Below are positions 1 through 64,000 of a stretch of 64,000 nt of DNA, in pieces. Under the pieces are notes generated by a model. That model made no database searches, was not told where the DNA came from, and saw only the letters and a program-made list of their open reading frames with translations. The translations under genes were made by a program, and so were the position numbers. The DNA lies in contig DASSDL010000141.1 of assembly GCA_035697145.1 (NCBI GenBank), positions 13,281 through 77,280 on the forward strand, in the 5' to 3' direction. How positions within the stretch are numbered: the stretch's first letter is position 1; each line of letters begins with the position of its first letter. The stretch comes from Acidimicrobiales bacterium (GTDB taxonomy: Bacteria; Actinomycetota; Acidimicrobiia; Acidimicrobiales; VFJN01).

Positions 1-477
1 GGCCTCGGGTATGCCGGGGGGCGGCTCGACGGCGCGGCCCACCAGGTCCACGCCGTCGACGCCCGGCCACCCGGCCGGCACCACCAGCAGGTCCCCCCCG
101 GTGGCCACGGGGACTGCAGCGGCGGCCCCCGGTCCCCGGAGCGCGACGGCGCGCCAGTCGAGCGGGTCGACGTCGGCCTTGGTGCGCAGCAGGAAGCGCC
201 GTAGCCGGGCCATCAGGGCGTCGCCGTGGCCCGCGTCGACGTCGAGGACCGCCTCGTCCGCCCCGGTGCGCGTCACCCGGACCCAGGCGTCCACCTTGCC
301 CATGGGCTGCAGCACGAACGACCGGGCGCTGGATCCGACGGCGAGCGCACCGATGTCCTGGCTGAGCTGCCCCTGGAGGTACTCGATCGCGTCCGGCCCC
401 GCCACCCTGACCACGTCCCGGCCCTCGGGGAACCACGCCAGGGTGGTGCGCAGATCCAGCGGGGCATCACCGGGCAT
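1..477 (-). CDS. YgfZ/GcvT-fold folate-binding protein, N-terminal part (gene runs off the left edge)
   Basis: Absent from the ORF track because it has no stop in-window. My own minus-strand translation from ATG (plus-strand CAT at 475-477) reads MPGDAPLDLRTTLAWFPEGRDVVRVAGPDAIEYLQGQLSQDIGALAVGSSARSFVLQPMGKVDAWVRVTRTGADEAVLDVDAGHGDALMARLRRFLLRTKADV... and stays open to base 1. This N-terminal pattern is typical of YgfZ/aminomethyltransferase-like proteins. Confidence 0.6.
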   Translation of the reverse strand, partial: MPGDAPLDLRTTLAWFPEGRDVVRVAGPDAIEYLQGQLSQDIGALAVGSSARSFVLQPMGKVDAWVRVTRTGADEAVLDVDAGHGDALMARLRRFLLRTKADVDPLDWRAVALRGPGAAAAVPVATGGDLLVVPAGWPGVDGVDLVGRAVEPPPGIPEA

Positions 478-567
478 GCCTTCAGTGTGGCACCGCGGGG
501 CAGAGCCCGGTTCCGTCAGGGCCGGCGCGGGATGCGGTACCTGACGTCTGTCGGAACCGTGACCGGC

Positions 568-2145
568 TCAGTCGCCGGTCGGCACCGTCGTCGCCGAGGT
601 CGAACGTCCACGACGGGCGGCGGTCATGCGGCGGGCGGCGGGCACGGTGGCGAGCAGGGCCCGCGCCTTGTTGCGGCACTCCAGGTCCTCGTGCTCGGGC
701 ACCGAGTCGGCCACGATTCCAGCGCCGGCCTGCACCGACGCCCGGCCGTCGTCGTCGATCACCATCGTGCGGATGGCGATGGCGGTGTCGATGTTGCCCG
801 AGAAGTCGAGGTAGCCGACCACGCCGGCGTACGGCCCCCGCTTGGTGGGCTCGAGCGCGTCGATGATCTCCATCGCCCGCACCTTGGGGGCGCCGGACAC
901 GGTTCCGGCCGGCAGCGTGGCCCGCAGGACGTCGATGGCGCTACGGCCCTCGGCCAGCTCGCCGGACACCTGTGACGTGAGGTGCATGACGTGGCTGTAG
1001 CGCTCCAGGGTCAGGTACTCGTCGACCCGCTCGGTGCCGAAGCGCACCACGCGCCCGACGTCGTTGCGGGCGAGATCGACGAGCATGAGGTGCTCGGCGA
1101 TCTCCTTGGGATGCTCACGCAGCTCGGCGGCCAGGCGGGCATCGTCTTGGTCGGTGGTCCCGCGACGACGCGTACCCGCGATGGGCCGGGAGATCACCCG
1201 CCCGTCGGTCAGCCGCACCATGGGCTCCGGCGACGCTCCCACCAGGGTGAGGCCACGTGCCCGGCCCCCACCACCGGCCGTGGCCGGCTGGCGCACGAAG
1301 TACATGTACGGGCTGGGGTTGACCTGGCGCAGCACCCGGTAGACATCGAACGGCTCGGCCTCGAGGTCGAAGTCGTAGCGCTGCGACAGCACCACCTGGA
1401 AGATGTCCCCGGCCAGGATGTGCTCGCGGGCGACCTCCACCGCCCGGGCGAACAGGTCGGTCCCCATGGTGGAACGCACATCGGGCAAAGGATCGTCGGG
1501 TGCCGGCGGCTCGACGAGGGGCTCGTCGATCGGGCGCGCGCCGTCGGCCGCCAACTGGTCGAGGCGGACGACGGCGCCGTCGTAGAGCGCGTCGAGCTGT
1601 CCCTCGGTGGCGTCGTCGGGCACCACGACGTTGTCGATCAGCACCACCCGCTGGCGCCAGTGGTCGTAGGCGGCCAGCTGGCCGATGACCGACACGACGG
1701 CATCGGCGTGGCCCAGGTCGTCCGGGGCCACGTCGGGCAGGCGCTCGACCTCGCGCACGACGTCGTAGCCGAGGTAGCCGAGGACGCCGCCGTGGAGGGG
1801 CGGCAGGTCACCGAGCGATGGTGCCCGCCACGCCCCGAGCAGCGCCTCGAGGGCCGCCAGGATCCCCCGGTCGCGGGGAACCGACGGCGGCACCCAGCCG
1901 GCGACGTCCACCGTGCGGCCCCGAGCCGTCAGCGTGGCGAGCGGGTTGCGGCCGATGAACGACCACCGGCTCCAGCGAGCCTCGCCGTGCTCGACCGACT
2001 CGAGCAGGAACCCGGTCCCCTGACCCACGAGGCGGGCGTAGGCGGCCACGGGAGTGGTGAGATCTGCGAGCAGCTCGCGCCACACGGGAATGACGGTGTG
2101 AGCACGGGCCAGCGACCGGAACTGGTCGCGGGACGGGCTGATCAC
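568..2145 (-). CDS. trpE: anthranilate synthase component I
   Basis: 525-aa ORF with the chorismate-binding C-terminus ([41 protein letters not shown]) and a TrpE-type N-terminus ([18 protein letters not shown]). Its start overlaps the hisI stop by 4 nt. Confidence 0.95.
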
Positions 2146-2570
2146 TGCCCCCGGCCGATTCCGGCGACCGGATCGGTCGCCTCGCGACCGGTCGCGTCAC
2201 CCGAACCGGAGCCGAACGCCCGGAAGAAGCACGAGTGCTCTCCCGTGTGGCACGCACCGGCGCCCTGCTGGTCGACCACGAACAGCAGCACGTCGCCGTC
2301 GCAGTCGTAGTGCGCCGACCGCAGGTACTGGACGTCGCCCGAGGTCTCGCCCTTGCGCCACACCTCGTGGCGGCTGCGGCTCCAGAACACGGTGCGGCCC
2401 TCGGCCAGCGTGAGCCGGAGCGTCTCCGCGGTCATCCACGCCATCATCAGCACCCGGCCCGATGCGTGGTCCTGGACGATGGCGGGCACGAGCCCGTCGG
2501 CGTTGTACCGGACCTGTGCCAACTGCTCGTCGGTGGCCTCGATCGACGTCGCAGGGGGCGTGGCGGGCAC
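2142..2570 (-). CDS. hisI: phosphoribosyl-AMP cyclohydrolase
   Basis: 142-aa ORF: [54 protein letters not shown] is the PRA-CH signature. Confidence 0.93.
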
Positions 2571-2617
2571 CCGGCCATCGTACGGCCTGGCCTACGACCC
2601 GCAGGATCCGATTCCGG

Positions 2618-3589
2618 TCAGGGGGCGCCGACCGACGTGATGGAGACGGTGCTGTCGGGCTCGGCGATCGAGTCGGAGTCGCAGTCGGTCGAGAACTGGA
2701 TCGTCTTCTGGTTGTCGCCGGCCAGCCCCGCCTCGACGCTCCGCCGGGACTCCTCGAACGTCGCGCCCGTCTCGTCGGGAAATTGGTCGTAGGCGGGGAA
2801 CTTGCCCGTGAACTCGATGTCAATGTTCTGGGCGCTGAACCCCTTCCGCAGCAGATGGTCGCGAATGCCGGCGGCCAAGAGCTCCTCCAGGCCGACCCGC
2901 TCGGCGGCCAGCCTGATGCAGGCGGGGTTGAGCGTGGCCAACTGGCCGATCTTGAGGACGTTCTCGGCCGTCCCGACATTGATGTTCGTGAGGCCGAGCG
3001 TCATGCCGTCGACCGCCTTGGTCAGGATGCTCTCCGACTCCTCGGGATTGAAGACGAATGCTCCTGTCGAGTAGGTGCCGTCCTCGAGGAACACGCGTGT
3101 GCCCTTCTCGATGGGCAGGCCGCCCGCTTCCGAGATGCGCCCGTCCTCGACCGTGAAGGTCACGGGCTCGCGAAGCTGCTCCACCCGTTCCTGCACGAAG
3201 ACGTTGGCCCTGGGGATCGTCACCTTCACTTCGTTCTCGTTCGTCACCTCGACATCGGGGAGGTCCTCGACCCTGAACTCGAGCAGTCCGGGCACCTGGG
3301 CGGGGAAGACGTCGGTGTAGATGTCCTGTGTCCGGCCCAGGATCTCGATGTCGTGGGTGACCCGGAGCTCGACGTCGTTCTGCACGGCCATCAGCCCGAG
3401 CGTCGTTTCGAGCTCCGAAGCGGGGAACACCAGCTTGCTGTCCACGCCCCGGCCTTCCTCGGACTCGTTGAAGCCGAACTGATCCGAGCAGTAGCCGAGG
3501 CCCAGCGCGGCGACGCCCAGGGCGGCCACGGCGGCGATCGCGGTCCTGACCGGACCGCCCCGCCTCAGCCGCCTCTCCTCACGTCGCAT
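2618..3589 (-). CDS. hypothetical secreted/membrane-anchored protein
   Basis: 323-aa ORF with a basic N-terminus followed by a hydrophobic helix (VRTAIAAVAALGVAALGLGYC). The rest has coding-like, acidic composition. I recognise no family. Confidence 0.6.
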   Translation of the reverse strand: MRREERRLRRGGPVRTAIAAVAALGVAALGLGYCSDQFGFNESEEGRGVDSKLVFPASELETTLGLMAVQNDVELRVTHDIEILGRTQDIYTDVFPAQVPGLLEFRVEDLPDVEVTNENEVKVTIPRANVFVQERVEQLREPVTFTVEDGRISEAGGLPIEKGTRVFLEDGTYSTGAFVFNPEESESILTKAVDGMTLGLTNINVGTAENVLKIGQLATLNPACIRLAAERVGLEELLAAGIRDHLLRKGFSAQNIDIEFTGKFPAYDQFPDETGATFEESRRSVEAGLAGDNQKTIQFSTDCDSDSIAEPDSTVSITSVGAP

Positions 3590-3614
3590 GTCGCACCATC
3601 ATGTCGGGTTTGTG

Positions 3615-4151
3615 TCAATCCGTCGGCGGTAAGGACGAAGAGTCGCCGTCGGCGGCGGTCGACGCCGACGCGCCCGCCACGCAGTTGGTGCCTCCCGACG
3701 TGGACGTCGTGGGCCAGCGCATCGCCTGGAGCGTGGCGGGGCCGTACTCGCCGTCCGCGGTGATCCCGGCCCGCTGCTGCACGTCCATGACGGCGGCGGC
3801 GGTCTGGGGGCCGTACTCGCCGTCGACCGTCACACCCTCGCGATTGCACCGGGCCAGGGCGTCCTGCAACACGACCACGGCGTCCTCGTCACCCCGCCCC
3901 ACCGACATCCCACACGTGCTGGAGGCCGACGAGAAGAGATCGGTGTCGCCGGGCACCCGAACGGGTTCGGACGCAACGTCGATGACCACCACGCCGTCGC
4001 ACGTCGGCAGCCCGTCGCTCCCGCTCGTGTCGCCGCTCGCGTTCGCCTCGTCGCTTATGCCGAAGTCGAAGTCGCCATTGGACGACGACCCAAAGCCGTT
4101 CGCCGACGCGAGGGCTAGAAGTCCGAACAGCACCAGGATCAGGACTCCCAT
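3615..4151 (-). CDS. secreted protein with tandem peptidoglycan-binding (PG_binding_1-like) repeats
   Basis: I prefer the ATG at 4151 (MGVLILVLFGLLALASA signal-like start) because the strong SD AAGGAGG lies 8 nt upstream on the minus strand. The C-terminal half carries a duplicated DGEYGPxTxxAxxxxQ motif typical of PG-binding domains. Confidence 0.7.
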   Translation of the reverse strand: MGVLILVLFGLLALASANGFGSSSNGDFDFGISDEANASGDTSGSDGLPTCDGVVVIDVASEPVRVPGDTDLFSSASSTCGMSVGRGDEDAVVVLQDALARCNREGVTVDGEYGPQTAAAVMDVQQRAGITADGEYGPATLQAMRWPTTSTSGGTNCVAGASASTAADGDSSSLPPTD

Positions 4152-4318
4152 GCTGGCTCCCTCCTTCGTCGCATTCCCAACGTAGGTGTACCCGCTGAGC
4201 GGCAATCCGTGTCAACGGAACGTGCGACGGGTAGCACCGTCACGAAGGAATCGGGGATGTCGCCACTTTGTGCGCGAAAATTATCACGACAAGTGGGGAC
4301 CCGAGGCGAGGAAGGGCA

Positions 4319-5284
4319 ATGTCCGCGCACGATCACGACGCCCGAGCCGGCGGGTTCCGCCGATGGTTCACCCGTGGTGGGCGGATCGTTCCGGCGCTGG
4401 CCGTCGTCGGCGCCGGCGCCCTCGTGTTCGCCGTCGTCAACTGGGGGATCGTCGATCTTCCGGACTGGTTCGGTGGCGGCCGAAGCGATCCCGCCCCGCG
4501 GGGTTCGGTGATCTACGAGGGGCAAGCGGCGAAGACCGCGTCCGAGGACTTCCTCATCGACATCGGTGACGGCGAGGCGATGGTGGTGGTGCAGGCCAAG
4601 CAGAACTGGGACCGGTCTGGGTGGATCATCAACGGGGACTTCCAGTCCACCAACGGAACGTCGAGCGTGGCCGATCCGCAGGATGGCGGCCGGCCCGCCC
4701 GCTTGGCGGTCCAGGTGGACTACTGCGCCGACGGGACGATCACGACGACGGAGACGCCCGGCGACGACCCCGTGACCTCGATCACGTTCGCGATGGGCCG
4801 GCTCTACGTGTGCGACACGACGCTGGAGCACACGGCGGCAAACGATTCGGCGTTCAAGCAGGACGACACGCCCAACGACTTCCACGGCTCGTTCGTCAGC
4901 TTCGTGGCCGGGGCCGCCGAGGCCACCGCCGCTGCCTCGGCGTGCCCGACCGACGAGCTCGCCAAGTTCCGGACGGGCGAGTACAGGTCGTTCGTGCGCG
5001 AGCAGTTGGCCGAGCGGCTCCGGCTGCCCGTCGCCAACGTCGATGTCGTGGCCGGCCGCATCGGTGGCTCCGACGACGCGACCCAGCGGGAGCTGCGAGC
5101 GGCGCTCGAGAGCTTCGCCAACAAGCGGGACCCGGACGACCCGTCCAAGACGTACGAGGCGCTGACCATCCAGTACCTCAGCGGCGACGGCGAAGCGGTG
5201 ACCGACTCCTGTTACAACGACGCCGGAGGCCGCCAACTCGATGACCTGGGCAGCGTGCGCGCCCCCGATACCGAGGGCGAGTGA
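4319..5284 (+). CDS. hypothetical membrane-anchored protein
   Basis: ATG at 4319 preceded by GAGGAAGGG. One N-terminal TM helix (IVPALAVVGAGALVFAVVNWGIV), then a ~270-aa extracytoplasmic domain with no family I recognise. Confidence 0.6.
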   Translation: MSAHDHDARAGGFRRWFTRGGRIVPALAVVGAGALVFAVVNWGIVDLPDWFGGGRSDPAPRGSVIYEGQAAKTASEDFLIDIGDGEAMVVVQAKQNWDRSGWIINGDFQSTNGTSSVADPQDGGRPARLAVQVDYCADGTITTTETPGDDPVTSITFAMGRLYVCDTTLEHTAANDSAFKQDDTPNDFHGSFVSFVAGAAEATAAASACPTDELAKFRTGEYRSFVREQLAERLRLPVANVDVVAGRIGGSDDATQRELRAALESFANKRDPDDPSKTYEALTIQYLSGDGEAVTDSCYNDAGGRQLDDLGSVRAPDTEGE

Positions 5285-5301
5285 GCGGTAGCGCTACCCG
5301 C

Positions 5302-5661
5302 CTACAGGTACAGGCCCGTCGAGGCCTCGCCCAGTCGGGTCGACGCCACGGCGTGGACATCACGCTCGCGCAGGATCACGTAGTCGTCGCCGCGGACCTC
5401 GACCTCGTAGCGGTCCTCGGGCGCGAACAGCACGTGGTCGCCCGCCTGCATGGCCCGCACGTTCGGCCCCACCGCCACCACCTCGGCCCAGGCCAACCGC
5501 TTGGACGTCTGGGCGGTGGCCGGGATGAGGATGCCGCCCGACGACCGTCGCTCGCCCTCGGGACCCGCGATGCGAACGAGTACTCGATCGTTGAGCATCT
5601 TGATGGGCAGCTTCTCGGTTGCGGTGCCGTCGGCGGCGGTCACCGTGGCGGGGTCCGGCAC
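5302..5661 (-). CDS. GroES (Cpn10)-fold co-chaperonin paralog with N- and C-terminal extensions
   Basis: The core aligns with GroES: IKMLNDRVLVRI..SSGGILIP..AEVVAVGPNV..GDHVLF..DYVILRERDVHAV. No groEL is adjacent. An extra tail STRLGEASTGLYL follows the normal GroES end. The start is uncertain (GTG at 5661 or 5643). Confidence 0.8.
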   Translation of the reverse strand: MPDPATVTAADGTATEKLPIKMLNDRVLVRIAGPEGERRSSGGILIPATAQTSKRLAWAEVVAVGPNVRAMQAGDHVLFAPEDRYEVEVRGDDYVILRERDVHAVASTRLGEASTGLYL

Positions 5662-5730
5662 AGGAACGACGCTAGCGGCCGCCGGCAGCGACCGACGACT
5701 CTGGCACGCGTTGCAGCGGCCGGTGCTCGG

Positions 5731-6309
5731 TCACGTCTTGACGCTGCCGCCCGAGCGCCAGTACTCACCCGAGGCCCGGTCGAGGAACCCCTCGTCGACC
5801 AGGAAGCGCCGCAGCGACGCGACGTCGTCGTGGAAGCGGCGCAGGATGGCGTTGACCTGGCGCTCCGAATAGCGGGAACCGACGTCGAACTCCTGCGCCA
5901 GGCGGTCGAGGATCACGAGCTTGCGCGACCGCTGGGGCGGGATCTGCGTCAGCCGGCCGCCCCGGTAGTAGCGCCGCAGGATCCGGGCGTCGTCCTCGGC
6001 CACGTCGTCGGTGGGGTCCGGGCCCGGGCGCTCGGGAGCGGCCGCCATGGCCGCCAATCGGAAGGCCTCGCCCCGCAGCACGTGCTCACCCCGTTCGCTG
6101 CGGATCACCAGGTCGCCGGCCACCAGCCGGGCCAGCGCGGTCACGGCCCGGCGCGACGACAGCCCCGTCGAGGCCCGCACCTCCTCGAGCGTCGACCCGC
6201 CCAGCACGAGGGCGGCGAACACGCGACGCCGGTCGTCGTCGGCCAGGAGACCGACGATGGCGCCGGCGTCCGGCACCGGGGTGGCATGGTGCTCGCCGGG
6301 GTCGGCCAC
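5731..6309 (-). CDS. HTH transcriptional regulator with C-terminal DUF2087-like domain
   Basis: Only the C-terminal 192 codons of track ORF 5731..6780 look real. They contain an ArsR-like wHTH ([37 protein letters not shown]) and a DUF2087-type end (LTQIPPQRSRKLVILDRLAQEF..YSERQVNAILRRFHDDVASLRRFLVDEGFL). The upstream part overlaps hisF in another frame. GTG at 6309 is my proposed start. Confidence 0.7.
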   Translation of the reverse strand: MADPGEHHATPVPDAGAIVGLLADDDRRRVFAALVLGGSTLEEVRASTGLSSRRAVTALARLVAGDLVIRSERGEHVLRGEAFRLAAMAAAPERPGPDPTDDVAEDDARILRRYYRGGRLTQIPPQRSRKLVILDRLAQEFDVGSRYSERQVNAILRRFHDDVASLRRFLVDEGFLDRASGEYWRSGGSVKT

Positions 6310-6363
6310 GTCCGGGAGGCTAGGGCGCTGATGGGGTGACGAGCGCTGCGAGCCACCCCACTC

Positions 6364-6384
6364 GTGGACCCTCGCGCCCACTAG
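6364..6384. promoter_or_regulatory. 21-nt quasi-palindromic motif, copy 1
   Basis: GTGGACCCTCGCGCCCACTAG is identical to 44549-44569, and the flanks are also similar (GCCACCCC upstream, GG downstream). It overlaps the hisF stop codon and sits about 55 nt upstream of the DUF2087 regulator start on the minus strand. Confidence 0.45.
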
Positions 6385-7202
6385 ACGGGCCGGACGCTGA
6401 GGCCGGCGCGTGTGAGCTCGTCCTTGGCCTCGGCGATGGTGTGCTCGCCGAAGTGGAAGATCGACGCCGCCAACACCGCGTCGGCGCCACCCTCGATCAC
6501 GCCCTCCGCAAGGTGCGCCAGCGTGCCCACCCCTCCACTGGCGATCACGGGCACGCCCACGGCGTCGGACACCGCCCGCGTGAGCTCGAGGTCGAAGCCC
6601 TCCCTGGTGCCGTCGCGGTCCATCGAGGTGAGCAGGATCTCGCCCGCGCCGCGGCGCGCGACCTCCTGCGCCCATGCCACGGCGTCGAGCGCCGTCGACG
6701 CCCGTCCGCCGTGCGTCGTCACCTCGAAGCCCCGGCCTGCCCCGGGCGTGCGGCGGGCGTCGATGGCCACGACGACGCATTGGGTGCCGAACTCGGTTGC
6801 CAACTCGGTCACGAGATCCGGGCGCTCGACCGCGGCAGTGTTGATCGACACCTTCTCGGCGCCCGCCATCAGCAGCCGTCGGGCGTCGTCGACCGACCGC
6901 ACCCCTCCCCCGACGGTGAAGGGGATGAACACCTCGTCGGCCGTGCGCCGGGCGACGTCGACGATGGTGTCGCGGGCATCGGCGGAGGCCGTGATGTCGA
7001 GGAACACGAGCTCGTCGGCGCCCTCGGCGTCGTAACGGCCGGCCAGCTCGACCGGGTCGCCGGCGTCGCGCAACCCCACGAAGTTGACACCCTTCACCAC
7101 CCGGCCGGCGTCGACGTCGAGGCAGGGGATCACCCGGACGCTACGCACCTGGCCAAGCCCCGCATCCCAGGCAGGTGCCGGGCATCCCGCCCGTTCCGGC
7201 AC
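6381..7202 (-). CDS. hisF: imidazole glycerol phosphate synthase, cyclase subunit
   Basis: [57 protein letters not shown]. The true start may be GTG at 7148. Confidence 0.95.
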
Positions 7203-7214
7203 CCACCCCGCCCG

Positions 7215-7952
7215 TCACGTGTGCGCCTCCACGGTGGCGATGGCGTCGGAGACTCGGAACGCGCCTTCGTAGAGCGCCCGGCCCACGATGGTGCCGGCCA
7301 ACCGTCGGCCGTCGACCTCGAGCACCGACAGCGTCCGGAGGTCGGCGAGGCTGCCCACCCCCCCGGACGCGATCACGTCGACGCTGGTGGCCTCCAGCAC
7401 GGCGACGAGCTGGTCCAGCGCCGGACCGGAGAGCGTTCCGTCCCTCCCGATCTCGGTGACCACCAACGCCGCCACGCCGGCATCCTCGAACCGGCGAGCG
7501 ACATCCACGAGGTCGTCGCCCGACCCCTGGACCCAACCCCGCACGGCCACGTCGCGGCCCCGGGCATCGAGCCCCACCGCCACCTGTCCCGGGTAGCGGC
7601 CCGCCAGCGATCGGACCCACGCAGGACGCTCCAGGGCCGCCGTGCCCACGACCACTCGGCGCACTCGCCGCCCCAGCAGCGCATCGGCCGCGGCATCGGT
7701 GCGCACGCCACCGCCGCACTGCACAGGTACGTCGACGGCGGCGGCCATCGCGGCCACGAGCTCGTAGTTGCGCGGGTCCCCGGTGCGAGCGGCGTCGAGG
7801 TCGACGACGTGGATCCAGGGTGCGCCGTCGGCGGCGAAGGCCCGCGCCTGGGCCACGGGGTCGTCCGCGTACACGGTCTCCCGGGCGTAGTCACCCTGGT
7901 AGAGCCGAACACAGCGGCCGTCGCGCAAGTCGATCGCGGGGTACAGGTCCAT
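7215..7952 (-). CDS. hisA: ProFAR isomerase (HisA; possibly PriA-type bifunctional HisA/TrpF as in many Actinobacteria)
   Basis: ATG at 7952 gives MDLYPAIDLRDGRCVRLYQGDY..HVVDLDAA..GGGVR. Dual PriA function is an established possibility in Actinobacteria but cannot be decided from this window. Confidence 0.93.
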   Translation of the reverse strand: MDLYPAIDLRDGRCVRLYQGDYARETVYADDPVAQARAFAADGAPWIHVVDLDAARTGDPRNYELVAAMAAAVDVPVQCGGGVRTDAAADALLGRRVRRVVVGTAALERPAWVRSLAGRYPGQVAVGLDARGRDVAVRGWVQGSGDDLVDVARRFEDAGVAALVVTEIGRDGTLSGPALDQLVAVLEATSVDVIASGGVGSLADLRTLSVLEVDGRRLAGTIVGRALYEGAFRVSDAIATVEAHT

Positions 7953-7977
7953 CACCGGACTCCGGCGAGGCGGGCGG

Positions 7978-8601
7978 TCACGCCGCCGCCGCCCACTCGA
8001 CCGCCCGGCCGACGAAGTTGGCGAGGATGCGCATGCCCGTGGCACCCGACTTCTCGGGGTGGAACTGCGTGGCCCACAGCGGGCCGGCCTCCACCGCCGC
8101 CACCACCGGACCTCCGTAGTCGCACGTGGCCACCGCCTGCTCGTCGCTGTCGGCCGCGTACGAGTGCACGAAGTAGACCCACGTCGGCTCGGGGACGCCG
8201 GCCAGCAACCCGCTCTCGCGCCACCGATCGAGCACGTTCCACTGCATCTGCGGGCGCTTCACGCCTGCGGGGAGCAGCCGCACCACCCCGGGCAGGACCC
8301 CCAGGCCCGGCACGGCGGGTGTTTCCTCAGACCCCTGGTACAGCATCTGCATGCCGACGCAGACCCCCAGGAAGGGTCGCCCCGAGCAGGCACATTCGAT
8401 GGCAAGCTCGTCGAGTCCGCTCTTCTCGAGCGCCTCCATGCAGCGGCCGAAGTTGCCGACACCCGGGAGCACCACGCCGGCTGCGTCCCGCACGAGGGCC
8501 GGATCGGACGTGAGCCGGGCATCGGCGCCCACGTGCTGGAGCGCTTTCTGCGCCGAGCGGAGGTTGCCGATGCCGTAGTCGAGGACTGCGACGAGGGTCA
8601 T
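7978..8601 (-). CDS. hisH: imidazole glycerol phosphate synthase, glutamine amidotransferase subunit
   Basis: MTLVAVLDYGIGNLRSAQKAL..VLPGVGNFG..LGVCVGMQML..FHPEKS (class I GATase triad context). Confidence 0.95.
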   Translation of the reverse strand: MTLVAVLDYGIGNLRSAQKALQHVGADARLTSDPALVRDAAGVVLPGVGNFGRCMEALEKSGLDELAIECACSGRPFLGVCVGMQMLYQGSEETPAVPGLGVLPGVVRLLPAGVKRPQMQWNVLDRWRESGLLAGVPEPTWVYFVHSYAADSDEQAVATCDYGGPVVAAVEAGPLWATQFHPEKSGATGMRILANFVGRAVEWAAAA

Positions 8602-8676
8602 GGGCGGGCTCTCACTGGCGCCCGATCCTACGGTTGGGCGAGGCCGGCCCCCGAACCAGTTGCGCCGCCGAGGGCG

Positions 8677-9249
8677 TCAGTGCGTGTTCCAATGCTTGAT
8701 CGCCCGGACCTCGCGCTCCCAGCCCAGCACCGACACGCTTCCGGTGTCGAGGGGCAGGCGCACGCCCCACGTCGCGGGCAGCTCGATCCAGCGGGCGGCC
8801 AACACCCGCAGGAAGTGGGCATGGGAGAACAGCAGCGCCCGGCTCTGCGCCTCGGCCTGCACGCGCTCGATGAGCTGGTCGGCCCGGGCACCGACCTGTT
8901 CGGCCGTGTCGCCGCCAGGCGGCGGGTGGGTCCACACCGTCCAGCCGGGGACCTCCTCCCGGATGGCCGCGGTCGTCCGACCCTCGTAGTCGCCGTAGTC
9001 CCATTCCAATGCCGCGGGTTCGCGCACGGCGTCCGGGAACCCGGCCAGCGCCGCGGTGTCCGCGGCCCGGCGCAGCGGGCTGGTGAGCACCAAGTCGAAC
9101 TTCACACCCGACAGGCGCGACGCCAGCCGCCGTGCCTCCTCGACCCCCTCGGGCGTGAGCGGCAGGTCGGTGTGGCTGGTGTGGCGTCCATCACGGCTCC
9201 ACTCGGTCTCACCGTGCCGGCACAGCCAGATCTCGGGACCCCCGTTCAT
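8677..9249 (-). CDS. histidine phosphatase superfamily (phosphoglycerate-mutase-like) protein
   Basis: N-terminal RHGET motif (IWLCRHGETEWSRDGRHTSHTDLPLTPEGVEEA) and a downstream H in FSHAHFLRVL. Confidence 0.85.
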   Translation of the reverse strand: MNGGPEIWLCRHGETEWSRDGRHTSHTDLPLTPEGVEEARRLASRLSGVKFDLVLTSPLRRAADTAALAGFPDAVREPAALEWDYGDYEGRTTAAIREEVPGWTVWTHPPPGGDTAEQVGARADQLIERVQAEAQSRALLFSHAHFLRVLAARWIELPATWGVRLPLDTGSVSVLGWEREVRAIKHWNTH

Positions 9250-9315
9250 GGCGCCCAGCCTGCCTCAGCGGTGGCCATACCACCCGGTGGGGCGCGGGCG
9301 GGCCACACTGGTTCC

Positions 9316-10197
9316 ATGCTCCTGGTGGGAACGGGTGACGGATTGGTCGAGCTGGGGCTCGACGGCAAGGTCGTACGCCGGGGCCTGGCCGGCGTCGAGG
9401 TGACGGGCATCGCCGGAGACTGGGTCATCGCCGGCGACCGGGTGGTCTCGCTGGACGAGGGGGCACCCCGGCCGCTGCCCGGGGGGCTGGTGCCGCGCTG
9501 TTTGCTAGCCCTCGCCGGAGGCCGGACGCTGGTCGGAACCAGCGAGGCTCGGCTCGTGCTCGTGGGCAGCACCGACGGCCCGGCGGTCGACAGGGCCTTC
9601 GACGCCATCCCGACCCGTCGCCAGTGGACCACCCCCTGGGGCGCCCCGCCCGATTTGCGCTCCCTCACGATGGGAGCCGCCGGGCTGTTCGCCGGCGTGC
9701 ACGTCGGCGGTGTCTGGCGGCGCGATCCCGAGCAGTGGATCGAGGTGGTACCGGCCGAGGCCGACGACCACCAGGTTCTGGCGGAAGGTGACACCGTCGC
9801 CGTGGCCGCCGCCGTGGGCGTGGGGCAGAGCTCCGACGGCGGGAACACCTGGCACTGGAGCACCGAGGGGCTCCACGCCGGGTACTGCCGTGCGGTGGCC
9901 CTATCGGAGGGTTGGCTGCTGGCCAGCGCCTCGACCGGGCCCGCGACCCACGAGGCGGCGGTCTACCGGCGGCCCATCGACGACCCCGAGCAGCCGCTCG
10001 TACGCTGCGGTGGCGAGTCGGGCCTGCCGGCGACGTTCCCCAACAACATCGACACGTTCGGACTCGTCGCCGCCGGCAACCTGGTGGCCGTGGGCGAGCG
10101 CTACGGCCGGATCTACCTGTCCGAGGACGCCGGGGAGAGCTGGCGCAAGCTGGCCGAAGCCCTCCCCGGCGTGTACTGCCTGTCGTTCGCCGGCTGA
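9316..10197 (+). CDS. BNR/Asp-box repeat beta-propeller-like protein
   Basis: Only the part of track ORF 8059..10197 from ATG 9316 (MLLVGTGDGLVEL) avoids antisense overlap with hisH and the phosphatase. It has Asp-box motifs SSDGGNTW and SEDAGESW. Confidence 0.65.
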   Translation: MLLVGTGDGLVELGLDGKVVRRGLAGVEVTGIAGDWVIAGDRVVSLDEGAPRPLPGGLVPRCLLALAGGRTLVGTSEARLVLVGSTDGPAVDRAFDAIPTRRQWTTPWGAPPDLRSLTMGAAGLFAGVHVGGVWRRDPEQWIEVVPAEADDHQVLAEGDTVAVAAAVGVGQSSDGGNTWHWSTEGLHAGYCRAVALSEGWLLASASTGPATHEAAVYRRPIDDPEQPLVRCGGESGLPATFPNNIDTFGLVAAGNLVAVGERYGRIYLSEDAGESWRKLAEALPGVYCLSFAG

Positions 10198-10220
10198 CGG
10201 CTACCGGCCCCCCGGGCCCA

Positions 10221-10937
10221 CTAGCCGTCGCTGCCGCTGTGGCCGCGACGGTCGTCGCCCGGCGCGTCATCGGCACCGTGGCCGCCAGAACCGGGACCAC
10301 TGTTGCTGTCGCCGCCGTGGTCGTCGCCGGGCGGGTCGTCCGCACCATGCGCGCCGCCGGAGCCGGGACCGCTGTTGCTGTTGTCGTCGCCGACGCGATC
10401 GTCCCCGACGCGGTCGTCGCCGCGGCGGTCATCGACCCGGTTGCCGGGCTCGGCCCGGACGACGGCTCCGTTCTCGATGCGGATGTCCGTCCCGTCCGCC
10501 TCGTCGCGAATGCGGATCCGCTCGCGCACTGCGCCATCCTCGAGCTCGAGGTTGACCTGCACGCGTCGGCTGCCCTGGCGGAAGTCGACCTCGATCTCGA
10601 CGCCGGCGGCCTGTTCCACCTCGACGCGCCAGCCGCGGGCCGGCACCGCGCTCACGAGGGTGAGCTGTGTGCCGCTGCGGCGGAACGTCACGGTGCCCGC
10701 GCCGGCGGCGTCGACGACCTGGTTGCCCGACGTTGCCGCCGGGGCGTTCGACCGGCCGGCGGTCGTCTGGGTGGAGGGACTGGTCGAGGTGCTCGAGCCG
10801 CCGTTGGAGTCGCCGCCCGAGGCCGCGGCCAGAAGGGACGGTGCCGGGCCAAGGCCCGTGACGAGCGCGAGGCCGATGCCGCCGCCGACGAGGCCGGCGA
10901 CCGTGCGCATGCGACGTGGTGAGTTGGAGAGGTTCAT
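10221..10937 (-). CDS. secreted hypothetical protein with acidic Gly/Asp/His-rich repeat tail
   Basis: Signal-like N-terminus (RTVAGLVGGGIGLALVTGLGPAPSLLAAASG), a Ser/Thr-rich linker, and a beta-rich core (GTVTFRRSGTQLTLVSAVPARGWRVEVEQ..IEVDFRQ). The tail is DDRRGDDRVGDDRVGDDNSNSGPGSGGAHGADDPPGDDHGGDSNSGPGSGGHGADDAPGDD. Paralogous to 11073..11612. Confidence 0.6.
   Translation of the reverse strand: MNLSNSPRRMRTVAGLVGGGIGLALVTGLGPAPSLLAAASGGDSNGGSSTSTSPSTQTTAGRSNAPAATSGNQVVDAAGAGTVTFRRSGTQLTLVSAVPARGWRVEVEQAAGVEIEVDFRQGSRRVQVNLELEDGAVRERIRIRDEADGTDIRIENGAVVRAEPGNRVDDRRGDDRVGDDRVGDDNSNSGPGSGGAHGADDPPGDDHGGDSNSGPGSGGHGADDAPGDDRRGHSGSDG
10224..10440 (-). repeat. imperfect in-frame tandem repeats encoding the acidic Gly/Asp/His tail of the 10221..10937 protein
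   Basis: The DNA blocks ..GAACCGGGACCACTGTTGCTGTCGCCGCC.. and ..GAGCCGGGACCGCTGTTGCTGTTGTCGTCGCC.. encode SNSGPGSGG(A)HGADD(P/A)PGDD twice. GDDRV is also repeated. Confidence 0.7.
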
Positions 10938-11072
10938 GACGGGGGGCTCCTTTCCCGCTCCAGGGACCCATCGGCCCCAGCGTCGCCTCGCCCCCCGTAA
11001 CGGCGTCTCCGTCCGACCCTAAGCGTGGGCTAAAGACCCGAGCCGAGGTGCAGCGGTCCGCGCCGGCACGGG

Positions 11073-11612
11073 TCAACCCGGGCCCGGACCTCCGCCGCCA
11101 CCGTCGTCGCCGCCCGAGCCCTGGCCACGGTTGTCGCCGGCGCCGACGTCCTCGCCGTTTTCACGCCGCTCGACCTGGGGACCGCCGTCCCACCACGCGT
11201 CTATCCGGCTGTCATGAGCGTCGCTCTCGAACTCGACCTTCACGCCGTTGCCGTGCTCGGGCTCCCAATCGACGCTGAATCCCTCGTTCGGCGTCGCCGC
11301 GACGACCTCCACGCCGGCCGGCGAGAAGCGCAGCGTCGCCACACCGCCCTCCATCCGGTATGTGCGGGTGGTGGCCGAGGCGTCCGTCGGGGGCACGGCC
11401 GTGGTCGTCGTCGCGTCGGTGGGCGATGCGGTGGTGATCGTGCTCGCCGCCCGGTCGCCCGCCACCGCCTGGGCGATCTCGTCGGCGCTCAGCGGCGCCG
11501 GGCGGTCGTCGGTCACCTGGTCGCCGACGACGCCGATACCCGCCCAAGCGACCCCGGCCGCCAGCACAGCCGCCACCACCCAGACGGCGCCGAGCACGAG
11601 GGATCGCCGCAC
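11073..11612 (-). CDS. membrane-anchored hypothetical protein, paralog of 10221..10937
   Basis: N-terminal TM helix (LVLGAVWVVAAVLAAGVAWAGIGVV), a Thr-rich linker, a core (GVATLRFSPAGVEVVAATPNEGFSVDWEP..VKVEFES) alignable with the neighbouring gene, and a Gly/Asp-rich tail. Confidence 0.6.
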   Translation of the reverse strand: MRRSLVLGAVWVVAAVLAAGVAWAGIGVVGDQVTDDRPAPLSADEIAQAVAGDRAASTITTASPTDATTTTAVPPTDASATTRTYRMEGGVATLRFSPAGVEVVAATPNEGFSVDWEPEHGNGVKVEFESDAHDSRIDAWWDGGPQVERRENGEDVGAGDNRGQGSGGDDGGGGGPGPG

Positions 11613-11725
11613 GTCCCCAATGGTGCCCGCGCGCTGGACTAGGCCGCGCCCAACCCCGGCCTAAGCGTCGGTTAAGACGCCCAGCGGAACTCCGGGCGAG
11701 GCTACGGCGGGCCTAGCGTGGCCCG

Positions 11726-12433
11726 GTGGCATCGGTGCTGGTGATCGAGGACGACCAGCGGATCCGGGAGGCGCTCGCCAGCGGGCTCGCCGGGTCTGGC
11801 CATGCCGTGCGGACCGAGGCGACCGGGGCCGCGGCCCTCACCGCGGCCGTCGAATGGCGGCCGGAGGTGATCGTCCTCGACCTCGGCCTGCCCGACCTCG
11901 ACGGTGCCGACGTGCTCCGGATGCTGCGGGGCGTGTCGGAGGTGCCCGTCATCGTGGCCACCGCCCGCGACGACGAGGCCGAGATCGTGCGGCTCCTCGA
12001 CCACGGCGCCGACGACTACGTGGTCAAGCCCTACTCCTCCGCCCAGCTCGAGGCGCGCATCCGGGCGGTGTTGCGCCGCGGCGGCGGGGCCGTCGACGAC
12101 GACCGGGTGCAGGTCGGCGGCCTGGTCGTCCAGCCCCGGGCCCGCAGCGCCACGCTCGACGGCCGTGACCTCGACCTCACCCGGCTGGAGTTCGACCTCC
12201 TCGCCCACCTCGCCCGGCGGAGCCCCGACGTCGTCACCCGGCGTGAGCTGTTGGCCGAGGTATGGCGCCAGCCCTACGGCGGCGCCGACAAGACCGTCGA
12301 CGTCCACCTGTCGTGGCTGCGACGCAAGCTCGGGGAGACGGCGGCCGAGCCCCGCTTCCTGCACACGGTGCGGGGCGTCGGCGTGAAGCTCGACGCCCGG
12401 GACGACGGCGATCCCGCCCCGTCCACCACCTGA
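11726..12433 (+). CDS. OmpR-family two-component response regulator
   Basis: Receiver domain (VLVIEDD..VIVLDLGLPDLDG..DDYVVKP) plus a winged-helix output domain (LTRLEFDLLAHLARR..TVDVHLSWLRRKL). GTG start. Confidence 0.92.
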   Translation: MASVLVIEDDQRIREALASGLAGSGHAVRTEATGAAALTAAVEWRPEVIVLDLGLPDLDGADVLRMLRGVSEVPVIVATARDDEAEIVRLLDHGADDYVVKPYSSAQLEARIRAVLRRGGGAVDDDRVQVGGLVVQPRARSATLDGRDLDLTRLEFDLLAHLARRSPDVVTRRELLAEVWRQPYGGADKTVDVHLSWLRRKLGETAAEPRFLHTVRGVGVKLDARDDGDPAPSTT

Positions 12434-12441
12434 GGGCCGCG

Positions 12442-13749
12442 ATGCGTCGCCGCCTCCTGCTCGTGGTCGTGGCGACGACCAGCCTCGTCGTGGTGGCGTT
12501 CGCCGTGCCGCTGGGGGCGCTGGTCCGCTCGGTGGCCCGCGACCGGGCCTTGAGCGCCGCCGAGCGCGACCTCGGGGCGTTGGGGCCGGTCCTGGCCCTG
12601 TCACCGGAGACCCCCGCGGTGGAGGACGCTATGGCCCGCACGGGAGCAGGCGCCGACGGACGCCTGACCGTGTGGCTCCCGGACGGCACGCGGCTCGGCG
12701 ATCCCACGCCCGACGACGACCAGGCGCTGGCCCTGGCGCGCGACCAGCGACGCTCCTTCAGCCAGGACCGCGACGGCGGCCGCGAGCTGTACACGGTGGT
12801 GGTCACCGGGACCGGCAAGGCCGACGACGTGTCGGTGGCCCGGGCCCGTGTGCCGGAAAGCCTGCTCGACGACGGGGTGACCACCGCGTGGGCCGCCCTG
12901 GCCGGGGTCGCCGTCGCGCTGGTAGCGGCGGCGGCCCTCCTCGCCGACCGCCTCGCCCGATCGGTGACCCGGGACGCCACCGGCCTGTCGGCAACCGCCC
13001 GGGCGCTGGCGTCGGGCACGGCGGAGGCCCGGGCTCGACCCGGTCCGACGCCGGAGCTGGCGGACGCCGCCCGGGCGCTCAACCTGCTGGCCGATCGCAT
13101 CGACGAGCTGCGGGCCGCCGAGCGGGAGCGGGTGGCCGACCTATCGCACCGGCTGCGCACGCCGCTCACGGCGCTCCGCCTCGACGCCGAGGAGGCTCGC
13201 GACCCCGACCTGGTGGCCGGCGTCGACCGGCTGGAGGCGGCGGTCTCGGACCTGATCCACAGCGCCCGGCGGCCACTGCGACCCGGCCTGGTGGCCGAGA
13301 GCTGCGACCTGACCATCGTCGCCCGCGAGCGTGCCGACCACTGGAGTGCCTTGGCCGACGACGACGGCCGCCCCTGGACCCTCGAGATCGAGCCGGACCG
13401 GCCCGCTCGCGTGCGCCTGTCGTCCCGGGATGCCGAGGCGGCCGTCGATGCCCTGATCGGCAACGTGTTCGCCCACACACCCGAGGGCAGCGGCTATGCC
13501 GTCGCCCTGCGGCGCCACGACGGGATGGTCGAGCTCGCGGTCGACGACGCGGGCGCCGGGATCGCCGACCCCGACGCGGCGTTGGCCCGGGGTGCGACGC
13601 GGGCTGGCTCGACGGGCCTCGGCCTCGACATCGCCCGGCGATCCGCCGAGGCCGCCGGCGGCAGCCTCGCCGTCGAGCGTTCCCGGCTGGGCGGCGCCCG
13701 GGTCCGCCTGGTCCTCCCGATCGACGGCGCCGACGGCACCGACCGCTGA
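12442..13749 (+). CDS. two-component sensor histidine kinase
   Basis: ATG 12442 gives MRRRLLLVVVATTSLVVVAFAVPLG (TM1). There is a second TM helix, a HAMP-like segment, the H-box LSHRLRTPLTAL and an ATPase G-box (GLGLDIARRSAEAAGGSL). It starts 8 nt after the regulator gene. Confidence 0.9.
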   Translation: MRRRLLLVVVATTSLVVVAFAVPLGALVRSVARDRALSAAERDLGALGPVLALSPETPAVEDAMARTGAGADGRLTVWLPDGTRLGDPTPDDDQALALARDQRRSFSQDRDGGRELYTVVVTGTGKADDVSVARARVPESLLDDGVTTAWAALAGVAVALVAAAALLADRLARSVTRDATGLSATARALASGTAEARARPGPTPELADAARALNLLADRIDELRAAERERVADLSHRLRTPLTALRLDAEEARDPDLVAGVDRLEAAVSDLIHSARRPLRPGLVAESCDLTIVARERADHWSALADDDGRPWTLEIEPDRPARVRLSSRDAEAAVDALIGNVFAHTPEGSGYAVALRRHDGMVELAVDDAGAGIADPDAALARGATRAGSTGLGLDIARRSAEAAGGSLAVERSRLGGARVRLVLPIDGADGTDR

Positions 13750-13764
13750 CCCACCCTGCGAACC

Positions 13765-13803
13765 GGTCGTAGCAGTGCGGTCATGTGCCGTATGGCTACG
13801 ACC
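13765..13803. terminator. putative hairpin between convergent kinase and hisB genes
   Basis: GGTCGTAGC (13765-13773) pairs with GCTACGACC (13795-13803), a 9-bp stem with a 21-nt loop. No U-tract, so function is uncertain. Confidence 0.25.
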
Positions 13804-13815
13804 AGAACGCGGTGG

Positions 13816-14436
13816 CTAGAGCGAGCCCTTGGTGGACGGCACCGCCTCGCCCTCGACCCGCACGGCATCCCGGAGGCAGCGGGCCACGCCCTTGAACGTG
13901 GCCTCCACGACGTGGTGGGTGTTGCTGCCGGCCTTGCGGGTGACGTGCAGCGTGATCCCGGCCGAATGAGCAAACGTTCGCCAGAAGTGCTCGGTCATCT
14001 CGGGGTTGAACGGCGGGTCGCCGAGGGGTAGCACCTCGCCGAAGGGCACGTCGTAGGCCACGAACGGACGGCCCGACAGGTCGAGCGCCACCTCGACGAG
14101 CGCTTCGTCCAGCGGGAACGATCCGCTGGCGAACCGGCGGATCCCCGCCTTGTCACGCAGGGCCTGGCCGAACGCCTCGCCGATCACGATGGCCACGTCC
14201 TCGACCGTGTGGTGGCCGTCGACCTGGAGGTCGCCCTGCGCCTCGACCGCCAGGTCGAAGCCGCTGTGGCGCCCGAGCTGGTCGAGCATGTGGTCGAAGA
14301 AGGGCAGGCCGGTGGCCGCGCGTACCTTGCCCTCGGGCCCGTCGAGGTCGATGGCCACTGCCACCGACGTCTCCTTGGTCGTGCGCCGGCGCTGCGCGGA
14401 CCGGGTGTTGATGATTCGCTCGCTTTGCTCGCTCAT
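13816..14436 (-). CDS. hisB: imidazoleglycerol-phosphate dehydratase
   Basis: The real gene is the last 206 codons of track ORF 13816..15339, starting at ATG 14436 (MSEQSER..TKETSVAVAIDLDG..FFDHMLDQL..HHTVEDVAI..). Its start overlaps the hisC stop by 4 nt (ATGA). It is monofunctional, with no HAD phosphatase domain. Confidence 0.95.
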   Translation of the reverse strand: MSEQSERIINTRSAQRRRTTKETSVAVAIDLDGPEGKVRAATGLPFFDHMLDQLGRHSGFDLAVEAQGDLQVDGHHTVEDVAIVIGEAFGQALRDKAGIRRFASGSFPLDEALVEVALDLSGRPFVAYDVPFGEVLPLGDPPFNPEMTEHFWRTFAHSAGITLHVTRKAGSNTHHVVEATFKGVARCLRDAVRVEGEAVPSTKGSL

Positions 14437-15491
14437 GACAAGACCTCGGTGAGGGCGGCGAGGAAGGCATCGTCCTCGGCGGGAGTACCGATGGTGACGC
14501 GCAGGCAGCCGTCGAGGCGGGGCCAGCTGGCGCAGTTGCGGATCAGCACCGAGCGGTCCAGCAGCGCCTGCCACACCGCAGCGCCGTCCCGCTCCCGGGG
14601 CCGGAACAGCACGAAGTTGGCGTCCGACCGCCACGCGTCCACCGGGAGCTCGGCGAGGGCGGCGTAGACGCGCCCTCGCTCCTCGACCAGCGCCGCCACC
14701 CGCGCCCGCATCTCGTCCGTGAACGACAGCGCCAGCCTGCCCGCCAACTGCTTCACCACGTCGAGGTGGTAGGGCAGCACCACCTTGTCCAGCTCCGCCA
14801 CCAGCCAGGCGGGACCGACCAGGTAGCCGAGGCGGGCGCCGGCCATCGACCAGGTCTTCGAGAATGTGCGGGTGACGACGACGCCCCACCGCTCGTCCAC
14901 CAGGCCGAGGGCGGACCACGGGGCGAACTGGCCATACGCCTCGTCGACGACGACGATCCCGGGGGCCATGTCGGCGACCGTGACCACCGTCTCCTCGGGC
15001 TCGGCCATTCCTGTGGGGTTGTTGGGCGAGCACAGGAACGTGATCTCCGGTTCGTGCGCCGCCAGGACCCGGCGCACCTCGCCCAGGTCGAGCGCGAAGT
15101 CGTGGGCACGCTCGCCGACACACACACCGGTACCCGTGATGCGGGCGATGTGGCTGTGGAGCGCGTAGGTGGGCTCGAACACGGCGGCCCGTCGACCCGG
15201 TCCGCCGTAGGTGAGCAGCAGCGTCTGGAGCACCTCGTTCGACCCGTTGGCCGCGAACACCTGCTCCGGCGCCACGTCGTGGTGCTTGGCGATGGCCTCC
15301 CGCAGGGCGCGGTACCCGCGGTCGGGATAGCGGTGCCATGCGATCGTCGCGAGCGCCTCGCGCAGCCGGCGGGTGAACGCCGCCGGCGGCGCCTCGGGCG
15401 CCTCGTTGGTGTTGAGGCGAACAGCCACGTCGACCTGGGGCGAGTGGTAGCCGGCCATCAGCGCCAGGTCGTCGCGGGGTGCGAGCGTCAT
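14433..15491 (-). CDS. hisC: histidinol-phosphate aminotransferase
   Basis: 352-aa class II aminotransferase (LNTNE..YPD.....LR..IA..H.V....VF..NGSNE; TFSKTWSMAGARLGY PLP-lysine region). Positioned between hisD and hisB. Confidence 0.95.
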   Translation of the reverse strand: MTLAPRDDLALMAGYHSPQVDVAVRLNTNEAPEAPPAAFTRRLREALATIAWHRYPDRGYRALREAIAKHHDVAPEQVFAANGSNEVLQTLLLTYGGPGRRAAVFEPTYALHSHIARITGTGVCVGERAHDFALDLGEVRRVLAAHEPEITFLCSPNNPTGMAEPEETVVTVADMAPGIVVVDEAYGQFAPWSALGLVDERWGVVVTRTFSKTWSMAGARLGYLVGPAWLVAELDKVVLPYHLDVVKQLAGRLALSFTDEMRARVAALVEERGRVYAALAELPVDAWRSDANFVLFRPRERDGAAVWQALLDRSVLIRNCASWPRLDGCLRVTIGTPAEDDAFLAALTEVLS

Positions 15492-16795
15492 GCCGGCTGG
15501 CCAGCCTCGTCGGCCCTCACGCGCACCGACTCGGCGTGGGCGGGCAGCCCCTCGTAGTCGGCCAGGGCCTCGACGTGGGGCGCCACCTGCGTCAGCCCCT
15601 CCGGCGGCACCACCACGGCGTGGATGTGCTTGCAGAAGTCGTCGACCCGCAGGGCACCCGAGAACCGCGCCGACCCCGAGGTGGGCAAGACGTGGTTGGC
15701 CCCGGCCAGGTAGTCACCGATCGACGCCGGGGCGAGGGGACCGCAGAACACGGCGCCCGCGTGCCGGACCTGCGGCAAGAGCGCCTCCCAGTCGTCCACC
15801 AACAGCTCGAGGTGCTCGGGGGCGATGGCGTTGGCGACCGCCAGGGCCTGCTCGGCTCCGTCGGTCACCACCGCGTAGCCGCCATCGGCCAGGGTGGCCT
15901 CGAGGTGGCGGCGCCGGGGCGAGCGCGGCACCAGCCGGTCGACCGCCTCGCACACCGCATCGGCGACGGCGGCGTCCCAACAGATGAGCCAGGCCAGCCC
16001 GTCGGGGCCGTGCTCGGCCTGGACCAACACGTCGATGGCCGCATGCTCGGGTGGCGTGGAGGCGTCGGCCACGACCACAACCTCGGACGGACCCGCGAAC
16101 GCCGAGGGGACACCCACCAGCCCCAGGCCGGCGACCTCCCGCTTCGCCTGGGCGACCCGCATGCTGCCGGGCCCGACGACCACGTCGACCGGGCGAATCG
16201 ACTCGGTGCCGTACGCCAGCGCCGCGATCGCGGCCGGTCCCCCGACCCGGAACACCTCGTCGGCGCCGGCGAGGGCGGCCGCAGCCAGGATCCCGTCGTC
16301 CACCGTGCCGTCGGGCCCGGGGGCGGTGACGAGCACGACCTCGGGCACGCCCGCGATCCTGGCGGGCACGACGGTCATGAGCACCGTGGAGACCAGGGGG
16401 GCGGCGGCGCTGGGCACGTAGCAGCCGGCGCGGTCGACGGGTCGCACCAGCTCCCGGATCTCGATGGCGCCGTTGCGGTGAACCAGCTCCGGCCGCCGCT
16501 GGGCGGCGTGGTAGGCGCTGACGTTGGCGTGGGCTGCCTCGAGGGCGGCCCGCAGGCCGGCGGGAACACGGTCGAGCGCGGCGCTGACGTCGGCGGGCGG
16601 CACCCGGAGGTCGTCGACCCGCACACCGTCGAAACGTTCGATGAGCGCGCGCACGGCGTCGTCGCCTCCGTCGCGTACGTCCGCCAGCACGGCCCGTACC
16701 TCGTCGACGGGCGGCTCGACCTGGACGGCGGGGCGGGGCAGCCGCGAACGCAGGTCTGCGGTCCCGGATCCACGCAGGTCGAGGCGGCGGAGCAC
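15488..16795 (-). CDS. hisD: histidinol dehydrogenase
   Basis: 435-aa ORF with HisD motifs (GCYVPS, QAEHGPD, APEHLEL, GDYLAGANHVLPT). Its stop overlaps the hisC start. Confidence 0.95.
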   Translation of the reverse strand: MLRRLDLRGSGTADLRSRLPRPAVQVEPPVDEVRAVLADVRDGGDDAVRALIERFDGVRVDDLRVPPADVSAALDRVPAGLRAALEAAHANVSAYHAAQRRPELVHRNGAIEIRELVRPVDRAGCYVPSAAAPLVSTVLMTVVPARIAGVPEVVLVTAPGPDGTVDDGILAAAALAGADEVFRVGGPAAIAALAYGTESIRPVDVVVGPGSMRVAQAKREVAGLGLVGVPSAFAGPSEVVVVADASTPPEHAAIDVLVQAEHGPDGLAWLICWDAAVADAVCEAVDRLVPRSPRRRHLEATLADGGYAVVTDGAEQALAVANAIAPEHLELLVDDWEALLPQVRHAGAVFCGPLAPASIGDYLAGANHVLPTSGSARFSGALRVDDFCKHIHAVVVPPEGLTQVAPHVEALADYEGLPAHAESVRVRADEAGQPA

Positions 16796-16855
16796 GGAGC
16801 AACGCTAGCGGCGCGCCGTCGAGCGACCCCATCCGGTTCCGGGTAGAACCGCAAC

Positions 16856-17047
16856 ATGGACAGCAACCGCGCCGAGCTCTCGGCCCTGGCGACCACGCTC
16901 GACGACCTGGCGACCCGCATCACGGCCGTCGGCGATCGCTACCGGGGGTCCACCCGGCCCGACGTCGCCGACGGGCTCTACGAGGTCGAGCGGTCGCTGC
17001 TGACCGCGAGCCGCCAGCTCGAGCGGGTCATGCGGTCAATGCGCTGA
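16856..17047 (+). CDS. small helical hypothetical protein (63 aa)
   Basis: ATG ORF divergent from hisD. It has non-repetitive, helix-like composition (AELSALATTLDDLATRITAVGDRY..LYEVERSLLTASRQLERVMRSM). I recognise no family. Confidence 0.4.
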   Translation: MDSNRAELSALATTLDDLATRITAVGDRYRGSTRPDVADGLYEVERSLLTASRQLERVMRSMR

Positions 17048-17275
17048 AAACGAGTGCCTCGGCCCGGAAACAGCGACGACGCCCACGAGGGGCGCCGTCG
17101 CGGCGACGCCAGGCGGCGGATCCCAGCGTCGCATTGGAACCAGGTGGCGGGAACCTGGTCTTCACCCAAGTTATCGCTCCCGGGATGGCAGAGGGTGCGC
17201 GACCCGACGACATTTCTTTGCAATGCGTTCACGACCAGTTGTCTTCGGGTCGCAGGGTGCTCGATCGCTCCCAGT

Positions 17276-17968
17276 TCAGAACGTGAACGCCGACGGGCAG
17301 ATGTCGGCCAGAACGCAGGCGTCGCAGCGGGGCTTGCGCGACGTGCACACCCGGCGACCGTGCAGGATGAGGCGCAGGCTGAGGGCGCCCCGCTCGTCGG
17401 CACGCACCATGGGATTGAGCTCGAGCTCGACCTTCACCGGGTCGGTCTGCTCGGTGAGCCCGAGCCGGCGCGACAGCCGCAGCACGTGGGTGTCGACCGG
17501 TAGGCCGGGCTCGCCGAGGGCCACGCTGCGCACCACGTTGCCGGTCTTGCGGCCCACACCCGGCAGCGTGACCAGATCGGACAGCTTGTGCGGCACCTCG
17601 CCACCGAACCGCTCGACCAGCGCCGCCGCCATCCCCATCAGGCTGCGCGTCTTGTTGCGGAAGAACCCGGTCGACTGGATGATCGTCTCGAGCTCGGCCG
17701 GATCGGCGGCCGCCAGGTCCGCCGGCCGCGGGTACTTGGCGAAGACCGCCGGGGTCACCATGTTGACCCGCTCGTCGGTGGTCTGCGCCGACAGGATCGT
17801 CGCCACCAGCAGCTCATAAGGGTTGGAGTGGTCGAGCGCGCACAGCTCGGTCGCCGTCCCCGGATACTCCTCGGCGAGCCGGTCGGCGACGACCCGGGCA
17901 CGTCCCTTGGGGCTGCGGGGCCGACCGCCGCTCACTTGTCCCGACGTCCGCTCATCGAGTGCGGACAC
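17276..17968 (-). CDS. nth: endonuclease III
   Basis: HhH-GPD fold: ILSAQTTDERVN, LPGVGRKTGNVV, a catalytic D in PVDTHV, and the [4Fe-4S] cluster loop CTSRKPRCDACVLADIC. Confidence 0.93.
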   Translation of the reverse strand: MSALDERTSGQVSGGRPRSPKGRARVVADRLAEEYPGTATELCALDHSNPYELLVATILSAQTTDERVNMVTPAVFAKYPRPADLAAADPAELETIIQSTGFFRNKTRSLMGMAAALVERFGGEVPHKLSDLVTLPGVGRKTGNVVRSVALGEPGLPVDTHVLRLSRRLGLTEQTDPVKVELELNPMVRADERGALSLRLILHGRRVCTSRKPRCDACVLADICPSAFTF

Positions 17969-18020
17969 TACCGGCCGAGCATCGCGCCCCCGAGCGGCCC
18001 GGGCCTGCTACACAGCCCCC

Positions 18021-19277
18021 ATGGCACTGCGGCCACCTGCGTTGCCCGCGGCGCTCGCGGCCACACTGCTCGTGGTCGCCGTCGGCGGCGTCCGCCCCGA
18101 GCCGGCCGCCGAGCCCGCGGGCGCCGCCGCCCGGTTCTTGCCGGGGATGACCGAGCTCCCCGGCCGCAACGAGCCCCGCCGCCTCGACGAGCGCGCGGCC
18201 GCAATTGCCAGGGCGAACGCGGCGTACGCGGCCGAGCATCCCCGGACGTTCACGCTGGTGGCCACCGGCGACGTGCTGCTCCACACCGCACTCTGGGATC
18301 AGGCGCGCGCCGACGCCGCCGCTGCGGGCAACCCCGGCGGCCACGACTTCGGTCCCATGCTCGCGGGCATCCGACCGGTGGTGAGCGGGGCCGACGTGGC
18401 GATCTGCCACATGGAGACGCCGGTCGCCCAGCCCGGCGGGCCGTTCTCGAGCTATCCCAGCTTCTCCGTGCCCCCGGAGATCGCCCCGGCGCTGGCCGCC
18501 ACCGGCTACGACGCCTGCACGACGGCGTCCAACCACACGTACGACCGGGGCGCGGACGGTGTGAAGCGGACCCTCGACGCGCTCGACGCCGCCGGCATGC
18601 GCCACGCGGGGTCTGCCCGAACCCCACAGGAGGCCGGCACCACCACCCTGCTCGATGTCGAGGGGGTCAGGCTGGCGTTGCTCTCGTACACCTTCGGCTT
18701 CAACGGCATACCCGCCCCCGGCGGCCAGACCTGGCGGTCGAACCCCATCGACGAGCGCCGGATCCTCACCGACGCCAACCTGGCCCGGCGGCGGGGCGCC
18801 GAGGTCGTCGCGGTGGCCCTGCACTGGGGCGACGAGTACAACCACGACCCCAACGGCCAGCAGCAGGCGCTGGCCCCGAGGCTCATCCGGTCACCGGACA
18901 TCGACCTGCTGCTGGGCCATCACGCCCACGTCGTTCAACCGATCGAAGCCATCGACGACGAGTGGGTCGTGTACGGCATGGGCAACCTGGTGTCCAACCA
19001 GGGCTCCCAGGGCCCCGACAAGCTGGAGGGGCTGCTGGTGCGGTTCACGTTCGCGGAGCAGCCCGACGGCCGCTGGCGGGTCACCAACGCAGAGTTCTCG
19101 GGGGTGCTCACCGACGACCGCGGACCGATCCGGGTGTTCGACGTCCGGCGGGCGCTCGCCGATCCCGCGACGGACCCGAGCCTCCGCCCCCGGCTGCAGA
19201 CCGCCTGGCATCGCACCGCCACGATCGCCGCGGCGCGCGGGGCCCCGTCCCACGGTTTGCGCCCGATCACCCAGTAG
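18021..19277 (+). CDS. CapA-family (metallophosphatase-like) secreted protein
   Basis: ATG 18021 gives a signal-like start (MALRPPALPAALAATLLVVAVGG). CapA-type motifs are present: LVATGDVLLH, ADVAICHMETP, TASNHTYDRG, HWGDEY, LLLGHHAHVVQP. Confidence 0.8.
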   Translation: MALRPPALPAALAATLLVVAVGGVRPEPAAEPAGAAARFLPGMTELPGRNEPRRLDERAAAIARANAAYAAEHPRTFTLVATGDVLLHTALWDQARADAAAAGNPGGHDFGPMLAGIRPVVSGADVAICHMETPVAQPGGPFSSYPSFSVPPEIAPALAATGYDACTTASNHTYDRGADGVKRTLDALDAAGMRHAGSARTPQEAGTTTLLDVEGVRLALLSYTFGFNGIPAPGGQTWRSNPIDERRILTDANLARRRGAEVVAVALHWGDEYNHDPNGQQQALAPRLIRSPDIDLLLGHHAHVVQPIEAIDDEWVVYGMGNLVSNQGSQGPDKLEGLLVRFTFAEQPDGRWRVTNAEFSGVLTDDRGPIRVFDVRRALADPATDPSLRPRLQTAWHRTATIAAARGAPSHGLRPITQ

Positions 19278-19317
19278 GGCCCGCCCGGAATCCGGCGCCA
19301 GCACTTAGCCTCGGTGC

Positions 19318-20232
19318 GTGCGGCAACTCGAGGTCAAGCGGCAGCTCTCTCCCGCCGACATCGAGGCGGTCAGCGCCCTGGTCCGGGCGGCCGAGCGGGC
19401 CGACGGCCACCAGCCCCTCGACGAGCACCGCTTCCTCGACGCTGCCGTCGGCGGCGGCCACGACTTCGCCGGGCTGCTGGCCTGGCCACCCGGGCTCGAC
19501 CATCCCGTTGCCTATGCCAACGTCATTCGGGGTGACCGGCGCTGGGAGCTGGAGCTGGTGGTCGATCCCGAGCACCGCCGCGAGCTCGACACCATCGGCC
19601 CGACCATGCTTTCGGCGGCGCTCGACGTGGTGGGGCAGGAGGGCGGCGGCCACGTCCACCTGTGGGTCTACAAGCCGACCCCGGCGCACGACCGCATGGC
19701 CGAGGCGGTCGGGCTGGCCCCGGGGCGCGACCTCTGGCAGCTCCGCCGACCCCTCCCGGTGGGCGAGCCGTACACCCTCGAGACCCGGCCATTCGAGGTC
19801 GGCCGGGACGAACAGGCATGGCTCGAGGTCAACAATCGGGCCTTCGACTGGCACCCGGAGCAGGGCGGGTGGACCCTTGACGACCTGCGCAGCCGCGAGG
19901 CGGAGCCGTGGTTCGATCCCGCCGGCTTCCTGCTGCACGAACGGGACGGGCGGCTGGCCGGCTTCTGCTGGACCAAGGTGCACGCCGACCACGATCCGCC
20001 ACTGGGGGAGATCTACGTGATCGCCGTCGACCCCGCCATCCATCGTCGGGGTTTGGGCCGGGCCCTGGCTCTCGCCGGGCTGGACCACCTTGCCGGCAAG
20101 GGGCTGAGGGTCGGCATGCTGTACGTCGACGCCACCAACGGGCCGGCCAACAAGCTGTACGCCGACCTGGGCTTCAGCCGCGACCACACCGACCGCGCCT
20201 ACGTCGGTGACGTTCCGGGCGGCTCCGGCTAG
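19318..20232 (+). CDS. mshD: mycothiol synthase (tandem GNAT)
   Basis: 304-aa ORF with two GNAT halves. The N-terminus (LSPADIEAVSALVRAAERADGHQPLDEH) and C-terminal half (GEIYVIAVDPAIHRRGLGRALALAGLDHL..MLYVDATNGPANKLYADLGF) match the MshD architecture. Confidence 0.85.
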   Translation: MRQLEVKRQLSPADIEAVSALVRAAERADGHQPLDEHRFLDAAVGGGHDFAGLLAWPPGLDHPVAYANVIRGDRRWELELVVDPEHRRELDTIGPTMLSAALDVVGQEGGGHVHLWVYKPTPAHDRMAEAVGLAPGRDLWQLRRPLPVGEPYTLETRPFEVGRDEQAWLEVNNRAFDWHPEQGGWTLDDLRSREAEPWFDPAGFLLHERDGRLAGFCWTKVHADHDPPLGEIYVIAVDPAIHRRGLGRALALAGLDHLAGKGLRVGMLYVDATNGPANKLYADLGFSRDHTDRAYVGDVPGGSG

Positions 20233-21068
20233 CCGGTACCTACCCCGAGGGCGTTGCCGATCCCGAACGTGATCAGGGCCGGCACCACCGTGAACAGCAC
20301 CTGGCGGGCGATCGCCCGGGCAATCGGCCGCTCGGTGGAGCGGCCGATGAGCCACCCGACCACCGCCGCCGCCAGCACGCCGAGGACCAGGGACGCCACC
20401 TTGGCGGCGTTCCCGGTCGTCACGAACCACGGGACCAGCGGGACCAGCGCGCCGACGGAGAACGACACGAACGACGACGCCGCCGCCGCCAGCGGCGAGC
20501 CGAGCTGCTGGGGATCGATGCCCAGCTCCTCCCGGGCGTGGGCCTCGAGCGCCACATCGGGATCACTCATCATGGCCTCGGCCACGTGGCGTGCCTGCTC
20601 CGGGGCGAGGCCGCGCTGCTCGTAGATGTCGGCCAGCTCGCGGGTCTCGTGCTCGGGGCGGCGCCGCAGCTCGCGGGCCTCGATCCGCAGCTCCCGTAGC
20701 AGCAACTCGGACTGGACGCGCATGGAGTTGTACTCGCCGGCCGCCATGGAGATGGCGCCGGCGATGAGCCCGGCGACGCCGGCCAGGCGGACCACGGCCG
20801 GCTGGGGATCGGCCCCGGCCACGCCCAGGATCAGGCCCATGTTGCTGACCAACCCGTCGCTGACCCCGAAGACCGCAGCCCGCAGCGCACCGCCCTGGAT
20901 GTTCCGATGGTGGAACTCCGGATGCGCAGAGGCGGCGCCGATGCGGCGCCCGGCGGCGGCCCGGGGCCGCGCCGAGTCGGCATCGGTGATCCGCCAGAAC
21001 GAGGGCACGTCCGCACCGTACCGGGGGGCGGCCACTCCGTTCCGCCGTACCCTGGCGATCGTGCCCAC
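20229..21068 (-). CDS. VIT1/CCC1-family iron/manganese transporter
   Basis: LRAAVFGVSDGLVSNMGLILGVAGA, followed by a cytoplasmic helical stretch and C-terminal TM helices. The start is uncertain, because the annotated extreme overlaps the rlmN start. Confidence 0.8.
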   Translation of the reverse strand: MGTIARVRRNGVAAPRYGADVPSFWRITDADSARPRAAAGRRIGAASAHPEFHHRNIQGGALRAAVFGVSDGLVSNMGLILGVAGADPQPAVVRLAGVAGLIAGAISMAAGEYNSMRVQSELLLRELRIEARELRRRPEHETRELADIYEQRGLAPEQARHVAEAMMSDPDVALEAHAREELGIDPQQLGSPLAAAASSFVSFSVGALVPLVPWFVTTGNAAKVASLVLGVLAAAVVGWLIGRSTERPIARAIARQVLFTVVPALITFGIGNALGVGTG

Positions 21069-22179
21069 CCGCTACGACCTCGATCGCGACGCGCTCGCCA
21101 GGCTCCTGGCCGACCAGCCGCGCTACCGGGTCGACCAGGTGTGGGACGGCCTCTACCGCCAGCTGACGTCGCCCGTCGAGCTGACCGCCCTGCCCCTGAC
21201 CCTGCGATCCCGGCTCGACGACGACCTGCCGGCGGCGCTCTCCCGTGTGACCGAGTCGATCGACCGGTCCGGCGACACCGTGAAGTGGCTGTTCGGGCTT
21301 GAAGGGGGTGCCCACATCGAGACGGTGCTGATGCACTACCGCGACCGCACGACCGTGTGTGTCTCGACCCAGGCGGGATGCGCCATGGCGTGCGGGTTCT
21401 GCGCCACGGGACAGGGCGGCTTCGAGCGCCACCTCAGCACCGGCGAGATCGTCGAGCAGATCGTGCGCGCCGCCCGCCGGGCCCGCGACGACGGCCGGCG
21501 ACTGGGCAACGTCGTGTTCATGGGCATGGGTGAGCCCCTCGCCAACTACGACCGCGTGTGGGCCGCCGTCGAGCGCGCGCATGGCGACCTCGGCCTGTCG
21601 GCCCGCCACGTCACGGTGTCGACCGTGGGGCTGGTGCCCGGGATCCGCCGGCTGGCGACCGAGGACCTGCCGGTGAACCTGGCGGTCTCGTTGCACGCCG
21701 CCAACGACGCCCTGCGTGACGAGTTGGTGCCGATCAACCGGCGCTACCCCCTCAGCGTGCTCGCCGGCGCGTGCGCCGACTACCTGCGGGCCAAGGGTCG
21801 TCGGCTCTCCGTCGAGTGGGCGCTGATCGACGGCACCAACGACCGGCGCACCGACGCCCGCGAGTTGGCCGACCTGGCCCGCGCGCTGCCGCTGCCCGCC
21901 CACGTGAACCTCATCCCGCTCAACCCCACGCCGGGCTACGCGACCCGCGGCACCCCGCCGGCCGGTGTCCGCCGGTTCCGCCAATGGCTGCAGGACCTGG
22001 GCGTCAACGCCACCGTGCGGCGCAACCGCGGCACCGACATCGACGCCGCCTGCGGCCAGCTCGCGGCCCCGGCCCGGGCCAGGTCTCCCGCTCCCACGAC
22101 TGCTCGCACCGGTGGAGCGGGCAGCATGGTCGAGCTCCGCCCCTCGCAGGTGGGCCCGGTCACCGCACCAGCACCGTGA
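21061..22179 (+). CDS. rlmN: 23S rRNA/tRNA (adenine-C2)-methyltransferase, radical SAM
   Basis: GTG 21061 gives VPTRYDL..QPRYRVDQVW. Radical-SAM motif CAMACGFCATG, plus MGMGEPLANYD and the C-terminal C in IDAACGQL. Confidence 0.93.
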   Translation: MPTRYDLDRDALARLLADQPRYRVDQVWDGLYRQLTSPVELTALPLTLRSRLDDDLPAALSRVTESIDRSGDTVKWLFGLEGGAHIETVLMHYRDRTTVCVSTQAGCAMACGFCATGQGGFERHLSTGEIVEQIVRAARRARDDGRRLGNVVFMGMGEPLANYDRVWAAVERAHGDLGLSARHVTVSTVGLVPGIRRLATEDLPVNLAVSLHAANDALRDELVPINRRYPLSVLAGACADYLRAKGRRLSVEWALIDGTNDRRTDARELADLARALPLPAHVNLIPLNPTPGYATRGTPPAGVRRFRQWLQDLGVNATVRRNRGTDIDAACGQLAAPARARSPAPTTARTGGAGSMVELRPSQVGPVTAPAP

Positions 22180-22933
22180 CGTCGTCGCCGGCACGAACGG
22201 CGTCCACCAGCCGCTCCCGGGCCCGCACCCGGGCGCCCGGCCAGATCACCGAGCGCACCACCTCACCGTCCACCCGGGCGCCGGTGCCGATCACCGAGGC
22301 GCCGCCACTGGCGGCGAGGTTCGCGGCCAAGTAACGGGCCGGTGTCCCGCAGTCGAGGCACGGCCCGTCCCAGCGGACGACGTCGATCTCGTCCGCAGCC
22401 GCCAACGCTCGCCACGACGCCTCGTAGAGCCCCGACGGCGCCGCCGGCAGTTGCGCCACCTCCCGCCACGGCATGAGGGCGGCGGCGATGCGGCTCGCGG
22501 GGCCCAGCCGCTCGTCCGCGGCGGTCACCGCCAGGCTCACCCGCGTGCGGTCGGCACCGGCGACGAAGCCGGCGAGCGAGCCGGGGCACCACGTGTCGCC
22601 GTTGAGGACCAGGGTCGCTCGGCCGTCGATCCACGGCCGGAGCTGTCCGAGGGCTCCGGCGGTGCCGAGCGCCCGCGGCTCCTCGACCGACACGTGGACG
22701 CGGCCGTCGAGGTGCGCCTCGATGGCCTGGCGGGCGTGATGAACGTTGACGGCGATGGCGGCCGTGGCGGAGCGGGCCCTGTCGAGCGCGTGATCGATGA
22801 GCGGCACCCCGTCCACCGGGCATAGCGGCTTGGGTAGCACCCGCGTCAGCGGGCGCAGCCTCGCCCCCTCGCCGGCCGCCAGGATCACGGCGCACAGCTC
22901 GGTTGCGCCTGCGCTCGGGAAATCGGGCATCAT
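22160..22933 (-). CDS. NTP-transferase-domain protein (sugar-phosphate nucleotidyltransferase-like)
   Basis: AVILAAGEGARLRPLTRVLPKPLCPV is the N-terminal G-x-G-x-R-L nucleotidyltransferase motif. I prefer a start at 22933 or 22930 (MMPDF/MPDF). The longer track start would overlap the divergent MaoC gene start. Confidence 0.75.
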   Translation of the reverse strand: MMPDFPSAGATELCAVILAAGEGARLRPLTRVLPKPLCPVDGVPLIDHALDRARSATAAIAVNVHHARQAIEAHLDGRVHVSVEEPRALGTAGALGQLRPWIDGRATLVLNGDTWCPGSLAGFVAGADRTRVSLAVTAADERLGPASRIAAALMPWREVAQLPAAPSGLYEASWRALAAADEIDVVRWDGPCLDCGTPARYLAANLAASGGASVIGTGARVDGEVVRSVIWPGARVRARERLVDAVRAGDDVTVLVR

Positions 22934-22940
22934 CGCCTCC

Positions 22941-23429
22941 ATGACGGTCAACCCTCGGGGGCTGCGCTCATTGACCACCATCGTGCAGGGAATCGGCGGG
23001 TTGCGGGACCTCGTGGGCCAGCACCTCGGCTACAGCGACTACGTCGAGATCACGCAGGAGCATGTGAACCTGTTCGCCGACGCCACCGGCGACCACCAAT
23101 GGATCCACGTGGACGTCGAGCGAGCCAAGCGTGAGAGCCCGTTCGGGGGCCCCATCGCGCACGGCTACCTGACCCTGGCGCTCGGGCCGCGGCTGGCCCC
23201 CCAGGTGGCGCGGGTCGAGGGCATCAAGATGGCCGTGAACTACGGCTGCGACAAGGTGCGATTCCCATCGCCCGTGCCCGTGGGGTCGAAGCTACGGCTC
23301 GGCATCGAGCTGCTAGAGGTCAGCGAGATCGCAGGCGGTGCGCAGGTGAAGGAGCGGTTCACGTTCGAGGTCGAGGGCGCCGCCAAGCCGGCCTGCGTGG
23401 CCGAGAACCTGTTCCGCTACTACGAGTAG
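22941..23429 (+). CDS. MaoC-like (R)-hydratase/dehydratase hotdog protein
   Basis: ATG 22941. FADATGDHQWIHVDVERAK.ESPFGGPIAHGYLTL is the MaoC hydratase motif. Confidence 0.85.
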   Translation: MTVNPRGLRSLTTIVQGIGGLRDLVGQHLGYSDYVEITQEHVNLFADATGDHQWIHVDVERAKRESPFGGPIAHGYLTLALGPRLAPQVARVEGIKMAVNYGCDKVRFPSPVPVGSKLRLGIELLEVSEIAGGAQVKERFTFEVEGAAKPACVAENLFRYYE

Positions 23430-23480
23430 TCATCCGGCAGGAGCCTCTGCCCCCGCGCACCACTGCCCCGACGCGCACGT

Positions 23481-24872
23481 CTACGCGGAAAGGCGAGACC
23501 GGACCGCCGCCCAGCCGGGCAGCGCCCGCACGCTCGCCAGGTCGGGTTCGCCGTCCAGCAAACCCGGGGCGTGGAAGCCGGCGTCGACCGCCGACTCCAC
23601 CCAGCGCAGGGCCTCGTCGGGCTCGCCCGCCCGGGCCCACGAGCACGCGACCTCGAACGCCGTCTGGGGCGGGCTCTGCGGGCCGGCCGCGAACACCTGC
23701 TCGCCGACCTCCGCCGCCGCCCGGAACCGCTCGGCGTAGTGCAGGTGGGTCTGCAGGCCGCTCGCCGCCTCGATGCCCGACCCTCCCGACGCCACGAGCC
23801 GCGCCGCCACCGGCACCGCCCGACCCCGGTCGGCCAGCAGCGTGGCGGGTACCAGGTTGGGCGGTCCGCCGGGATCCTGGCCGTAGGCGGCCTCGAACAG
23901 GTCGTCGGCCATCTCCAGCGGGCCGGTCAGCAGGGCGATGCTGGCCCGCAGGAAGGCGTTTCCGCCCCCGCCGGCCTGGCGCATGATCGCCGCCGCCCGG
24001 TCGCCCTCGCCGGCGCGCAGGGCATTCCACGCCCGGGTCTCGGCCTCGGCGGTCGACGCCCGGGGCGTGAGGTCGGGTAGGGCGGCTGCCCCCGGGGGCC
24101 TGACGACCTGCAGGTTGGGGCTCCCCCGCCGTCTCATGCGGCGACCGAAGCCGCGGCCCGCCCCCGATCGGCTGCCGCCCTCCGGGGCATCGACGTCGAA
24201 CACGCCCGTGCGTTGGCCGGCGCGCAGCTCCTGGAAGTTCATATAGGCGAAGAGCCCGAAGAACAGCAGGCCGAACAGGCCGATGAACGACGCCCGGTAG
24301 GCGAGGAACCCGGCGACGATGGCGGCACCGATCGAGAGCTTGCACGCGTTCTGGAAGCCAACCAGCTCCTCGGCCACGTGCCCGCCGTCGAGCGGCCGGA
24401 TCGGCAGCAGGTTGAACACGGCCCACCAGATGCTGACCCACTGCATGTAGTAGAGAACCGGCGCCCAGCTGAAGAACCCCTGGTCGAACGCGTAGTCGAT
24501 GCGCTGCTGCTCGCCCCAGTCGGTCCTGTAGAACACGTAGTGAGCCGGCAGACCGAGCACCACCAGCTGCGTCAACGCACCGGAGAGGCTCACCAGGATC
24601 GACTTGGGCTTGCTGAGCGCCCGCCGGCCCCCGCCGGTGGGCACCGTGAAGCCACCGAAGCCGTGCAACACGATCGCCGAGCGTTGGCCGAGCAGCCGGT
24701 ACGTCACCGCGTGGCCCAGCTCGTGGACGAGCACGGACACGAACACGATCACGGCGAACGCGAAAACCACCCACAGCGGCTCGAGGCGGATGCCGAAGAG
24801 GAACGCGACGACGACGAAGAACGGCTCGACCCGCACGGGGATGCCGAAGATCCGGAAATGCGCCCTTGCCAC
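23481..24872 (-). CDS. M50 (site-2 protease family) membrane metalloprotease with C-terminal TPR-like domain
   Basis: HELGH zinc motif in VLVHELGHAVTY, multiple TM helices, a second-site NLLPIRPLDGG, and a helical repeat-rich C-terminus. GTG 24872 is the proposed start (VARAHFRIFGIPV). Confidence 0.8.
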   Translation of the reverse strand: MARAHFRIFGIPVRVEPFFVVVAFLFGIRLEPLWVVFAFAVIVFVSVLVHELGHAVTYRLLGQRSAIVLHGFGGFTVPTGGGRRALSKPKSILVSLSGALTQLVVLGLPAHYVFYRTDWGEQQRIDYAFDQGFFSWAPVLYYMQWVSIWWAVFNLLPIRPLDGGHVAEELVGFQNACKLSIGAAIVAGFLAYRASFIGLFGLLFFGLFAYMNFQELRAGQRTGVFDVDAPEGGSRSGAGRGFGRRMRRRGSPNLQVVRPPGAAALPDLTPRASTAEAETRAWNALRAGEGDRAAAIMRQAGGGGNAFLRASIALLTGPLEMADDLFEAAYGQDPGGPPNLVPATLLADRGRAVPVAARLVASGGSGIEAASGLQTHLHYAERFRAAAEVGEQVFAAGPQSPPQTAFEVACSWARAGEPDEALRWVESAVDAGFHAPGLLDGEPDLASVRALPGWAAVRSRLSA

Positions 24873-24930
24873 AAAGGCAGCGTAGGCGCGGCCGCTGCCG
24901 ACCACGTGATCGACCGGGCACCCCCGTACG

Positions 24931-25644
24931 ATGCGGCCGATGGCCGCCGCCCGGATGCCCGAGACCCTGCCCGAGGGGGACGAGAAGGTCCGGGCGGTGC
25001 GGGGCATGTTCGACGCCATCGCCCCCCGCTACGACCTGGTCAACCGCGTCATGACGTTCCGGATGGACGTCGGCTGGCGGCGGCGAGCGGTCGGGTCGTT
25101 GGCCCTGCGGCCGGGATCCACGGTTGCCGACCTGGCGTGCGGCACGGGCGACCTGTGCCGCGAGCTGGCGTCCGCCGGGCTGGCGCCGCTGGGGATCGAC
25201 CTGTCGTTCGGCATGCTGGCAGCGGCCCGCACCGGCGCCCCGCTGGTCCAGGGCGACGCCCTGCGCCTGCCCCTGCGGGCCGGGTCGGTCGACGGCGTCA
25301 CCTGCGGCTTTGCCCTGCGCAACCTGGTGGCCCTGGCGCCGTTCTTCGCCGAACTGGCGCGGGTGCTGCGCCCCGCCGGGCGCATCGCCCTGCTCGAGGT
25401 GGCGACGCCGCCCAACCGCCTCCTGCGCTGGGGCCACGGCGCGTACTTCGGCAGGGTGGTGCCGGTCATCGGGGGCCTGCTCTCCGATGGCTCGGCCTAC
25501 CGCTACCTACCCCGCTCCGTCGCGTACCTGCCCGCGCCGGACGACATGCGCCGGATGATCGCCGACGCCGGCTTCGTCGACGTCGACCGGCGCCTGCTGT
25601 CCGGAGGCATCGCCCAGCTCATCCTCGCCACGAGGGCATCGTGA
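24931..25644 (+). CDS. menG: demethylmenaquinone methyltransferase (UbiE/MenG family)
   Basis: V..MFD.IAPRYDLVNRVMTF..WRR, plus the SAM motif VADLACGTGD. Adjacent to other men genes. Confidence 0.9.
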   Translation: MRPMAAARMPETLPEGDEKVRAVRGMFDAIAPRYDLVNRVMTFRMDVGWRRRAVGSLALRPGSTVADLACGTGDLCRELASAGLAPLGIDLSFGMLAAARTGAPLVQGDALRLPLRAGSVDGVTCGFALRNLVALAPFFAELARVLRPAGRIALLEVATPPNRLLRWGHGAYFGRVVPVIGGLLSDGSAYRYLPRSVAYLPAPDDMRRMIADAGFVDVDRRLLSGGIAQLILATRAS

Positions 25645-26867
25645 CCGCCTTGCTGGCGCGGACCCGCCGGCTCGACGCCGACGTCGACCTGCTGGGGTTC
25701 GCCGGGCGGGACGGGATGCTCTTCGAGCGGGGACGATCGGGGCTCGCAGGCCGGGGCTGTGCCGCCCGGCTGCCGTGGCCCGGTGGCTATCCGGCGGCAG
25801 CCGCGGGGACGGTGGCCGAGGTCCTGGCCGGCATCGAGGTCGACGACGAGGTGAGGCTGCCCGGCTGCGGGCCCGTGGGCTTCGGGACGTTGCCGTTCAC
25901 GCCGGGGGCGTCCAGCGAGCTGGTTGTTCCCGCCGTCGTCGCCGGGCGCGCCGACGACGGCACCCGGTGGATCACCACGATCGGCGAAGCTGCACCCGAC
26001 GCCGACCCTCCGGACCTCGGGGCCGAGGTCGAGCGGCTCCCGGCGGTGCGCCGGTTCACGGTGACTGCGCAGCGCGACCCCGAGGACTGGTGCGCCCTGG
26101 TCGAGCGGGCCACGAAGGCCATGGCGGGCGGCACCCTGCACAAGGTCGTGCTTGCCCGGCAGATCGACATCGCCGCCGACCGGCCCATCGACCGGCTCGC
26201 AGTGCTCGAGCGGCTGAGGTCGGCCTATCCGGGCTGCCACCTCGTCTCGATCGCAGGCTTCGTGGCCGCCAGTCCCGAGCTGCTGGTGTCGGTGGCCGGC
26301 GACATCGTCCGCTCCCATCCCATGGCCGGCACCGCGCCCCGGGGCGGCGACCCCACCACCGATCAGCGGCTGGCGGCATCGTTGCTCGCCTCGTCCAAGG
26401 ACCGCCAGGAGCACCAGATCACCATCGACATGGTCCACGACACACTGCTGCCGTGGTGCTCGTACCTCGACTACGAGGCCGAGCCCTCGGTGGTGGCGGT
26501 GGCCAACGTCCAGCACCTGGCGACGATGGTGGAGGGACGCCTGTCGCAGCCGGCGCCCTCGGTGCTGGAGCTGGTGGCGGCGCTGCATCCCACCCCCGCC
26601 GTGGCCGGCTGGCCCCGAGACGAGGCCGTGGCGTGGATCGCCGAGCACGAGGGCTTCGACCGCCGGCGCTACGCCGGCACCGCCGGCTGGGTCGACTCCG
26701 CCGGCAACGGCACCTGGGCCGTGTCCGTCCGGTGCGCCGAGGTCGACGGGTCGGCGGCCCGAGTGTGGGCCGGGAACGGCATCGTCGCCGACAGCGATCC
26801 GTCCACGGAGCTCGCCGAGACCCGGTCCAAGCTCCAGGCCCTGCTGTCGGCGATCGTGCGGCCGTAG
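25641..26867 (+). CDS. menF: isochorismate synthase
   Basis: GTG 25641 overlaps the menG stop. Chorismate-binding core: KVVLARQ, ASPELLVSV, HPMAGT.PRG, LHPTPAV.G.P, RRRYAG..GWVDS.GNG.W.V.VRCA. Confidence 0.88.
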   Translation: MTALLARTRRLDADVDLLGFAGRDGMLFERGRSGLAGRGCAARLPWPGGYPAAAAGTVAEVLAGIEVDDEVRLPGCGPVGFGTLPFTPGASSELVVPAVVAGRADDGTRWITTIGEAAPDADPPDLGAEVERLPAVRRFTVTAQRDPEDWCALVERATKAMAGGTLHKVVLARQIDIAADRPIDRLAVLERLRSAYPGCHLVSIAGFVAASPELLVSVAGDIVRSHPMAGTAPRGGDPTTDQRLAASLLASSKDRQEHQITIDMVHDTLLPWCSYLDYEAEPSVVAVANVQHLATMVEGRLSQPAPSVLELVAALHPTPAVAGWPRDEAVAWIAEHEGFDRRRYAGTAGWVDSAGNGTWAVSVRCAEVDGSAARVWAGNGIVADSDPSTELAETRSKLQALLSAIVRP

Positions 26868-26868
26868 T

Positions 26869-27015
26869 TGCCTATCCGCGCACGTAGAGGCCCAGCGGAT
26901 AGGGCGTTCCGCAGGCACCCGCGTGGGAATTTGCTGTCGGATCGCAGCTCAACAGCTGGGCCTCCCAGCAGCGCTGACCACCGAGCGCCAGGATGACATG
27001 CCTATCCGCGCACGT
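26869..27015. repeat. intergenic repeat element copy A (126-nt core 26890-27015 plus an extra 17-nt end copy at 26869-26885)
   Basis: A perfect 17-nt direct repeat TGCCTATCCGCGCACGT occurs at 26869-26885 and 26999-27015. An inverted partner GCGGATAGG lies at 26895-26903. The core is alignable with 50331-50457. Confidence 0.7.
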
Positions 27016-27016
27016 T

Positions 27017-28759
27017 CTAGGACAGGGCCGCGTCGACCGCCGCCGCCACGGCGCCGTCGACGCGGCCGTGGACCTCGATGTTCGCGGCTCGGTCGGTCCG
27101 TGCGACGAGGACGTGGACGCCACCCTTGGCGGCGGCCTCGCCCACGGCGGCGCCCGTGGCGTCGTCCCGCTCCAGCGCTCGGGCGTCGATGCCGTAGGCG
27201 GCAGCCAACGCCACCAGGTCGAGGCCGTGGGGGGTGCCGAACAGTGTCTCGAACCGCTCGGCCGGCAAGGCCCGGGCCTGCGGCAGGAACGAGAAGATGC
27301 CGCCGCCGTCGTTGTCGACGACGACGCACACCAGGTCGATCCCCCGGCCGGCAGCACCGAGCAGCCCGTTGCTGTCGTGCAGGAAGGCGATGTCGCCGAT
27401 CAGCAGCGCGGTCGGCGCCGCCGATCCGACCGCAACACCGAGCGCCGTGGACACCGTGCCGTCGATGCCGTTGGCGCCCCGGTTGGCCAGGACCGCCACG
27501 CCGTTGCGGGGGGCGGCGTAGCGCTCGACGTCGCGGATGGGCATGGACGACGCCACCACCAGCCGGGCACCGTCCGGCAACGCCGCCACGACCTCGCGGG
27601 CGATCGCCGGCTCGTTGGGCGTCGGCTCCTGGGCGAGCGCCGATGCCACGGCCATGGCGGCGGCATCCGAGGCCGCCACCCACCGTTCCAACCATGCGCC
27701 GGGGGTCGCCCCGGACACCACCGAGCCGAACGCCGCCAGCACGGCGGCGGGCGGTCCGTCGATCACGGTCGCCGCCGTCGCCGCCGGGTCAGACCACCCG
27801 GGCGCGCCCACGACGACCTCGTCGGCCCCCGACGCCGCCAGCCACTCGTTGACCACCCGCGACGCGCCGGGGGCACCCACGCGCAGGATCGCCTCGGGCC
27901 GCAGCCCGTCGGCGGCCCGGGGCGAGCGGAGGATGGCATCGAGGTGCACGATGCCCGTGGCGGCCGGGATCCAGGCCGGGGAGCGCGGCTCGGTGAGCAC
28001 CGGCCACCCGAGGGCCTCCGCCAGCCGATGCAGGGCGGGCCCGTCGATGGGTGCGGCCCCCGCCACGATCACGCCCCGCCGGCCGGCGAGCCGGCGCAGC
28101 TCGACCGGGACGTCCACCGGCGCCTCGGCCGTCGCCGCCGCCGATGTCCGGGCCACCCACGGGCGGTCGCCGCGTCCCGGCGGCAGCGCTCCTGCGCGGC
28201 CCACGAGTGGCTCCCGGAACGGCAGGTTCAGGTGGACGGGGCCGGGCCGGGCGCCCCGGGTCGCGGCGTACGCGCGGCCAGCGAAGGCGCGCCAGCGGGA
28301 CGCCGACGCCATGTCGGGCACCCCCGGATCGCCGAACCAGCGGACGGCCCGGCCGAACAGGTGCACCTGGTCGATGGCCTGGGGCGCGCCCACGTCGCGC
28401 AGCTCGGGAGGCCGATCCGCGGTGCACGCCAGGAACGGCACGCCGGCCAGGTCGGCTTCCAAAACGGCGGGGTGCAGCTCGGCGGCGGCGGTGCCGCTGG
28501 TGGTGAGCACGACCGCCGGCTGCCTGGTGGCGAGTCCTAGGCCCAGCGCCAGGAACCCACCCGAGCGCTCGTCGTGGTGGACGTGGAGGGCGATCTCCGG
28601 CCGCCCGGACAGCGCCAGCGCCAGCGGGGTCGAGCGCGAGCCGGGGCACACCACGGCGTGCCGCACGCCGCACCGAAGCCACTCGTCGACAAGCGTGGCG
28701 GCGAACGTGGCCTGGACGGCGGCGGGGGCGGGGGACTCGACAGGCGGGGTGGAGCTCAT
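27017..28759 (-). CDS. menD: 2-succinyl-5-enolpyruvyl-6-hydroxy-3-cyclohexene-1-carboxylate (SEPHCHC) synthase
   Basis: ATG 28759 (MSSTPP..). ThDP enzyme motifs: VVCPGSRSTPLALAL, HHDERSGGFLALG, IGDIAFLHD.NGL. Confidence 0.93.
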   Translation of the reverse strand: MSSTPPVESPAPAAVQATFAATLVDEWLRCGVRHAVVCPGSRSTPLALALSGRPEIALHVHHDERSGGFLALGLGLATRQPAVVLTTSGTAAAELHPAVLEADLAGVPFLACTADRPPELRDVGAPQAIDQVHLFGRAVRWFGDPGVPDMASASRWRAFAGRAYAATRGARPGPVHLNLPFREPLVGRAGALPPGRGDRPWVARTSAAATAEAPVDVPVELRRLAGRRGVIVAGAAPIDGPALHRLAEALGWPVLTEPRSPAWIPAATGIVHLDAILRSPRAADGLRPEAILRVGAPGASRVVNEWLAASGADEVVVGAPGWSDPAATAATVIDGPPAAVLAAFGSVVSGATPGAWLERWVAASDAAAMAVASALAQEPTPNEPAIAREVVAALPDGARLVVASSMPIRDVERYAAPRNGVAVLANRGANGIDGTVSTALGVAVGSAAPTALLIGDIAFLHDSNGLLGAAGRGIDLVCVVVDNDGGGIFSFLPQARALPAERFETLFGTPHGLDLVALAAAYGIDARALERDDATGAAVGEAAAKGGVHVLVARTDRAANIEVHGRVDGAVAAAVDAALS

Positions 28760-28764
28760 GCGAC

Positions 28765-29541
28765 GTGCAAGCATTCCCCGCCGTGCCGCTACATGGCGAA
28801 CGCGACGGGTCCGGCTCGCCGCTGGTGCTGCTGCACGGCTTCGGTCAGACCTGCCGCTGCTGGGACCCCGTTGCGCCGGCGCTCGCCGCCCGCCACGAGG
28901 TCGTGCGCCTGGACCTTCCCGGTCACGGAGGCTCGGGCGCCATCGCCGCCGACCTCCCGGCCACGGGGCGGCTGGTGGCCGAGGCGGGCGGCCCCGCGAT
29001 CCTCCTCGGCTACTCGATGGGCGCCCGCATGGCCCTGCACGTCGCCACCGAGGCCCCGGGGACGGTCCGGGGCCTCGTCCTCGTGGGCGGGACGCCGGGC
29101 ATCGAGGACGACGCAGAGCGCGCCCAGCGCCGGCGGCGCGACGAAGCCCTCGCGGCGCGCATCCGGGCCGAGGGTGTGGACTGGTTCGTCGACTGGTGGC
29201 TCGCACAGCCGATGTTCGCGGGGCTGCCCGCCGCCGCCCGGTTCGAGAACGAACGGCGGCGCAACACCGCCGCGGGCCTGGCCCGAAGCCTGGAGCTGGC
29301 GGGCACCGGGTGCCAGCGCCCGCTGTGGTCGGCGCTGCCCGGCATCGAGGCCCCCGTGCTGGTCATGGCCGGGGAGGACGACGAGCGCTACGCGGCCATA
29401 GCGGGGCGGACCGCGGCGGCGATCGGCACCAACGCCAAGGTGGTACTCGTCCCCGATGCCGGGCACAGCGCCCACCTGGAACAGCCGGCGCGGTTCCTGG
29501 AGCTGGTCGAGCCGTGGCTGGCCGAGGTCGCGGCCGAGTGA
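28765..29541 (+). CDS. menH: alpha/beta hydrolase, likely SHCHC synthase
   Basis: LVLLHGFGQT, the nucleophile elbow GYSMGA, and a C-terminal GHSAHLEQP. Divergent from menD inside the men cluster. The MenH assignment rests on context. Confidence 0.75.
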   Translation: MQAFPAVPLHGERDGSGSPLVLLHGFGQTCRCWDPVAPALAARHEVVRLDLPGHGGSGAIAADLPATGRLVAEAGGPAILLGYSMGARMALHVATEAPGTVRGLVLVGGTPGIEDDAERAQRRRRDEALAARIRAEGVDWFVDWWLAQPMFAGLPAAARFENERRRNTAAGLARSLELAGTGCQRPLWSALPGIEAPVLVMAGEDDERYAAIAGRTAAAIGTNAKVVLVPDAGHSAHLEQPARFLELVEPWLAEVAAE

Positions 29542-29582
29542 CCCCATCCGTGTTGGCTCGGACTCCCCGGGCCGTCGGGCCG

Positions 29583-30488
29583 TCAGGCCGTCAGCCAGAG
29601 GCCGAGCGCCAGCAGCGTGCCGAAGGCGAGCTGAACCCGGCCCGTCTCGCCCAGCACCGGGACGAGCTCGCCGCCACGGGCTCCGCCCAGCACGGCGATC
29701 ACCGGGCGCCGCGCCAGCGGGACGGCGGCCAGGGCCAATGCCGCCCCCGCCCGCTCCCCCACGACCGCCACGACGGGCACCATGACCACCGCGCCCACCA
29801 GCAGCGCCACATAGAACCAGCGGGTGCGCCGGTCACCGAAGCGCACTGCCAGCGTGCGTTTGCCCGAGGCCGTGTCGCCGGGGATGTCACGCAGGTTGTT
29901 CACGACCAGCAGCGCGGTCGCCAGCAGGCCGACCGGCACGCTCGCCGCCAGGGCCAGCCCCGACAGGCTCTCCTCCTGCACGTAGGCCGAGCCGGTCGTG
30001 GCCACGACCCCGAAGAAGACGAACACGAACAGCTCCCCGAGGCCCAGGTAGCCGTAGGGCCGGGGTCCGCCCGTGTAGAACCAGCCGGCGGCGATGGCCA
30101 GTGCCCCGACCACCAGCAACTCCCAGCCGACGGCGATCGCCAGGGCCAATCCCGCCGCACCGGCGACCAGGAACGACGCCAGCGCCGCCCGCTTCACCGC
30201 GCCGGGCGTCCTCAGCCCCGAGCCCACAAGCCGTAGGGGGCCGACCCGGCGGTCCCCGCGGTCGGTGCCCCGAACGCCGTCGCTGTAGTCGTTGGCATAG
30301 TTGGTCCCCACCTGGAGGGCCAGCGCCACCACGCCCGCCGCCACCGCCCGCCATGCCACGACGTCGGCCCGGCCGGCGGCACAGGCGGTCCCCACCAGCA
30401 CCGGCACCACCGCCGCCGGCAGCGTCCGGGGCCGGGCGCCGGCAAGCCAGACCCGCCACCCCACCGGCGCAGCGACGCTCGCCATCAA
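29583..30488 (-). CDS. menA: 1,4-dihydroxy-2-naphthoate polyprenyltransferase
   Basis: UbiA-family polytopic membrane protein with NYANDYSDGVRGTD and a second Asp-rich motif (NNLRDIPGD). Confidence 0.9.
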   Translation of the reverse strand: MMASVAAPVGWRVWLAGARPRTLPAAVVPVLVGTACAAGRADVVAWRAVAAGVVALALQVGTNYANDYSDGVRGTDRGDRRVGPLRLVGSGLRTPGAVKRAALASFLVAGAAGLALAIAVGWELLVVGALAIAAGWFYTGGPRPYGYLGLGELFVFVFFGVVATTGSAYVQEESLSGLALAASVPVGLLATALLVVNNLRDIPGDTASGKRTLAVRFGDRRTRWFYVALLVGAVVMVPVVAVVGERAGAALALAAVPLARRPVIAVLGGARGGELVPVLGETGRVQLAFGTLLALGLWLTA

Positions 30489-30532
30489 GCGAGCACCGTA
30501 GACGGCCGCCGGCGCCCGTAACCTCCACCACC

Positions 30533-31606
30533 GTGCGCAGGCTGATCGTGGTCGAGGCGCGGGGCACCGGCGAGTTCGTCGACCGCCTGCGACGCGCCTG
30601 GGACGACGGCGACGCCGTCATGCCCGTCGACCCCCGCCTGCCACCCCCCGCCCGCGAGCGCGTCCTGGCCGCCGCCCGCCCCGACGAGCCCGTGGCCGAC
30701 GGCGATGCCCTGGTCGTCGCCACCAGCGGCACATCCGGCGACCCCAAGGCGGTGGTGCTGACCCACGAGGCAGTCGTCGCCTCCGCCCGGGCGACCAGCA
30801 GCCGCTTGGGCGTCGACCCGGCCTCCGACCGCTGGCTGGCCTGCCTGCCCCTGGCCCACGTCGGCGGGCTGGCGGTCGTGACCCGGGCGATGCTGACCGC
30901 CACGCCCCTGACGGTCCACGACGGGTTCGGCCCCGCCGAGGTCGAGGCGGCCACGCGGGGACCCGAAGGCTGCACGCTGACCTCGCTGGTGCCCACCATG
31001 CTCCGCCGGATGGACCCCATGGGCTTCCGGACGGTGGTGCTCGGAGGATCCGCCATGCCCCCCGACCTGCCAGCCAATGCAGTCGCCACATATGGGATGA
31101 CCGAGACCGGCAGCGGCGTCGTCTACGACGGCGTGCCGCTCGACGGCGTCGAGGTGCGGGTCAGGGGGGGTCAGGTCGAGCTGAGGTGCCCGATGCTGCT
31201 GCGGTGCTACCGCGACGGCACCGATCCCAGGGACGTCGACGGTTGGTACCCCACGGGTGATGCCGGTGCCTGGGACGAGACCGTGGGCCGGCTGCAGGTA
31301 TTCGGGCGCCGGGACGACGTCATCGTCACCGGCGGCGAGAACGTCTGGCCCGCCGCCGTCGAGCGGGCGTTGGCCACCCACGCCCGTGTCCGGGAGGTCG
31401 CCGTCGTGGGCCGGCCGGACCCCGAGTGGGGCCAGCGGGTGACCGCACTGGTGGTGCCCGCCGATCCCGCCGACCCGCCCACGCTCGACGAGCTGCGGGG
31501 CACGGCCAAGCGAGACCTGCCGGCGTACACCGCTCCCCGGGAGCTGATCCTCGTGACCGAGCTCCCCCGCACCGGCCTGGGGAAGCTGGTCAGGCGGGCG
31601 TTGTGA
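30533..31606 (+). CDS. menE: o-succinylbenzoate-CoA ligase
   Basis: GTG 30533. A short adenylate-forming enzyme with TSGTSGDPKAV, YGMTETG, TGD.G, and GKL near the C-terminus. The size and men context fit MenE. Confidence 0.85.
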   Translation: MRRLIVVEARGTGEFVDRLRRAWDDGDAVMPVDPRLPPPARERVLAAARPDEPVADGDALVVATSGTSGDPKAVVLTHEAVVASARATSSRLGVDPASDRWLACLPLAHVGGLAVVTRAMLTATPLTVHDGFGPAEVEAATRGPEGCTLTSLVPTMLRRMDPMGFRTVVLGGSAMPPDLPANAVATYGMTETGSGVVYDGVPLDGVEVRVRGGQVELRCPMLLRCYRDGTDPRDVDGWYPTGDAGAWDETVGRLQVFGRRDDVIVTGGENVWPAAVERALATHARVREVAVVGRPDPEWGQRVTALVVPADPADPPTLDELRGTAKRDLPAYTAPRELILVTELPRTGLGKLVRRAL

Positions 31607-31629
31607 CGCGGGTTGCGGCAGCGCGCTGA

Positions 31630-32391
31630 CTACAGCCGCCGCGAGCCCAGCAGCGCCCCGCCGTCGACCACGAGGGTCTGGCCGGTGATCCACGAGGCCA
31701 GGTCGCTGGCCAGGAACAACGCCGCGTTGGCGATGTCCACCGGGTCGCCCAGGCGCCCGAGCGGCATCCGGGCCGCGACCTGCTGCTCGGCCGGTTCCCA
31801 CAGCGCCCTGGCGAAGTCGGTCTTGACCAGCCCGGGGGCGATGGCATTGACCCGCACGCCGGGCGCCAGGTCCTGGGCCAGTGTGCGAGTCAGGTGGATC
31901 AGGGCCGCCTTGGTCACGTTGTAGTGGCCGATGGCGGGCTCGACGGAGAGCCCACCCACCGACGCCATGTTGAGGACGACGCCGCCCCGCTCGGCCATGG
32001 AAGCCTTCCAGGCCTCCTGCACCCATACGACCGGGCCGCGGTAGTTGACCTGCCACGTCTTGTCGAAGCGGGGAAGATCGATGTCGATGGTCCGGCCCAT
32101 GTAGGGGTTGGTGGCGGCGTTGTTGACCAGGATGTCGATGGCGCCGAACCGTTCCATGGTGGCGGCGACGCATGCGGCGATCTGGTCGGGCTCGCCGGCG
32201 TTGGCCGCGAACACGGACACCTCGCCGCCCGAGTCGGGGATCTCGGCCGCCGTCGCCTCCAGGGCCTCCTGCTTCCGCGACGACAGCATCACCGCCGCCC
32301 CCGCCTCGGCGTAGCTGGTCGCGATCGCCCGGCCGATCCCCCGGCTGGCCCCGGTGACCAGCGCCACCTTCCCCTTCAGGCTGATCTCCAT
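31630..32391 (-). CDS. SDR-family oxidoreductase
   Basis: TGASRGIGRAIA, NNAA, and the YNVTKAAL catalytic Y-x3-K. Confidence 0.85.
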   Translation of the reverse strand: MEISLKGKVALVTGASRGIGRAIATSYAEAGAAVMLSSRKQEALEATAAEIPDSGGEVSVFAANAGEPDQIAACVAATMERFGAIDILVNNAATNPYMGRTIDIDLPRFDKTWQVNYRGPVVWVQEAWKASMAERGGVVLNMASVGGLSVEPAIGHYNVTKAALIHLTRTLAQDLAPGVRVNAIAPGLVKTDFARALWEPAEQQVAARMPLGRLGDPVDIANAALFLASDLASWITGQTLVVDGGALLGSRRL

Positions 32392-32436
32392 GGACGCGAA
32401 CGCTAGATGACGTGCGGGTTCGGGCGTCAGTCGGCG

Positions 32437-32850
32437 TCAGGGCCTGGAGTGCAGGATCAACTGGGTCTGCGTCACCTTGGCCACCGGCCGGTCGCGCCCG
32501 TCCGTGACCACCGTCTCGACAACGATCGTCGACCTGCCCACGTGCAGGGGGCGGGCGCTGGCGACCGCCACGCCCTCGCGCACCGCGCCCAGGAAGTTGG
32601 TCTTCGACTCGATGGTCGTGGTGCCCACGGCGCCCTCGGGCAGGTTGAAGTGCGTGCAGGCGCCACCGGCGGTGTCTGCCAGCGCCATGATCATCCCGCC
32701 ATGGAGCACGCCGTTGCTCGTGCACAGGCCCGGCGCCCAGTCGATCTCCACCCTGGCCTCGTCGGGTCCGGCTGCCGTGGCTCGCATGTCGAGCGTGTCG
32801 CACAGCGGTATGGCGGAGCGGAGGAAGGCAGTGGCCTCGTCGGGGGTCAT
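32437..32850 (-). CDS. PaaI-family hotdog thioesterase (candidate DHNA-CoA thioesterase)
   Basis: ATG 32850. [18 protein letters not shown] is the PaaI/YdiI-type motif. The functional guess comes only from proximity to the men genes. Confidence 0.8.
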
Positions 32851-32928
32851 GTCTCCATGGTTCCCGACCGGGGTGCAAGTCCCAATTACTCGGGAGGTAG
32901 GTATTCGGGCGCGCCTGCCTCCCCTACC

Positions 32929-34937
<2,009 letters not shown>

Positions 34938-34944
<7 letters not shown>

Positions 34945-34982
34945 AGATATTTCGGGCTATCGCCCCGCTTTTTCTTCAAAGA
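34938..34982. terminator. putative bidirectional terminator hairpin
   Basis: TCTTTGAAGA (34938-34947) pairs with TCTTCAAAGA (34973-34982), a 10-bp stem around an AT-rich loop. T-runs flank both arms. It spans the 12-nt gap between convergent stop codons. Confidence 0.5.
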
Positions 34983-36009
34983 CGCGGATGACGGTCTTGC
35001 CGATGTTGTCGCCGGTGAACAACGCGTTGAGGGCGTTGACCGCCGACCCCAGTCCCTCGTAGACCTGGGTGCGGTATTTCAGCTTCCCCTGGGCCGCCCA
35101 GTTCCCGAGGGTGGCAGCCACCTCGCCGAAACGGTCCCAGTGGTCGAGCGACAGGAAGCCCTGCATGCGGGCGCGGCGGTTGATGAGCTGGAAGTAGTTC
35201 GAGGGTCCCGGCGGGCGCCCATGCTCGTTGTAGATGGCAATGGCGCCGCACAGCACGACCCGGGCGTGCATGGCCAGGCGGTCGAGCACCGCATCGAGGA
35301 TGGGGCCGCCCACGTTGTCGAAGTAGACGTCGACCCGGTCGGGGCACAGCTCCCGGAGCCGGGCGTGCACGTCGTCGGTGCGGTGGTTGATGGCACCGTC
35401 CAGGCCGAGGTCGTCGAGCAGCCAGCGCGCCTTGTCGTCCCGTCCGCATATGCCGACGACGCGGCAGCCCTTGATCTTGGCAATCTGAGCCGCCAGCGAG
35501 CCGGTGGCGCCGGCGGCCGCCGACACGACCACCGTCTCGCCTTCCTGGACCTGGCCGATGTCGATCAACCCCACGTACGCGGTCAGCCCCGTGGCGCCGT
35601 AGAGGGCGAGGAGGGCCGGGGCGTCGACGTCCTCACCAAGCGGCGTCGCCAGCGGGTCGTCACGCACGATGCCGTAGCGCTGCCAACCCGGTAGCGCGTA
35701 CACCGCCTGGCCGAGCGGGAAGCGCTCGGCGCGGGTGGCCACCACGCGGCCGATGCCGCTCGCCCGCACCGGCTCGCCGACCTCGACCGCCGGCAGGTAC
35801 CCCTCGGCCTTGGACAGCCACGTACGCACGGTGGCGTCGATGCCGATCCAGTCGACCTCGAGCAGCGCCTCGCCCTCGGCCGGGAGCGGCACGGCGACGC
35901 CGTCCTGCAGCTCGACGTCGTCCGCGGCGAGCAGGCCCTCGGGCCGCTGGCGGAGCACCACCCTCGTGTTGGTGGTGCTGTCGAGGTCGATGGCCGTCTG
36001 CAGCTCCAT
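34957..36009 (-). CDS. NADP-dependent medium-chain (zinc-independent) alkenal/enone oxidoreductase-like protein
   Basis: MDR fold with the GAAGATGS nucleotide-binding motif (VVVSAAAGATGSLAAQIAK) and the YncB/PTGR-like end FTGDNIGKTVI. Confidence 0.85.
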   Translation of the reverse strand: MELQTAIDLDSTTNTRVVLRQRPEGLLAADDVELQDGVAVPLPAEGEALLEVDWIGIDATVRTWLSKAEGYLPAVEVGEPVRASGIGRVVATRAERFPLGQAVYALPGWQRYGIVRDDPLATPLGEDVDAPALLALYGATGLTAYVGLIDIGQVQEGETVVVSAAAGATGSLAAQIAKIKGCRVVGICGRDDKARWLLDDLGLDGAINHRTDDVHARLRELCPDRVDVYFDNVGGPILDAVLDRLAMHARVVLCGAIAIYNEHGRPPGPSNYFQLINRRARMQGFLSLDHWDRFGEVAATLGNWAAQGKLKYRTQVYEGLGSAVNALNALFTGDNIGKTVIRVFEEKAGR

Positions 36010-36033
36010 TGCGGCGGACGCTAACCGCGGCTC

Positions 36034-36630
36034 CTACCAGCCGCCCCGGTGCACCACGTCGTCGAACGGCGGGCGACGCCGCCCCGAGGACAGCCCGGGC
36101 TCGTCGGGCGCCGGCCAACCCACGGCGATCGCGCCCACAGCCCGCCAGCCGGACGGCACGCCCAGATGGTCGAGCACGGGCCGCTCATGGTCGAACAGGC
36201 CGTAGAACAGCGCCCCCAGCCCGGCATCGACGGCGGCGAGCAGCAGCGTCTGCACGGCCATCCCCCCGTCGACCCACCAATAGGGAACGGGCCATGCAGA
36301 TTCGGCGGTCCCCAGGCCGGTGGTCCGCTTGTCGGGCTCGCGGTAGCGCCCGACGTAGGCGTCCGGCGACACCAGCGGTACCACCACCACGGGCGCGCTG
36401 AGCAGCCCCGACCACCGGAACGCAGCGCGCCGGTCGGCGGGCAGTGTGATGTCCCACAGCGCCGCCGTCTGCGCGCCCTCCAGGACCACGAACGCCCAGG
36501 GCTGGGTGTTGCCCGCCGAGGGCGACCGCCGGGCCAGGTCGAGGAGCCGGTCGATCAGCTCCGGCGGCACCGGGCGTCCGTCGAACGCCCGCACCATGCG
36601 ACGCCGCCGGACCGCGTCGCCGAACTCCAT
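36034..36630 (-). CDS. nitroreductase-family protein
   Basis: ATG 36630 (MEFGDAVRRRRMVRAF). RSPSAGNTQPW is the nitroreductase motif. The longer track ORF is an artefactual extension over the next gene. Confidence 0.85.
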   Translation of the reverse strand: MEFGDAVRRRRMVRAFDGRPVPPELIDRLLDLARRSPSAGNTQPWAFVVLEGAQTAALWDITLPADRRAAFRWSGLLSAPVVVVPLVSPDAYVGRYREPDKRTTGLGTAESAWPVPYWWVDGGMAVQTLLLAAVDAGLGALFYGLFDHERPVLDHLGVPSGWRAVGAIAVGWPAPDEPGLSSGRRRPPFDDVVHRGGW

Positions 36631-36643
36631 GCGCCCCCGCCAG

Positions 36644-37315
36644 TCAGGCGAGCTTGCGGAGGTCTTCCTCCATCGCCCAGCCGAAGCCGATGAGGCTGTC
36701 GCCCTTGCCCGCGTGCAACCCCTCGAACCGCTCGACCACCTCTTGGTCACTCTGCTCCAGGTGCAGCGTCTCGTGGTCGAACACCGGCGCGGGACCGCTG
36801 CCGTCGCCGCGGGCGACGAAGGCCCGCTGGTCGTAGGCGCTGGTCTCGATGCCGTAGCGCTTGGCCAGGCGCCCACCCCAGGCGCGCTCCTCGCCGGTCG
36901 CCTTGTGGCCGGACCGGGGCACGATGTCGTTGAGGTTGCGGAAGGCATCGAAGCCGCCGACGTCGCCGAATCGGGCCGAGACCAGCACGTCCTCGTCGGG
37001 GAACGCGAGCACGGCCCGGCGCAGCAGGTCCTGCATGAGCGCGCGCAGCACCGTGTCGCGCTTGGAGGTGCGGCGGACCGACGCCATGCCCACCAGCACA
37101 CACGGCGTGCCACCGATCCGCTCGAGCGTGGAGAAGGCAAAGCCCTTGAGCTTGGCCTCGTCGCGGACCTGTGTGATCAGCACCCACGCCTCGGCCTGCT
37201 TCGACAGCGTGCCGATCTCATGGCTGTACTGGGCTTCCGCGCAGAGATCGGCCATCTCGACCAGCTCAGCGTCGCTGAGGGCCGTGCAGTCCTTGGTGTC
37301 TACAGCGATCGACAT
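36644..37315 (-). CDS. hypothetical protein
   Basis: 223-aa ATG ORF with normal, non-repetitive composition (MSIAVDTKDCTALSDAELVEMADLCAEA..). I recognise no family; a GNAT-like fold is only a guess. Confidence 0.55.
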   Translation of the reverse strand: MSIAVDTKDCTALSDAELVEMADLCAEAQYSHEIGTLSKQAEAWVLITQVRDEAKLKGFAFSTLERIGGTPCVLVGMASVRRTSKRDTVLRALMQDLLRRAVLAFPDEDVLVSARFGDVGGFDAFRNLNDIVPRSGHKATGEERAWGGRLAKRYGIETSAYDQRAFVARGDGSGPAPVFDHETLHLEQSDQEVVERFEGLHAGKGDSLIGFGWAMEEDLRKLA

Positions 37316-37430
37316 CTCCGGCGTAGCCCCCGTTCTGCGTGCGGCAACAAGCCACTAGTCCAGTCAAACGACACGGGACGCGCAACTCCGATGACCGAAC
37401 ACGCGCGCGCGGTGCCCCCCTGACGCCTCG

Positions 37431-40400
37431 TCAGCTGAGGATGGCGGCGGGGCCCAGCGCCTCCCGGAGCTGGCCGACGAGGCCGTTGCTGGCGTCCACG
37501 TTCCACCGTTCGGGTAGCCGAACGACCCGCTCCTCTCCGAGCTGGAGGAAGACCGGTGACTCGCCGGGATGATCGGCGAGGACCCGCTTGAGGTGCGCCA
37601 CCTTGGCCTCGGACAACAGCTGGGGCGGAACGCGGAGCCGCAGCGGCTCGACCTGGCCGGTGGCCACCTCGACCACGTCGATCGACTGGGCGATGAGCTT
37701 GGGGGCGTCGTCGCGGGTGTCGACCCGGCCCCGCACGATGACGACCGCATCGTCGGCCAGCTTGTGCCCGTGCTCGGTCATCGTGCGGGGGAAGACCATC
37801 ACCTCGGCCGCGGCCCGCAGGTCCTCGAGGGTGAACACCGCCATGAGATCGCCCCGGCGGGTCCACTTGCGCTGCAGCGCGGTCACCACGCCGCCCACGG
37901 CCTTGAGCTCTCCATCGTCGAGGTCGGCCAGCTCGTCGAGCGAACAGTCGGCCCTGCGGGTAAGGACAGCCTCGGCGCCCAGCAGGGGGTGATCGCTCAC
38001 GTAGAGCCCCAGCATCTCCTTCTCGAACGCCAATCGGTCGCGCTTGTCGAACTCGAGGTCGGGGATGGCCGTGCGCTCGAAGTCGCCGAAGCCGCCGGCA
38101 CCGGCATCGTCGGCGTCGCCGAACAACGTCATGATCCCCATGTCGCGCTCGCGACGCCGGGCAAGGGTGTGGTCGACGATCTGCTCGAACACCGTTAGGA
38201 GGCCCCTGCGCTTGTGGCCGACGCTGTCGAAGGCCCCCGCCTTGATCAGCGACTCGATTGTGCGCTTGTTGAGCACGGAAGGGTCGACCCGCCGGCAGAA
38301 GTCGTAGAAGTCGGCGTACGGCCCGTTGGCCTCGCGCTCGGCGACGATGTGGCCCACGAGCCCCTCGCCGACGTTGCGCACCGCCGATAGGCCGAAGATG
38401 ATGACGCGCTTCTCGCTCCCCCGCCCGCTCGGGGGCGCATTCTGGGCCCCACCGTCGCGCTCCGCCACCACCGGAACGAAGTCCGACGCCGAGCGGTTGA
38501 TGTCCGGCACCTCGACCGCGATGCCCATGGCTCGGCACTCGGCGAGGTAGATGGCCGCCTTCTCGAGGCTGGCCTTGACGCTGGTGAGCAACGCGGCCAG
38601 GTACTCGGCCGGGAAATTGGCCTTGAGGTAAGCCGTCTGGTAGGCGACGAACCCATACCCATATGCGTGCGCCTTGGGGAACGCATAATCGGCAAAAGGC
38701 TCGATGATGTCGAACCACGCTTTGCCCAGCCCGGCCCCATAGCCGGTGCGGTCGCACGCTTCAATGAACTTTTCGCGCTCGGCCGCCATGATCTCGCGGC
38801 GTTTCTTGCCGGCTGCCTTCCGCAGATTGTCAGCCTCGGCGAGAGAGTATCCGGCGAATCGCTGTGCGATCCGCATAACTCCCTCCTGATAGATGCATAG
38901 ACCGTATGTGTCACCCAACACTTCGGCGGCGTCGGGGTGCAGATATTCGACCGGCTTGCGGCCATTCTTGCGGTCGGCGTAGTCGTTGTGCATGTTCGCG
39001 GCCATGGGGCCCGGGCGGTAGAGCGCCACCAGCGCGGCCACGTCCTCGAACGTCGTCGGTTGCAGCGACCGCATGAGCGCCCGCATCGGCCCGCCCTCCA
39101 GCTGGAACACGCCCACGGAGTCGCCCCGCTGTAGCAGCTCGTACGTGGGGTCGTCGTCGAGGGGCACGCGGTCGATGTCCAGCTCGACGCCCCGGGTGTG
39201 GCGGATCACCTCGACGGTGTCGGAGATCACGTCGAGGTTGCGCAGCCCCAGGAAGTCCATCTTGAGCAGGCCCAGCTCCTCGACGCCGTGCATCTCGTAC
39301 TGCGTGACGATCGGGGCGTCCTCGAGCGATTGGCCGTTCTCGGGCTTGCGCTGGATAGGCAGGTACTCGGTGAGCGGCTCCTTGGTGATCACCACGGCGG
39401 CGGCGTGGATCCCGTCCTGGCGGCGCTGGCCCTCGAGGCCCTTGGCCACGTCGACCACCTGCCGGACGTCGGGATCGTCCTCGTACATCTGTCGCAACTC
39501 GGCCGCCATCTTGTAGCCGTCCTCGAAGCGCGGGTCGGGATCGAGGCACGCGTACAGGGGCGTGTCCCGGCCCATGATCAACGGCGGCATGGCCTTGGCC
39601 ACCCGGTCGCCGACGGCGTAGGGCTGGCCCAGCACCCGGGCGGCGTCGCGCACGGCCGCCCGGGCCTTGATGGTGGAGAAGGTGACGATCTGGGCGACGT
39701 GGTCGCGGCCGTAGCGCTCGGCGGCGTAGCGGATCATCTCGTCCCGGAAGCGGGAGTCGAAGTCCATGTCGATGTCGGGCATGGAGATGCGCGACGGGTT
39801 GAGGAAGCGCTCGAACAGGAGGTCGTAGCGGATGGGATCGAGGTCGGTGATGCGCAGGCAGTACGCCACCGCGCAACCGGCGGCGCTCCCCCGCCCCGGG
39901 CCCACCCGGATGCCGTTGCGCCGAGCGTGGGCGATGAGGTCCCAGACGATGAGGAAGTACGAGCTGAAGCCCATGTCGGCGATGACCTGCAGCTCGTACG
40001 CCAGCCGCTCCACCATGTTGTCGGGCAGCGGATCGCCCCAGCGCTGCTTGGCCCCCTCGAACGTGAGGTGGCGCAGGTAGTCGCCGTCGCTGGCGAACTC
40101 ATCGGGCAGGGGGAAGGTGGGCAGCTGCGGCTTGCCGAAGGCGATCTCGACGTCGGCCCGATCGGCGATCCACAGCGTGTTCTCGCACGCTTCGGGGACC
40201 TCGCGGAACAGCGACCGCATCTCGGCGGCGGACTTCAGGTAGTGCTGGTCGCCGTGGAACTTGAACCGGTTGGGGTCGCTCATCAGGGAACCGGTCTGCA
40301 CGCACAGCAGCGCGTCGTGGGCCACCGCGTCGTGCTGGTGGACGTAGTGGCTGTCGTTGGTGGCCAGCAGCGGCGCCCCGATGCGCCGGGCGATCTCGAC

Positions 40401-41018
40401 CAGCTGAGGGTTGGTCTTGTGCTGCTCGGCGATGCCGTGGTCCTGCAGCTCGACGAACAGGTTGTCCTTGCCGAAGATGTCCTGCAGCCGTGCCGCCTTG
40501 GCCGTGGCGCCCTCGATGTCGCCCTGGAGCATCGACTGGAGCACGTGCCCGCCCAGGCATCCGGTGGTGGCGATCAGGCCGCCGGCGTGGTCGGCCAGCG
40601 TCTCCCAGTCGAGGCGAGGCTTGTAGAAGTACCCCTCGAGGAAGGCGCGGCTGGCGAGCTGGATCAGGTTGCGGTAGCCCTCGTTGGTCTCTGCCAGCAG
40701 CGTCAGGTGGTAGTAGAGCTTCTTGCCGCCGTCGGTGTCGCCGCCGGTGTCGTCGACCCGTCCCCGCCGCGCCGGGCGTTCGAACCGGGACTCGTGGGCC
40801 ATGTAGGCCTCGGTGCCCAGGACGGGCTTGATCCCCTGCTTCCGGCACTCCTTGTAGAAGTCGAGGATGCCGTACATGTTGCCGTGGTCGGTGATGCCGA
40901 GGGCCGGCTGGCCGTCGGCGACGGCGGCGCCCACGACCTCGCCGATACGGGCAGCCCCGTCGAGCATCGAGTACTCGGTGTGGACGTGGAGGTGGGTGAA
41001 GCTTCCTCGAGGATGCAC
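37431..41018 (-). CDS. dnaE: DNA polymerase III alpha subunit
   Basis: 1195-aa ORF with the PHP domain HLHVHTEYSMLDGA, palm/fingers motifs (GPGRGSAAG, PDIDMDF) and a C-terminal OB region. Confidence 0.97.
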   Translation of the reverse strand: MHPRGSFTHLHVHTEYSMLDGAARIGEVVGAAVADGQPALGITDHGNMYGILDFYKECRKQGIKPVLGTEAYMAHESRFERPARRGRVDDTGGDTDGGKKLYYHLTLLAETNEGYRNLIQLASRAFLEGYFYKPRLDWETLADHAGGLIATTGCLGGHVLQSMLQGDIEGATAKAARLQDIFGKDNLFVELQDHGIAEQHKTNPQLVEIARRIGAPLLATNDSHYVHQHDAVAHDALLCVQTGSLMSDPNRFKFHGDQHYLKSAAEMRSLFREVPEACENTLWIADRADVEIAFGKPQLPTFPLPDEFASDGDYLRHLTFEGAKQRWGDPLPDNMVERLAYELQVIADMGFSSYFLIVWDLIAHARRNGIRVGPGRGSAAGCAVAYCLRITDLDPIRYDLLFERFLNPSRISMPDIDMDFDSRFRDEMIRYAAERYGRDHVAQIVTFSTIKARAAVRDAARVLGQPYAVGDRVAKAMPPLIMGRDTPLYACLDPDPRFEDGYKMAAELRQMYEDDPDVRQVVDVAKGLEGQRRQDGIHAAAVVITKEPLTEYLPIQRKPENGQSLEDAPIVTQYEMHGVEELGLLKMDFLGLRNLDVISDTVEVIRHTRGVELDIDRVPLDDDPTYELLQRGDSVGVFQLEGGPMRALMRSLQPTTFEDVAALVALYRPGPMAANMHNDYADRKNGRKPVEYLHPDAAEVLGDTYGLCIYQEGVMRIAQRFAGYSLAEADNLRKAAGKKRREIMAAEREKFIEACDRTGYGAGLGKAWFDIIEPFADYAFPKAHAYGYGFVAYQTAYLKANFPAEYLAALLTSVKASLEKAAIYLAECRAMGIAVEVPDINRSASDFVPVVAERDGGAQNAPPSGRGSEKRVIIFGLSAVRNVGEGLVGHIVAEREANGPYADFYDFCRRVDPSVLNKRTIESLIKAGAFDSVGHKRRGLLTVFEQIVDHTLARRRERDMGIMTLFGDADDAGAGGFGDFERTAIPDLEFDKRDRLAFEKEMLGLYVSDHPLLGAEAVLTRRADCSLDELADLDDGELKAVGGVVTALQRKWTRRGDLMAVFTLEDLRAAAEVMVFPRTMTEHGHKLADDAVVIVRGRVDTRDDAPKLIAQSIDVVEVATGQVEPLRLRVPPQLLSEAKVAHLKRVLADHPGESPVFLQLGEERVVRLPERWNVDASNGLVGQLREALGPAAILS

Positions 41019-41177
41019 CCCGGCCGACTCCCTCCGTCGCGAACCTGCTCGATCAGTTCACCGGCGTGGTCGTCCACAGGGGCCTGTGGACAAATGACAC
41101 CCGTGTGATTCGTCGAGCGTAGCGCGCCGGACGGGCGGCCCGGGACCGTTCCGCGCCGAGCCGTGCGCCCTGGAGGA

Positions 41178-42599
41178 TCAGTAGGCCAGGACGCCGGACG
41201 AGGACCCGGCGCCAGCCGGATCACCCCGGACCGCGAGCGCGTCCCAGATCGCGCCCAGCGCCCGATCGTCGTCGGGGGACGTGAGCGAGGCGCTCTCCAG
41301 CTCGGGGAGCGGCAGGCCGCGGCTGCGGAGGTAGCCGCCGATCCCCATGCGCAGGCGCCGCTCCAGCACCTGGGCGCCGGCGCGATCGATGTCGGGGAGC
41401 ACGACCGCGAACCAGTGCTGGGTCTGGTCCGGTACGTGGACCAGGTGGTCGATCACCCCACCCGCCACGAACTGGTGACCCAGCTCCCGCAGGAGCGTGA
41501 CCTGGCGCCGGTACGGCAGCAGTGCGAAGGGCTCGTCGGGCACCTGGACCAGGACCAGGGAGAACGGGCTCCCGGTGCGCTCGCAGTACGCCTTCTCGGC
41601 GGCGATGCGGTCGCACAGGAAGCGTGCGGTCCACAACCGGGTCTCCGGATCGATCGGCGGGGTCGGCGCCGACGGAGCCGCGGGTGCCGCGTGCCGGGGC
41701 GGCGAGGCGGGCCGCACCGGCGGCGGCACGGCGTCGTACCACGCCCCCGGCTGCCCGCGGGCGCCATCCGGATCGGCGACCGCGGGGGTCCCCCCAGGAT
41801 CGGACCAGGGCGCCGGCGATGGGGCGGGCGGGGCCCAGTCGCTGGGGTCCGCCTCCCCCCGAACAGCCCGGCTCCCGTACGGATCGGACCAGGGTGGGGG
41901 AGACACGGTGGGCGGGTCCGGCGGCCAGCCACTCGAGGCCAGCGGGCGTGCGGGCGGCTCCGATGGCCAGCCGGGATCCGACCCGAGTGACCCCAGGGGA
42001 TCGGCCCATTCCGAGCCGGTCGCGCCCACCTCGGCCGGCACCGGCGCGGGCTCCGACCACGCGGGCGAGTCGGCGTAGGTCGACCCGGCGTAGTCGGGAT
42101 CGTCGGCCGGCCTCGCGACCCACACCGACGTCGGCTGGCCGGCGGCGAACGCGTCGTCCCCGGGGCGGTCCCGCTTGGAGAAGGCGCGGCCCCGCGCCAC
42201 GAGCGGCGAGTCGTCCCATTCGTTGCCCTGCGACAGGCGGTCGGCCAACGGCTGGGCCCGGAGTCCCACCTCGGCCGCCACCGCGTACGCGGCCGCCCGC
42301 GTCACGGCCAGCAGCCCCACGCTCGACACCCCGGCGGCGTCCACGTCGGCGGAGCGGAGGGCCAGGTACACGATCGTGGCGGCGGCGGCAGCCAGCAATC
42401 CCGCGCTACGTCCCACGACGAGTCCCGCCGCGAACACCGGGACGAACAGCAGGGTGGCCACGACCTCGACGCGATCGACGTCGGCGGCCACCAGTCCGAC
42501 CGCGACGATCGCCACCACCACAGCAACGGCGAGCATCAACAGTGCCCGAGCCCCGTGCTCGCGCAAGCGGCCCAAGCGCGCGTTTCCCGGCATCCCCAT
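41178..42599 (-). CDS. membrane protein with Trp-Pro repeat linker and degenerate GGDEF-like C-terminal domain
   Basis: About 4 N-terminal TM helices, eight W-x-[DEP]-P repeats (aa 181-287), and a C-terminal domain with GGDEF-domain topology (PETRLWTARFLCDRIAAEKAYCERTGSPFSLVLVQV..HWFAVVLPDID). It lacks the GG[DE]EF signature. Confidence 0.6.
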   Translation of the reverse strand: MGMPGNARLGRLREHGARALLMLAVAVVVAIVAVGLVAADVDRVEVVATLLFVPVFAAGLVVGRSAGLLAAAAATIVYLALRSADVDAAGVSSVGLLAVTRAAAYAVAAEVGLRAQPLADRLSQGNEWDDSPLVARGRAFSKRDRPGDDAFAAGQPTSVWVARPADDPDYAGSTYADSPAWSEPAPVPAEVGATGSEWADPLGSLGSDPGWPSEPPARPLASSGWPPDPPTVSPPPWSDPYGSRAVRGEADPSDWAPPAPSPAPWSDPGGTPAVADPDGARGQPGAWYDAVPPPVRPASPPRHAAPAAPSAPTPPIDPETRLWTARFLCDRIAAEKAYCERTGSPFSLVLVQVPDEPFALLPYRRQVTLLRELGHQFVAGGVIDHLVHVPDQTQHWFAVVLPDIDRAGAQVLERRLRMGIGGYLRSRGLPLPELESASLTSPDDDRALGAIWDALAVRGDPAGAGSSSGVLAY

Positions 42600-42700
42600 C
42601 AGCGCCAGCCTACGTGCCCTCTGACCTGGAAGAGAGGCACACTACCCAGGGAAGAGGGCCCCACACGTTCGGTGACCCATGGCGGGACCCCGACACGCCC

Positions 42701-43264
42701 CTAGAGATACGTTCCCGGGCGGGTTTCCGCTTCGACGTTGGGCTGCGGTGCACCCGGAGGAAGCCGGCGGCGCATCTCGTCGAGCTGCTGGCGGGCCGCC
42801 ATCTGCTGGGCGAAGAGCGTGGCCTGGATGCCGTGGAACAGTCCCTCCAGCCAGCCCACGAGCTGGGCCTTGGCGACCCGCAGCTCGGCTTCGCTGGGGG
42901 TCGCCGTGTCGGCGAAGGGGTGCGCCAGGCGGCCCAGCTCGTCGCGCAGATCGGGCGACAGGGCCCCCGACAGCTCCGAGATCGACGTCTCGTAGATCTC
43001 CCGCAGCCGGTCGCGGCTCTGCTCGTCGAGCTCGGACTGGCGGACCTCTTCCAGCAGGAGCTTGATCATCGACCCGATCCGCATCACCTTGGCCGGCTGC
43101 TCGACGGCCTCGTTGGGTTGATCCCGCGCCTCGCCGGGCGGCACCACCTCCGGGTGCTCGACCGGACCGGCGACCGAGCCCCCGACGGCGCTCCCGTCGG
43201 TCGAACCCGGTGGCGGCTGACCAGGCCCGGGCTGGCTGGCGTTCTGATCGTCGGTGAACGACAT
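42701..43264 (-). CDS. bpa: bacterial proteasome activator Bpa/PafE family (DUF2587)
   Basis: Strong similarity, as I recall it, to mycobacterial Bpa: VEQPAKVMRIGSMIK.LLEEVR, AQLVGWLEGLFHGIQATLFAQQMAAR. The C-terminus is ...RPGTYL (Mtb Bpa ends GQYL). I prefer ATG 43264; a TTG at 43327 is possible. Confidence 0.85.
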   Translation of the reverse strand: MSFTDDQNASQPGPGQPPPGSTDGSAVGGSVAGPVEHPEVVPPGEARDQPNEAVEQPAKVMRIGSMIKLLLEEVRQSELDEQSRDRLREIYETSISELSGALSPDLRDELGRLAHPFADTATPSEAELRVAKAQLVGWLEGLFHGIQATLFAQQMAARQQLDEMRRRLPPGAPQPNVEAETRPGTYL

Positions 43265-43323
43265 GCGGGCCATCCTGCCACGGTCGCCCGCGTATCCCGC
43301 GCGCCGGGAGGAATCCCTCGTGA

Positions 43324-44424
43324 TCAACGCCGGGCGGCCAGGAGGGGGACCAGCATCTCGGCCGACGTCAGCGACCCGTGGCGGCCGATCAGCTCGTAGG
43401 GGCCGACGTCCTGGGGGTCGTGGAAGGCCGCGCGGGTCCGCGCCACCAGGGCCACGTCCCCCAGCCGGGACCGGGCCGCCTCGGTGACCACCGGGCCCAG
43501 CCAGCCCGCCGCCACCATCTCGTCCCGCGTGACCACCCAGGCGTCATCGCCGTGGTGCTCGGCGGCTGCCTCCCACAGGGCGCCGGCCCGGCCCGGCCGC
43601 GCGTGCAGCCAGCGGAAGCGCGCCTCCCCTGACTGCATCGAGCACTGTCCCAACACCGGCGCCGCCAGCTCCACGACGTCGTCGCCGGTCTCGACCTGGC
43701 CGTGATCGGCGATGACCACCAGGGCCGCGCCCGCCGGCAGGCGGGAGACGATCCGGTCGACGACCTGGTCGATCCAGGCCAGCTCGGCGTCGTAGTACTC
43801 CCCCAGGCCGTACTCGTGGGCCACCTTGTCCAGGCCGTCGTAATAGGAGTAGACGAACGGCTCGCCACGGGCCAGGAGGCTCTCGACCTCGGTCACCATG
43901 GTCGCCATCGTGCGGTAGCCCCAGAACCGGGCGGGCTCGAGATGGGCGCCGGTGAACCCCGAGCGGCGGTACTCGGCCCGCGTCACCACCGGGGGGCGCT
44001 GGCCTAGGAACGGGGCCGTCGTCTGCATCTTGGCGGGCGGCAGGCTGTGGTGGGCGTCGCCGGCGGCGGTCGCCCAGCGCAGCACGTTGAGGACCTCGCC
44101 ATGGACCGCCATGCGGTAGCCGACGATGCCGTGCTCCCCGGGCGGCAGGCCGGTGGTGATCGACGTGAGCGCGGACGCCGTCGTCGACGGCGCCACCGTG
44201 GTGATCGGTCCTCCCTCCATGGCCGACAGCGTGGGCGCCAGGGGGCGCCGGGCCGTGAGCTGCTCCCACCCCATGCCGTCGAGCACGAATAGCACGACCT
44301 GGCGCGCGTCGACGACGATCCCCGGAAGCCAGCGCGGCGCGTCGTCGGGGGGTCCCAGGAGCGCAGGCACGACGTTCGTGACGCAGGCCCCGCCGTAGTC
44401 AGGTAGTAGGGGTTCTTGGACCAC
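43324..44424 (-). CDS. alkaline-phosphatase-superfamily (nucleotide pyrophosphatase/phosphodiesterase-like) protein
   Basis: VLFVLDGMGWEQL, TTVAPSTTASALTSITTG (metal/nucleophile Thr region), and ADHGQV near the C-terminal third. GTG start. Confidence 0.8.
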   Translation of the reverse strand: MVQEPLLPDYGGACVTNVVPALLGPPDDAPRWLPGIVVDARQVVLFVLDGMGWEQLTARRPLAPTLSAMEGGPITTVAPSTTASALTSITTGLPPGEHGIVGYRMAVHGEVLNVLRWATAAGDAHHSLPPAKMQTTAPFLGQRPPVVTRAEYRRSGFTGAHLEPARFWGYRTMATMVTEVESLLARGEPFVYSYYDGLDKVAHEYGLGEYYDAELAWIDQVVDRIVSRLPAGAALVVIADHGQVETGDDVVELAAPVLGQCSMQSGEARFRWLHARPGRAGALWEAAAEHHGDDAWVVTRDEMVAAGWLGPVVTEAARSRLGDVALVARTRAAFHDPQDVGPYELIGRHGSLTSAEMLVPLLAARR

Positions 44425-44548
44425 GCCTGTGCCTTTCCGGGATCCACCGTACCCAGCCCGGCGCCGAGCGGGCAGTGGCGTTCGGGCGTCGCCTCCGGGT
44501 TCGCACTGCGCCCCGTACAGTCCAGCCCGACCCCGGCCGCCACCCCTA

Positions 44549-44569
44549 GTGGACCCTCGCGCCCACTAG
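44549..44569. promoter_or_regulatory. 21-nt quasi-palindromic motif, copy 2 (candidate operator in the divergent promoter region)
   Basis: GTGGACCCTCGCGCCCACTAG is identical to 6364-6384. With the flanking bases it reads CTAGTGG-N10-CCACTAG. It lies 38 nt upstream of the Rrf2 gene ATG. Confidence 0.45.
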
Positions 44570-44606
44570 CGGCGCCGGTCTGCGACCGACTCGTTACGCT
44601 CGCGGC

Positions 44607-45059
44607 ATGAAGGTGTCGACCCGCGGTGACTACGCCAGCCGGGCACTGCTGTCGCTGTCGCTGCACGCGGCCGAGGCGGGCCCGACCTCGGTCCGCGACA
44701 TCGCCGAGCGCACCGGGCTGCCGCAGCCTTACCTCGAGCAGATCCTCCTGGCGCTCAAGGGGGCGGGGCTGGTCCGGTCGAAGCGGGGGGTCGGCGGCGG
44801 CTACGTGCTGGCGCGGGAGCCCGCCACGATCACGCTGGGCGACATCGTGAGTGCGGTCGACGGCCCCATCACCGTGGGCGATTTCGGCGAGCCCCACCAG
44901 AACGGCGCCTGTGATCACGAGGGCCAGTGCGTGCTGCTGGCGATCTGGGGGGTGCTGGGCGAGCACATGCGCCGCCACCTCGACGAGCTGACGCTTGCCG
45001 ACATCGCCAGGATGGCCCGCGGCGAGCGCGATTGGCCCGTGGTCGAGCCCGTCGATTGA
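44607..45059 (+). CDS. Rrf2-family transcriptional regulator
   Basis: MKVSTRGDYASRALL.L......GP.SVRDIAERTGLP..YLEQILLALKGAGLV.S.RGVGGGY.LAR. Confidence 0.9.
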   Translation: MKVSTRGDYASRALLSLSLHAAEAGPTSVRDIAERTGLPQPYLEQILLALKGAGLVRSKRGVGGGYVLAREPATITLGDIVSAVDGPITVGDFGEPHQNGACDHEGQCVLLAIWGVLGEHMRRHLDELTLADIARMARGERDWPVVEPVD

Positions 45060-45133
45060 CGGAAGGGTCGCACCCACCGGCTACCGCAAGCGCCGAAATC
45101 CGCAACGTCCGAACGCCGAAACGGTGAGGGCCG

Positions 45134-46069
45134 TCAGCGCAGGCCGGCCAGCACCGCGGCCAGGTCGGCCGGCAGCGGGGAGTCGAACGCCAGGGGCTCG
45201 CCGGTGACGGGGTGCTCCAGGGCCAGGTGCTCGGCGTGCAGCCACGGCCTCGGCGACGGCAGCGACGCGCGGCGACCGCCGTAGCGGGTGTCCCCGACGA
45301 CGGGGTGGCCGATCGACGCCATGTGGACCCGGATCTGATGTGTCCGCCCGGTCTCGAGCTTGCAGCGCAGCTCGGTGACGGCCACCGGGTCCGTGAAGCC
45401 GCGGACCACCTCGTAGCGGGTGCGGGCGTCCTTGCCGGTCAGCGTCACCGCCATGCGGGTGCGATCACGGGCGCTGCGCCCGATGGGTGCGTCGACCATC
45501 CCGGTCGGCGAGTCGACCGCACCCCAGACCAGGGCCCGGTAGCGCCGCTCGACCCCGCGGGCTGCCAGCATCGCCACCAGCGCCTCGTAGGCGGGCTGGG
45601 AGCGGGCGACCAGCAGCAGCCCCGACGTGCCCTTGTCGAGGCGGTGGACGATGCCCGGCCGATCGGGCTCACCCACGGCGCGGATCTCGGGGTAGCGGGC
45701 GAGCAACCCGTGGACCAGGGTTCCCGAGTGCTGGCCGGCCCCGGGATGCACCACCAGGCCCGCGGGTTTGTCGACGACGAGCAGGTCGGGGTCCTCGTAC
45801 ACCAGCGGCACGTCGACGGTGGGATCGGGGGCCAAGACCTCCTCGGCGGACCGATCGGCGGTGGCCACCTCGAGCTCATCGCCCTCCGCAACCCGATGCG
45901 AGCGGGTGGTGACCGCCCGCCCCCCGATCGTCACGTCCCCGGCATCGACCAGCGCCGCGGCGTCGGACCGGCTGCAGCCGGCGATCATGGCGACCACCCG
46001 GTCGAGCCGCTGGCCGTCGAGCGCCCGCGGCACGACCGCTACGAGGGTCGATTCCTCCGGTCGCCCCAT
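45134..46069 (-). CDS. rluD: RluA-family 23S rRNA pseudouridine synthase
   Basis: An N-terminal S4-like domain and the catalytic HRLDKGTSGLLLVA. Sits in the conserved lspA-rluD arrangement. Confidence 0.9.
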   Translation of the reverse strand: MGRPEESTLVAVVPRALDGQRLDRVVAMIAGCSRSDAAALVDAGDVTIGGRAVTTRSHRVAEGDELEVATADRSAEEVLAPDPTVDVPLVYEDPDLLVVDKPAGLVVHPGAGQHSGTLVHGLLARYPEIRAVGEPDRPGIVHRLDKGTSGLLLVARSQPAYEALVAMLAARGVERRYRALVWGAVDSPTGMVDAPIGRSARDRTRMAVTLTGKDARTRYEVVRGFTDPVAVTELRCKLETGRTHQIRVHMASIGHPVVGDTRYGGRRASLPSPRPWLHAEHLALEHPVTGEPLAFDSPLPADLAAVLAGLR

Positions 46070-46124
46070 TGCCCGTCAGCCTCCGTCCCCCGTGGCGTCC
46101 GTGATCCGCGGCATCGACCCTCGC

Positions 46125-46628
46125 TCAAGCGGGTCCCTCGTCGCCGTGGCGCCACTGCGTGCCGAACAGCAGCAGGGCGCCCACGACTATGGCGGCGTCT
46201 GCGATGTTGAACACCGGCCACCACTGCAGGTCGATGAAGTCGACGACTCCGCCCCCCAGCAGGCCGTCGCCGTCCCGAAAGGCGCGGTCGATCAGGTTGC
46301 CCAGCGCCCCCCCGAAGACCAGGCCGATCGCTACCGCCACGCCCGGCCGGGTGGCGTAGCGACCCGAGCGCAACAGCACGGCCACCACCACCAGCGCCAG
46401 CAGCGAGATCAGGGCACCACGGCCCCGGGCCACGCTGAAAGCCGAGCCGTGGTTGATGGTCAGTTGGAGCTGCAGCGTCCACACGACGTGGATCACGCGC
46501 GTGTCGAGCGTCTCGACCGCCCACCACTTGGTGAGCTGGTCGACGGCCAGGACGGCGGCTGCGACGCCCAGGAGCAGTGACCACCGCGCCCGTTGGGCGG
46601 TGGCGGCGGTGGTCGCCTCCCCCGTCAA
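46125..46628 (-). CDS. lspA: lipoprotein signal peptidase (signal peptidase II)
   Basis: DQLTKWW, INHGSAFS, GGALGNLIDR, VVDFID..WPVFNIAD. I propose the TTG at 46628 (overlapping the upstream stop as TTGA). GTG 46664 or the track start 46730 are alternatives. Confidence 0.88.
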   Translation of the reverse strand: MTGEATTAATAQRARWSLLLGVAAAVLAVDQLTKWWAVETLDTRVIHVVWTLQLQLTINHGSAFSVARGRGALISLLALVVVAVLLRSGRYATRPGVAVAIGLVFGGALGNLIDRAFRDGDGLLGGGVVDFIDLQWWPVFNIADAAIVVGALLLFGTQWRHGDEGPA

Positions 46629-47080
46629 CGACCCAGGCCCAGACCCCCGCTCTTGCACTTCACGCACAGCGCGGCGTACGGCAGGGCCCGGAGTCGCTCC
46701 TTGGGGATCGTGGTGCCGCACGAGTCGCACTTGCCATAGGAACCCTCGTGGATCTTCTCGATCGCCCGGTCGATCTGCTCGATGGCGGCCCGGGCCTGCG
46801 CGGACAGCGCCAGGTCACGTTCGCGCTCGACGGCCAGAGTGTCACCCTCGCCCGACTCCTCGTCGAACTGGACGTCTCCCGGCTCGCGGTCCTCGGTGAG
46901 CGAGTCGGCCTCGGCCTGCAGGCTCTCGGCCTGCCGCAGGTACGTGGCCCGCTCCTCGGTCAAGGCCTGGAGTTGACCCTCGAGGAACTTGTCGAGCGTT
47001 GGGGTCCCGCCCGAGCGCTTGGTGGCCCTGGAGCGGGAGGCAGACTTGCGGGCAGGAGCGGCTTTCGTGGCTCTGGGCAT
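46625..47080 (-). CDS. DksA/TraR-family C4 zinc-finger protein
   Basis: A coiled-coil N-terminal part and the C-terminal motif GSYGKCDSCGTTIPKERLRALPYAALCVKC. Confidence 0.85.
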   Translation of the reverse strand: MPRATKAAPARKSASRSRATKRSGGTPTLDKFLEGQLQALTEERATYLRQAESLQAEADSLTEDREPGDVQFDEESGEGDTLAVERERDLALSAQARAAIEQIDRAIEKIHEGSYGKCDSCGTTIPKERLRALPYAALCVKCKSGGLGLGR

Positions 47081-47205
47081 GAGGGATCTCGCCGTCCTCG
47101 GGAAAAGGGTGCCGGATGGTACGCCGACCCCCGCAGGGGGTCAAGGGAAGGCGTGCAGGATACGCGTGAGAGGGCCGAATCCCACCGCGGCCTACGCTGA
47201 GCAAC
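47081..47205 (+). promoter_or_regulatory. ileS upstream region with nested hairpin; weak T-box-like sequence
   Basis: GACCCCC-GCA-GGGGGTC (47126-47142) is enclosed by GTACGCC (47119-47125) pairing with GGCGTGC (47150-47156). Upstream lie AAAAGGGTG..GGATGGTACGCCG, which resembles the T-box consensus, and an ATC triplet at 47086-47088. No clear SD precedes the ATG at 47206. Confidence 0.3.
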
Positions 47206-50200
47206 ATGCCTTTTGGCCCCGTCGACCCCGGCCTGGACCTCCCCGGTCTCGAGGAGCGGGTGCTGGCCCGTTGGCGCGAGCACGAGGTCGTCGAGGAGGT
47301 GGCACGGCTGCGCAAGGGCGCCGAGCCCTGGAACTTCTACGAGGGGCCCCCCACCGCCAACGGCCGGCCCGGCCTGCACCACGCGTGGGCCCGGGCGTTC
47401 AAGGACCTGTTCCCCCGCTTCCAGACCATGCGGGGCCGCGACGTGTCCCGCAAGGGTGGGTGGGACTGCCACGGCCTGCCCGTCGAGCTGGAGGTCGAGA
47501 AGGAGCTCGGACTGGCCACCAAGGCCGACATCGAGGCGTACGGCATCGAGGCCTTCAACCAGCGCTGCCGGGAGTCGGTGCAGCGCTACGTGGAGGATTG
47601 GTCGGCACTCACGCAGCGCTCGGCCGTGTGGATCGACACCGCCGACGCCTATTGGACGCTGGCCAACGACTACATCGAGTCGGTCTGGTGGATCATCCGT
47701 CAGCTGTGGGACAAGGGCCTGCTCTATGAGGGCCACCGGGTCACGCCCTACTGCGGGCGATGCGGGACCGCGCTCAGCTCGCACGAGGTGGCCCAGGGCT
47801 ACGAGGACGTCGTCGATCCCTCGATCTACGTGCGCTTCCCCCTCACCGGCGAGGCCGACGGTTCGGCTGCGCCCGACGCCGACCTGCTGGTGTGGACCAC
47901 CACGCCCTGGACGCTCATCTCCAACGTGGCGGCGGCGGTCGGTCCCGCGTTCACCTACGTGCGCATCGCCGCCTCGGGCGGGGGCCGCGACCTGGTCCTG
48001 GGCGAGCGGGCCGCGGCGCGGTTGTTCCCCGAGGCCGAGGTGCGGGAGCGGTGGCGCGGCACCGACCTGGCCGGCTGGCGCTACCGGCGGCCCTTCGACT
48101 TCGTCGACCCGCCCGCCGGGCCTGAGGCAGCGTCGGACGGATGGCGCGTCGTCGTCGCCGGCTACGTGAGCGACGACGATGGTTCCGGCATCGTCCACTT
48201 GGCGCCCGCGTTCGGGGAGGACGACGCGCAGGTGGGCCGCGCCGAGGGGCTGCCGGTGCTCAATCCGGTGGACGCCGAGGCCTCCTTCGACGACACGGTG
48301 CCGCCGTGGCAGGGGCGCTTCGTCAAGGATGCCGACCCCGAGATCATCGCCGACCTCCGCCGACGTGGCCTGCTGGTGGCCGAGCAGCCCTACGAGCACA
48401 GCTATCCCCACTGCTGGCGCTGCGGCACCCCGCTCATCTACTGGGCCAAGACGTCGTGGTTCGTCCGCACCGAGGAACGGCGCGCCGACCTGCTGGCCCA
48501 GAACGAGGCCGTCACCTGGTACCCCGACCACATCAAGCACGGCCGGTTCGGGCGCTGGCTCGAGTCCAACATCGATTGGGCCCTGTCGCGCGACCGCTAC
48601 TGGGGGACGCCCCTGCCGATCTGGCGCTGCCGGGGCTGCGGCTCGGACACGTGCATCGGGTCCCTGGCCGAGCTCGCGGAGTTGGCGGGAGGCGACCTGT
48701 CCGACATCGATCTGCACCGGCCCTATGTCGACGACATCACGTGGACGTGCACCGAGCCCGGGTGCCAGGGCACGGCCCGCCGCCTCCTGCCGGTGCTGGA
48801 CGCCTGGTTCGACTCGGGATCGATGCCGTCGGCGCAGTTCCACCACCCGTTCGCCGACGACGGGCGCTTCGAGGCCAGCTTCCCCGCCCACTTCATCTGC
48901 GAGGCCATCGACCAGACGCGTGGGTGGTTCTACTCGCTGCTGGCGGTCAACACGCTGGTGTTCGGCTCCACGCCCTACCGCAACGTCCTCTGCCTCGGGC
49001 TCCTCGTCGACGAGCAGGGCCAGAAGATGTCGAAGTCGAAGGGCAACGTCATCGATCCCTGGCAGATCTTCAGCGGCTTCGGCGCCGATGCCCTGCGCTG
49101 GTACTTCTTCTCGGCCGGCCAGCCGTGGTCGACCAGGCGGGTGTTCGAGGAAGGCATCCGTGAGTCCACGCGGCAGACCCTGCTGACACTGTGGAACGTC
49201 TTCAGCTTCTTCGTCACCTACGCCGATCTCGACGGCTGGCGGCCCGCCCCCGGCGGGGAGCCCCCGGAGCCGACCCACGTGCTCGACCGCTGGCTGCTGG
49301 GCGAGCTCGACGCCACCGTGTCCGGGGTGACGGACGCCCTCGAGGAGTTCGACGCCCTCGGTGGCGCCACCCGCCTGGCCCGGTTCGTCGACGACCTGTC
49401 GAACTGGTACGTCCGCCGCAGCCGGCCCCGGTTCTGGAAGGCGAACGACCCCGACGCCCACGCCACCCTGCACCACGCTCTGGTGGTGACCTGCAAGCTG
49501 CTGGCGCCGTTCTGTCCCTTCCTGGCCGACGAGCTCTACGTGACACTGACGGGCGACGTCTCGGTGCACCTGTCCGACTGGCCGCTGCCGACCGGTGCCG
49601 GCGACCAGGCGCTGGCCGCGCAGATGAGCGGTGCCCGGCGCCTCGTGGTCCTCGGCCGGGCCGCCCGTACCGATGCCAAGGTCAAGGTGCGCCAGCCGCT
49701 GCGCCGCGCGCTGCTGCTGCATCCCGGCGCCACGCTCGGGAGCGAGGCGCTCGACGAGATCGCGTCGGAGCTCAACGTCAAGGCGCTCGACGACGTCGAC
49801 ACCCTCTCGGGGCTGATGTCGTGGACGATCGTGCCCAACTTCCGGGCGCTCGGTCCCCGCCTGGGACCGCAGGTCAACGATGTGAAGCGGGCGTTGGCCG
49901 AGGCCGACGGGTCGGCGTTGCGGCGCCGACTCGACGCCGACGGGTTCATCGAGGTGGCCGGCCAGCGCCTGACCGCCGACGAGGTCGAGGTCCGGGCCAA
50001 CCGGCACGAGGACTTTGCCCTGGCCGAGGACGGCGGCTGGGCGGTGGCGCTCGACCTCGAGCTCGACGACCAGCTACGGCGGGAGGGACTGGCCCGTGAG
50101 CTGGTGCGGAGCCTCAACGACCTCCGCAAGGACGTGGGGCTCGACATCGCCGACCGCGTCGCCCTCACGGTCCGGGCCGACGACGAGGTCTGGGCCGCGC

Positions 50201-50328
50201 TCGACGCCCATCGCGGCTACGTGATGAACGAGGTCCTGGCGGTCGCTCTCACCAGGACCGGCACCGACGGCGCCCATGCGCTCACCGTTGACGGCCACGA
50301 GGTCGCCGTGACCATCGACCCGGCTTAG
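47206..50328 (+). CDS. ileS: isoleucine--tRNA ligase (long, actinobacterial/type-2-like form)
   Basis: 1040-aa ORF with a HIGH-region PPTANGRPGLHH, the CP1 editing domain, KMSKSKGN, and an N-terminus (LDLPGLEERVLARW) typical of IleS. Confidence 0.97.
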   Translation: MPFGPVDPGLDLPGLEERVLARWREHEVVEEVARLRKGAEPWNFYEGPPTANGRPGLHHAWARAFKDLFPRFQTMRGRDVSRKGGWDCHGLPVELEVEKELGLATKADIEAYGIEAFNQRCRESVQRYVEDWSALTQRSAVWIDTADAYWTLANDYIESVWWIIRQLWDKGLLYEGHRVTPYCGRCGTALSSHEVAQGYEDVVDPSIYVRFPLTGEADGSAAPDADLLVWTTTPWTLISNVAAAVGPAFTYVRIAASGGGRDLVLGERAAARLFPEAEVRERWRGTDLAGWRYRRPFDFVDPPAGPEAASDGWRVVVAGYVSDDDGSGIVHLAPAFGEDDAQVGRAEGLPVLNPVDAEASFDDTVPPWQGRFVKDADPEIIADLRRRGLLVAEQPYEHSYPHCWRCGTPLIYWAKTSWFVRTEERRADLLAQNEAVTWYPDHIKHGRFGRWLESNIDWALSRDRYWGTPLPIWRCRGCGSDTCIGSLAELAELAGGDLSDIDLHRPYVDDITWTCTEPGCQGTARRLLPVLDAWFDSGSMPSAQFHHPFADDGRFEASFPAHFICEAIDQTRGWFYSLLAVNTLVFGSTPYRNVLCLGLLVDEQGQKMSKSKGNVIDPWQIFSGFGADALRWYFFSAGQPWSTRRVFEEGIRESTRQTLLTLWNVFSFFVTYADLDGWRPAPGGEPPEPTHVLDRWLLGELDATVSGVTDALEEFDALGGATRLARFVDDLSNWYVRRSRPRFWKANDPDAHATLHHALVVTCKLLAPFCPFLADELYVTLTGDVSVHLSDWPLPTGAGDQALAAQMSGARRLVVLGRAARTDAKVKVRQPLRRALLLHPGATLGSEALDEIASELNVKALDDVDTLSGLMSWTIVPNFRALGPRLGPQVNDVKRALAEADGSALRRRLDADGFIEVAGQRLTADEVEVRANRHEDFALAEDGGWAVALDLELDDQLRREGLARELVRSLNDLRKDVGLDIADRVALTVRADDEVWAALDAHRGYVMNEVLAVALTRTGTDGAHALTVDGHEVAVTIDPA

Positions 50329-50330
50329 GA

Positions 50331-50457
50331 GCCGAGCGGATAGGCCTGCTCGTTCAGCCCACGCGTGGGCATTTGGCGGCCGGAGACGTCCTCACAGCGA
50401 GGCGCCCCGGCAACGCAGGATCGCAAGCCGCGCCGGACGTGACCCATCCGCGCAAGT
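50331..50457. repeat. intergenic repeat element copy B (127 nt)
   Basis: It begins 3 nt after the ileS stop. GCCGAGCGGATAGG...CCCACGCGTGGGCATTTG...CCCATCCGCGCAAGT is colinear with copy A (GCCCAGCGGATAGG...CACCCGCGTGGGAATTTG...CCTATCCGCGCACGT). The termini form an imperfect inverted repeat (GCGGATAGG / CCCATCCGC). Confidence 0.65.
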
Positions 50458-50466
50458 CTTTAGGTA

Positions 50467-51564
50467 TCAGCTCTCCGGCGGGTCGGGCTGCTCGGGATCG
50501 AAGATGGCCCGCCCCCACTCGCTGGGTCGGCTCTCGGGCTCGGCCGCCGCATCAGTGCCATTGGCCCCGGGTTCACCGCCGGGAGCCAGCGTCTCGCCGG
50601 CAGAGGGTGACGGCGCCGACGGCGGCATCGGGGCGGGCGGCTCGTCACCCACCGACGTACGCAGCTCGGACGGCAGCCACGGGATGCGTTCCTCTCTCCC
50701 GCCGCCGCTCACGCGGTGAGCGTCACCCGGCGCCATGAACGGCATCGGCTGGTTCCACGGGCCGTTGTCGGACGCAGGCGGCTCCTGGAGGGCGGCGACA
50801 TGGCCACTCGTAGTTCCGGCGCCGAACGACGCCGGGTCGTCGGCGGGGTCGGATGGCGGTGGCGCCGGCGGGGTCGCGGCCGAGCGGGACCCGAACGCCG
50901 CTCGGCTGGGAAGGGGTGGGGCCGCAGGGCGTTCGATGTCGGCGAAGGCGGGCACCGGGCCTGGGGTCAGCCGGGCGTCGTCGTCGACGATTCTGTGCAG
51001 CTCGGCGATCCCGGCGCGGATGCGCTCGCGCTGCTCGTCGATGTGGCGGTTCAGCACGTCGAGGTCGGCCCGGAGCGCCTCGCGCTGGTCGACCAGGTCG
51101 TCGAGCTCCGCCTCGACGGAGGCCCGGGCATGGTCGGCACCCCGCCGCGCCTCGTCCTCGGCGGCGCCCCGGGTGCGCATGGCTTCGGCCCGGGCCTCGT
51201 CCAGCAGGCGGTTGGCCTCCTGCTTTGCCTCCTTGATGGTGGCGTCGGCAGTGCGCTGGGCCAGCACGAGTGTGCGCCGCAGCGTGTCGTCGGTCTCGTT
51301 GACACCGGCCTGGTGGAATCCCGGGGCCGCTGCCGGCGCCGCGCTCGGCCCCCGGCGCTGTACCTCCTCGAGTTGCCGCTGCATGTCGAGCAATCGTGCC
51401 TCGGCGGTCTCGGCCCGGGCGCCGACCTCACGCAGGCGCTCGTGCAGCTGCCCGACACCTGCGGCCACACGCTCCAGGAAGTCGTCGACGTCGCGGGTGT
51501 TGTAGCCACCGCGCCGTGCCTCCCGGAACTCGACAGCGTGAAGCGTCTGCGGGGTCAGTTCCAT
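50467..51564 (-). CDS. divIVA: DivIVA-domain cell-pole/division protein (Wag31-like)
   Basis: MELTPQTLHAVEFREARRGGYNTRDVDDFLERV is the canonical DivIVA N-terminus. It is followed by coiled coil and a Pro-rich tail. Confidence 0.9.
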   Translation of the reverse strand: MELTPQTLHAVEFREARRGGYNTRDVDDFLERVAAGVGQLHERLREVGARAETAEARLLDMQRQLEEVQRRGPSAAPAAAPGFHQAGVNETDDTLRRTLVLAQRTADATIKEAKQEANRLLDEARAEAMRTRGAAEDEARRGADHARASVEAELDDLVDQREALRADLDVLNRHIDEQRERIRAGIAELHRIVDDDARLTPGPVPAFADIERPAAPPLPSRAAFGSRSAATPPAPPPSDPADDPASFGAGTTSGHVAALQEPPASDNGPWNQPMPFMAPGDAHRVSGGGREERIPWLPSELRTSVGDEPPAPMPPSAPSPSAGETLAPGGEPGANGTDAAAEPESRPSEWGRAIFDPEQPDPPES

Positions 51565-51666
51565 GGCGCGACAGAGTAACGAACCCGGTCAAGGCGAACT
51601 GAAGCTCGGCCCCGGCGTCCTCAGAACATGCGCGTATGGGTCACGTGGCACCATCCGCCCGGCCTC

Positions 51667-51918
51667 TCAGCAGATCGCTCGGTACACGATCTGACCTACG
51701 AGGAAGACGATGATCGGTGACAGGTCGAGCGCCGCTACGCCCATGCGGATCGGTGGCAACAGCGAGCGGATTGGCGCCAGCACCGGCTCGGTCAGCCGGT
51801 AGAAGACGTCGTAGATCTGGGCGTAGGTCGTGCCCGGCGTGGGCAGGAACCAGCTCATGATGATGCGGGCGAAGATGACCAGCATGTAGAGCTGGATCGC
51901 GATGCAGACGATGATCAC
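51667..51918 (-). CDS. yggT: YggT-family membrane protein
   Basis: 83-aa, two-TM protein (YMLVIFARIIMSW..P...LP........DLSPIIVFL) in the conserved sepF-yggT-divIVA position. Confidence 0.8.
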   Translation of the reverse strand: MIIVCIAIQLYMLVIFARIIMSWFLPTPGTTYAQIYDVFYRLTEPVLAPIRSLLPPIRMGVAALDLSPIIVFLVGQIVYRAIC

Positions 51919-51979
51919 GGGTGGGGTGGCTCCCGACGGTGCTGGCGAAGACGGGCGGGCGGACGGACGAGGCGGGCGT

Positions 51980-52648
51980 TCAGGCTTCGTAGCCTCGCTC
52001 GCGGAGGCGACGCCTCTCCTCGAGCGAGACTTCGACGTCGTTCGGCGTCAGAAGATAGACCTGGTTCGCCACCCGCTCCATCTGGCCGCCAAGGCCGTAG
52101 CAGAGGCCGCTGGCGAAGTCGATGATGCGACGGGAGAGGTCGCGGTCGACACCCTGGAGGTTGAGGATCACCGGGACATTGACCTTGAACTTGTCGGCCA
52201 CGTCCTGCGCGTCGTTGAACGATGTGGGCCCGACCACGAATGGCTTGGTGGTCGTGCCGGGCGCCAGGGGTCGCACGACCCCGCGGCGGCCGCGTCCCGG
52301 GCGGTCGACGTCGGACCCGCGCCGGGTCGCCACCGGATCGCGCCCGGGCGAGACGTCCCCGGTCAGGTCCTCTCCGCCCGCGTGGCCGTGCGCGTGGCCG
52401 TGCGCGTGGCCGTGCGCGTGGCCGTTGCCGTTGCGGTCGTCGCCGTGGCGGTCTGGTGCCAGCGTGCGCACCGATCCGCTGGGCTCCGGGTCACGTTGCA
52501 CTGAGCCCGAGCTGCTCCGCCGGCCCGACGAGCGCGCCGGGCCCGAGTGCGGCGCCACCGGGTGCTCGCCGGTGACGTCGAAGTCGTCGTACTCGTCGTC
52601 GGGGCCCAGCCCCAGGTAGAGCATCGCCTTGCGCCACATCGATGCCAT
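51980..52648 (-). CDS. sepF: cell division protein SepF
   Basis: An N-terminal membrane-targeting helix (MASMWRKAMLYLGL) and the C-terminal FtsZ-binding domain (FNDAQDVADKFKVNVPVILNLQGVD..SRRIIDFASGL.YGLGG.MERV). The linker contains a (HAHG)n repeat. Confidence 0.9.
   Translation of the reverse strand: MASMWRKAMLYLGLGPDDEYDDFDVTGEHPVAPHSGPARSSGRRSSSGSVQRDPEPSGSVRTLAPDRHGDDRNGNGHAHGHAHGHAHGHAGGEDLTGDVSPGRDPVATRRGSDVDRPGRGRRGVVRPLAPGTTTKPFVVGPTSFNDAQDVADKFKVNVPVILNLQGVDRDLSRRIIDFASGLCYGLGGQMERVANQVYLLTPNDVEVSLEERRRLRERGYEA
52382..52425. repeat. 12-nt tandem repeat (about 3.7 copies) inside sepF
   Basis: GTGGCCGTGCGC occurs at 52382, 52394 and 52406, with a partial fourth unit. On the coding strand it encodes GHAHGHAHGHAHGHA. 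Confidence 0.9.
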
Positions 52649-52674
52649 GAGTCCTCCACGGCCGTGTCTGGTAA

Positions 52675-53361
52675 CTAGTCTCGCACCCCCACCGGATCGG
52701 GACGCGGACCGAAAAGGTCACGGCCGACGCGGACCATCGTGGCCCCCTCCTGCACCGCGACCTCGAGATCGTCGGACATCCCCATCGACAACTCCTCCAG
52801 CCCCAGCGGCTGCGCCAGGTCGCCCAGAGCCCGAAATGCCGCCCGGGCCGCCTCGGCGGGACCGGCCGGTGCGATCGTCATCAGCCCGCGCACGTCGAGG
52901 CCGAGGTCGAGCAGGCCGTCGACGAGCCCCGGCGCCATCGAGGGCTCGCAGCCGGCCTTGCTGGCCTCGCCGGAGGTGTTGACCTGAGCCAGCACGGCGG
53001 CGCCGGGCGCGAAGCGGGCGATCTCCGCCCCCAGGGCGAGGCGATCGACGCTGTGCCAGACCGAGACGTACGGCGCCGCCTTGCGCACCTTGTTGCGCTG
53101 CAGCCGACCGACGAAGTGCCAGCGCGGCCCCCGGTCGTCGGTGCTCGCCCCGAGCTCGGTGGCCTTGCCGACCAGTTCCTGCACGTAGCTCTCGCCGATG
53201 TCCTCGAGCCCCGCGTCGAGCGCCTCCCGCACGACGGCGGCGTCGAAACCCTTGGTGACCGCCACCAGACGCACCGCCTGTGGATCGCCGCCCGCCCGGG
53301 CGATGCGGTCCCGCACGGCCGCCACCCGACTGGGGAGGTCGATCGCGGCGGCCGTGTTCAT
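52675..53361 (-). CDS. yggS: YggS-family pyridoxal-phosphate homeostasis protein
   Basis: ATG 53361 (MNTAAAIDL). VRLVAVTKG (PLP lysine), WHFVGRLQRNKV, LSMGMSDD. The 920-aa track ORF is an artefactual upstream extension. Confidence 0.9.
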   Translation of the reverse strand: MNTAAAIDLPSRVAAVRDRIARAGGDPQAVRLVAVTKGFDAAVVREALDAGLEDIGESYVQELVGKATELGASTDDRGPRWHFVGRLQRNKVRKAAPYVSVWHSVDRLALGAEIARFAPGAAVLAQVNTSGEASKAGCEPSMAPGLVDGLLDLGLDVRGLMTIAPAGPAEAARAAFRALGDLAQPLGLEELSMGMSDDLEVAVQEGATMVRVGRDLFGPRPDPVGVRD

Positions 53362-54113
53362 CACTGTCCCCGCTGGGGCTGCGCCCCACAGCCATCGCCC
53401 TCGAGCCACACGACCATGGCCTGGCGTGCGGTGTCGCCGCGGGCCCGATGCGAGAACGTCGCCGGCGTGCCGCAGCCGGTGCACCCCGGCCCGGCGCGTG
53501 TCACCGCCGCACTGGGGATCGCTGCCAGCGCCGACGTGACGGCGGCCGGGAGGTCGAGGGCTGACCGGCCCGACCGGGTCGTCGCCCGGACGCTGTCGCC
53601 ATAGCGAACTGCGACGCGATCGAGGTCCGAGGCGCCGAACTCGTAGCAACAGGCGTGGATGCACGGGCCGATGACCGCCCGCAGCCGGGTGCCACCCGTC
53701 CGGCGGATGGCGTGCACCGCTGCTTCCACGACGCCGGCGACCAACCCCCGCCAGCCGACGTGAACGGCGGCCACCACACCCTCGTCGGCGACCAGCGCCA
53801 CGGGCGCGCAGTCGGCGGTCTGGATGGCCAGCGCTGCCCCCGGCCGCGCGGTCACCGCGGCGTCGGCGTAGGCACCGGCGTGCGCGCCGGGCTCCTCGAC
53901 GACGACCACCCGGTCGCCGTGGACCTGGTGGAGCCACGTCCACGGCAACGGCACCAGCGCGTGGCGCCGCGCCGCCAGGTCGTCCGCCCGCTGACCGACG
54001 GCGAAGTCCCCGTCGGCGGCGCTGGTCAACCGGACATGGGCCGTCAGCCCGGACGGCAACGCCAACGCCAACGATGTCGGCGGCACCACCGCGGTCGGCG
54101 CCCGGACACCCAC
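53361..54113 (-). CDS. pgeF: peptidoglycan editing factor PgeF (YfiH/laccase-domain protein)
   Basis: WLHQVHG, IQTADCAPV, AAVHVGWRG, PCIHACCYEFG. The exact start is uncertain. Confidence 0.85.
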   Translation of the reverse strand: MGVRAPTAVVPPTSLALALPSGLTAHVRLTSAADGDFAVGQRADDLAARRHALVPLPWTWLHQVHGDRVVVVEEPGAHAGAYADAAVTARPGAALAIQTADCAPVALVADEGVVAAVHVGWRGLVAGVVEAAVHAIRRTGGTRLRAVIGPCIHACCYEFGASDLDRVAVRYGDSVRATTRSGRSALDLPAAVTSALAAIPSAAVTRAGPGCTGCGTPATFSHRARGDTARQAMVVWLEGDGCGAQPQRGQ

Positions 54114-54128
54114 CGAGGACCTCCCCGG

Positions 54129-55250
54129 CTACTTGAGGAACGACGGGACGTCGAACTCGTCGTCGCTGTCGAGATCGAGATCGTCCAACGACGGCGAGAC
54201 CGAGCTCAGCGAGCCGGTGGTGTCCTCGAACGACGGCGCCCCCCTCGAGGTGTCTGACCCGTTGGCACCCCGCGCCCGCACCGTCCCCTTGCCGGTGTCG
54301 TCCCAGCGGTCGAACCCGGCGGCGATGACGGTGACCCGCACCTCGTCGCCCATCTCGTCGTCGATGATCGAGCCGAAGATGATGTTGGCGTCGGGGTGGG
54401 CGACGCCGTGGATGACCTCGGCCGCCTCGTTGACCTCGAACAGGCCGAGGTCGCTGCCGCCGGCAATGGTTAGCAGGATGCCGCGGGCGCCCTCGATCGA
54501 GGCCTCGAGCAACGGGCTGGAGATGGCGTTGCGCGATGCCTGGAGGGCGCGGCCCTCGCCGGACCCGTAGCCGATGCCCATCAGCGCCGAGCCGGCGTTG
54601 CTCATGATCATCTTCACGTCGGCGAAGTCGGTGTTGATGAGGCCGGGCGTGGTGATGAGGTCGGTGATGCCCTGCACGCCCTGCAGCAACACCTCGTCGG
54701 CCATCTTGAAGGCGTTGACCATCGACGTCTTCTCGTTGGACACGGTCAGCAACCGGTCGTTGGGGATGACGATGAGGGTGTCGACCTTCTCCTTGAGGTG
54801 CTGGATCCCCTGCTCCGCCTGCACCGCCCGGCGCCGGCCCTCGAACGAGAACGGCCGGGTCACCACGCCGATGGTGAGCGCCCCGATGCTCTTGGCGATC
54901 TCGGCCACCACCGGCGCACCCCCCGTGCCGGTGCCGCCGCCCTTGCCGGCGGTGATGAACACCATGTCGGCGCCCTTCAGGATCTCCTCGATCTCGTCGC
55001 TGTGCTCCTCCGCAGCCTGCCGGCCCACCTCGGGATCGCTGCCCGCCCCGAGGCCCCGCGTCAGCTCTCGACCGATGTCGAGCTTGGCGTCGGCATCGCT
55101 CATGAGCAGCGCCTGGGCGTCGGTGTTGATGGCGATGAACTCCACGCCCTTCAGCCCGGCGTCGATCATGCGGTTCACCGCGTTGACGCCGCCACCCCCG
55201 ATCCCGACCACTTTGATCACGGCCAAGTAGTTCTGCGGATTGCCGGCCAT
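54129..55250 (-). CDS. ftsZ: cell division GTPase FtsZ
   Basis: [17 protein letters not shown], the tubulin signature [20 protein letters not shown], and the conserved C-terminal peptide [19 protein letters not shown] prefer ATG 55250. Confidence 0.97.
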
Positions 55251-55427
55251 GGGTCGTCCCACCTCCACCTTCGAGGGTCACCGGGGAGAATTTGTCCGGC
55301 TCGGAACCGCCGTTGCTCCCGAGCAGGGGTTTCGAGAAAGTACCAAAGGCCCGCAGCCCCACCGGCACCGGCCTCAGCCTCAAGTGGAGGTCGATACTTT
55401 TCCTCAACCTCTGGTTGTTCTCGCAGC

Positions 55428-56213
55428 CTACGAACACCTCTGGTGACGGGTCAAGGCCGGACTTCCCGGAACGCGCACATCGAGCAGCCCGAGGCAGGCC
55501 ACGTCCACGTCGGCCAGGACGGTCTCGACGGCCACGATCTTGTCGTCGAGATCGTCGGTGCTGCCGAACCGGATCTCCCCGCGGTCGGCCAGGGCCGCGT
55601 CCAGGTCGGAGGAGACCGAGGTCACCACGCCGGACAGGCGTTCACCCAGCGCGCGCAGCACCGTCAGGGCGTCGCGGGCACCGCGCCCCAGCTCCTCGCC
55701 CTCGGCAATGCGCCCGCGGACGCCGGTTACTTCCGGGAGTCCGGGAGGTGGCTGGCGGGTTACCGCCAGGACCCGCCCGTCCTTGTCGACCAACGCGACT
55801 CGGCCCTCGACCACCTCGACCACCGCCAGGGGCTCGCGCTCGGTCACGTGGATCTCGATCGTCCCCGGCCAGCGGCGGGCCAGGGTCGCCTGCGCGACCC
55901 AGGGCAGGCCCTCGATCCGGGCCGCGGCCCGGCCCGCATCGACGCCGACCATGGTGTCGCCGCGCTCGATCCGGGCGACTCGGCGCACCTCGGCGGCATC
56001 GCTGTGGGTCACGCCGTCGACGCGCACGCGGTCGACGTCGAGGAGCGGCGTCTGGGTGGCGACCAGGGCCGCCACCAGGACGGCGATGACGGCGAGGGCC
56101 ACCGCGAACCGCTTGAGGCGGCGTCTGCCCTGGTCACGCTGCACGGCGATGCGCCGCGACCGCATGCGGGGATCGACGACGACCGGCGGAGTTGCGTCCG
56201 CGGCGCCCTTCAA
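55428..56213 (-). CDS. ftsQ: cell division protein FtsQ (POTRA domain)
   Basis: A basic N-terminus, one TM helix (FAVALAVIAVLVAALVA), then POTRA-like V..V.V.G......EV.......G.....VD......IE.LPWV..A.L.RRWP.T. The start is TTG 56213 (overlapping the murB stop) or ATG 56165. Confidence 0.85.
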   Translation of the reverse strand: MKGAADATPPVVVDPRMRSRRIAVQRDQGRRRLKRFAVALAVIAVLVAALVATQTPLLDVDRVRVDGVTHSDAAEVRRVARIERGDTMVGVDAGRAAARIEGLPWVAQATLARRWPGTIEIHVTEREPLAVVEVVEGRVALVDKDGRVLAVTRQPPPGLPEVTGVRGRIAEGEELGRGARDALTVLRALGERLSGVVTSVSSDLDAALADRGEIRFGSTDDLDDKIVAVETVLADVDVACLGLLDVRVPGSPALTRHQRCS

Positions 56214-57166
56214 CTCTCGACCTCTACTTGAGGTTCAACTTGAGGTTGAGGGTTGACGAAGCCCACCAAGCGGGTCTCGGGATGGAGCTCGACGCCGGAG
56301 TGGTCCCGCACCCGCCGGCGGACCACCTCCATGAGCGCGCGGACGTCGTCGGCCGACCCGCCGGCGTCGGCCTGGAAGAAGTTGGCGTGCTTGGGTGACA
56401 CCTCGGCCGACCCCAGGCGCAGCCCCTTGCAGCCGGCGGCATCGATCAGTCGGCCGGCCGAGTCGTCCGGCGGGTTGGCGAAGACCGACCCGGCGTTCTG
56501 GCCGCCGGGTTGGTTGGCGCGCCGCCAGGCCACGATCTCCGCGATCTCGCGCTCCCCCGCCGGCCGGTCCCCGGGCCGCAGCCCCAGCGTGGCCGTCACG
56601 ACCACGTGGTGGGGCGCGACCGCCGACCGGCGGTAGCCGAGCTCGAGTTGCGCCAGTGGCACGACCCTGTCGGACCCGGGCCGCGTCAGGTCGACGACAC
56701 GCGCCTCGGTCAACGACGCCGCCATGTCGGACCCGTGACCGCCTGCGTTCATGCGCACCGCACCGCCGATCGACCCCGGCACCCCTACCGCCCACTCGAA
56801 GCCCGTGAGCCCGGCGCGCACCGTGCGCCGGGCCGCCACCGGAAGGGCCACCGCGCCACCCGCCTCCACCCGGGTGCCGTCGACGGCGATCTCGGCGAAG
56901 GCGGGACCGAGCGCCACGGCCACGCCCGGGAAGCCCGCGTCCGCTACCAAGAGGTTCGAGCCCTTGCCCACCACGAGCGTCGCCAGCCCGGTGGCGGCGA
57001 CCGCGTCGGCCACCCGCCACAGGTCGCCGACGAACGACGCCTCGACGAAGAGGGCTGCCGAACCGCCCACGCGGTAGGTGGTGAGCGGCCCCAGCGGCAC
57101 GTCCCGCCGCGCCAAGCCTTGGAGCAGTTCCGCGGCCTCCAGCACCGCCTCGTCGGGATGGGTCAC
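56210..57166 (-). CDS. murB: UDP-N-acetylenolpyruvoylglucosamine reductase
   Basis: FAD-binding PCMH domain (TTYRVGG.A....E, VVGKGSNLLV) and the C-terminal GSVF.NP, AG.LID..G.KG...G.A.VS.KHANF. Confidence 0.92.
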   Translation of the reverse strand: MTHPDEAVLEAAELLQGLARRDVPLGPLTTYRVGGSAALFVEASFVGDLWRVADAVAATGLATLVVGKGSNLLVADAGFPGVAVALGPAFAEIAVDGTRVEAGGAVALPVAARRTVRAGLTGFEWAVGVPGSIGGAVRMNAGGHGSDMAASLTEARVVDLTRPGSDRVVPLAQLELGYRRSAVAPHHVVVTATLGLRPGDRPAGEREIAEIVAWRRANQPGGQNAGSVFANPPDDSAGRLIDAAGCKGLRLGSAEVSPKHANFFQADAGGSADDVRALMEVVRRRVRDHSGVELHPETRLVGFVNPQPQVEPQVEVES

Positions 57167-57224
57167 GAGAGCACCACGACTCGGCCGCAGGCCGAGGCCA
57201 TTTCATGCCTCCGGCGGAGAACCA

Positions 57225-58655
57225 TCACCGGCGGTCCTCGAGCATCGCCAGGATGCGGGGGGCGAGCGTCGTCAGGTCGCCCGCCCCCAACGTCAGGCAC
57301 AGGTCGCCCGGCCGGAGGACACCCCGCAGCCAGGTCAGCACGTCGTCGAGCCGGGGCAGCCAGGCGACCAGGGCCCAGGGGTCGGCCTCCAACACGGCGT
57401 CGACGACGAGCTTGCCCGAGACGCCGGGCCGCGGCGTCTCGCCGGCGGCGTAGACGTCGGTGACGGCCAGCAGGTCGGCGGCTCGGAAGGCGTGCGCGAA
57501 GTCCCGCCACAGTGCCTCGGTGCGGCTGTAGCGGTGGGGCTGGAACACGGCCACGACCCGCCGCCAGCCGCCGGTCGATGCCGCGGCCAGCGCGGCGGCC
57601 ACCTCGGTGGGCAGGTGGGCGTAGTCGTCGACCACGGTCACGCCCTTCGCATCGCCGCGGCGCTCGAAGCGCCGGGCCACGCCCTGGAACCCTGCCAGCG
57701 CCGCCGATCCCTCGGTCAGGGGCACCCCGAGGCGGTGGGCCGTGGCCAGCGCCCCGGCGGCGTTGGCGGCGTTGTGCGCCCCGGGAGCCGCCGGCACGAC
57801 GACGTCGACGCGGTCACCGGTGGCGGCGTGGTCGAGTGCGAAGCGGACGCCGGACCCCTCGGGCGCGACCCCACCCAACCGGTAGTCGGCGTCGGCGGAG
57901 GTGCCGTACGTGACCGGTTCCTTGGCGTGGTGCACCAGCGCCGCCGCGCCCGGGTCGTCGATGCAGAGCACGGCAGGACCGTCGAGCCCCGCCACGAACC
58001 GCTCGAAACCGTGTCGGAGGGCCTGCTCGCCACCCCAGTTCTCGAGGTGGTCGGGCTCGACGTTGCTCACGATGCCGGCGTGGGCCCCGAGGGCGAGGAA
58101 TGTGCCGTCGCTCTCGTCGGCCTCGACCACCAGCGGGCCCCCGCCGCCCCAGGCCGCGCTCCGTCCGAACTGTGGGATCGTCGCCCCCACCACGTAGCCC
58201 GGCTCTCGGCCCGAACCGACGAGGATCGTGGTCAGCAGGGCCGAGGTCGTGGTCTTGCCGTGCGTGCCGGCCACCGCGACCGTGGTCCGCTGGGCGCAGA
58301 TGGCCCCGAGGGCGGCGGAGCGGTGCAGCACGGGGACGCCGCGGGCGCGGGCGGCGACGACGTCAGCGTCGTCGGCCGGAGTGGCGGTGGACACGATGAC
58401 CGCCTCGACGTCTTCGCCCAGCGCCGGCGGCTGCGGACCGGTGGACAGGTTGACACCCCGCTCCAGCAGCATGGGCAGGAACGGCGTCGCGGGCGCCGGA
58501 TCGTGCCCGCTCACCCGGTGTCCCATCTCCACCAGCAGCGTGGCGACGGCGCTCATCCCGGCGCCGCCGACGTTGCAGACGTGGAGGCGCCGCGGCCGGC
58601 TGAGGTCGAGCTCGGAGCGGTCCGGCGAGCCCGGCGTCGGCGGTTGCTCAGCCAC
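57225..58655 (-). CDS. murC: UDP-N-acetylmuramate--L-alanine ligase
   Basis: GTG 58655 (VAEQPP..). GGAGMSAVA, the P-loop GTHGKTTTSALL, VVEADESDG, DDYAHLPTE. Confidence 0.93.
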   Translation of the reverse strand: MAEQPPTPGSPDRSELDLSRPRRLHVCNVGGAGMSAVATLLVEMGHRVSGHDPAPATPFLPMLLERGVNLSTGPQPPALGEDVEAVIVSTATPADDADVVAARARGVPVLHRSAALGAICAQRTTVAVAGTHGKTTTSALLTTILVGSGREPGYVVGATIPQFGRSAAWGGGGPLVVEADESDGTFLALGAHAGIVSNVEPDHLENWGGEQALRHGFERFVAGLDGPAVLCIDDPGAAALVHHAKEPVTYGTSADADYRLGGVAPEGSGVRFALDHAATGDRVDVVVPAAPGAHNAANAAGALATAHRLGVPLTEGSAALAGFQGVARRFERRGDAKGVTVVDDYAHLPTEVAAALAAASTGGWRRVVAVFQPHRYSRTEALWRDFAHAFRAADLLAVTDVYAAGETPRPGVSGKLVVDAVLEADPWALVAWLPRLDDVLTWLRGVLRPGDLCLTLGAGDLTTLAPRILAMLEDRR

Positions 58656-59781
58656 GGGCGTGCTCCTCCACCAACGCGGCGATGGCATCGGCGGCGTCGG
58701 GGCGCGCCGCCGCCCGTCCCGCCGACGCCATCTGCTCCAGGCGGCGCGGATCGGCCAGCAGGGCGTCCACCTCGGCCACCAGGCGCTCGCCATCGAGCTC
58801 GGCGTCGGGCACCACCACCGCCGCGCCCGCTCGTTCGATGTGACGGGCGTTGGCGGCCTGATGGTCCGCCGTAACGAACGGCGACGGCACCAGCACCGCG
58901 GGCAGGCCCACGGCCAGCAGCTCGAAGCTGGTGCTCGCCCCCGAGCGGCAGACCGCGATGTCGGCCGCCGCCAGCGAGGTCGGCATGTCGTAGTCGTACT
59001 CGACGGCCTCGTACCGAAGGGGGCCGTCGCCGGGGACGGGCGGGCCGCTGGCAGTGATCTCGGCCCAGTCACGCGACCCGACCACGTGGCGGAGGTGCAG
59101 GTCGCCACGCTCCGCCCAGCGCCTCGCGGCGTCGACTGCGGCCCGGTTGATCCGCAACGCTCCCAGCGATCCCCCGAAGACCAGCACCATCCGCCGCCCG
59201 GGCTCGACGTCGAGCTTGGTCCGGGCTGAGGCCGCGTCGCGCACCCGGTCGATGGCCAGCACCTCGGGGCGCACGGGATTGCCGGTCACCACCGCCCGGG
59301 GCAGGGGGGTGCCCTCGAACGACACCGCACACGCCCTGGCGAACCGGCCCACCAGTCGGTTGGCCGCACCCGGGGCCGCGTTCTGCTCCGCGACCACGAT
59401 CGGTACGCGCCGCAGGACGGCGGCCAGCGCGCACGGCACGCTGGCGTAACCGCCGACCGACAGGACCACGCGGGGCTTGCGGCGGCCCACCAGCCGCCAG
59501 GCCCGGCCGAACGCCACCAGCAGCGAGAACGCGGAGCGCACGTTGCGCAGGCTGAGCCGGCGCTCGAGACCGCGGCCAGGGAGCGTGGTCAGCTCGAAAC
59601 CCGCCGCCGGCACCAGCCGGGTCTCGATGCCGCGCTCACTGCCCACGAGCTCGATCGAGCCGACCGGGTGTCCGCGGTCGGCGAGCGCCCGGGCGACGGC
59701 GATGGCGGGCTGTACGTGGCCGGCGGTGCCGCCCCCGGCGATGAGCGAGAAGCACCCCTGGGCGTGGCGACCGCGTCGCAT
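58648..59781 (-). CDS. murG: undecaprenyldiphospho-muramoylpentapeptide beta-N-acetylglucosaminyltransferase
   Basis: ATG 59781 (MRRGRHAQGCFSLIAGGGTAGHVQPAIAVA). GGYASVP, FGGSLGA, and ADIAVCRSGASTSFEL. Confidence 0.93.
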   Translation of the reverse strand: MRRGRHAQGCFSLIAGGGTAGHVQPAIAVARALADRGHPVGSIELVGSERGIETRLVPAAGFELTTLPGRGLERRLSLRNVRSAFSLLVAFGRAWRLVGRRKPRVVLSVGGYASVPCALAAVLRRVPIVVAEQNAAPGAANRLVGRFARACAVSFEGTPLPRAVVTGNPVRPEVLAIDRVRDAASARTKLDVEPGRRMVLVFGGSLGALRINRAAVDAARRWAERGDLHLRHVVGSRDWAEITASGPPVPGDGPLRYEAVEYDYDMPTSLAAADIAVCRSGASTSFELLAVGLPAVLVPSPFVTADHQAANARHIERAGAAVVVPDAELDGERLVAEVDALLADPRRLEQMASAGRAAARPDAADAIAALVEEHARG

Positions 59782-60998
59782 CAGCCGCGACCCGACGCCG
59801 GGGCGCGCGGGGGCAGGCTCGTGGCCCGCGCCTGGCGCGCGACCGAGAGGAGCAGACCGCCGGCAGCCATCGTGAACAGGAGCGACGAGCCACCGGCACT
59901 CACGAACGGGAGCGGGACCCCGGTGATGGGGAGGATGCCGATCACGGCACCGATGTTGACGAACGCCTGCACGCCGAACCAAGCCGTCACACCGACCGCC
60001 AGCAGCAGGCCGAAGCGATCGGGCGCGTGCAAGGCCACCCGGATGCCGATGATCACCAGCAGGACGAACAAGCCGACGACCACCGCGGCGCCGACCAGGC
60101 CCAGCTCCTCGCCGATGATGGCGAAGATGAAGTCGGTGTGGGCGTAGGGCAGGAACCCCCACTTGGCCCGGCTGGCCCCCAGCCCGCGACCGAAGAACCC
60201 TCCCGACGCCACACCCACCAGTGCCTGGATGTTCTGGTAGCCCTTGTCCATCGGATCGGCCCACGGGTCGAGGAACGTGAGGACCCGGCTCCGGCGGTAG
60301 GGCGCGGCGAGGGCGAGCGTGGTGGCGGCGCCTATACCCAGCGTGGCCCACGCCGCCAGGGGGCCCAGCGGCGCCCCGGCCACGAAGCAAAGCGTCAGCG
60401 CGATCGCGGCCAGCACGATGGTGGTGCCCAGGTTCGGCTGCAGCATGAGCAAGGTCGCCATGACGGCCAGCACGACCACGACCGGCCGAAGCGTGGCCCG
60501 AGAGTTGTGCATGAAGGCCGCCCGGCGCGCCAAGAGGTCGGCCACCCACACGAGCAGGGCGAACTTGGCGAGCTCGGCGGGCTGGAAGGTGAGGGAGCCG
60601 ACGCCGATCCAACGGGTGGCGCCGTTGGCGCTGACCCCGATGCCGGGAATCAACACGACGAACAGGAGGCCGAGCGCCCCCAGCAGCAGCGGCGTGGCGA
60701 GCCGCCGCCAGCGGTGGTAGTCGATGCGGGCCACCAGCACCAGGGCGAGGGCCCCGACGCCCGCCCAAGCGGCCTGCCGGGTCACGAAGTACCACGACGA
60801 CCCGTACTCGTCGAGGGCGATGACCGACGACGCCGACATCACCATGACGAGGCCCAGCAAGTTGAACACCGCGATGAGGAACGCCAGGGCCAGGAACATC
60901 GCCGAGCCGGTGGCGCTGACCCGCGGTGGCCGGGCCGTGGGATGGCGCCGCCGCGCGCCAGGCGAACCCCGCCCCCCCTCGCGGACCGCAGTGCTCAC
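59781..60998 (-). CDS. ftsW: SEDS-family peptidoglycan polymerase/lipid II flippase FtsW
   Basis: A 10-TM SEDS protein: QPAELAKF, LQPNLGT, HTDFIFAIIGEELG, PLPFVSAGGSS. Its GTG start overlaps the murD stop. Confidence 0.92.
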   Translation of the reverse strand: MSTAVREGGRGSPGARRRHPTARPPRVSATGSAMFLALAFLIAVFNLLGLVMVMSASSVIALDEYGSSWYFVTRQAAWAGVGALALVLVARIDYHRWRRLATPLLLGALGLLFVVLIPGIGVSANGATRWIGVGSLTFQPAELAKFALLVWVADLLARRAAFMHNSRATLRPVVVVLAVMATLLMLQPNLGTTIVLAAIALTLCFVAGAPLGPLAAWATLGIGAATTLALAAPYRRSRVLTFLDPWADPMDKGYQNIQALVGVASGGFFGRGLGASRAKWGFLPYAHTDFIFAIIGEELGLVGAAVVVGLFVLLVIIGIRVALHAPDRFGLLLAVGVTAWFGVQAFVNIGAVIGILPITGVPLPFVSAGGSSLLFTMAAGGLLLSVARQARATSLPPRAPASGRG

Positions 60999-62398
60999 GC
61001 CGGTCCCCGCCGCGGGACCTCGGAGCCCCCGGCGACCTCTCGCACGGCGCGGGCGAAGTCGTCACCCCGCTCCCCGTACGAGCCGTACCAGTCGAAGCTG
61101 GCGCAACCGGGCGACAGCAGCACGGCGTCGCCGGGCTTGGCCAGATCGGCGGCGGCCCGCACCGCCTCCTGCATCGAGCCGGCGCGAGTCACAGGGCGAA
61201 CGCCGTCGAAGGCCGCCGTCACCTCGGGCGCCGCCTCACCGATCGCCACCACCGCCCGGATCGACCCGGCCGACTCGGCCAGCATCCGGAGGTCGAGGCC
61301 CTTGGTGCGACCGCCGGCGATCAGCACGACCGACTCGAAGCCGGCGATGGCGGTCGCGGCCGCGTGCGGCGTCGTCGCCTTCGAGTCGTCGTAGAACCGC
61401 ACCCCTCCAGCCTCGCCCACCAGCGCCACGCGGTGGGGGAGGCCCCGGAACTCCAGCAGTCCCCGGCGGACGCCGTCGACGCTGGCGCCGCCGGCCAGCG
61501 CCGTCGCCGCCGCCGCCAGCCCGTTGGCGATGTCGTGCGGCAACGACCGGCCGAGGTCCTCGACCCGGGCGATCTCGACATCGTCGCCGTGGCCAGCCGC
61601 GGGACCGGCGAGCCTTCCGCCCGTCCGCGCACCCCCGACGAGCCGGAAGTCGGCGTTGCCGGCCAGCCCGAATGTCACGTGCCGCGCCCGGGCGCCGGCC
61701 AGATGCCTGGCCACCACCGGGTCGTCGGCGTTGCCCACCGCGACCTGTTCCGCCGACTGGTCGCGCCAGATGCCCGCCTTGGCGGCCTCGTACGACGCCA
61801 GGTCCGGGTGGCTGTCGAGGTGGTCGGGAGCGAAGTTGAGCCACGTCCCCACCGTGGGGGCGAACCGCTGCGAGTGCTCGAGACGAAACGACGACGCCTC
61901 GACCACGAACACATCGGTGGCCGGATCGTCGATTGCCGCGACCAGCGGCACGGGCGTGTTGCCGACCGCAACCGCCGCCATCCCAGACGCAACCAGCATG
62001 TCGCGCACCAGCGTCGTCACCGTGGTCTTGCCGTCGGTGCCCGTGATGGCGAGCAGCGGCCGGTCGTCCCACCACGAGGCGAGGTCGAACTCGGAAAGCA
62101 CCGGCACGCCGGCAGCGCCTGCCAGCGTGAACACGGGATGGCGCGCCGGCAACCCCGGGGCCGGCAGAACGGCCTCGGCGGCCGCCACCAGAGCCGCCAG
62201 TTCGTCGGCTGCCGGGGCCTGGGCCAGGTCCAGCCCCAGGTCCTCCGCCGCCGCTCGGGCCACCGCCCCGGGGGCGTCGTCGGCGGCCACCACGTCGTGG
62301 CCGTGTGCCAGCAGCGCCCGGGCGACCGCCGCGCCGGTAACACCGAGCCCGACCACCAACGCCCTCACCGGAAGCCCCCGTAGCCAAGAACGCTCCAT
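60995..62398 (-). CDS. murD: UDP-N-acetylmuramoylalanine--D-glutamate ligase
   Basis: ATG 62398 (MERSWLRGLPVRALVVGLGVTG). GTDGKTT P-loop, VVEASSF, DDSKATTPHA. Confidence 0.92.
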   Translation of the reverse strand: MERSWLRGLPVRALVVGLGVTGAAVARALLAHGHDVVAADDAPGAVARAAAEDLGLDLAQAPAADELAALVAAAEAVLPAPGLPARHPVFTLAGAAGVPVLSEFDLASWWDDRPLLAITGTDGKTTVTTLVRDMLVASGMAAVAVGNTPVPLVAAIDDPATDVFVVEASSFRLEHSQRFAPTVGTWLNFAPDHLDSHPDLASYEAAKAGIWRDQSAEQVAVGNADDPVVARHLAGARARHVTFGLAGNADFRLVGGARTGGRLAGPAAGHGDDVEIARVEDLGRSLPHDIANGLAAAATALAGGASVDGVRRGLLEFRGLPHRVALVGEAGGVRFYDDSKATTPHAAATAIAGFESVVLIAGGRTKGLDLRMLAESAGSIRAVVAIGEAAPEVTAAFDGVRPVTRAGSMQEAVRAAADLAKPGDAVLLSPGCASFDWYGSYGERGDDFARAVREVAGGSEVPRRGPA

Positions 62399-62432
62399 GC
62401 TGACGACGTTCGGTGTGCGCGCCGGCGGGGGG

Positions 62433-62566
62433 TGTGGGGGGCAGAGCCTCCTGGCGGAGCCCCCCACAGTCGCTCGAGCCGGCTTCGCCGGTCGAGCGAC
62501 CGGGAATCGACGCCGCCGGCGGGCGGCGGCCCAACCCTCGTTTCGCAACCTCTGGTTGCGGAACGA
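62433..62566 (-). other. three consecutive stable hairpins in the mraY-murD spacer
   Basis: H1 spans 62433-62468: TGTGGGGGG pairs with CCCCCCACA and there is an inner CTCC/GGAG stem. H2 spans 62470-62499: a 13-bp stem with one bulge and a 3-nt loop (TCGCTCGAGCCGGC-TTC-GCCGGTCGAGCGA). H3 spans 62538-62566: a 13-bp stem with a 3-nt loop (TCGTTTCGCAACC-TCT-GGTTGCGGAACGA). Confidence 0.6.
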
Positions 62567-62573
62567 AGCACCA

Positions 62574-63608
62574 TCAGTCCGGGACTCCGATGGAGACGAA
62601 GTCGGCGTAGAAGATGCCCAGGGCCACGGCCATGGACATGATGGCCAGGATCCAGAACCGCACGATCACGGTGGTCTCGGGCCACCCGCCGAGCTCGAAG
62701 TGGTGGTGCACCGGCGCCATGCGCAGGACCCGGCGCCCGAAGACGCGGAAGCTGCCGACCTGCACGATCACCGACAGCGTCTCGAACACGAACAGCGCCC
62801 CCACGATCGGCAACAGCAGCTGCACGTTGAGCGTGAGGGCTAGCACCGCCAGGCCGGCGCCGATGGCGAGCGCCCCCGTGTCCCCCATGAACACCTGTGC
62901 CGGCGGCGCGTTCCACCACAGGAACCCGGTGATGCCGCCCACCATGGCGGCGGCGACGACCGCCAGGTCGAGGGCGTGGTTGATGCCGTAGACCTCCGGG
63001 TGTCGGAAGGCCCAGAACGCCACGACCGTCATGGTGAGGAAGGCGTAGATGGACGAGCCGGCGGCGAGGCCATCGAGCCCGTCGGTGAGGTTGACTGCGT
63101 TCGTCGTGCCGAGGATCAGCAGCACGGCCAGCACGATCCAGCCGCCCTCGCCCAACGACCAGCCGGGCTCCGAGGCGCGGGTGAAGCTGAGCGTGGTCTC
63201 CACGTCGGTCCACCTCACACAAGCGACCGCGAACCCGACCGCCACTACGAGGAGGCCGCCCATCTTGGCCCGCATCGACAGGCCCAAGTTGCGCTCGTTG
63301 CTGACCTTGATCCAGTCGTCGATCGCCCCGACCACGGCAGCCCCGGCAATGGCCAGCATGACCAACACCCCGCTGCGGGTGAAGGCCAGCCCCCCGCGGA
63401 TGTGGGCGATCGCGTAGCCGAGCACGGCGGCGACGACGATGGCGACGCCCCCCATCGTCGGCGTGCCCGCCTTGGGCGTGTGGCCGTCGGGCACGTCGGC
63501 GTGGATGGGCTGGCCCACCTGGTGGGCGCGCAGCCAGTCGATCAGATAGCGGGTCCCCAAGAGTGACAACGCGAGGCTGATGCCCCCCGCGAGCAGGAGT
63601 GAGATCAC
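62574..63608 (-). CDS. mraY: phospho-N-acetylmuramoyl-pentapeptide transferase
   Basis: 344-aa polytopic protein: PTMGG, NAVNLTDGLDGLA, FMGDTGALA.G, HHHFEL.GW.E. Confidence 0.95.
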   Translation of the reverse strand: MISLLLAGGISLALSLLGTRYLIDWLRAHQVGQPIHADVPDGHTPKAGTPTMGGVAIVVAAVLGYAIAHIRGGLAFTRSGVLVMLAIAGAAVVGAIDDWIKVSNERNLGLSMRAKMGGLLVVAVGFAVACVRWTDVETTLSFTRASEPGWSLGEGGWIVLAVLLILGTTNAVNLTDGLDGLAAGSSIYAFLTMTVVAFWAFRHPEVYGINHALDLAVVAAAMVGGITGFLWWNAPPAQVFMGDTGALAIGAGLAVLALTLNVQLLLPIVGALFVFETLSVIVQVGSFRVFGRRVLRMAPVHHHFELGGWPETTVIVRFWILAIMSMAVALGIFYADFVSIGVPD

Positions 63609-64000
63609 CGCTGACCGCCGGGGGCTCCCGGTGCCAGCGCCGCCAGGGCAGCGCGCGCCACCTCACGATCGTCGAACGGGCGGACGGTGTCGCCGATGGT
63701 CTGCGTGGTCTCGTGGCCCTTGCCGGCGATCACCACCACGTCGCCGGGCCTTGACTCGGCCACGGCCCGCTCGATGGCGCGGCGGCGATCGGGCTCCACG
63801 GCGACCCTGGCGCCCGTGCCCTCCGGGATCCCGCCCCGGATGTCGTCGATGATCGCCTGCAGGTTCTCCGAGCGGGGGTTGTCCGAGGTCAGGATCACAT
63901 CGTCCGCCAGCCGGGTCGCCACCTCACCCATGAGCGGTCGCTTGGCCACGTCGCGGTCGCCGCCGCAGCCGAACACGACCAGCAGTCGTTGGCCGGGGGT
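63605..64000 (-). CDS. murE: UDP-N-acetylmuramoyl-L-alanyl-D-glutamate--2,6-diaminopimelate ligase, C-terminal part (gene continues beyond the right edge)
   Basis: The frame stays open to 64000 (..RLLVVFGCGGDRD.AKRPLMG....LADDVILTSDNPRSE......IAGKGHE..Q). These are MurE, not MurF, C-terminal signatures. The stop overlaps the mraY start. Confidence 0.85.
   Translation of the reverse strand, partial: TPGQRLLVVFGCGGDRDVAKRPLMGEVATRLADDVILTSDNPRSENLQAIIDDIRGGIPEGTGARVAVEPDRRRAIERAVAESRPGDVVVIAGKGHETTQTIGDTVRPFDDREVARAALAALAPGAPGGQR

What the first reader, a model, noticed from the sequence alone, without database searches (positions are those of the whole stretch)
5302..5661. Stand-alone GroES-fold paralog whose extra C-terminal tail ends G-L-Y-L, like the proteasome-docking GQYL motif
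The ORF aligns with GroES through its core (IKMLNDRVLVRI / SSGGILIP mobile-loop end / AEVVAVGPNV / GDHVLF / DYVILRERDVHAV). It differs from canonical GroES in three ways.
- No groEL is nearby.
- The segment corresponding to the GroES roof hairpin is shortened.
- Thirteen residues follow the normal GroES C-terminus and end ...EASTGLYL-stop, which I verified codon by codon at 5302-5328.
Established knowledge: actinobacterial 20S proteasome activators (Mpa, Bpa) dock into alpha-ring pockets with a C-terminal GQYL motif, with Tyr penultimate. This same window encodes a clear Bpa homolog (42701-43264) ending GTYL, so the organism probably has a 20S core that reads G-x-Y-L tails. GroES is a heptamer, matching the 7-fold alpha ring. 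My hypothesis, which is pure inference, is a heptameric GroES-like cap or adaptor for the proteasome. A tail-mediated interaction with another ring ATPase is an alternative.
Basis: inference. Interest (0 to 1): 0.6.

Follow-up and report, generated by a model that had tools for sequence, protein, structure and literature searches.

The report
GroES-like protein with proteasome-docking tail
A small relative of the chaperone lid GroES, conserved in hundreds of Acidimicrobiia species, always ends in the four-residue tail (Gly-x-Tyr-Leu) that known bacterial proteasome activators use to dock on the proteasome, so it may be an unrecognised seven-fold proteasome cap; binding has not been tested.

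Summary
ORF 5302-5661(-) encodes a 119-aa Cpn10/GroES-fold protein. It scores below every NCBIfam GroES cut-off, lacks 9-11 roof-hairpin residues, and has no groEL in the 64-kb window. It carries a disordered N-terminal extension and a variable tail linker ending TGLYL-stop.

The tail is under strict selection:
- 120/120 closest database homologs end GLYL, and so do 80/80 species-level genome loci. All synonymous codons and all three stop codons are used.
- A second Actinomycetota clade, about 45% identical, ends GQYL in 119/119. That is the exact Mpa/Bpa motif.
- The window's own Bpa ends GTYL, as do 117/120 Acidimicrobiales Bpa homologs.

At least 583 GTDB species carry the gene, usually directly upstream of hisI/trpE and never near groEL.

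No paper in the searched library links GroES with GQYL/HbYX tails. A structural precedent exists: the chloroplast co-chaperonin Cpn11/20/23 caps ClpP.

Best explanation (about 0.5): a GroES-type heptamer whose seven tails insert into the seven alpha-ring pockets of the 20S proteasome.

Untested: genome-level co-occurrence with prcAB, the oligomeric state, binding, and whether a canonical groES is present in the same genomes.

The parts
5302..5661 (-). Complete ORF of the GroES-like protein (119 aa, GTG start, TAG stop at 5302-5304)
   Evidence: The identical product is called on four public contigs. Pfam Cpn10 matches at E=2.3e-19.
5608..5661 (-). N-terminal extension (residues 1-18, MPDPATVTAADGTATEKL), absent from canonical GroES. 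It varies in sequence and length across the family.
   Evidence: Alignment to E. coli and M. tuberculosis GroES. pLDDT is below 50 for residues 1-14. Clade 2 has a Lys/Arg-rich version.
5344..5607 (-). Cpn10/GroES beta-barrel core (residues 19-106). It includes the N-terminal strand IKMLNDRVLV and the C-terminal strand DVHAVA, which form the subunit interface in GroES heptamers.
   Evidence: Pfam match covers residues 20-105. Model strands are 26-31, 57-64, 76-79, 85-89, 92-98 and 102-106. Foldseek top hits are GroES chains.
5500..5568 (-). Mobile-loop equivalent (residues 32-54, AGPEGERRSSGGILIPATAQTSK), with a GroEL-binding-type hydrophobic tripeptide I-L-I. This is the most conserved part of the family.
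   Evidence: E37, R38, G43, I46, P47, A48 and T49 are invariant across both clades. pLDDT is below 50 for residues 34-53, as expected for a flexible loop.
5437..5469 (-). Shortened roof segment (residues 65-75, GPNVRAMQAGD). It is 9-11 residues shorter than the GroES roof beta-hairpin.
   Evidence: Alignments. The model shows no hairpin here.
5317..5343 (-). Variable flexible linker (residues 107-115, STRLGEAST)
   Evidence: Sequence and length vary among homologs: 21-25 residues from the RERD motif to the end. Low pLDDT is reported for residues 111-119.
5305..5316 (-). Invariant C-terminal motif G116-L117-Y118-L119, followed directly by the stop codon. This is the proposed 20S alpha-ring docking motif.
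   Evidence: 120/120 homologs. 80/80 genome loci, with all synonymous codons and all three stop codons used. GQYL in 119/119 of clade 2. G116, Y118 and L119 are invariant across both clades.
42701..43327 (-). Bpa/PafE homolog ending PGTYL. It is not part of the gene, but it is evidence that this organism has a reader for G-x-Y-L tails. It would probably compete for the same pockets.
   Evidence: PF10759 at E=7.8e-64. C-terminus read. 117/120 Acidimicrobiales homologs end GTYL.

Best explanation
The gene encodes a diverged paralog of the co-chaperonin GroES, and I propose that it caps the 20S proteasome.

- **Ring (inferred from fold and conserved interface strands).** It probably assembles into the usual seven-membered ring. 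The roof hairpin is deleted, which should leave an axial opening.
- **Tail (shown).** Each subunit carries a flexible C-terminal tether of about 9 residues ending in an invariant (T)-G-x-Y-L with a free carboxylate.
[quoted passage not shown] The tyrosine would stack on the PrcA Arg26 equivalent. The terminal carboxylate would pair with the Lys52 equivalent. The result would be a symmetry-matched, ATP-independent cap.
- **Effect of binding (inferred).** Penultimate-Tyr tails open the gate on binding and the roof is missing, so the most likely outcome is gate opening for unfolded proteins or peptides, as with 11S/PA26 or Bpa. A competing cap or inhibitor, or an alpha-ring assembly chaperone, are sub-alternatives.
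- **Mobile loop (open).** The strongly conserved GroEL-type mobile loop either makes a second contact with the alpha ring, or lets the same protein also bind GroEL. The second case would couple folding and degradation.

Shown: the fold, the tail and its selection, the lineage distribution, and a Bpa with the same kind of tail. Inferred: the heptamer, docking, and the functional outcome.
For: 1. **Invariance at the extreme C-terminus.** G-x-Y-L is the last four residues in 120/120 homologs, 80/80 genome loci and 119/119 members of clade 2, which end in the canonical GQYL. In the 50%-identity cluster representatives, 84 of the 109 that reach the end of the core end in YL. The 25 exceptions are stop-codon read-throughs that differ by one base from a stop, frameshifts, or another family.
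2. **Purifying selection on the peptide.** Gly uses 4 codons, each Leu 5, Tyr 2, and all three stop codons occur. The loci span 46-77% GC.
3. **Tethered-motif architecture.** The linker is variable, the model has low pLDDT for residues 111-119, and Thr at position -5 occurs in 77/81. M. tuberculosis PafE also has Thr just before GQYL (bioRxiv 10.1101/249060).
4. **The contacts that matter are retained.** Tyr makes a cation-pi contact with PrcA R26 and the terminal carboxylate pairs with K52 (bioRxiv 10.1101/249060). The Gln is dispensable (PMC12288473).
5. **The same genome and lineage keep Bpa with GTYL**. Bpa is reported only from 20S-encoding actinobacteria and was itself discovered by this tail logic (PMC4254994).
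6. **It is not an ordinary GroES.** It scores below all NCBIfam cut-offs, has no roof hairpin, and is never within 10 kb of groEL in 80 loci.
7. **Precedent.** A GroES-type heptamer caps a seven-fold protease ring in the chloroplast Cpn11/20/23-ClpP complex (PDB 7EKQ; bioRxiv 10.1101/2021.07.26.453741). 7EKQ Cpn20 is also the best solved-structure sequence hit.
8. **Distribution.** The family was found only in Actinomycetota-labelled or evidently mislabelled records. That is the one bacterial phylum where 20S proteasomes are regularly found.
Against: - No proteasome gene lies in the window or within 10 kb of the gene in any of the 81 genome-derived loci examined.
- Gene context points instead to his/trp biosynthesis in Acidimicrobiia, and to a methyltransferase and YjbQ in clade 2.
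- Genome-level co-occurrence with prcA/prcB was not tested. The presence of 20S rests on the Bpa proxy and on the literature.
- The heptameric state and the direction of the tails are inferred from GroES, not modelled. The monomer model has only moderate confidence (pLDDT 65).
- The mobile loop, including the GroEL-binding hydrophobic tripeptide, is the most conserved element. That argues for a conserved GroEL-like partner.
- I could not show that these genomes also have a canonical groES.
- G followed by three mostly hydrophobic residues also resembles the GroEL-binding GG-I-V-L loop motif.
Confidence: 0.5

Rival explanations
1. It is a specialised second co-chaperonin that works with GroEL. 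The mobile loops bind the apical domains as usual. The G-L-Y-L tail is an extra GroEL-binding or cavity-lining element, or it tunes the chaperonin cycle. On this view the resemblance to GQYL is convergent.
For: - The mobile loop keeps the GG-I-L-I-P pattern of GroES and is invariant across both clades.
- The Cpn10 fold and the interface strands are retained.
- G plus three mainly hydrophobic residues resembles the GroEL-binding tripeptide context.
- Clade 2 locus L081 has a groEL about 10 kb away.
- C-terminal add-ons to GroES are known, for example H. pylori HspA (from my own knowledge).
Against: - GroEL apical grooves do not need a free carboxylate, yet across three samples (120/120, 80/80 and 119/119 sequences) no residue follows YL.
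- Clade 2 has a polar Gln at position -3, giving the exact proteasome motif.
- The protein scores below all GroES equivalog cut-offs.
- The roof hairpin that closes the folding chamber is deleted.
- The gene is never adjacent to groEL in 80 loci.
Confidence: 0.2
2. Its role is tied to histidine/tryptophan biosynthesis. It could be an assembly or stability factor for an enzyme encoded in the same operon (HisI, TrpE, HisF/HisH), and the tail would bind that partner.
For: - In 53 of 73 Acidimicrobiia loci, hisI or trpE starts within 100 nt of its stop on the same strand. In 24 the gap is 30 nt or less, or the genes overlap.
- The order hisH-hisA-hisF-[gene]-hisI-trpE is conserved across loci of 46-77% GC.
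Against: - Clade 2 keeps the fold, the loop and a GQYL tail in a completely different, monocistronic-looking context.
- In the window itself, three unrelated genes separate it from hisI.
- No known His or Trp enzyme uses a GroES-fold partner or reads a Y-L carboxy-terminus (from my own knowledge).
- Conserved position may reflect only ancestral synteny and co-expression. Amino-acid starvation is itself a condition linked to proteasome function in mycobacteria (from my own knowledge).
Confidence: 0.1
3. It caps another seven-fold protease ring, ClpP1P2, through its mobile loops, as chloroplast Cpn11/20/23 caps ClpP. The tail would serve a different purpose.
For: - The co-chaperonin-ClpP complex is structurally documented and uses the mobile loops (bioRxiv 10.1101/2021.07.26.453741).
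- Cpn20 of that complex is the best solved-structure sequence hit, at E=5.5e-16.
- The mobile loop is highly conserved.
Against: - This model does not explain the invariant free-carboxylate G-x-Y-L.
- ClpP clefts read internal LGF/IGF-type loops, not C-termini (from my own knowledge).
- No clp genes lie in the neighbourhoods examined.
Confidence: 0.07
4. The tail is a C-terminal recognition signal for the protein's own fate. It would be a degron or a PDZ/tail-specific-protease ligand that controls turnover or localisation of a GroES paralog, not a docking device.
For: C-terminal hydrophobic and aromatic motifs with a free carboxylate are what PDZ domains and some proteases read (from my own knowledge). 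Strict terminal placement fits this.
Against: - A degron rarely stays invariant over two clades only about 45% identical, together with the preceding Gly.
- The motif matches a known docking motif used by Bpa in the same genome.
- The known PDZ proteases of actinobacteria are extracytoplasmic (from my own knowledge). I saw nothing resembling a signal peptide in the N-terminus, but ran no prediction.
Confidence: 0.08

Closest known systems
Bpa/PafE (Rv3780), the ATP-independent bacterial proteasome activator
   Same: - It is a ring-forming, ATP-independent small protein.
- It has a disordered C-terminal tether ending in an invariant (T/P)-G-x-Y-L with a free carboxylate.
- It is encoded far from the Pup-proteasome locus, in an unrelated neighbourhood.
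- It is restricted to Actinomycetota.
- It was discovered by the same 'conserved C-terminal motif' argument (PMC4254994).
   Different: - There is no sequence or fold relationship: Bpa is PF10759 (a four-helix-bundle protein, from my own knowledge), and this protein is a Cpn10 beta-barrel.
- Bpa is a dodecamer with a 12:7 symmetry mismatch and a C-terminus of about 21 residues. Here a 7:7 match and a tail of about 13 residues are expected.
- Binding and activation are demonstrated for Bpa. Nothing has been tested here.
GroES/Cpn10 co-chaperonin (PF00166)
   Same: - It is a homologous domain (E=2.3e-19, about 30-35% identity to M. tuberculosis GroES).
- It has the same beta-barrel and the same N- and C-terminal interface strands.
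- It has a flexible mobile loop with a GG-hydrophobic tripeptide-P pattern.
   Different: - It scores below all NCBIfam GroES cut-offs.
- The roof hairpin is deleted.
- It has N- and C-terminal extensions.
- It has family-specific invariant residues (R55, L56, W58, R98-E99-R100-D101).
- It is never next to groEL.
Chloroplast co-chaperonin Cpn11/20/23 bound to ClpP (PDB 7EKQ)
   Same: A GroES-type seven-domain dome caps a seven-fold self-compartmentalising protease coaxially. This links the chaperonin cofactor to proteolysis. Some of its domains also lack the roof (bioRxiv 10.1101/2021.07.26.453741).
   Different: - There the normal co-chaperonin of Cpn60 moonlights.
- It uses its mobile loops, not a dedicated C-terminal tail.
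- Its target is ClpP, not the 20S proteasome.
- Its effect is inhibition.
11S activators PA26/PA28 (REG) of eukaryotic proteasomes
   Same: It is a heptameric, ATP-independent ring with an axial channel. Its short unstructured C-terminal tails insert into the alpha-ring pockets through a carboxylate-lysine salt bridge (as summarised in bioRxiv 10.1101/249060).
   Different: - The fold is an unrelated helical one.
- The tails lack a penultimate Tyr.
- Gate opening needs a separate activation loop.
- It is eukaryotic.
Other modified GroES homologs: phage T4 Gp31 and H. pylori HspA
   Same: Gp31 lacks the roof hairpin (it is a Foldseek hit, 1g31; the roof statement is from my own knowledge). HspA shows that GroES can carry a functional C-terminal extension (from my own knowledge).
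   Different: Both still work with GroEL. Neither has a G-x-Y-L tail.

Membership tests
GroES/Cpn10 co-chaperonin | Cpn10 domain and fold | tested here: met
   Pfam PF00166 at E=2.3e-19, 69.7 bits against a cut-off of 21.1. Foldseek top hits are GroES chains at probability 1.00.
GroES/Cpn10 co-chaperonin | Flexible mobile loop carrying a hydrophobic tripeptide that binds GroEL | tested here: met
   The sequence GERRSSGGILIPATAQ aligns to the GroES loop, is invariant in the family and has low pLDDT. Binding itself was not tested.
GroES/Cpn10 co-chaperonin | Roof beta-hairpin closing the dome | tested here: not met
   The segment is 9-11 residues shorter than in E. coli and M. tuberculosis GroES. 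The model shows no hairpin there.
GroES/Cpn10 co-chaperonin | Scores as a GroES equivalog in curated NCBIfam models | tested here: not met
   The best model, NF001530, gives 50.2 bits against a cut-off of 136. All 15 models score below cut-off.
GroES/Cpn10 co-chaperonin | Encoded with or next to groEL | tested here: not met
   There is no Cpn60 in the 64-kb window. None lies within 10 kb in 80 Acidimicrobiia loci. One lies about 10 kb away on the opposite strand in clade 2 locus L081.
GroES/Cpn10 co-chaperonin | Heptamer that binds GroEL with ATP and supports folding | not testable with these tools
   This needs multimer modelling or biochemistry.
Bacterial proteasome interactors with a C-terminal GQYL-type motif (Mpa/ARC, Bpa/PafE) | Conserved G-x-Y-L at the extreme C-terminus with a penultimate Tyr | tested here: met
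   GLYL in 120/120 homologs and 80/80 loci. GQYL in 119/119 of clade 2. A stop codon follows directly in every case.
Bacterial proteasome interactors with a C-terminal GQYL-type motif (Mpa/ARC, Bpa/PafE) | Motif presented on a flexible tether from a ring-shaped oligomer | tested here: inconclusive
   The tether is supported by the variable linker and by low pLDDT for residues 111-119. The ring is only inferred from GroES homology.
Bacterial proteasome interactors with a C-terminal GQYL-type motif (Mpa/ARC, Bpa/PafE) | Occurs only in genomes that encode prcA/prcB | not tested
Only proxies exist: Bpa in the same window, GTYL-tailed Bpa throughout Acidimicrobiales, and the literature (PMC4254994, PMC3511204).
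Bacterial proteasome interactors with a C-terminal GQYL-type motif (Mpa/ARC, Bpa/PafE) | Tail-dependent binding to the 20S alpha ring and an effect on proteolysis | not testable with these tools
   This needs AlphaFold-Multimer with the cognate PrcA, or pull-down, peptidase and cryo-EM experiments.
Bpa/PafE family (PF10759) | Sequence homology to Bpa | tested here: not met
   The protein matches only Cpn10. The window's true Bpa is a separate gene. The relationship is analogy, not membership.

The most novel reading that the evidence does not exclude
This would be a fourth class of bacterial proteasome regulator, derived from the chaperonin lid GroES. It would be a roofless heptameric ring whose seven G-x-Y-L tails fill all seven alpha-ring pockets. 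That would be the first symmetry-matched, 11S-like activator in bacteria. Its retained GroEL-type mobile loops would let it switch between GroEL and the 20S proteasome, physically coupling the fold-or-degrade decision. Its co-transcription with hisI/trpE would tie this to amino-acid supply.
Probability: 0.25. Interest if true: 0.85.

Novelty: new variant of a known kind. Interest (0 to 1): 0.7.

Why it matters
A 2025 minireview names three bacterial proteasome activators or interactors: Mpa/ARC, Bpa/PafE and Cpa (PMC12288473). It states that nothing is known about how activator association with the 20S core is regulated. Both well-studied activators bind the seven-fold alpha ring with mismatched symmetry (6 or 12 subunits) and only weakly in vitro.

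A GroES-derived heptamer with the same docking motif would matter in four ways:
- It would be a naturally symmetry-matched cap.
- It would be a new example of fold recruitment to proteasome regulation.
- It would be a bacterial counterpart of the co-chaperonin-ClpP crosstalk seen in chloroplasts.
- It would show that important parts of the bacterial proteasome system lie outside the mycobacterial and streptomycete models, in the abundant but little-studied Acidimicrobiia of soil, water and wastewater (at least 583 species).

The proposal is directly testable with a 119-residue protein and a two-residue deletion. If the tail instead serves GroEL, the family is still an undescribed, widespread roofless GroES variant that databases currently name simply 'co-chaperone GroES'.

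Tried and rejected
1. **Guilt by association.**
   - I mapped window genes onto 80 genome loci and read called genes around clade 2 members. No proteasome, pup, arc or clp genes appeared.
   - The context is his/trp in Acidimicrobiia, and a methyltransferase plus YjbQ in clade 2.
   - Bpa lies about 6 kb upstream in L071 and L073. This is only the conserved Bpa-dnaE block brought closer by rearrangement, so I do not count it as evidence.
3. **Full Pfam annotation of the window.** I looked for proteasome or Cpn60 genes. There are none. The window holds his genes, trpE, dnaE, ileS and the dcw cluster.
4. **Identifying the source genome.** An exact-protein look-up found only short metagenome contigs.
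5. **Literature.** Searches for GQYL with GroES, HbYX with GroES, 'bacterial proteasome' with Cpn10, and Acidimicrobiia with proteasome found no prior description.
6. **Transcription signals and RNA families.** Rfam and promoter/terminator scans around the gene found nothing.
7. **AlphaFold database fold search.** The library was unavailable.
8. **Apparent counter-examples.**
   - Contigs labelled Bifidobacterium, a genus without a 20S proteasome, share synteny and about 70% identity with the window's his/trp genes. They are mislabelled.
   - In the 50%-identity cluster representatives, 25 sequences reach the core end without a terminal YL. They are stop-codon read-throughs whose next codon is one base from a stop, frameshifts, or a different family.
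9. **Heptamer or complex modelling.** I considered this and dropped it. The structure tool takes single chains from the window only and returns no coordinates.
Full report
**1. The observation**

The ORF at 5302-5661 on the minus strand is real. It has a GTG start, encodes 119 aa and ends in TAG. The last codons read GAG GCC TCG ACG GGC CTG TAC CTG TAG, which is E-A-S-T-G-L-Y-L-stop. Its codon-position GC (0.73/0.48/0.92) matches the coding pattern of this 72.7% GC window. Public gene calls on four contigs give the identical 119-aa product.

It is a Cpn10/GroES-domain protein:
- Pfam PF00166 matches at E=2.3e-19 over almost the whole model.
- The best solved-structure sequence matches are Chlamydomonas Cpn20 (7EKQ, E=5.5e-16), then Thermus and M. 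tuberculosis GroES.
- An AlphaFold model (mean pLDDT 65, pTM 0.56) has the GroES strand pattern. Its top Foldseek hits are M. tuberculosis Cpn10 and other GroES chains.

It is not a standard GroES:
- All 15 NCBIfam GroES models score far below their cut-offs, at best 50 bits against 136.
- The roof-hairpin segment is 9-11 residues shorter than in E. coli and M. tuberculosis GroES.
- It has an N-terminal extension of about 18 residues.
- It has 11-13 extra C-terminal residues.
- The window has no groEL (Pfam scans).

It matches PF10759 at E=7.8e-64 and ends PGTYL. Of 50 predicted window proteins, only that one and this ORF end in YL.

**2. The tail is a selected feature**

- All of the 120 closest 90%-identity cluster representatives (72-95% identical) end GLYL.
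- In the 80 loci retrieved, the gene ends GLYL-stop in 80/80. Gly uses 4 codons, each Leu 5 and Tyr 2, and all three stop codons occur.
- Those loci span 46-77% GC. The peptide and its terminal position are conserved, not the DNA.
- Position -5 is Thr in 77/81. Position -6 and the rest of the linker vary. The distance from the RERD motif to the end varies from 21 to 25 residues.

A whole-library HMMER search gave 150 representatives of 50%-identity clusters:
- 84 of the 109 that reach the end of the core end in YL: mostly GLYL, with three GQYL and two GMYL.
- The other 25 are read-throughs in which GLYL is followed by a residue whose codon is one base from a stop (Q, W, R, C, G), frameshifted ORFs, or another family.
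- I found no intact, full-length member without the tail. Rare natural exceptions cannot be excluded from metagenome data.

A second clade, about 45% identical and labelled only 'Actinomycetota bacterium', ends GQYL in 119/119. That is the exact Mpa/Bpa motif.

Across both clades the invariant positions include G116, Y118 and L119. They also include a block in the mobile loop (E37, R38, G43, I46, P47, A48, T49) and the family-specific residues R55, L56, W58 and R98-E99-R100-D101. The nine linker residues before the motif are not conserved. The model gives low confidence to residues 1-14, 34-53 (mobile loop) and 111-119 (tail), as expected for flexible segments.

**3. Where the gene lives**

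Source names place the window and the 80 loci in Acidimicrobiia: Microthrixaceae, Iamiaceae, Ilumatobacteraceae, Acidimicrobiaceae and Aldehydirespiratoraceae. A few records are labelled Bifidobacterium, Acidobacteria or Chloroflexi. The three such genome contigs I checked (L001, L003, L061) share the same synteny and about 70% identity in their his/trp genes, so those labels are errors.

The order hisH-hisA-hisF-[GroES-like]-hisI-trpE on one strand recurs in most loci:
- hisI or trpE starts within 100 nt of the stop in 53 of 73 loci. In 24 the gap is 30 nt or less, or the genes overlap.
- hisF usually lies about 700 nt upstream. In L008 and L019 a divergently oriented ORF of about 220 aa, which looks like an alpha/beta-hydrolase by eye, fills the gap.
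- In many species the gene therefore looks like the first cistron of a [GroES-like]-hisI-trpE unit.
- In the window, a DUF2087 ORF lies upstream. Three extra genes (2618-5284) separate the gene from hisI.

Clade 2 has a different conserved context: a divergent PrmC-like methyltransferase and a convergent YjbQ.

None of the 80 Acidimicrobiia loci has groEL within 10 kb. No locus has a PrcB-like gene either. Gene context neither supports nor contradicts a proteasome link. The same was noted for Bpa when it was discovered (PMC4254994).

The protein's median identity to the window copy (74.5%) is at least as high as that of HisF, HisI and TrpE in the same loci (68-72%). The caveat is that the loci were chosen by similarity to this protein.

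**4. What the tail most likely does**

Established knowledge:
- Mpa/ARC and Bpa/PafE dock on the 20S alpha ring through C-terminal GQYL.
- In the PafE-20S structure the Tyr makes a cation-pi contact with PrcA R26, and the terminal carboxylate makes a salt bridge with K52. This rotates the alpha subunits and opens the gate (bioRxiv 10.1101/249060).
- The Gln is not essential (PMC12288473).
- M. tuberculosis PafE has Thr just before GQYL (bioRxiv 10.1101/249060), as this family does.
- Bpa was found by searching for conserved C-terminal HbYX-type motifs, and it occurs only in 20S-encoding actinobacteria (PMC4254994).

The evidence here:
- The window encodes Bpa ending GTYL. Among its 120 best homologs (those carrying a source name are all labelled Acidimicrobiales), 117 end GTYL.
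- So this lineage maintains a reader of G-x-Y-L tails and tolerates different residues at x.
- A motif that must be the very last four residues, sits on a variable tether and retains exactly the Gly, Tyr and Leu-carboxylate is what alpha-ring pocket docking requires.
- GroEL apical grooves and ClpP clefts read internal segments, so they do not explain the strict terminal placement.

Inference:
- GroES homologs are heptamers held by the N- and C-terminal strands, both conserved here. Seven tails would therefore face seven pockets.
- The tail of about 13 residues is close to the unstructured C-termini of the heptameric 11S activators. PafE's 21-residue C-terminus is described as nearly twice their length (bioRxiv 10.1101/249060).
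- Loss of the roof hairpin should leave an axial opening.

Precedent: the chloroplast co-chaperonin Cpn11/20/23 caps the seven-fold ClpP ring coaxially, through its mobile loops, and inhibits it (bioRxiv 10.1101/2021.07.26.453741; PDB 7EKQ).

I therefore commit to a GroES-derived heptameric cap that docks on the 20S alpha ring by its tails (confidence about 0.5). Gate opening, an activator role, is the most likely consequence. Inhibition by competition, or alpha-ring assembly assistance, are sub-alternatives.

**5. What argues against it, and the rivals**

- The mobile loop, including a GroEL-type hydrophobic tripeptide, is the most conserved element. The simplest rival is a specialised GroEL co-chaperonin whose tail has a chaperonin-related role (0.2). 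A dual GroEL/20S binder would reconcile both views.
- The his/trp operon position suggests a biosynthetic partner (0.1). Clade 2 lacks that context.
- ClpP capping through the loops (0.07) and a C-terminal degron or PDZ ligand (0.08) explain less.

Key gaps:
- I could not compute genome-level co-occurrence with prcAB.
- I could not show a canonical groES in the same genomes.
- I could not model oligomers or complexes.

**6. Comparison and novelty**

By homology this is a member of the Cpn10 superfamily. It fails three features of functional GroES: the roof hairpin, the equivalog score and groEL linkage. By proposed mechanism it works like Bpa/PafE or 11S activators, but it is unrelated to them in fold.

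Seven literature searches, including GQYL alone, GQYL with GroES, HbYX with GroES, and 'bacterial proteasome' with Cpn10, found no prior description. A 2025 minireview lists only Mpa, PafE and Cpa (PMC12288473). Databases name these proteins 'co-chaperone GroES' or 'chaperonin GroES'.

I rate it a new variant of a known kind. It is a widespread, roofless, tail-bearing GroES paralog, and a strong candidate for a new class of proteasome interactor.

**7. Verdict**

Interest is 0.7. Decisive tests are listed separately.

Noticed in passing
window 5302-5661 relative to 2142-2570 (hisI) and 6381-7202 (hisF); loci L001-L080: The GroES-like gene occupies a conserved slot, hisH-hisA-hisF-[gene]-hisI-trpE, on one strand. 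In 53 of 73 loci hisI or trpE starts within 100 nt of its stop, and in some the genes overlap. This suggests co-transcription with hisI/trpE. The functional reason is unexplained. One speculative link is amino-acid starvation and proteolytic recycling.
   Followed up: partly
window 2618-5284: Three genes lie between the GroES-like gene and hisI in the window. They are a 323-aa protein with no Pfam hit, a 196-aa peptidoglycan-binding-domain protein, and a 338-aa protein with no Pfam hit on the opposite strand. Most related genomes lack them at this position, so this looks like a local insertion.
   Followed up: partly
window 5731-6780 (-), DUF2087 match in the C-terminal part; L008 9257-9940 and L019 9277-9927: The gap between hisF and the GroES-like gene holds a DUF2087-domain ORF in the window. 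In other Acidimicrobiia the same gap holds a divergently oriented ORF of about 220 aa that looks like an alpha/beta-hydrolase by eye (not scanned against Pfam). The long 349-aa ORF call at 5731-6780 overlaps hisF and is probably shorter in reality.
   Followed up: partly
proteins P0257, P0271-P0389; loci L081, L086, L087, L088: A second clade of the family ends in the canonical GQYL. It has a Lys/Arg-rich N-terminal extension (for example KPRKPRAKKA). It sits between a divergent PrmC-like methyltransferase and a convergent YjbQ gene. Its taxonomic class is unknown; records say only 'Actinomycetota bacterium'.
   Followed up: partly
proteins P0125, P0134, P0150, P0154, P0192, P0243: In these rare variants GLYL is followed by read-through sequence. 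The first extra residue (Q, W, R, C, G) is always one base change from a stop codon. They could be sequencing errors or real stop-loss alleles that would bury the terminal carboxylate.
   Followed up: partly
window 37431-41018 (dnaE) and 42701-43327 (Bpa); L071 3772-4245 and 4360-7932; L073: Bpa lies next to dnaE in the window and in L071. In L071 and L073 the Bpa block sits only about 6 kb from the GroES-like gene, because the his genes are elsewhere. In the window, a 473-aa ORF (41178-42599) with no Pfam hit sits between Bpa and dnaE.
   Followed up: partly
loci L001, L061, L003; protein P0366: Public records label these contigs Bifidobacterium, Acidobacteria or Chloroflexi. The three genome contigs (L001, L061, L003) carry the Acidimicrobiia his/trp synteny, with about 70% identity to the window genes, so these are probably binning or labelling errors. 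P0366 (labelled Chloroflexi) belongs to clade 2, so its label was not checked in this way.
   Followed up: yes
window 50467-63976: The right end of the window is a standard division and cell-wall (dcw) cluster on the minus strand: mraY, murD, ftsW, murB, ftsQ, ftsZ, sepF, a YGGT-family gene and a DivIVA-like gene. It is ordinary and unrelated to the finding.
   Followed up: no
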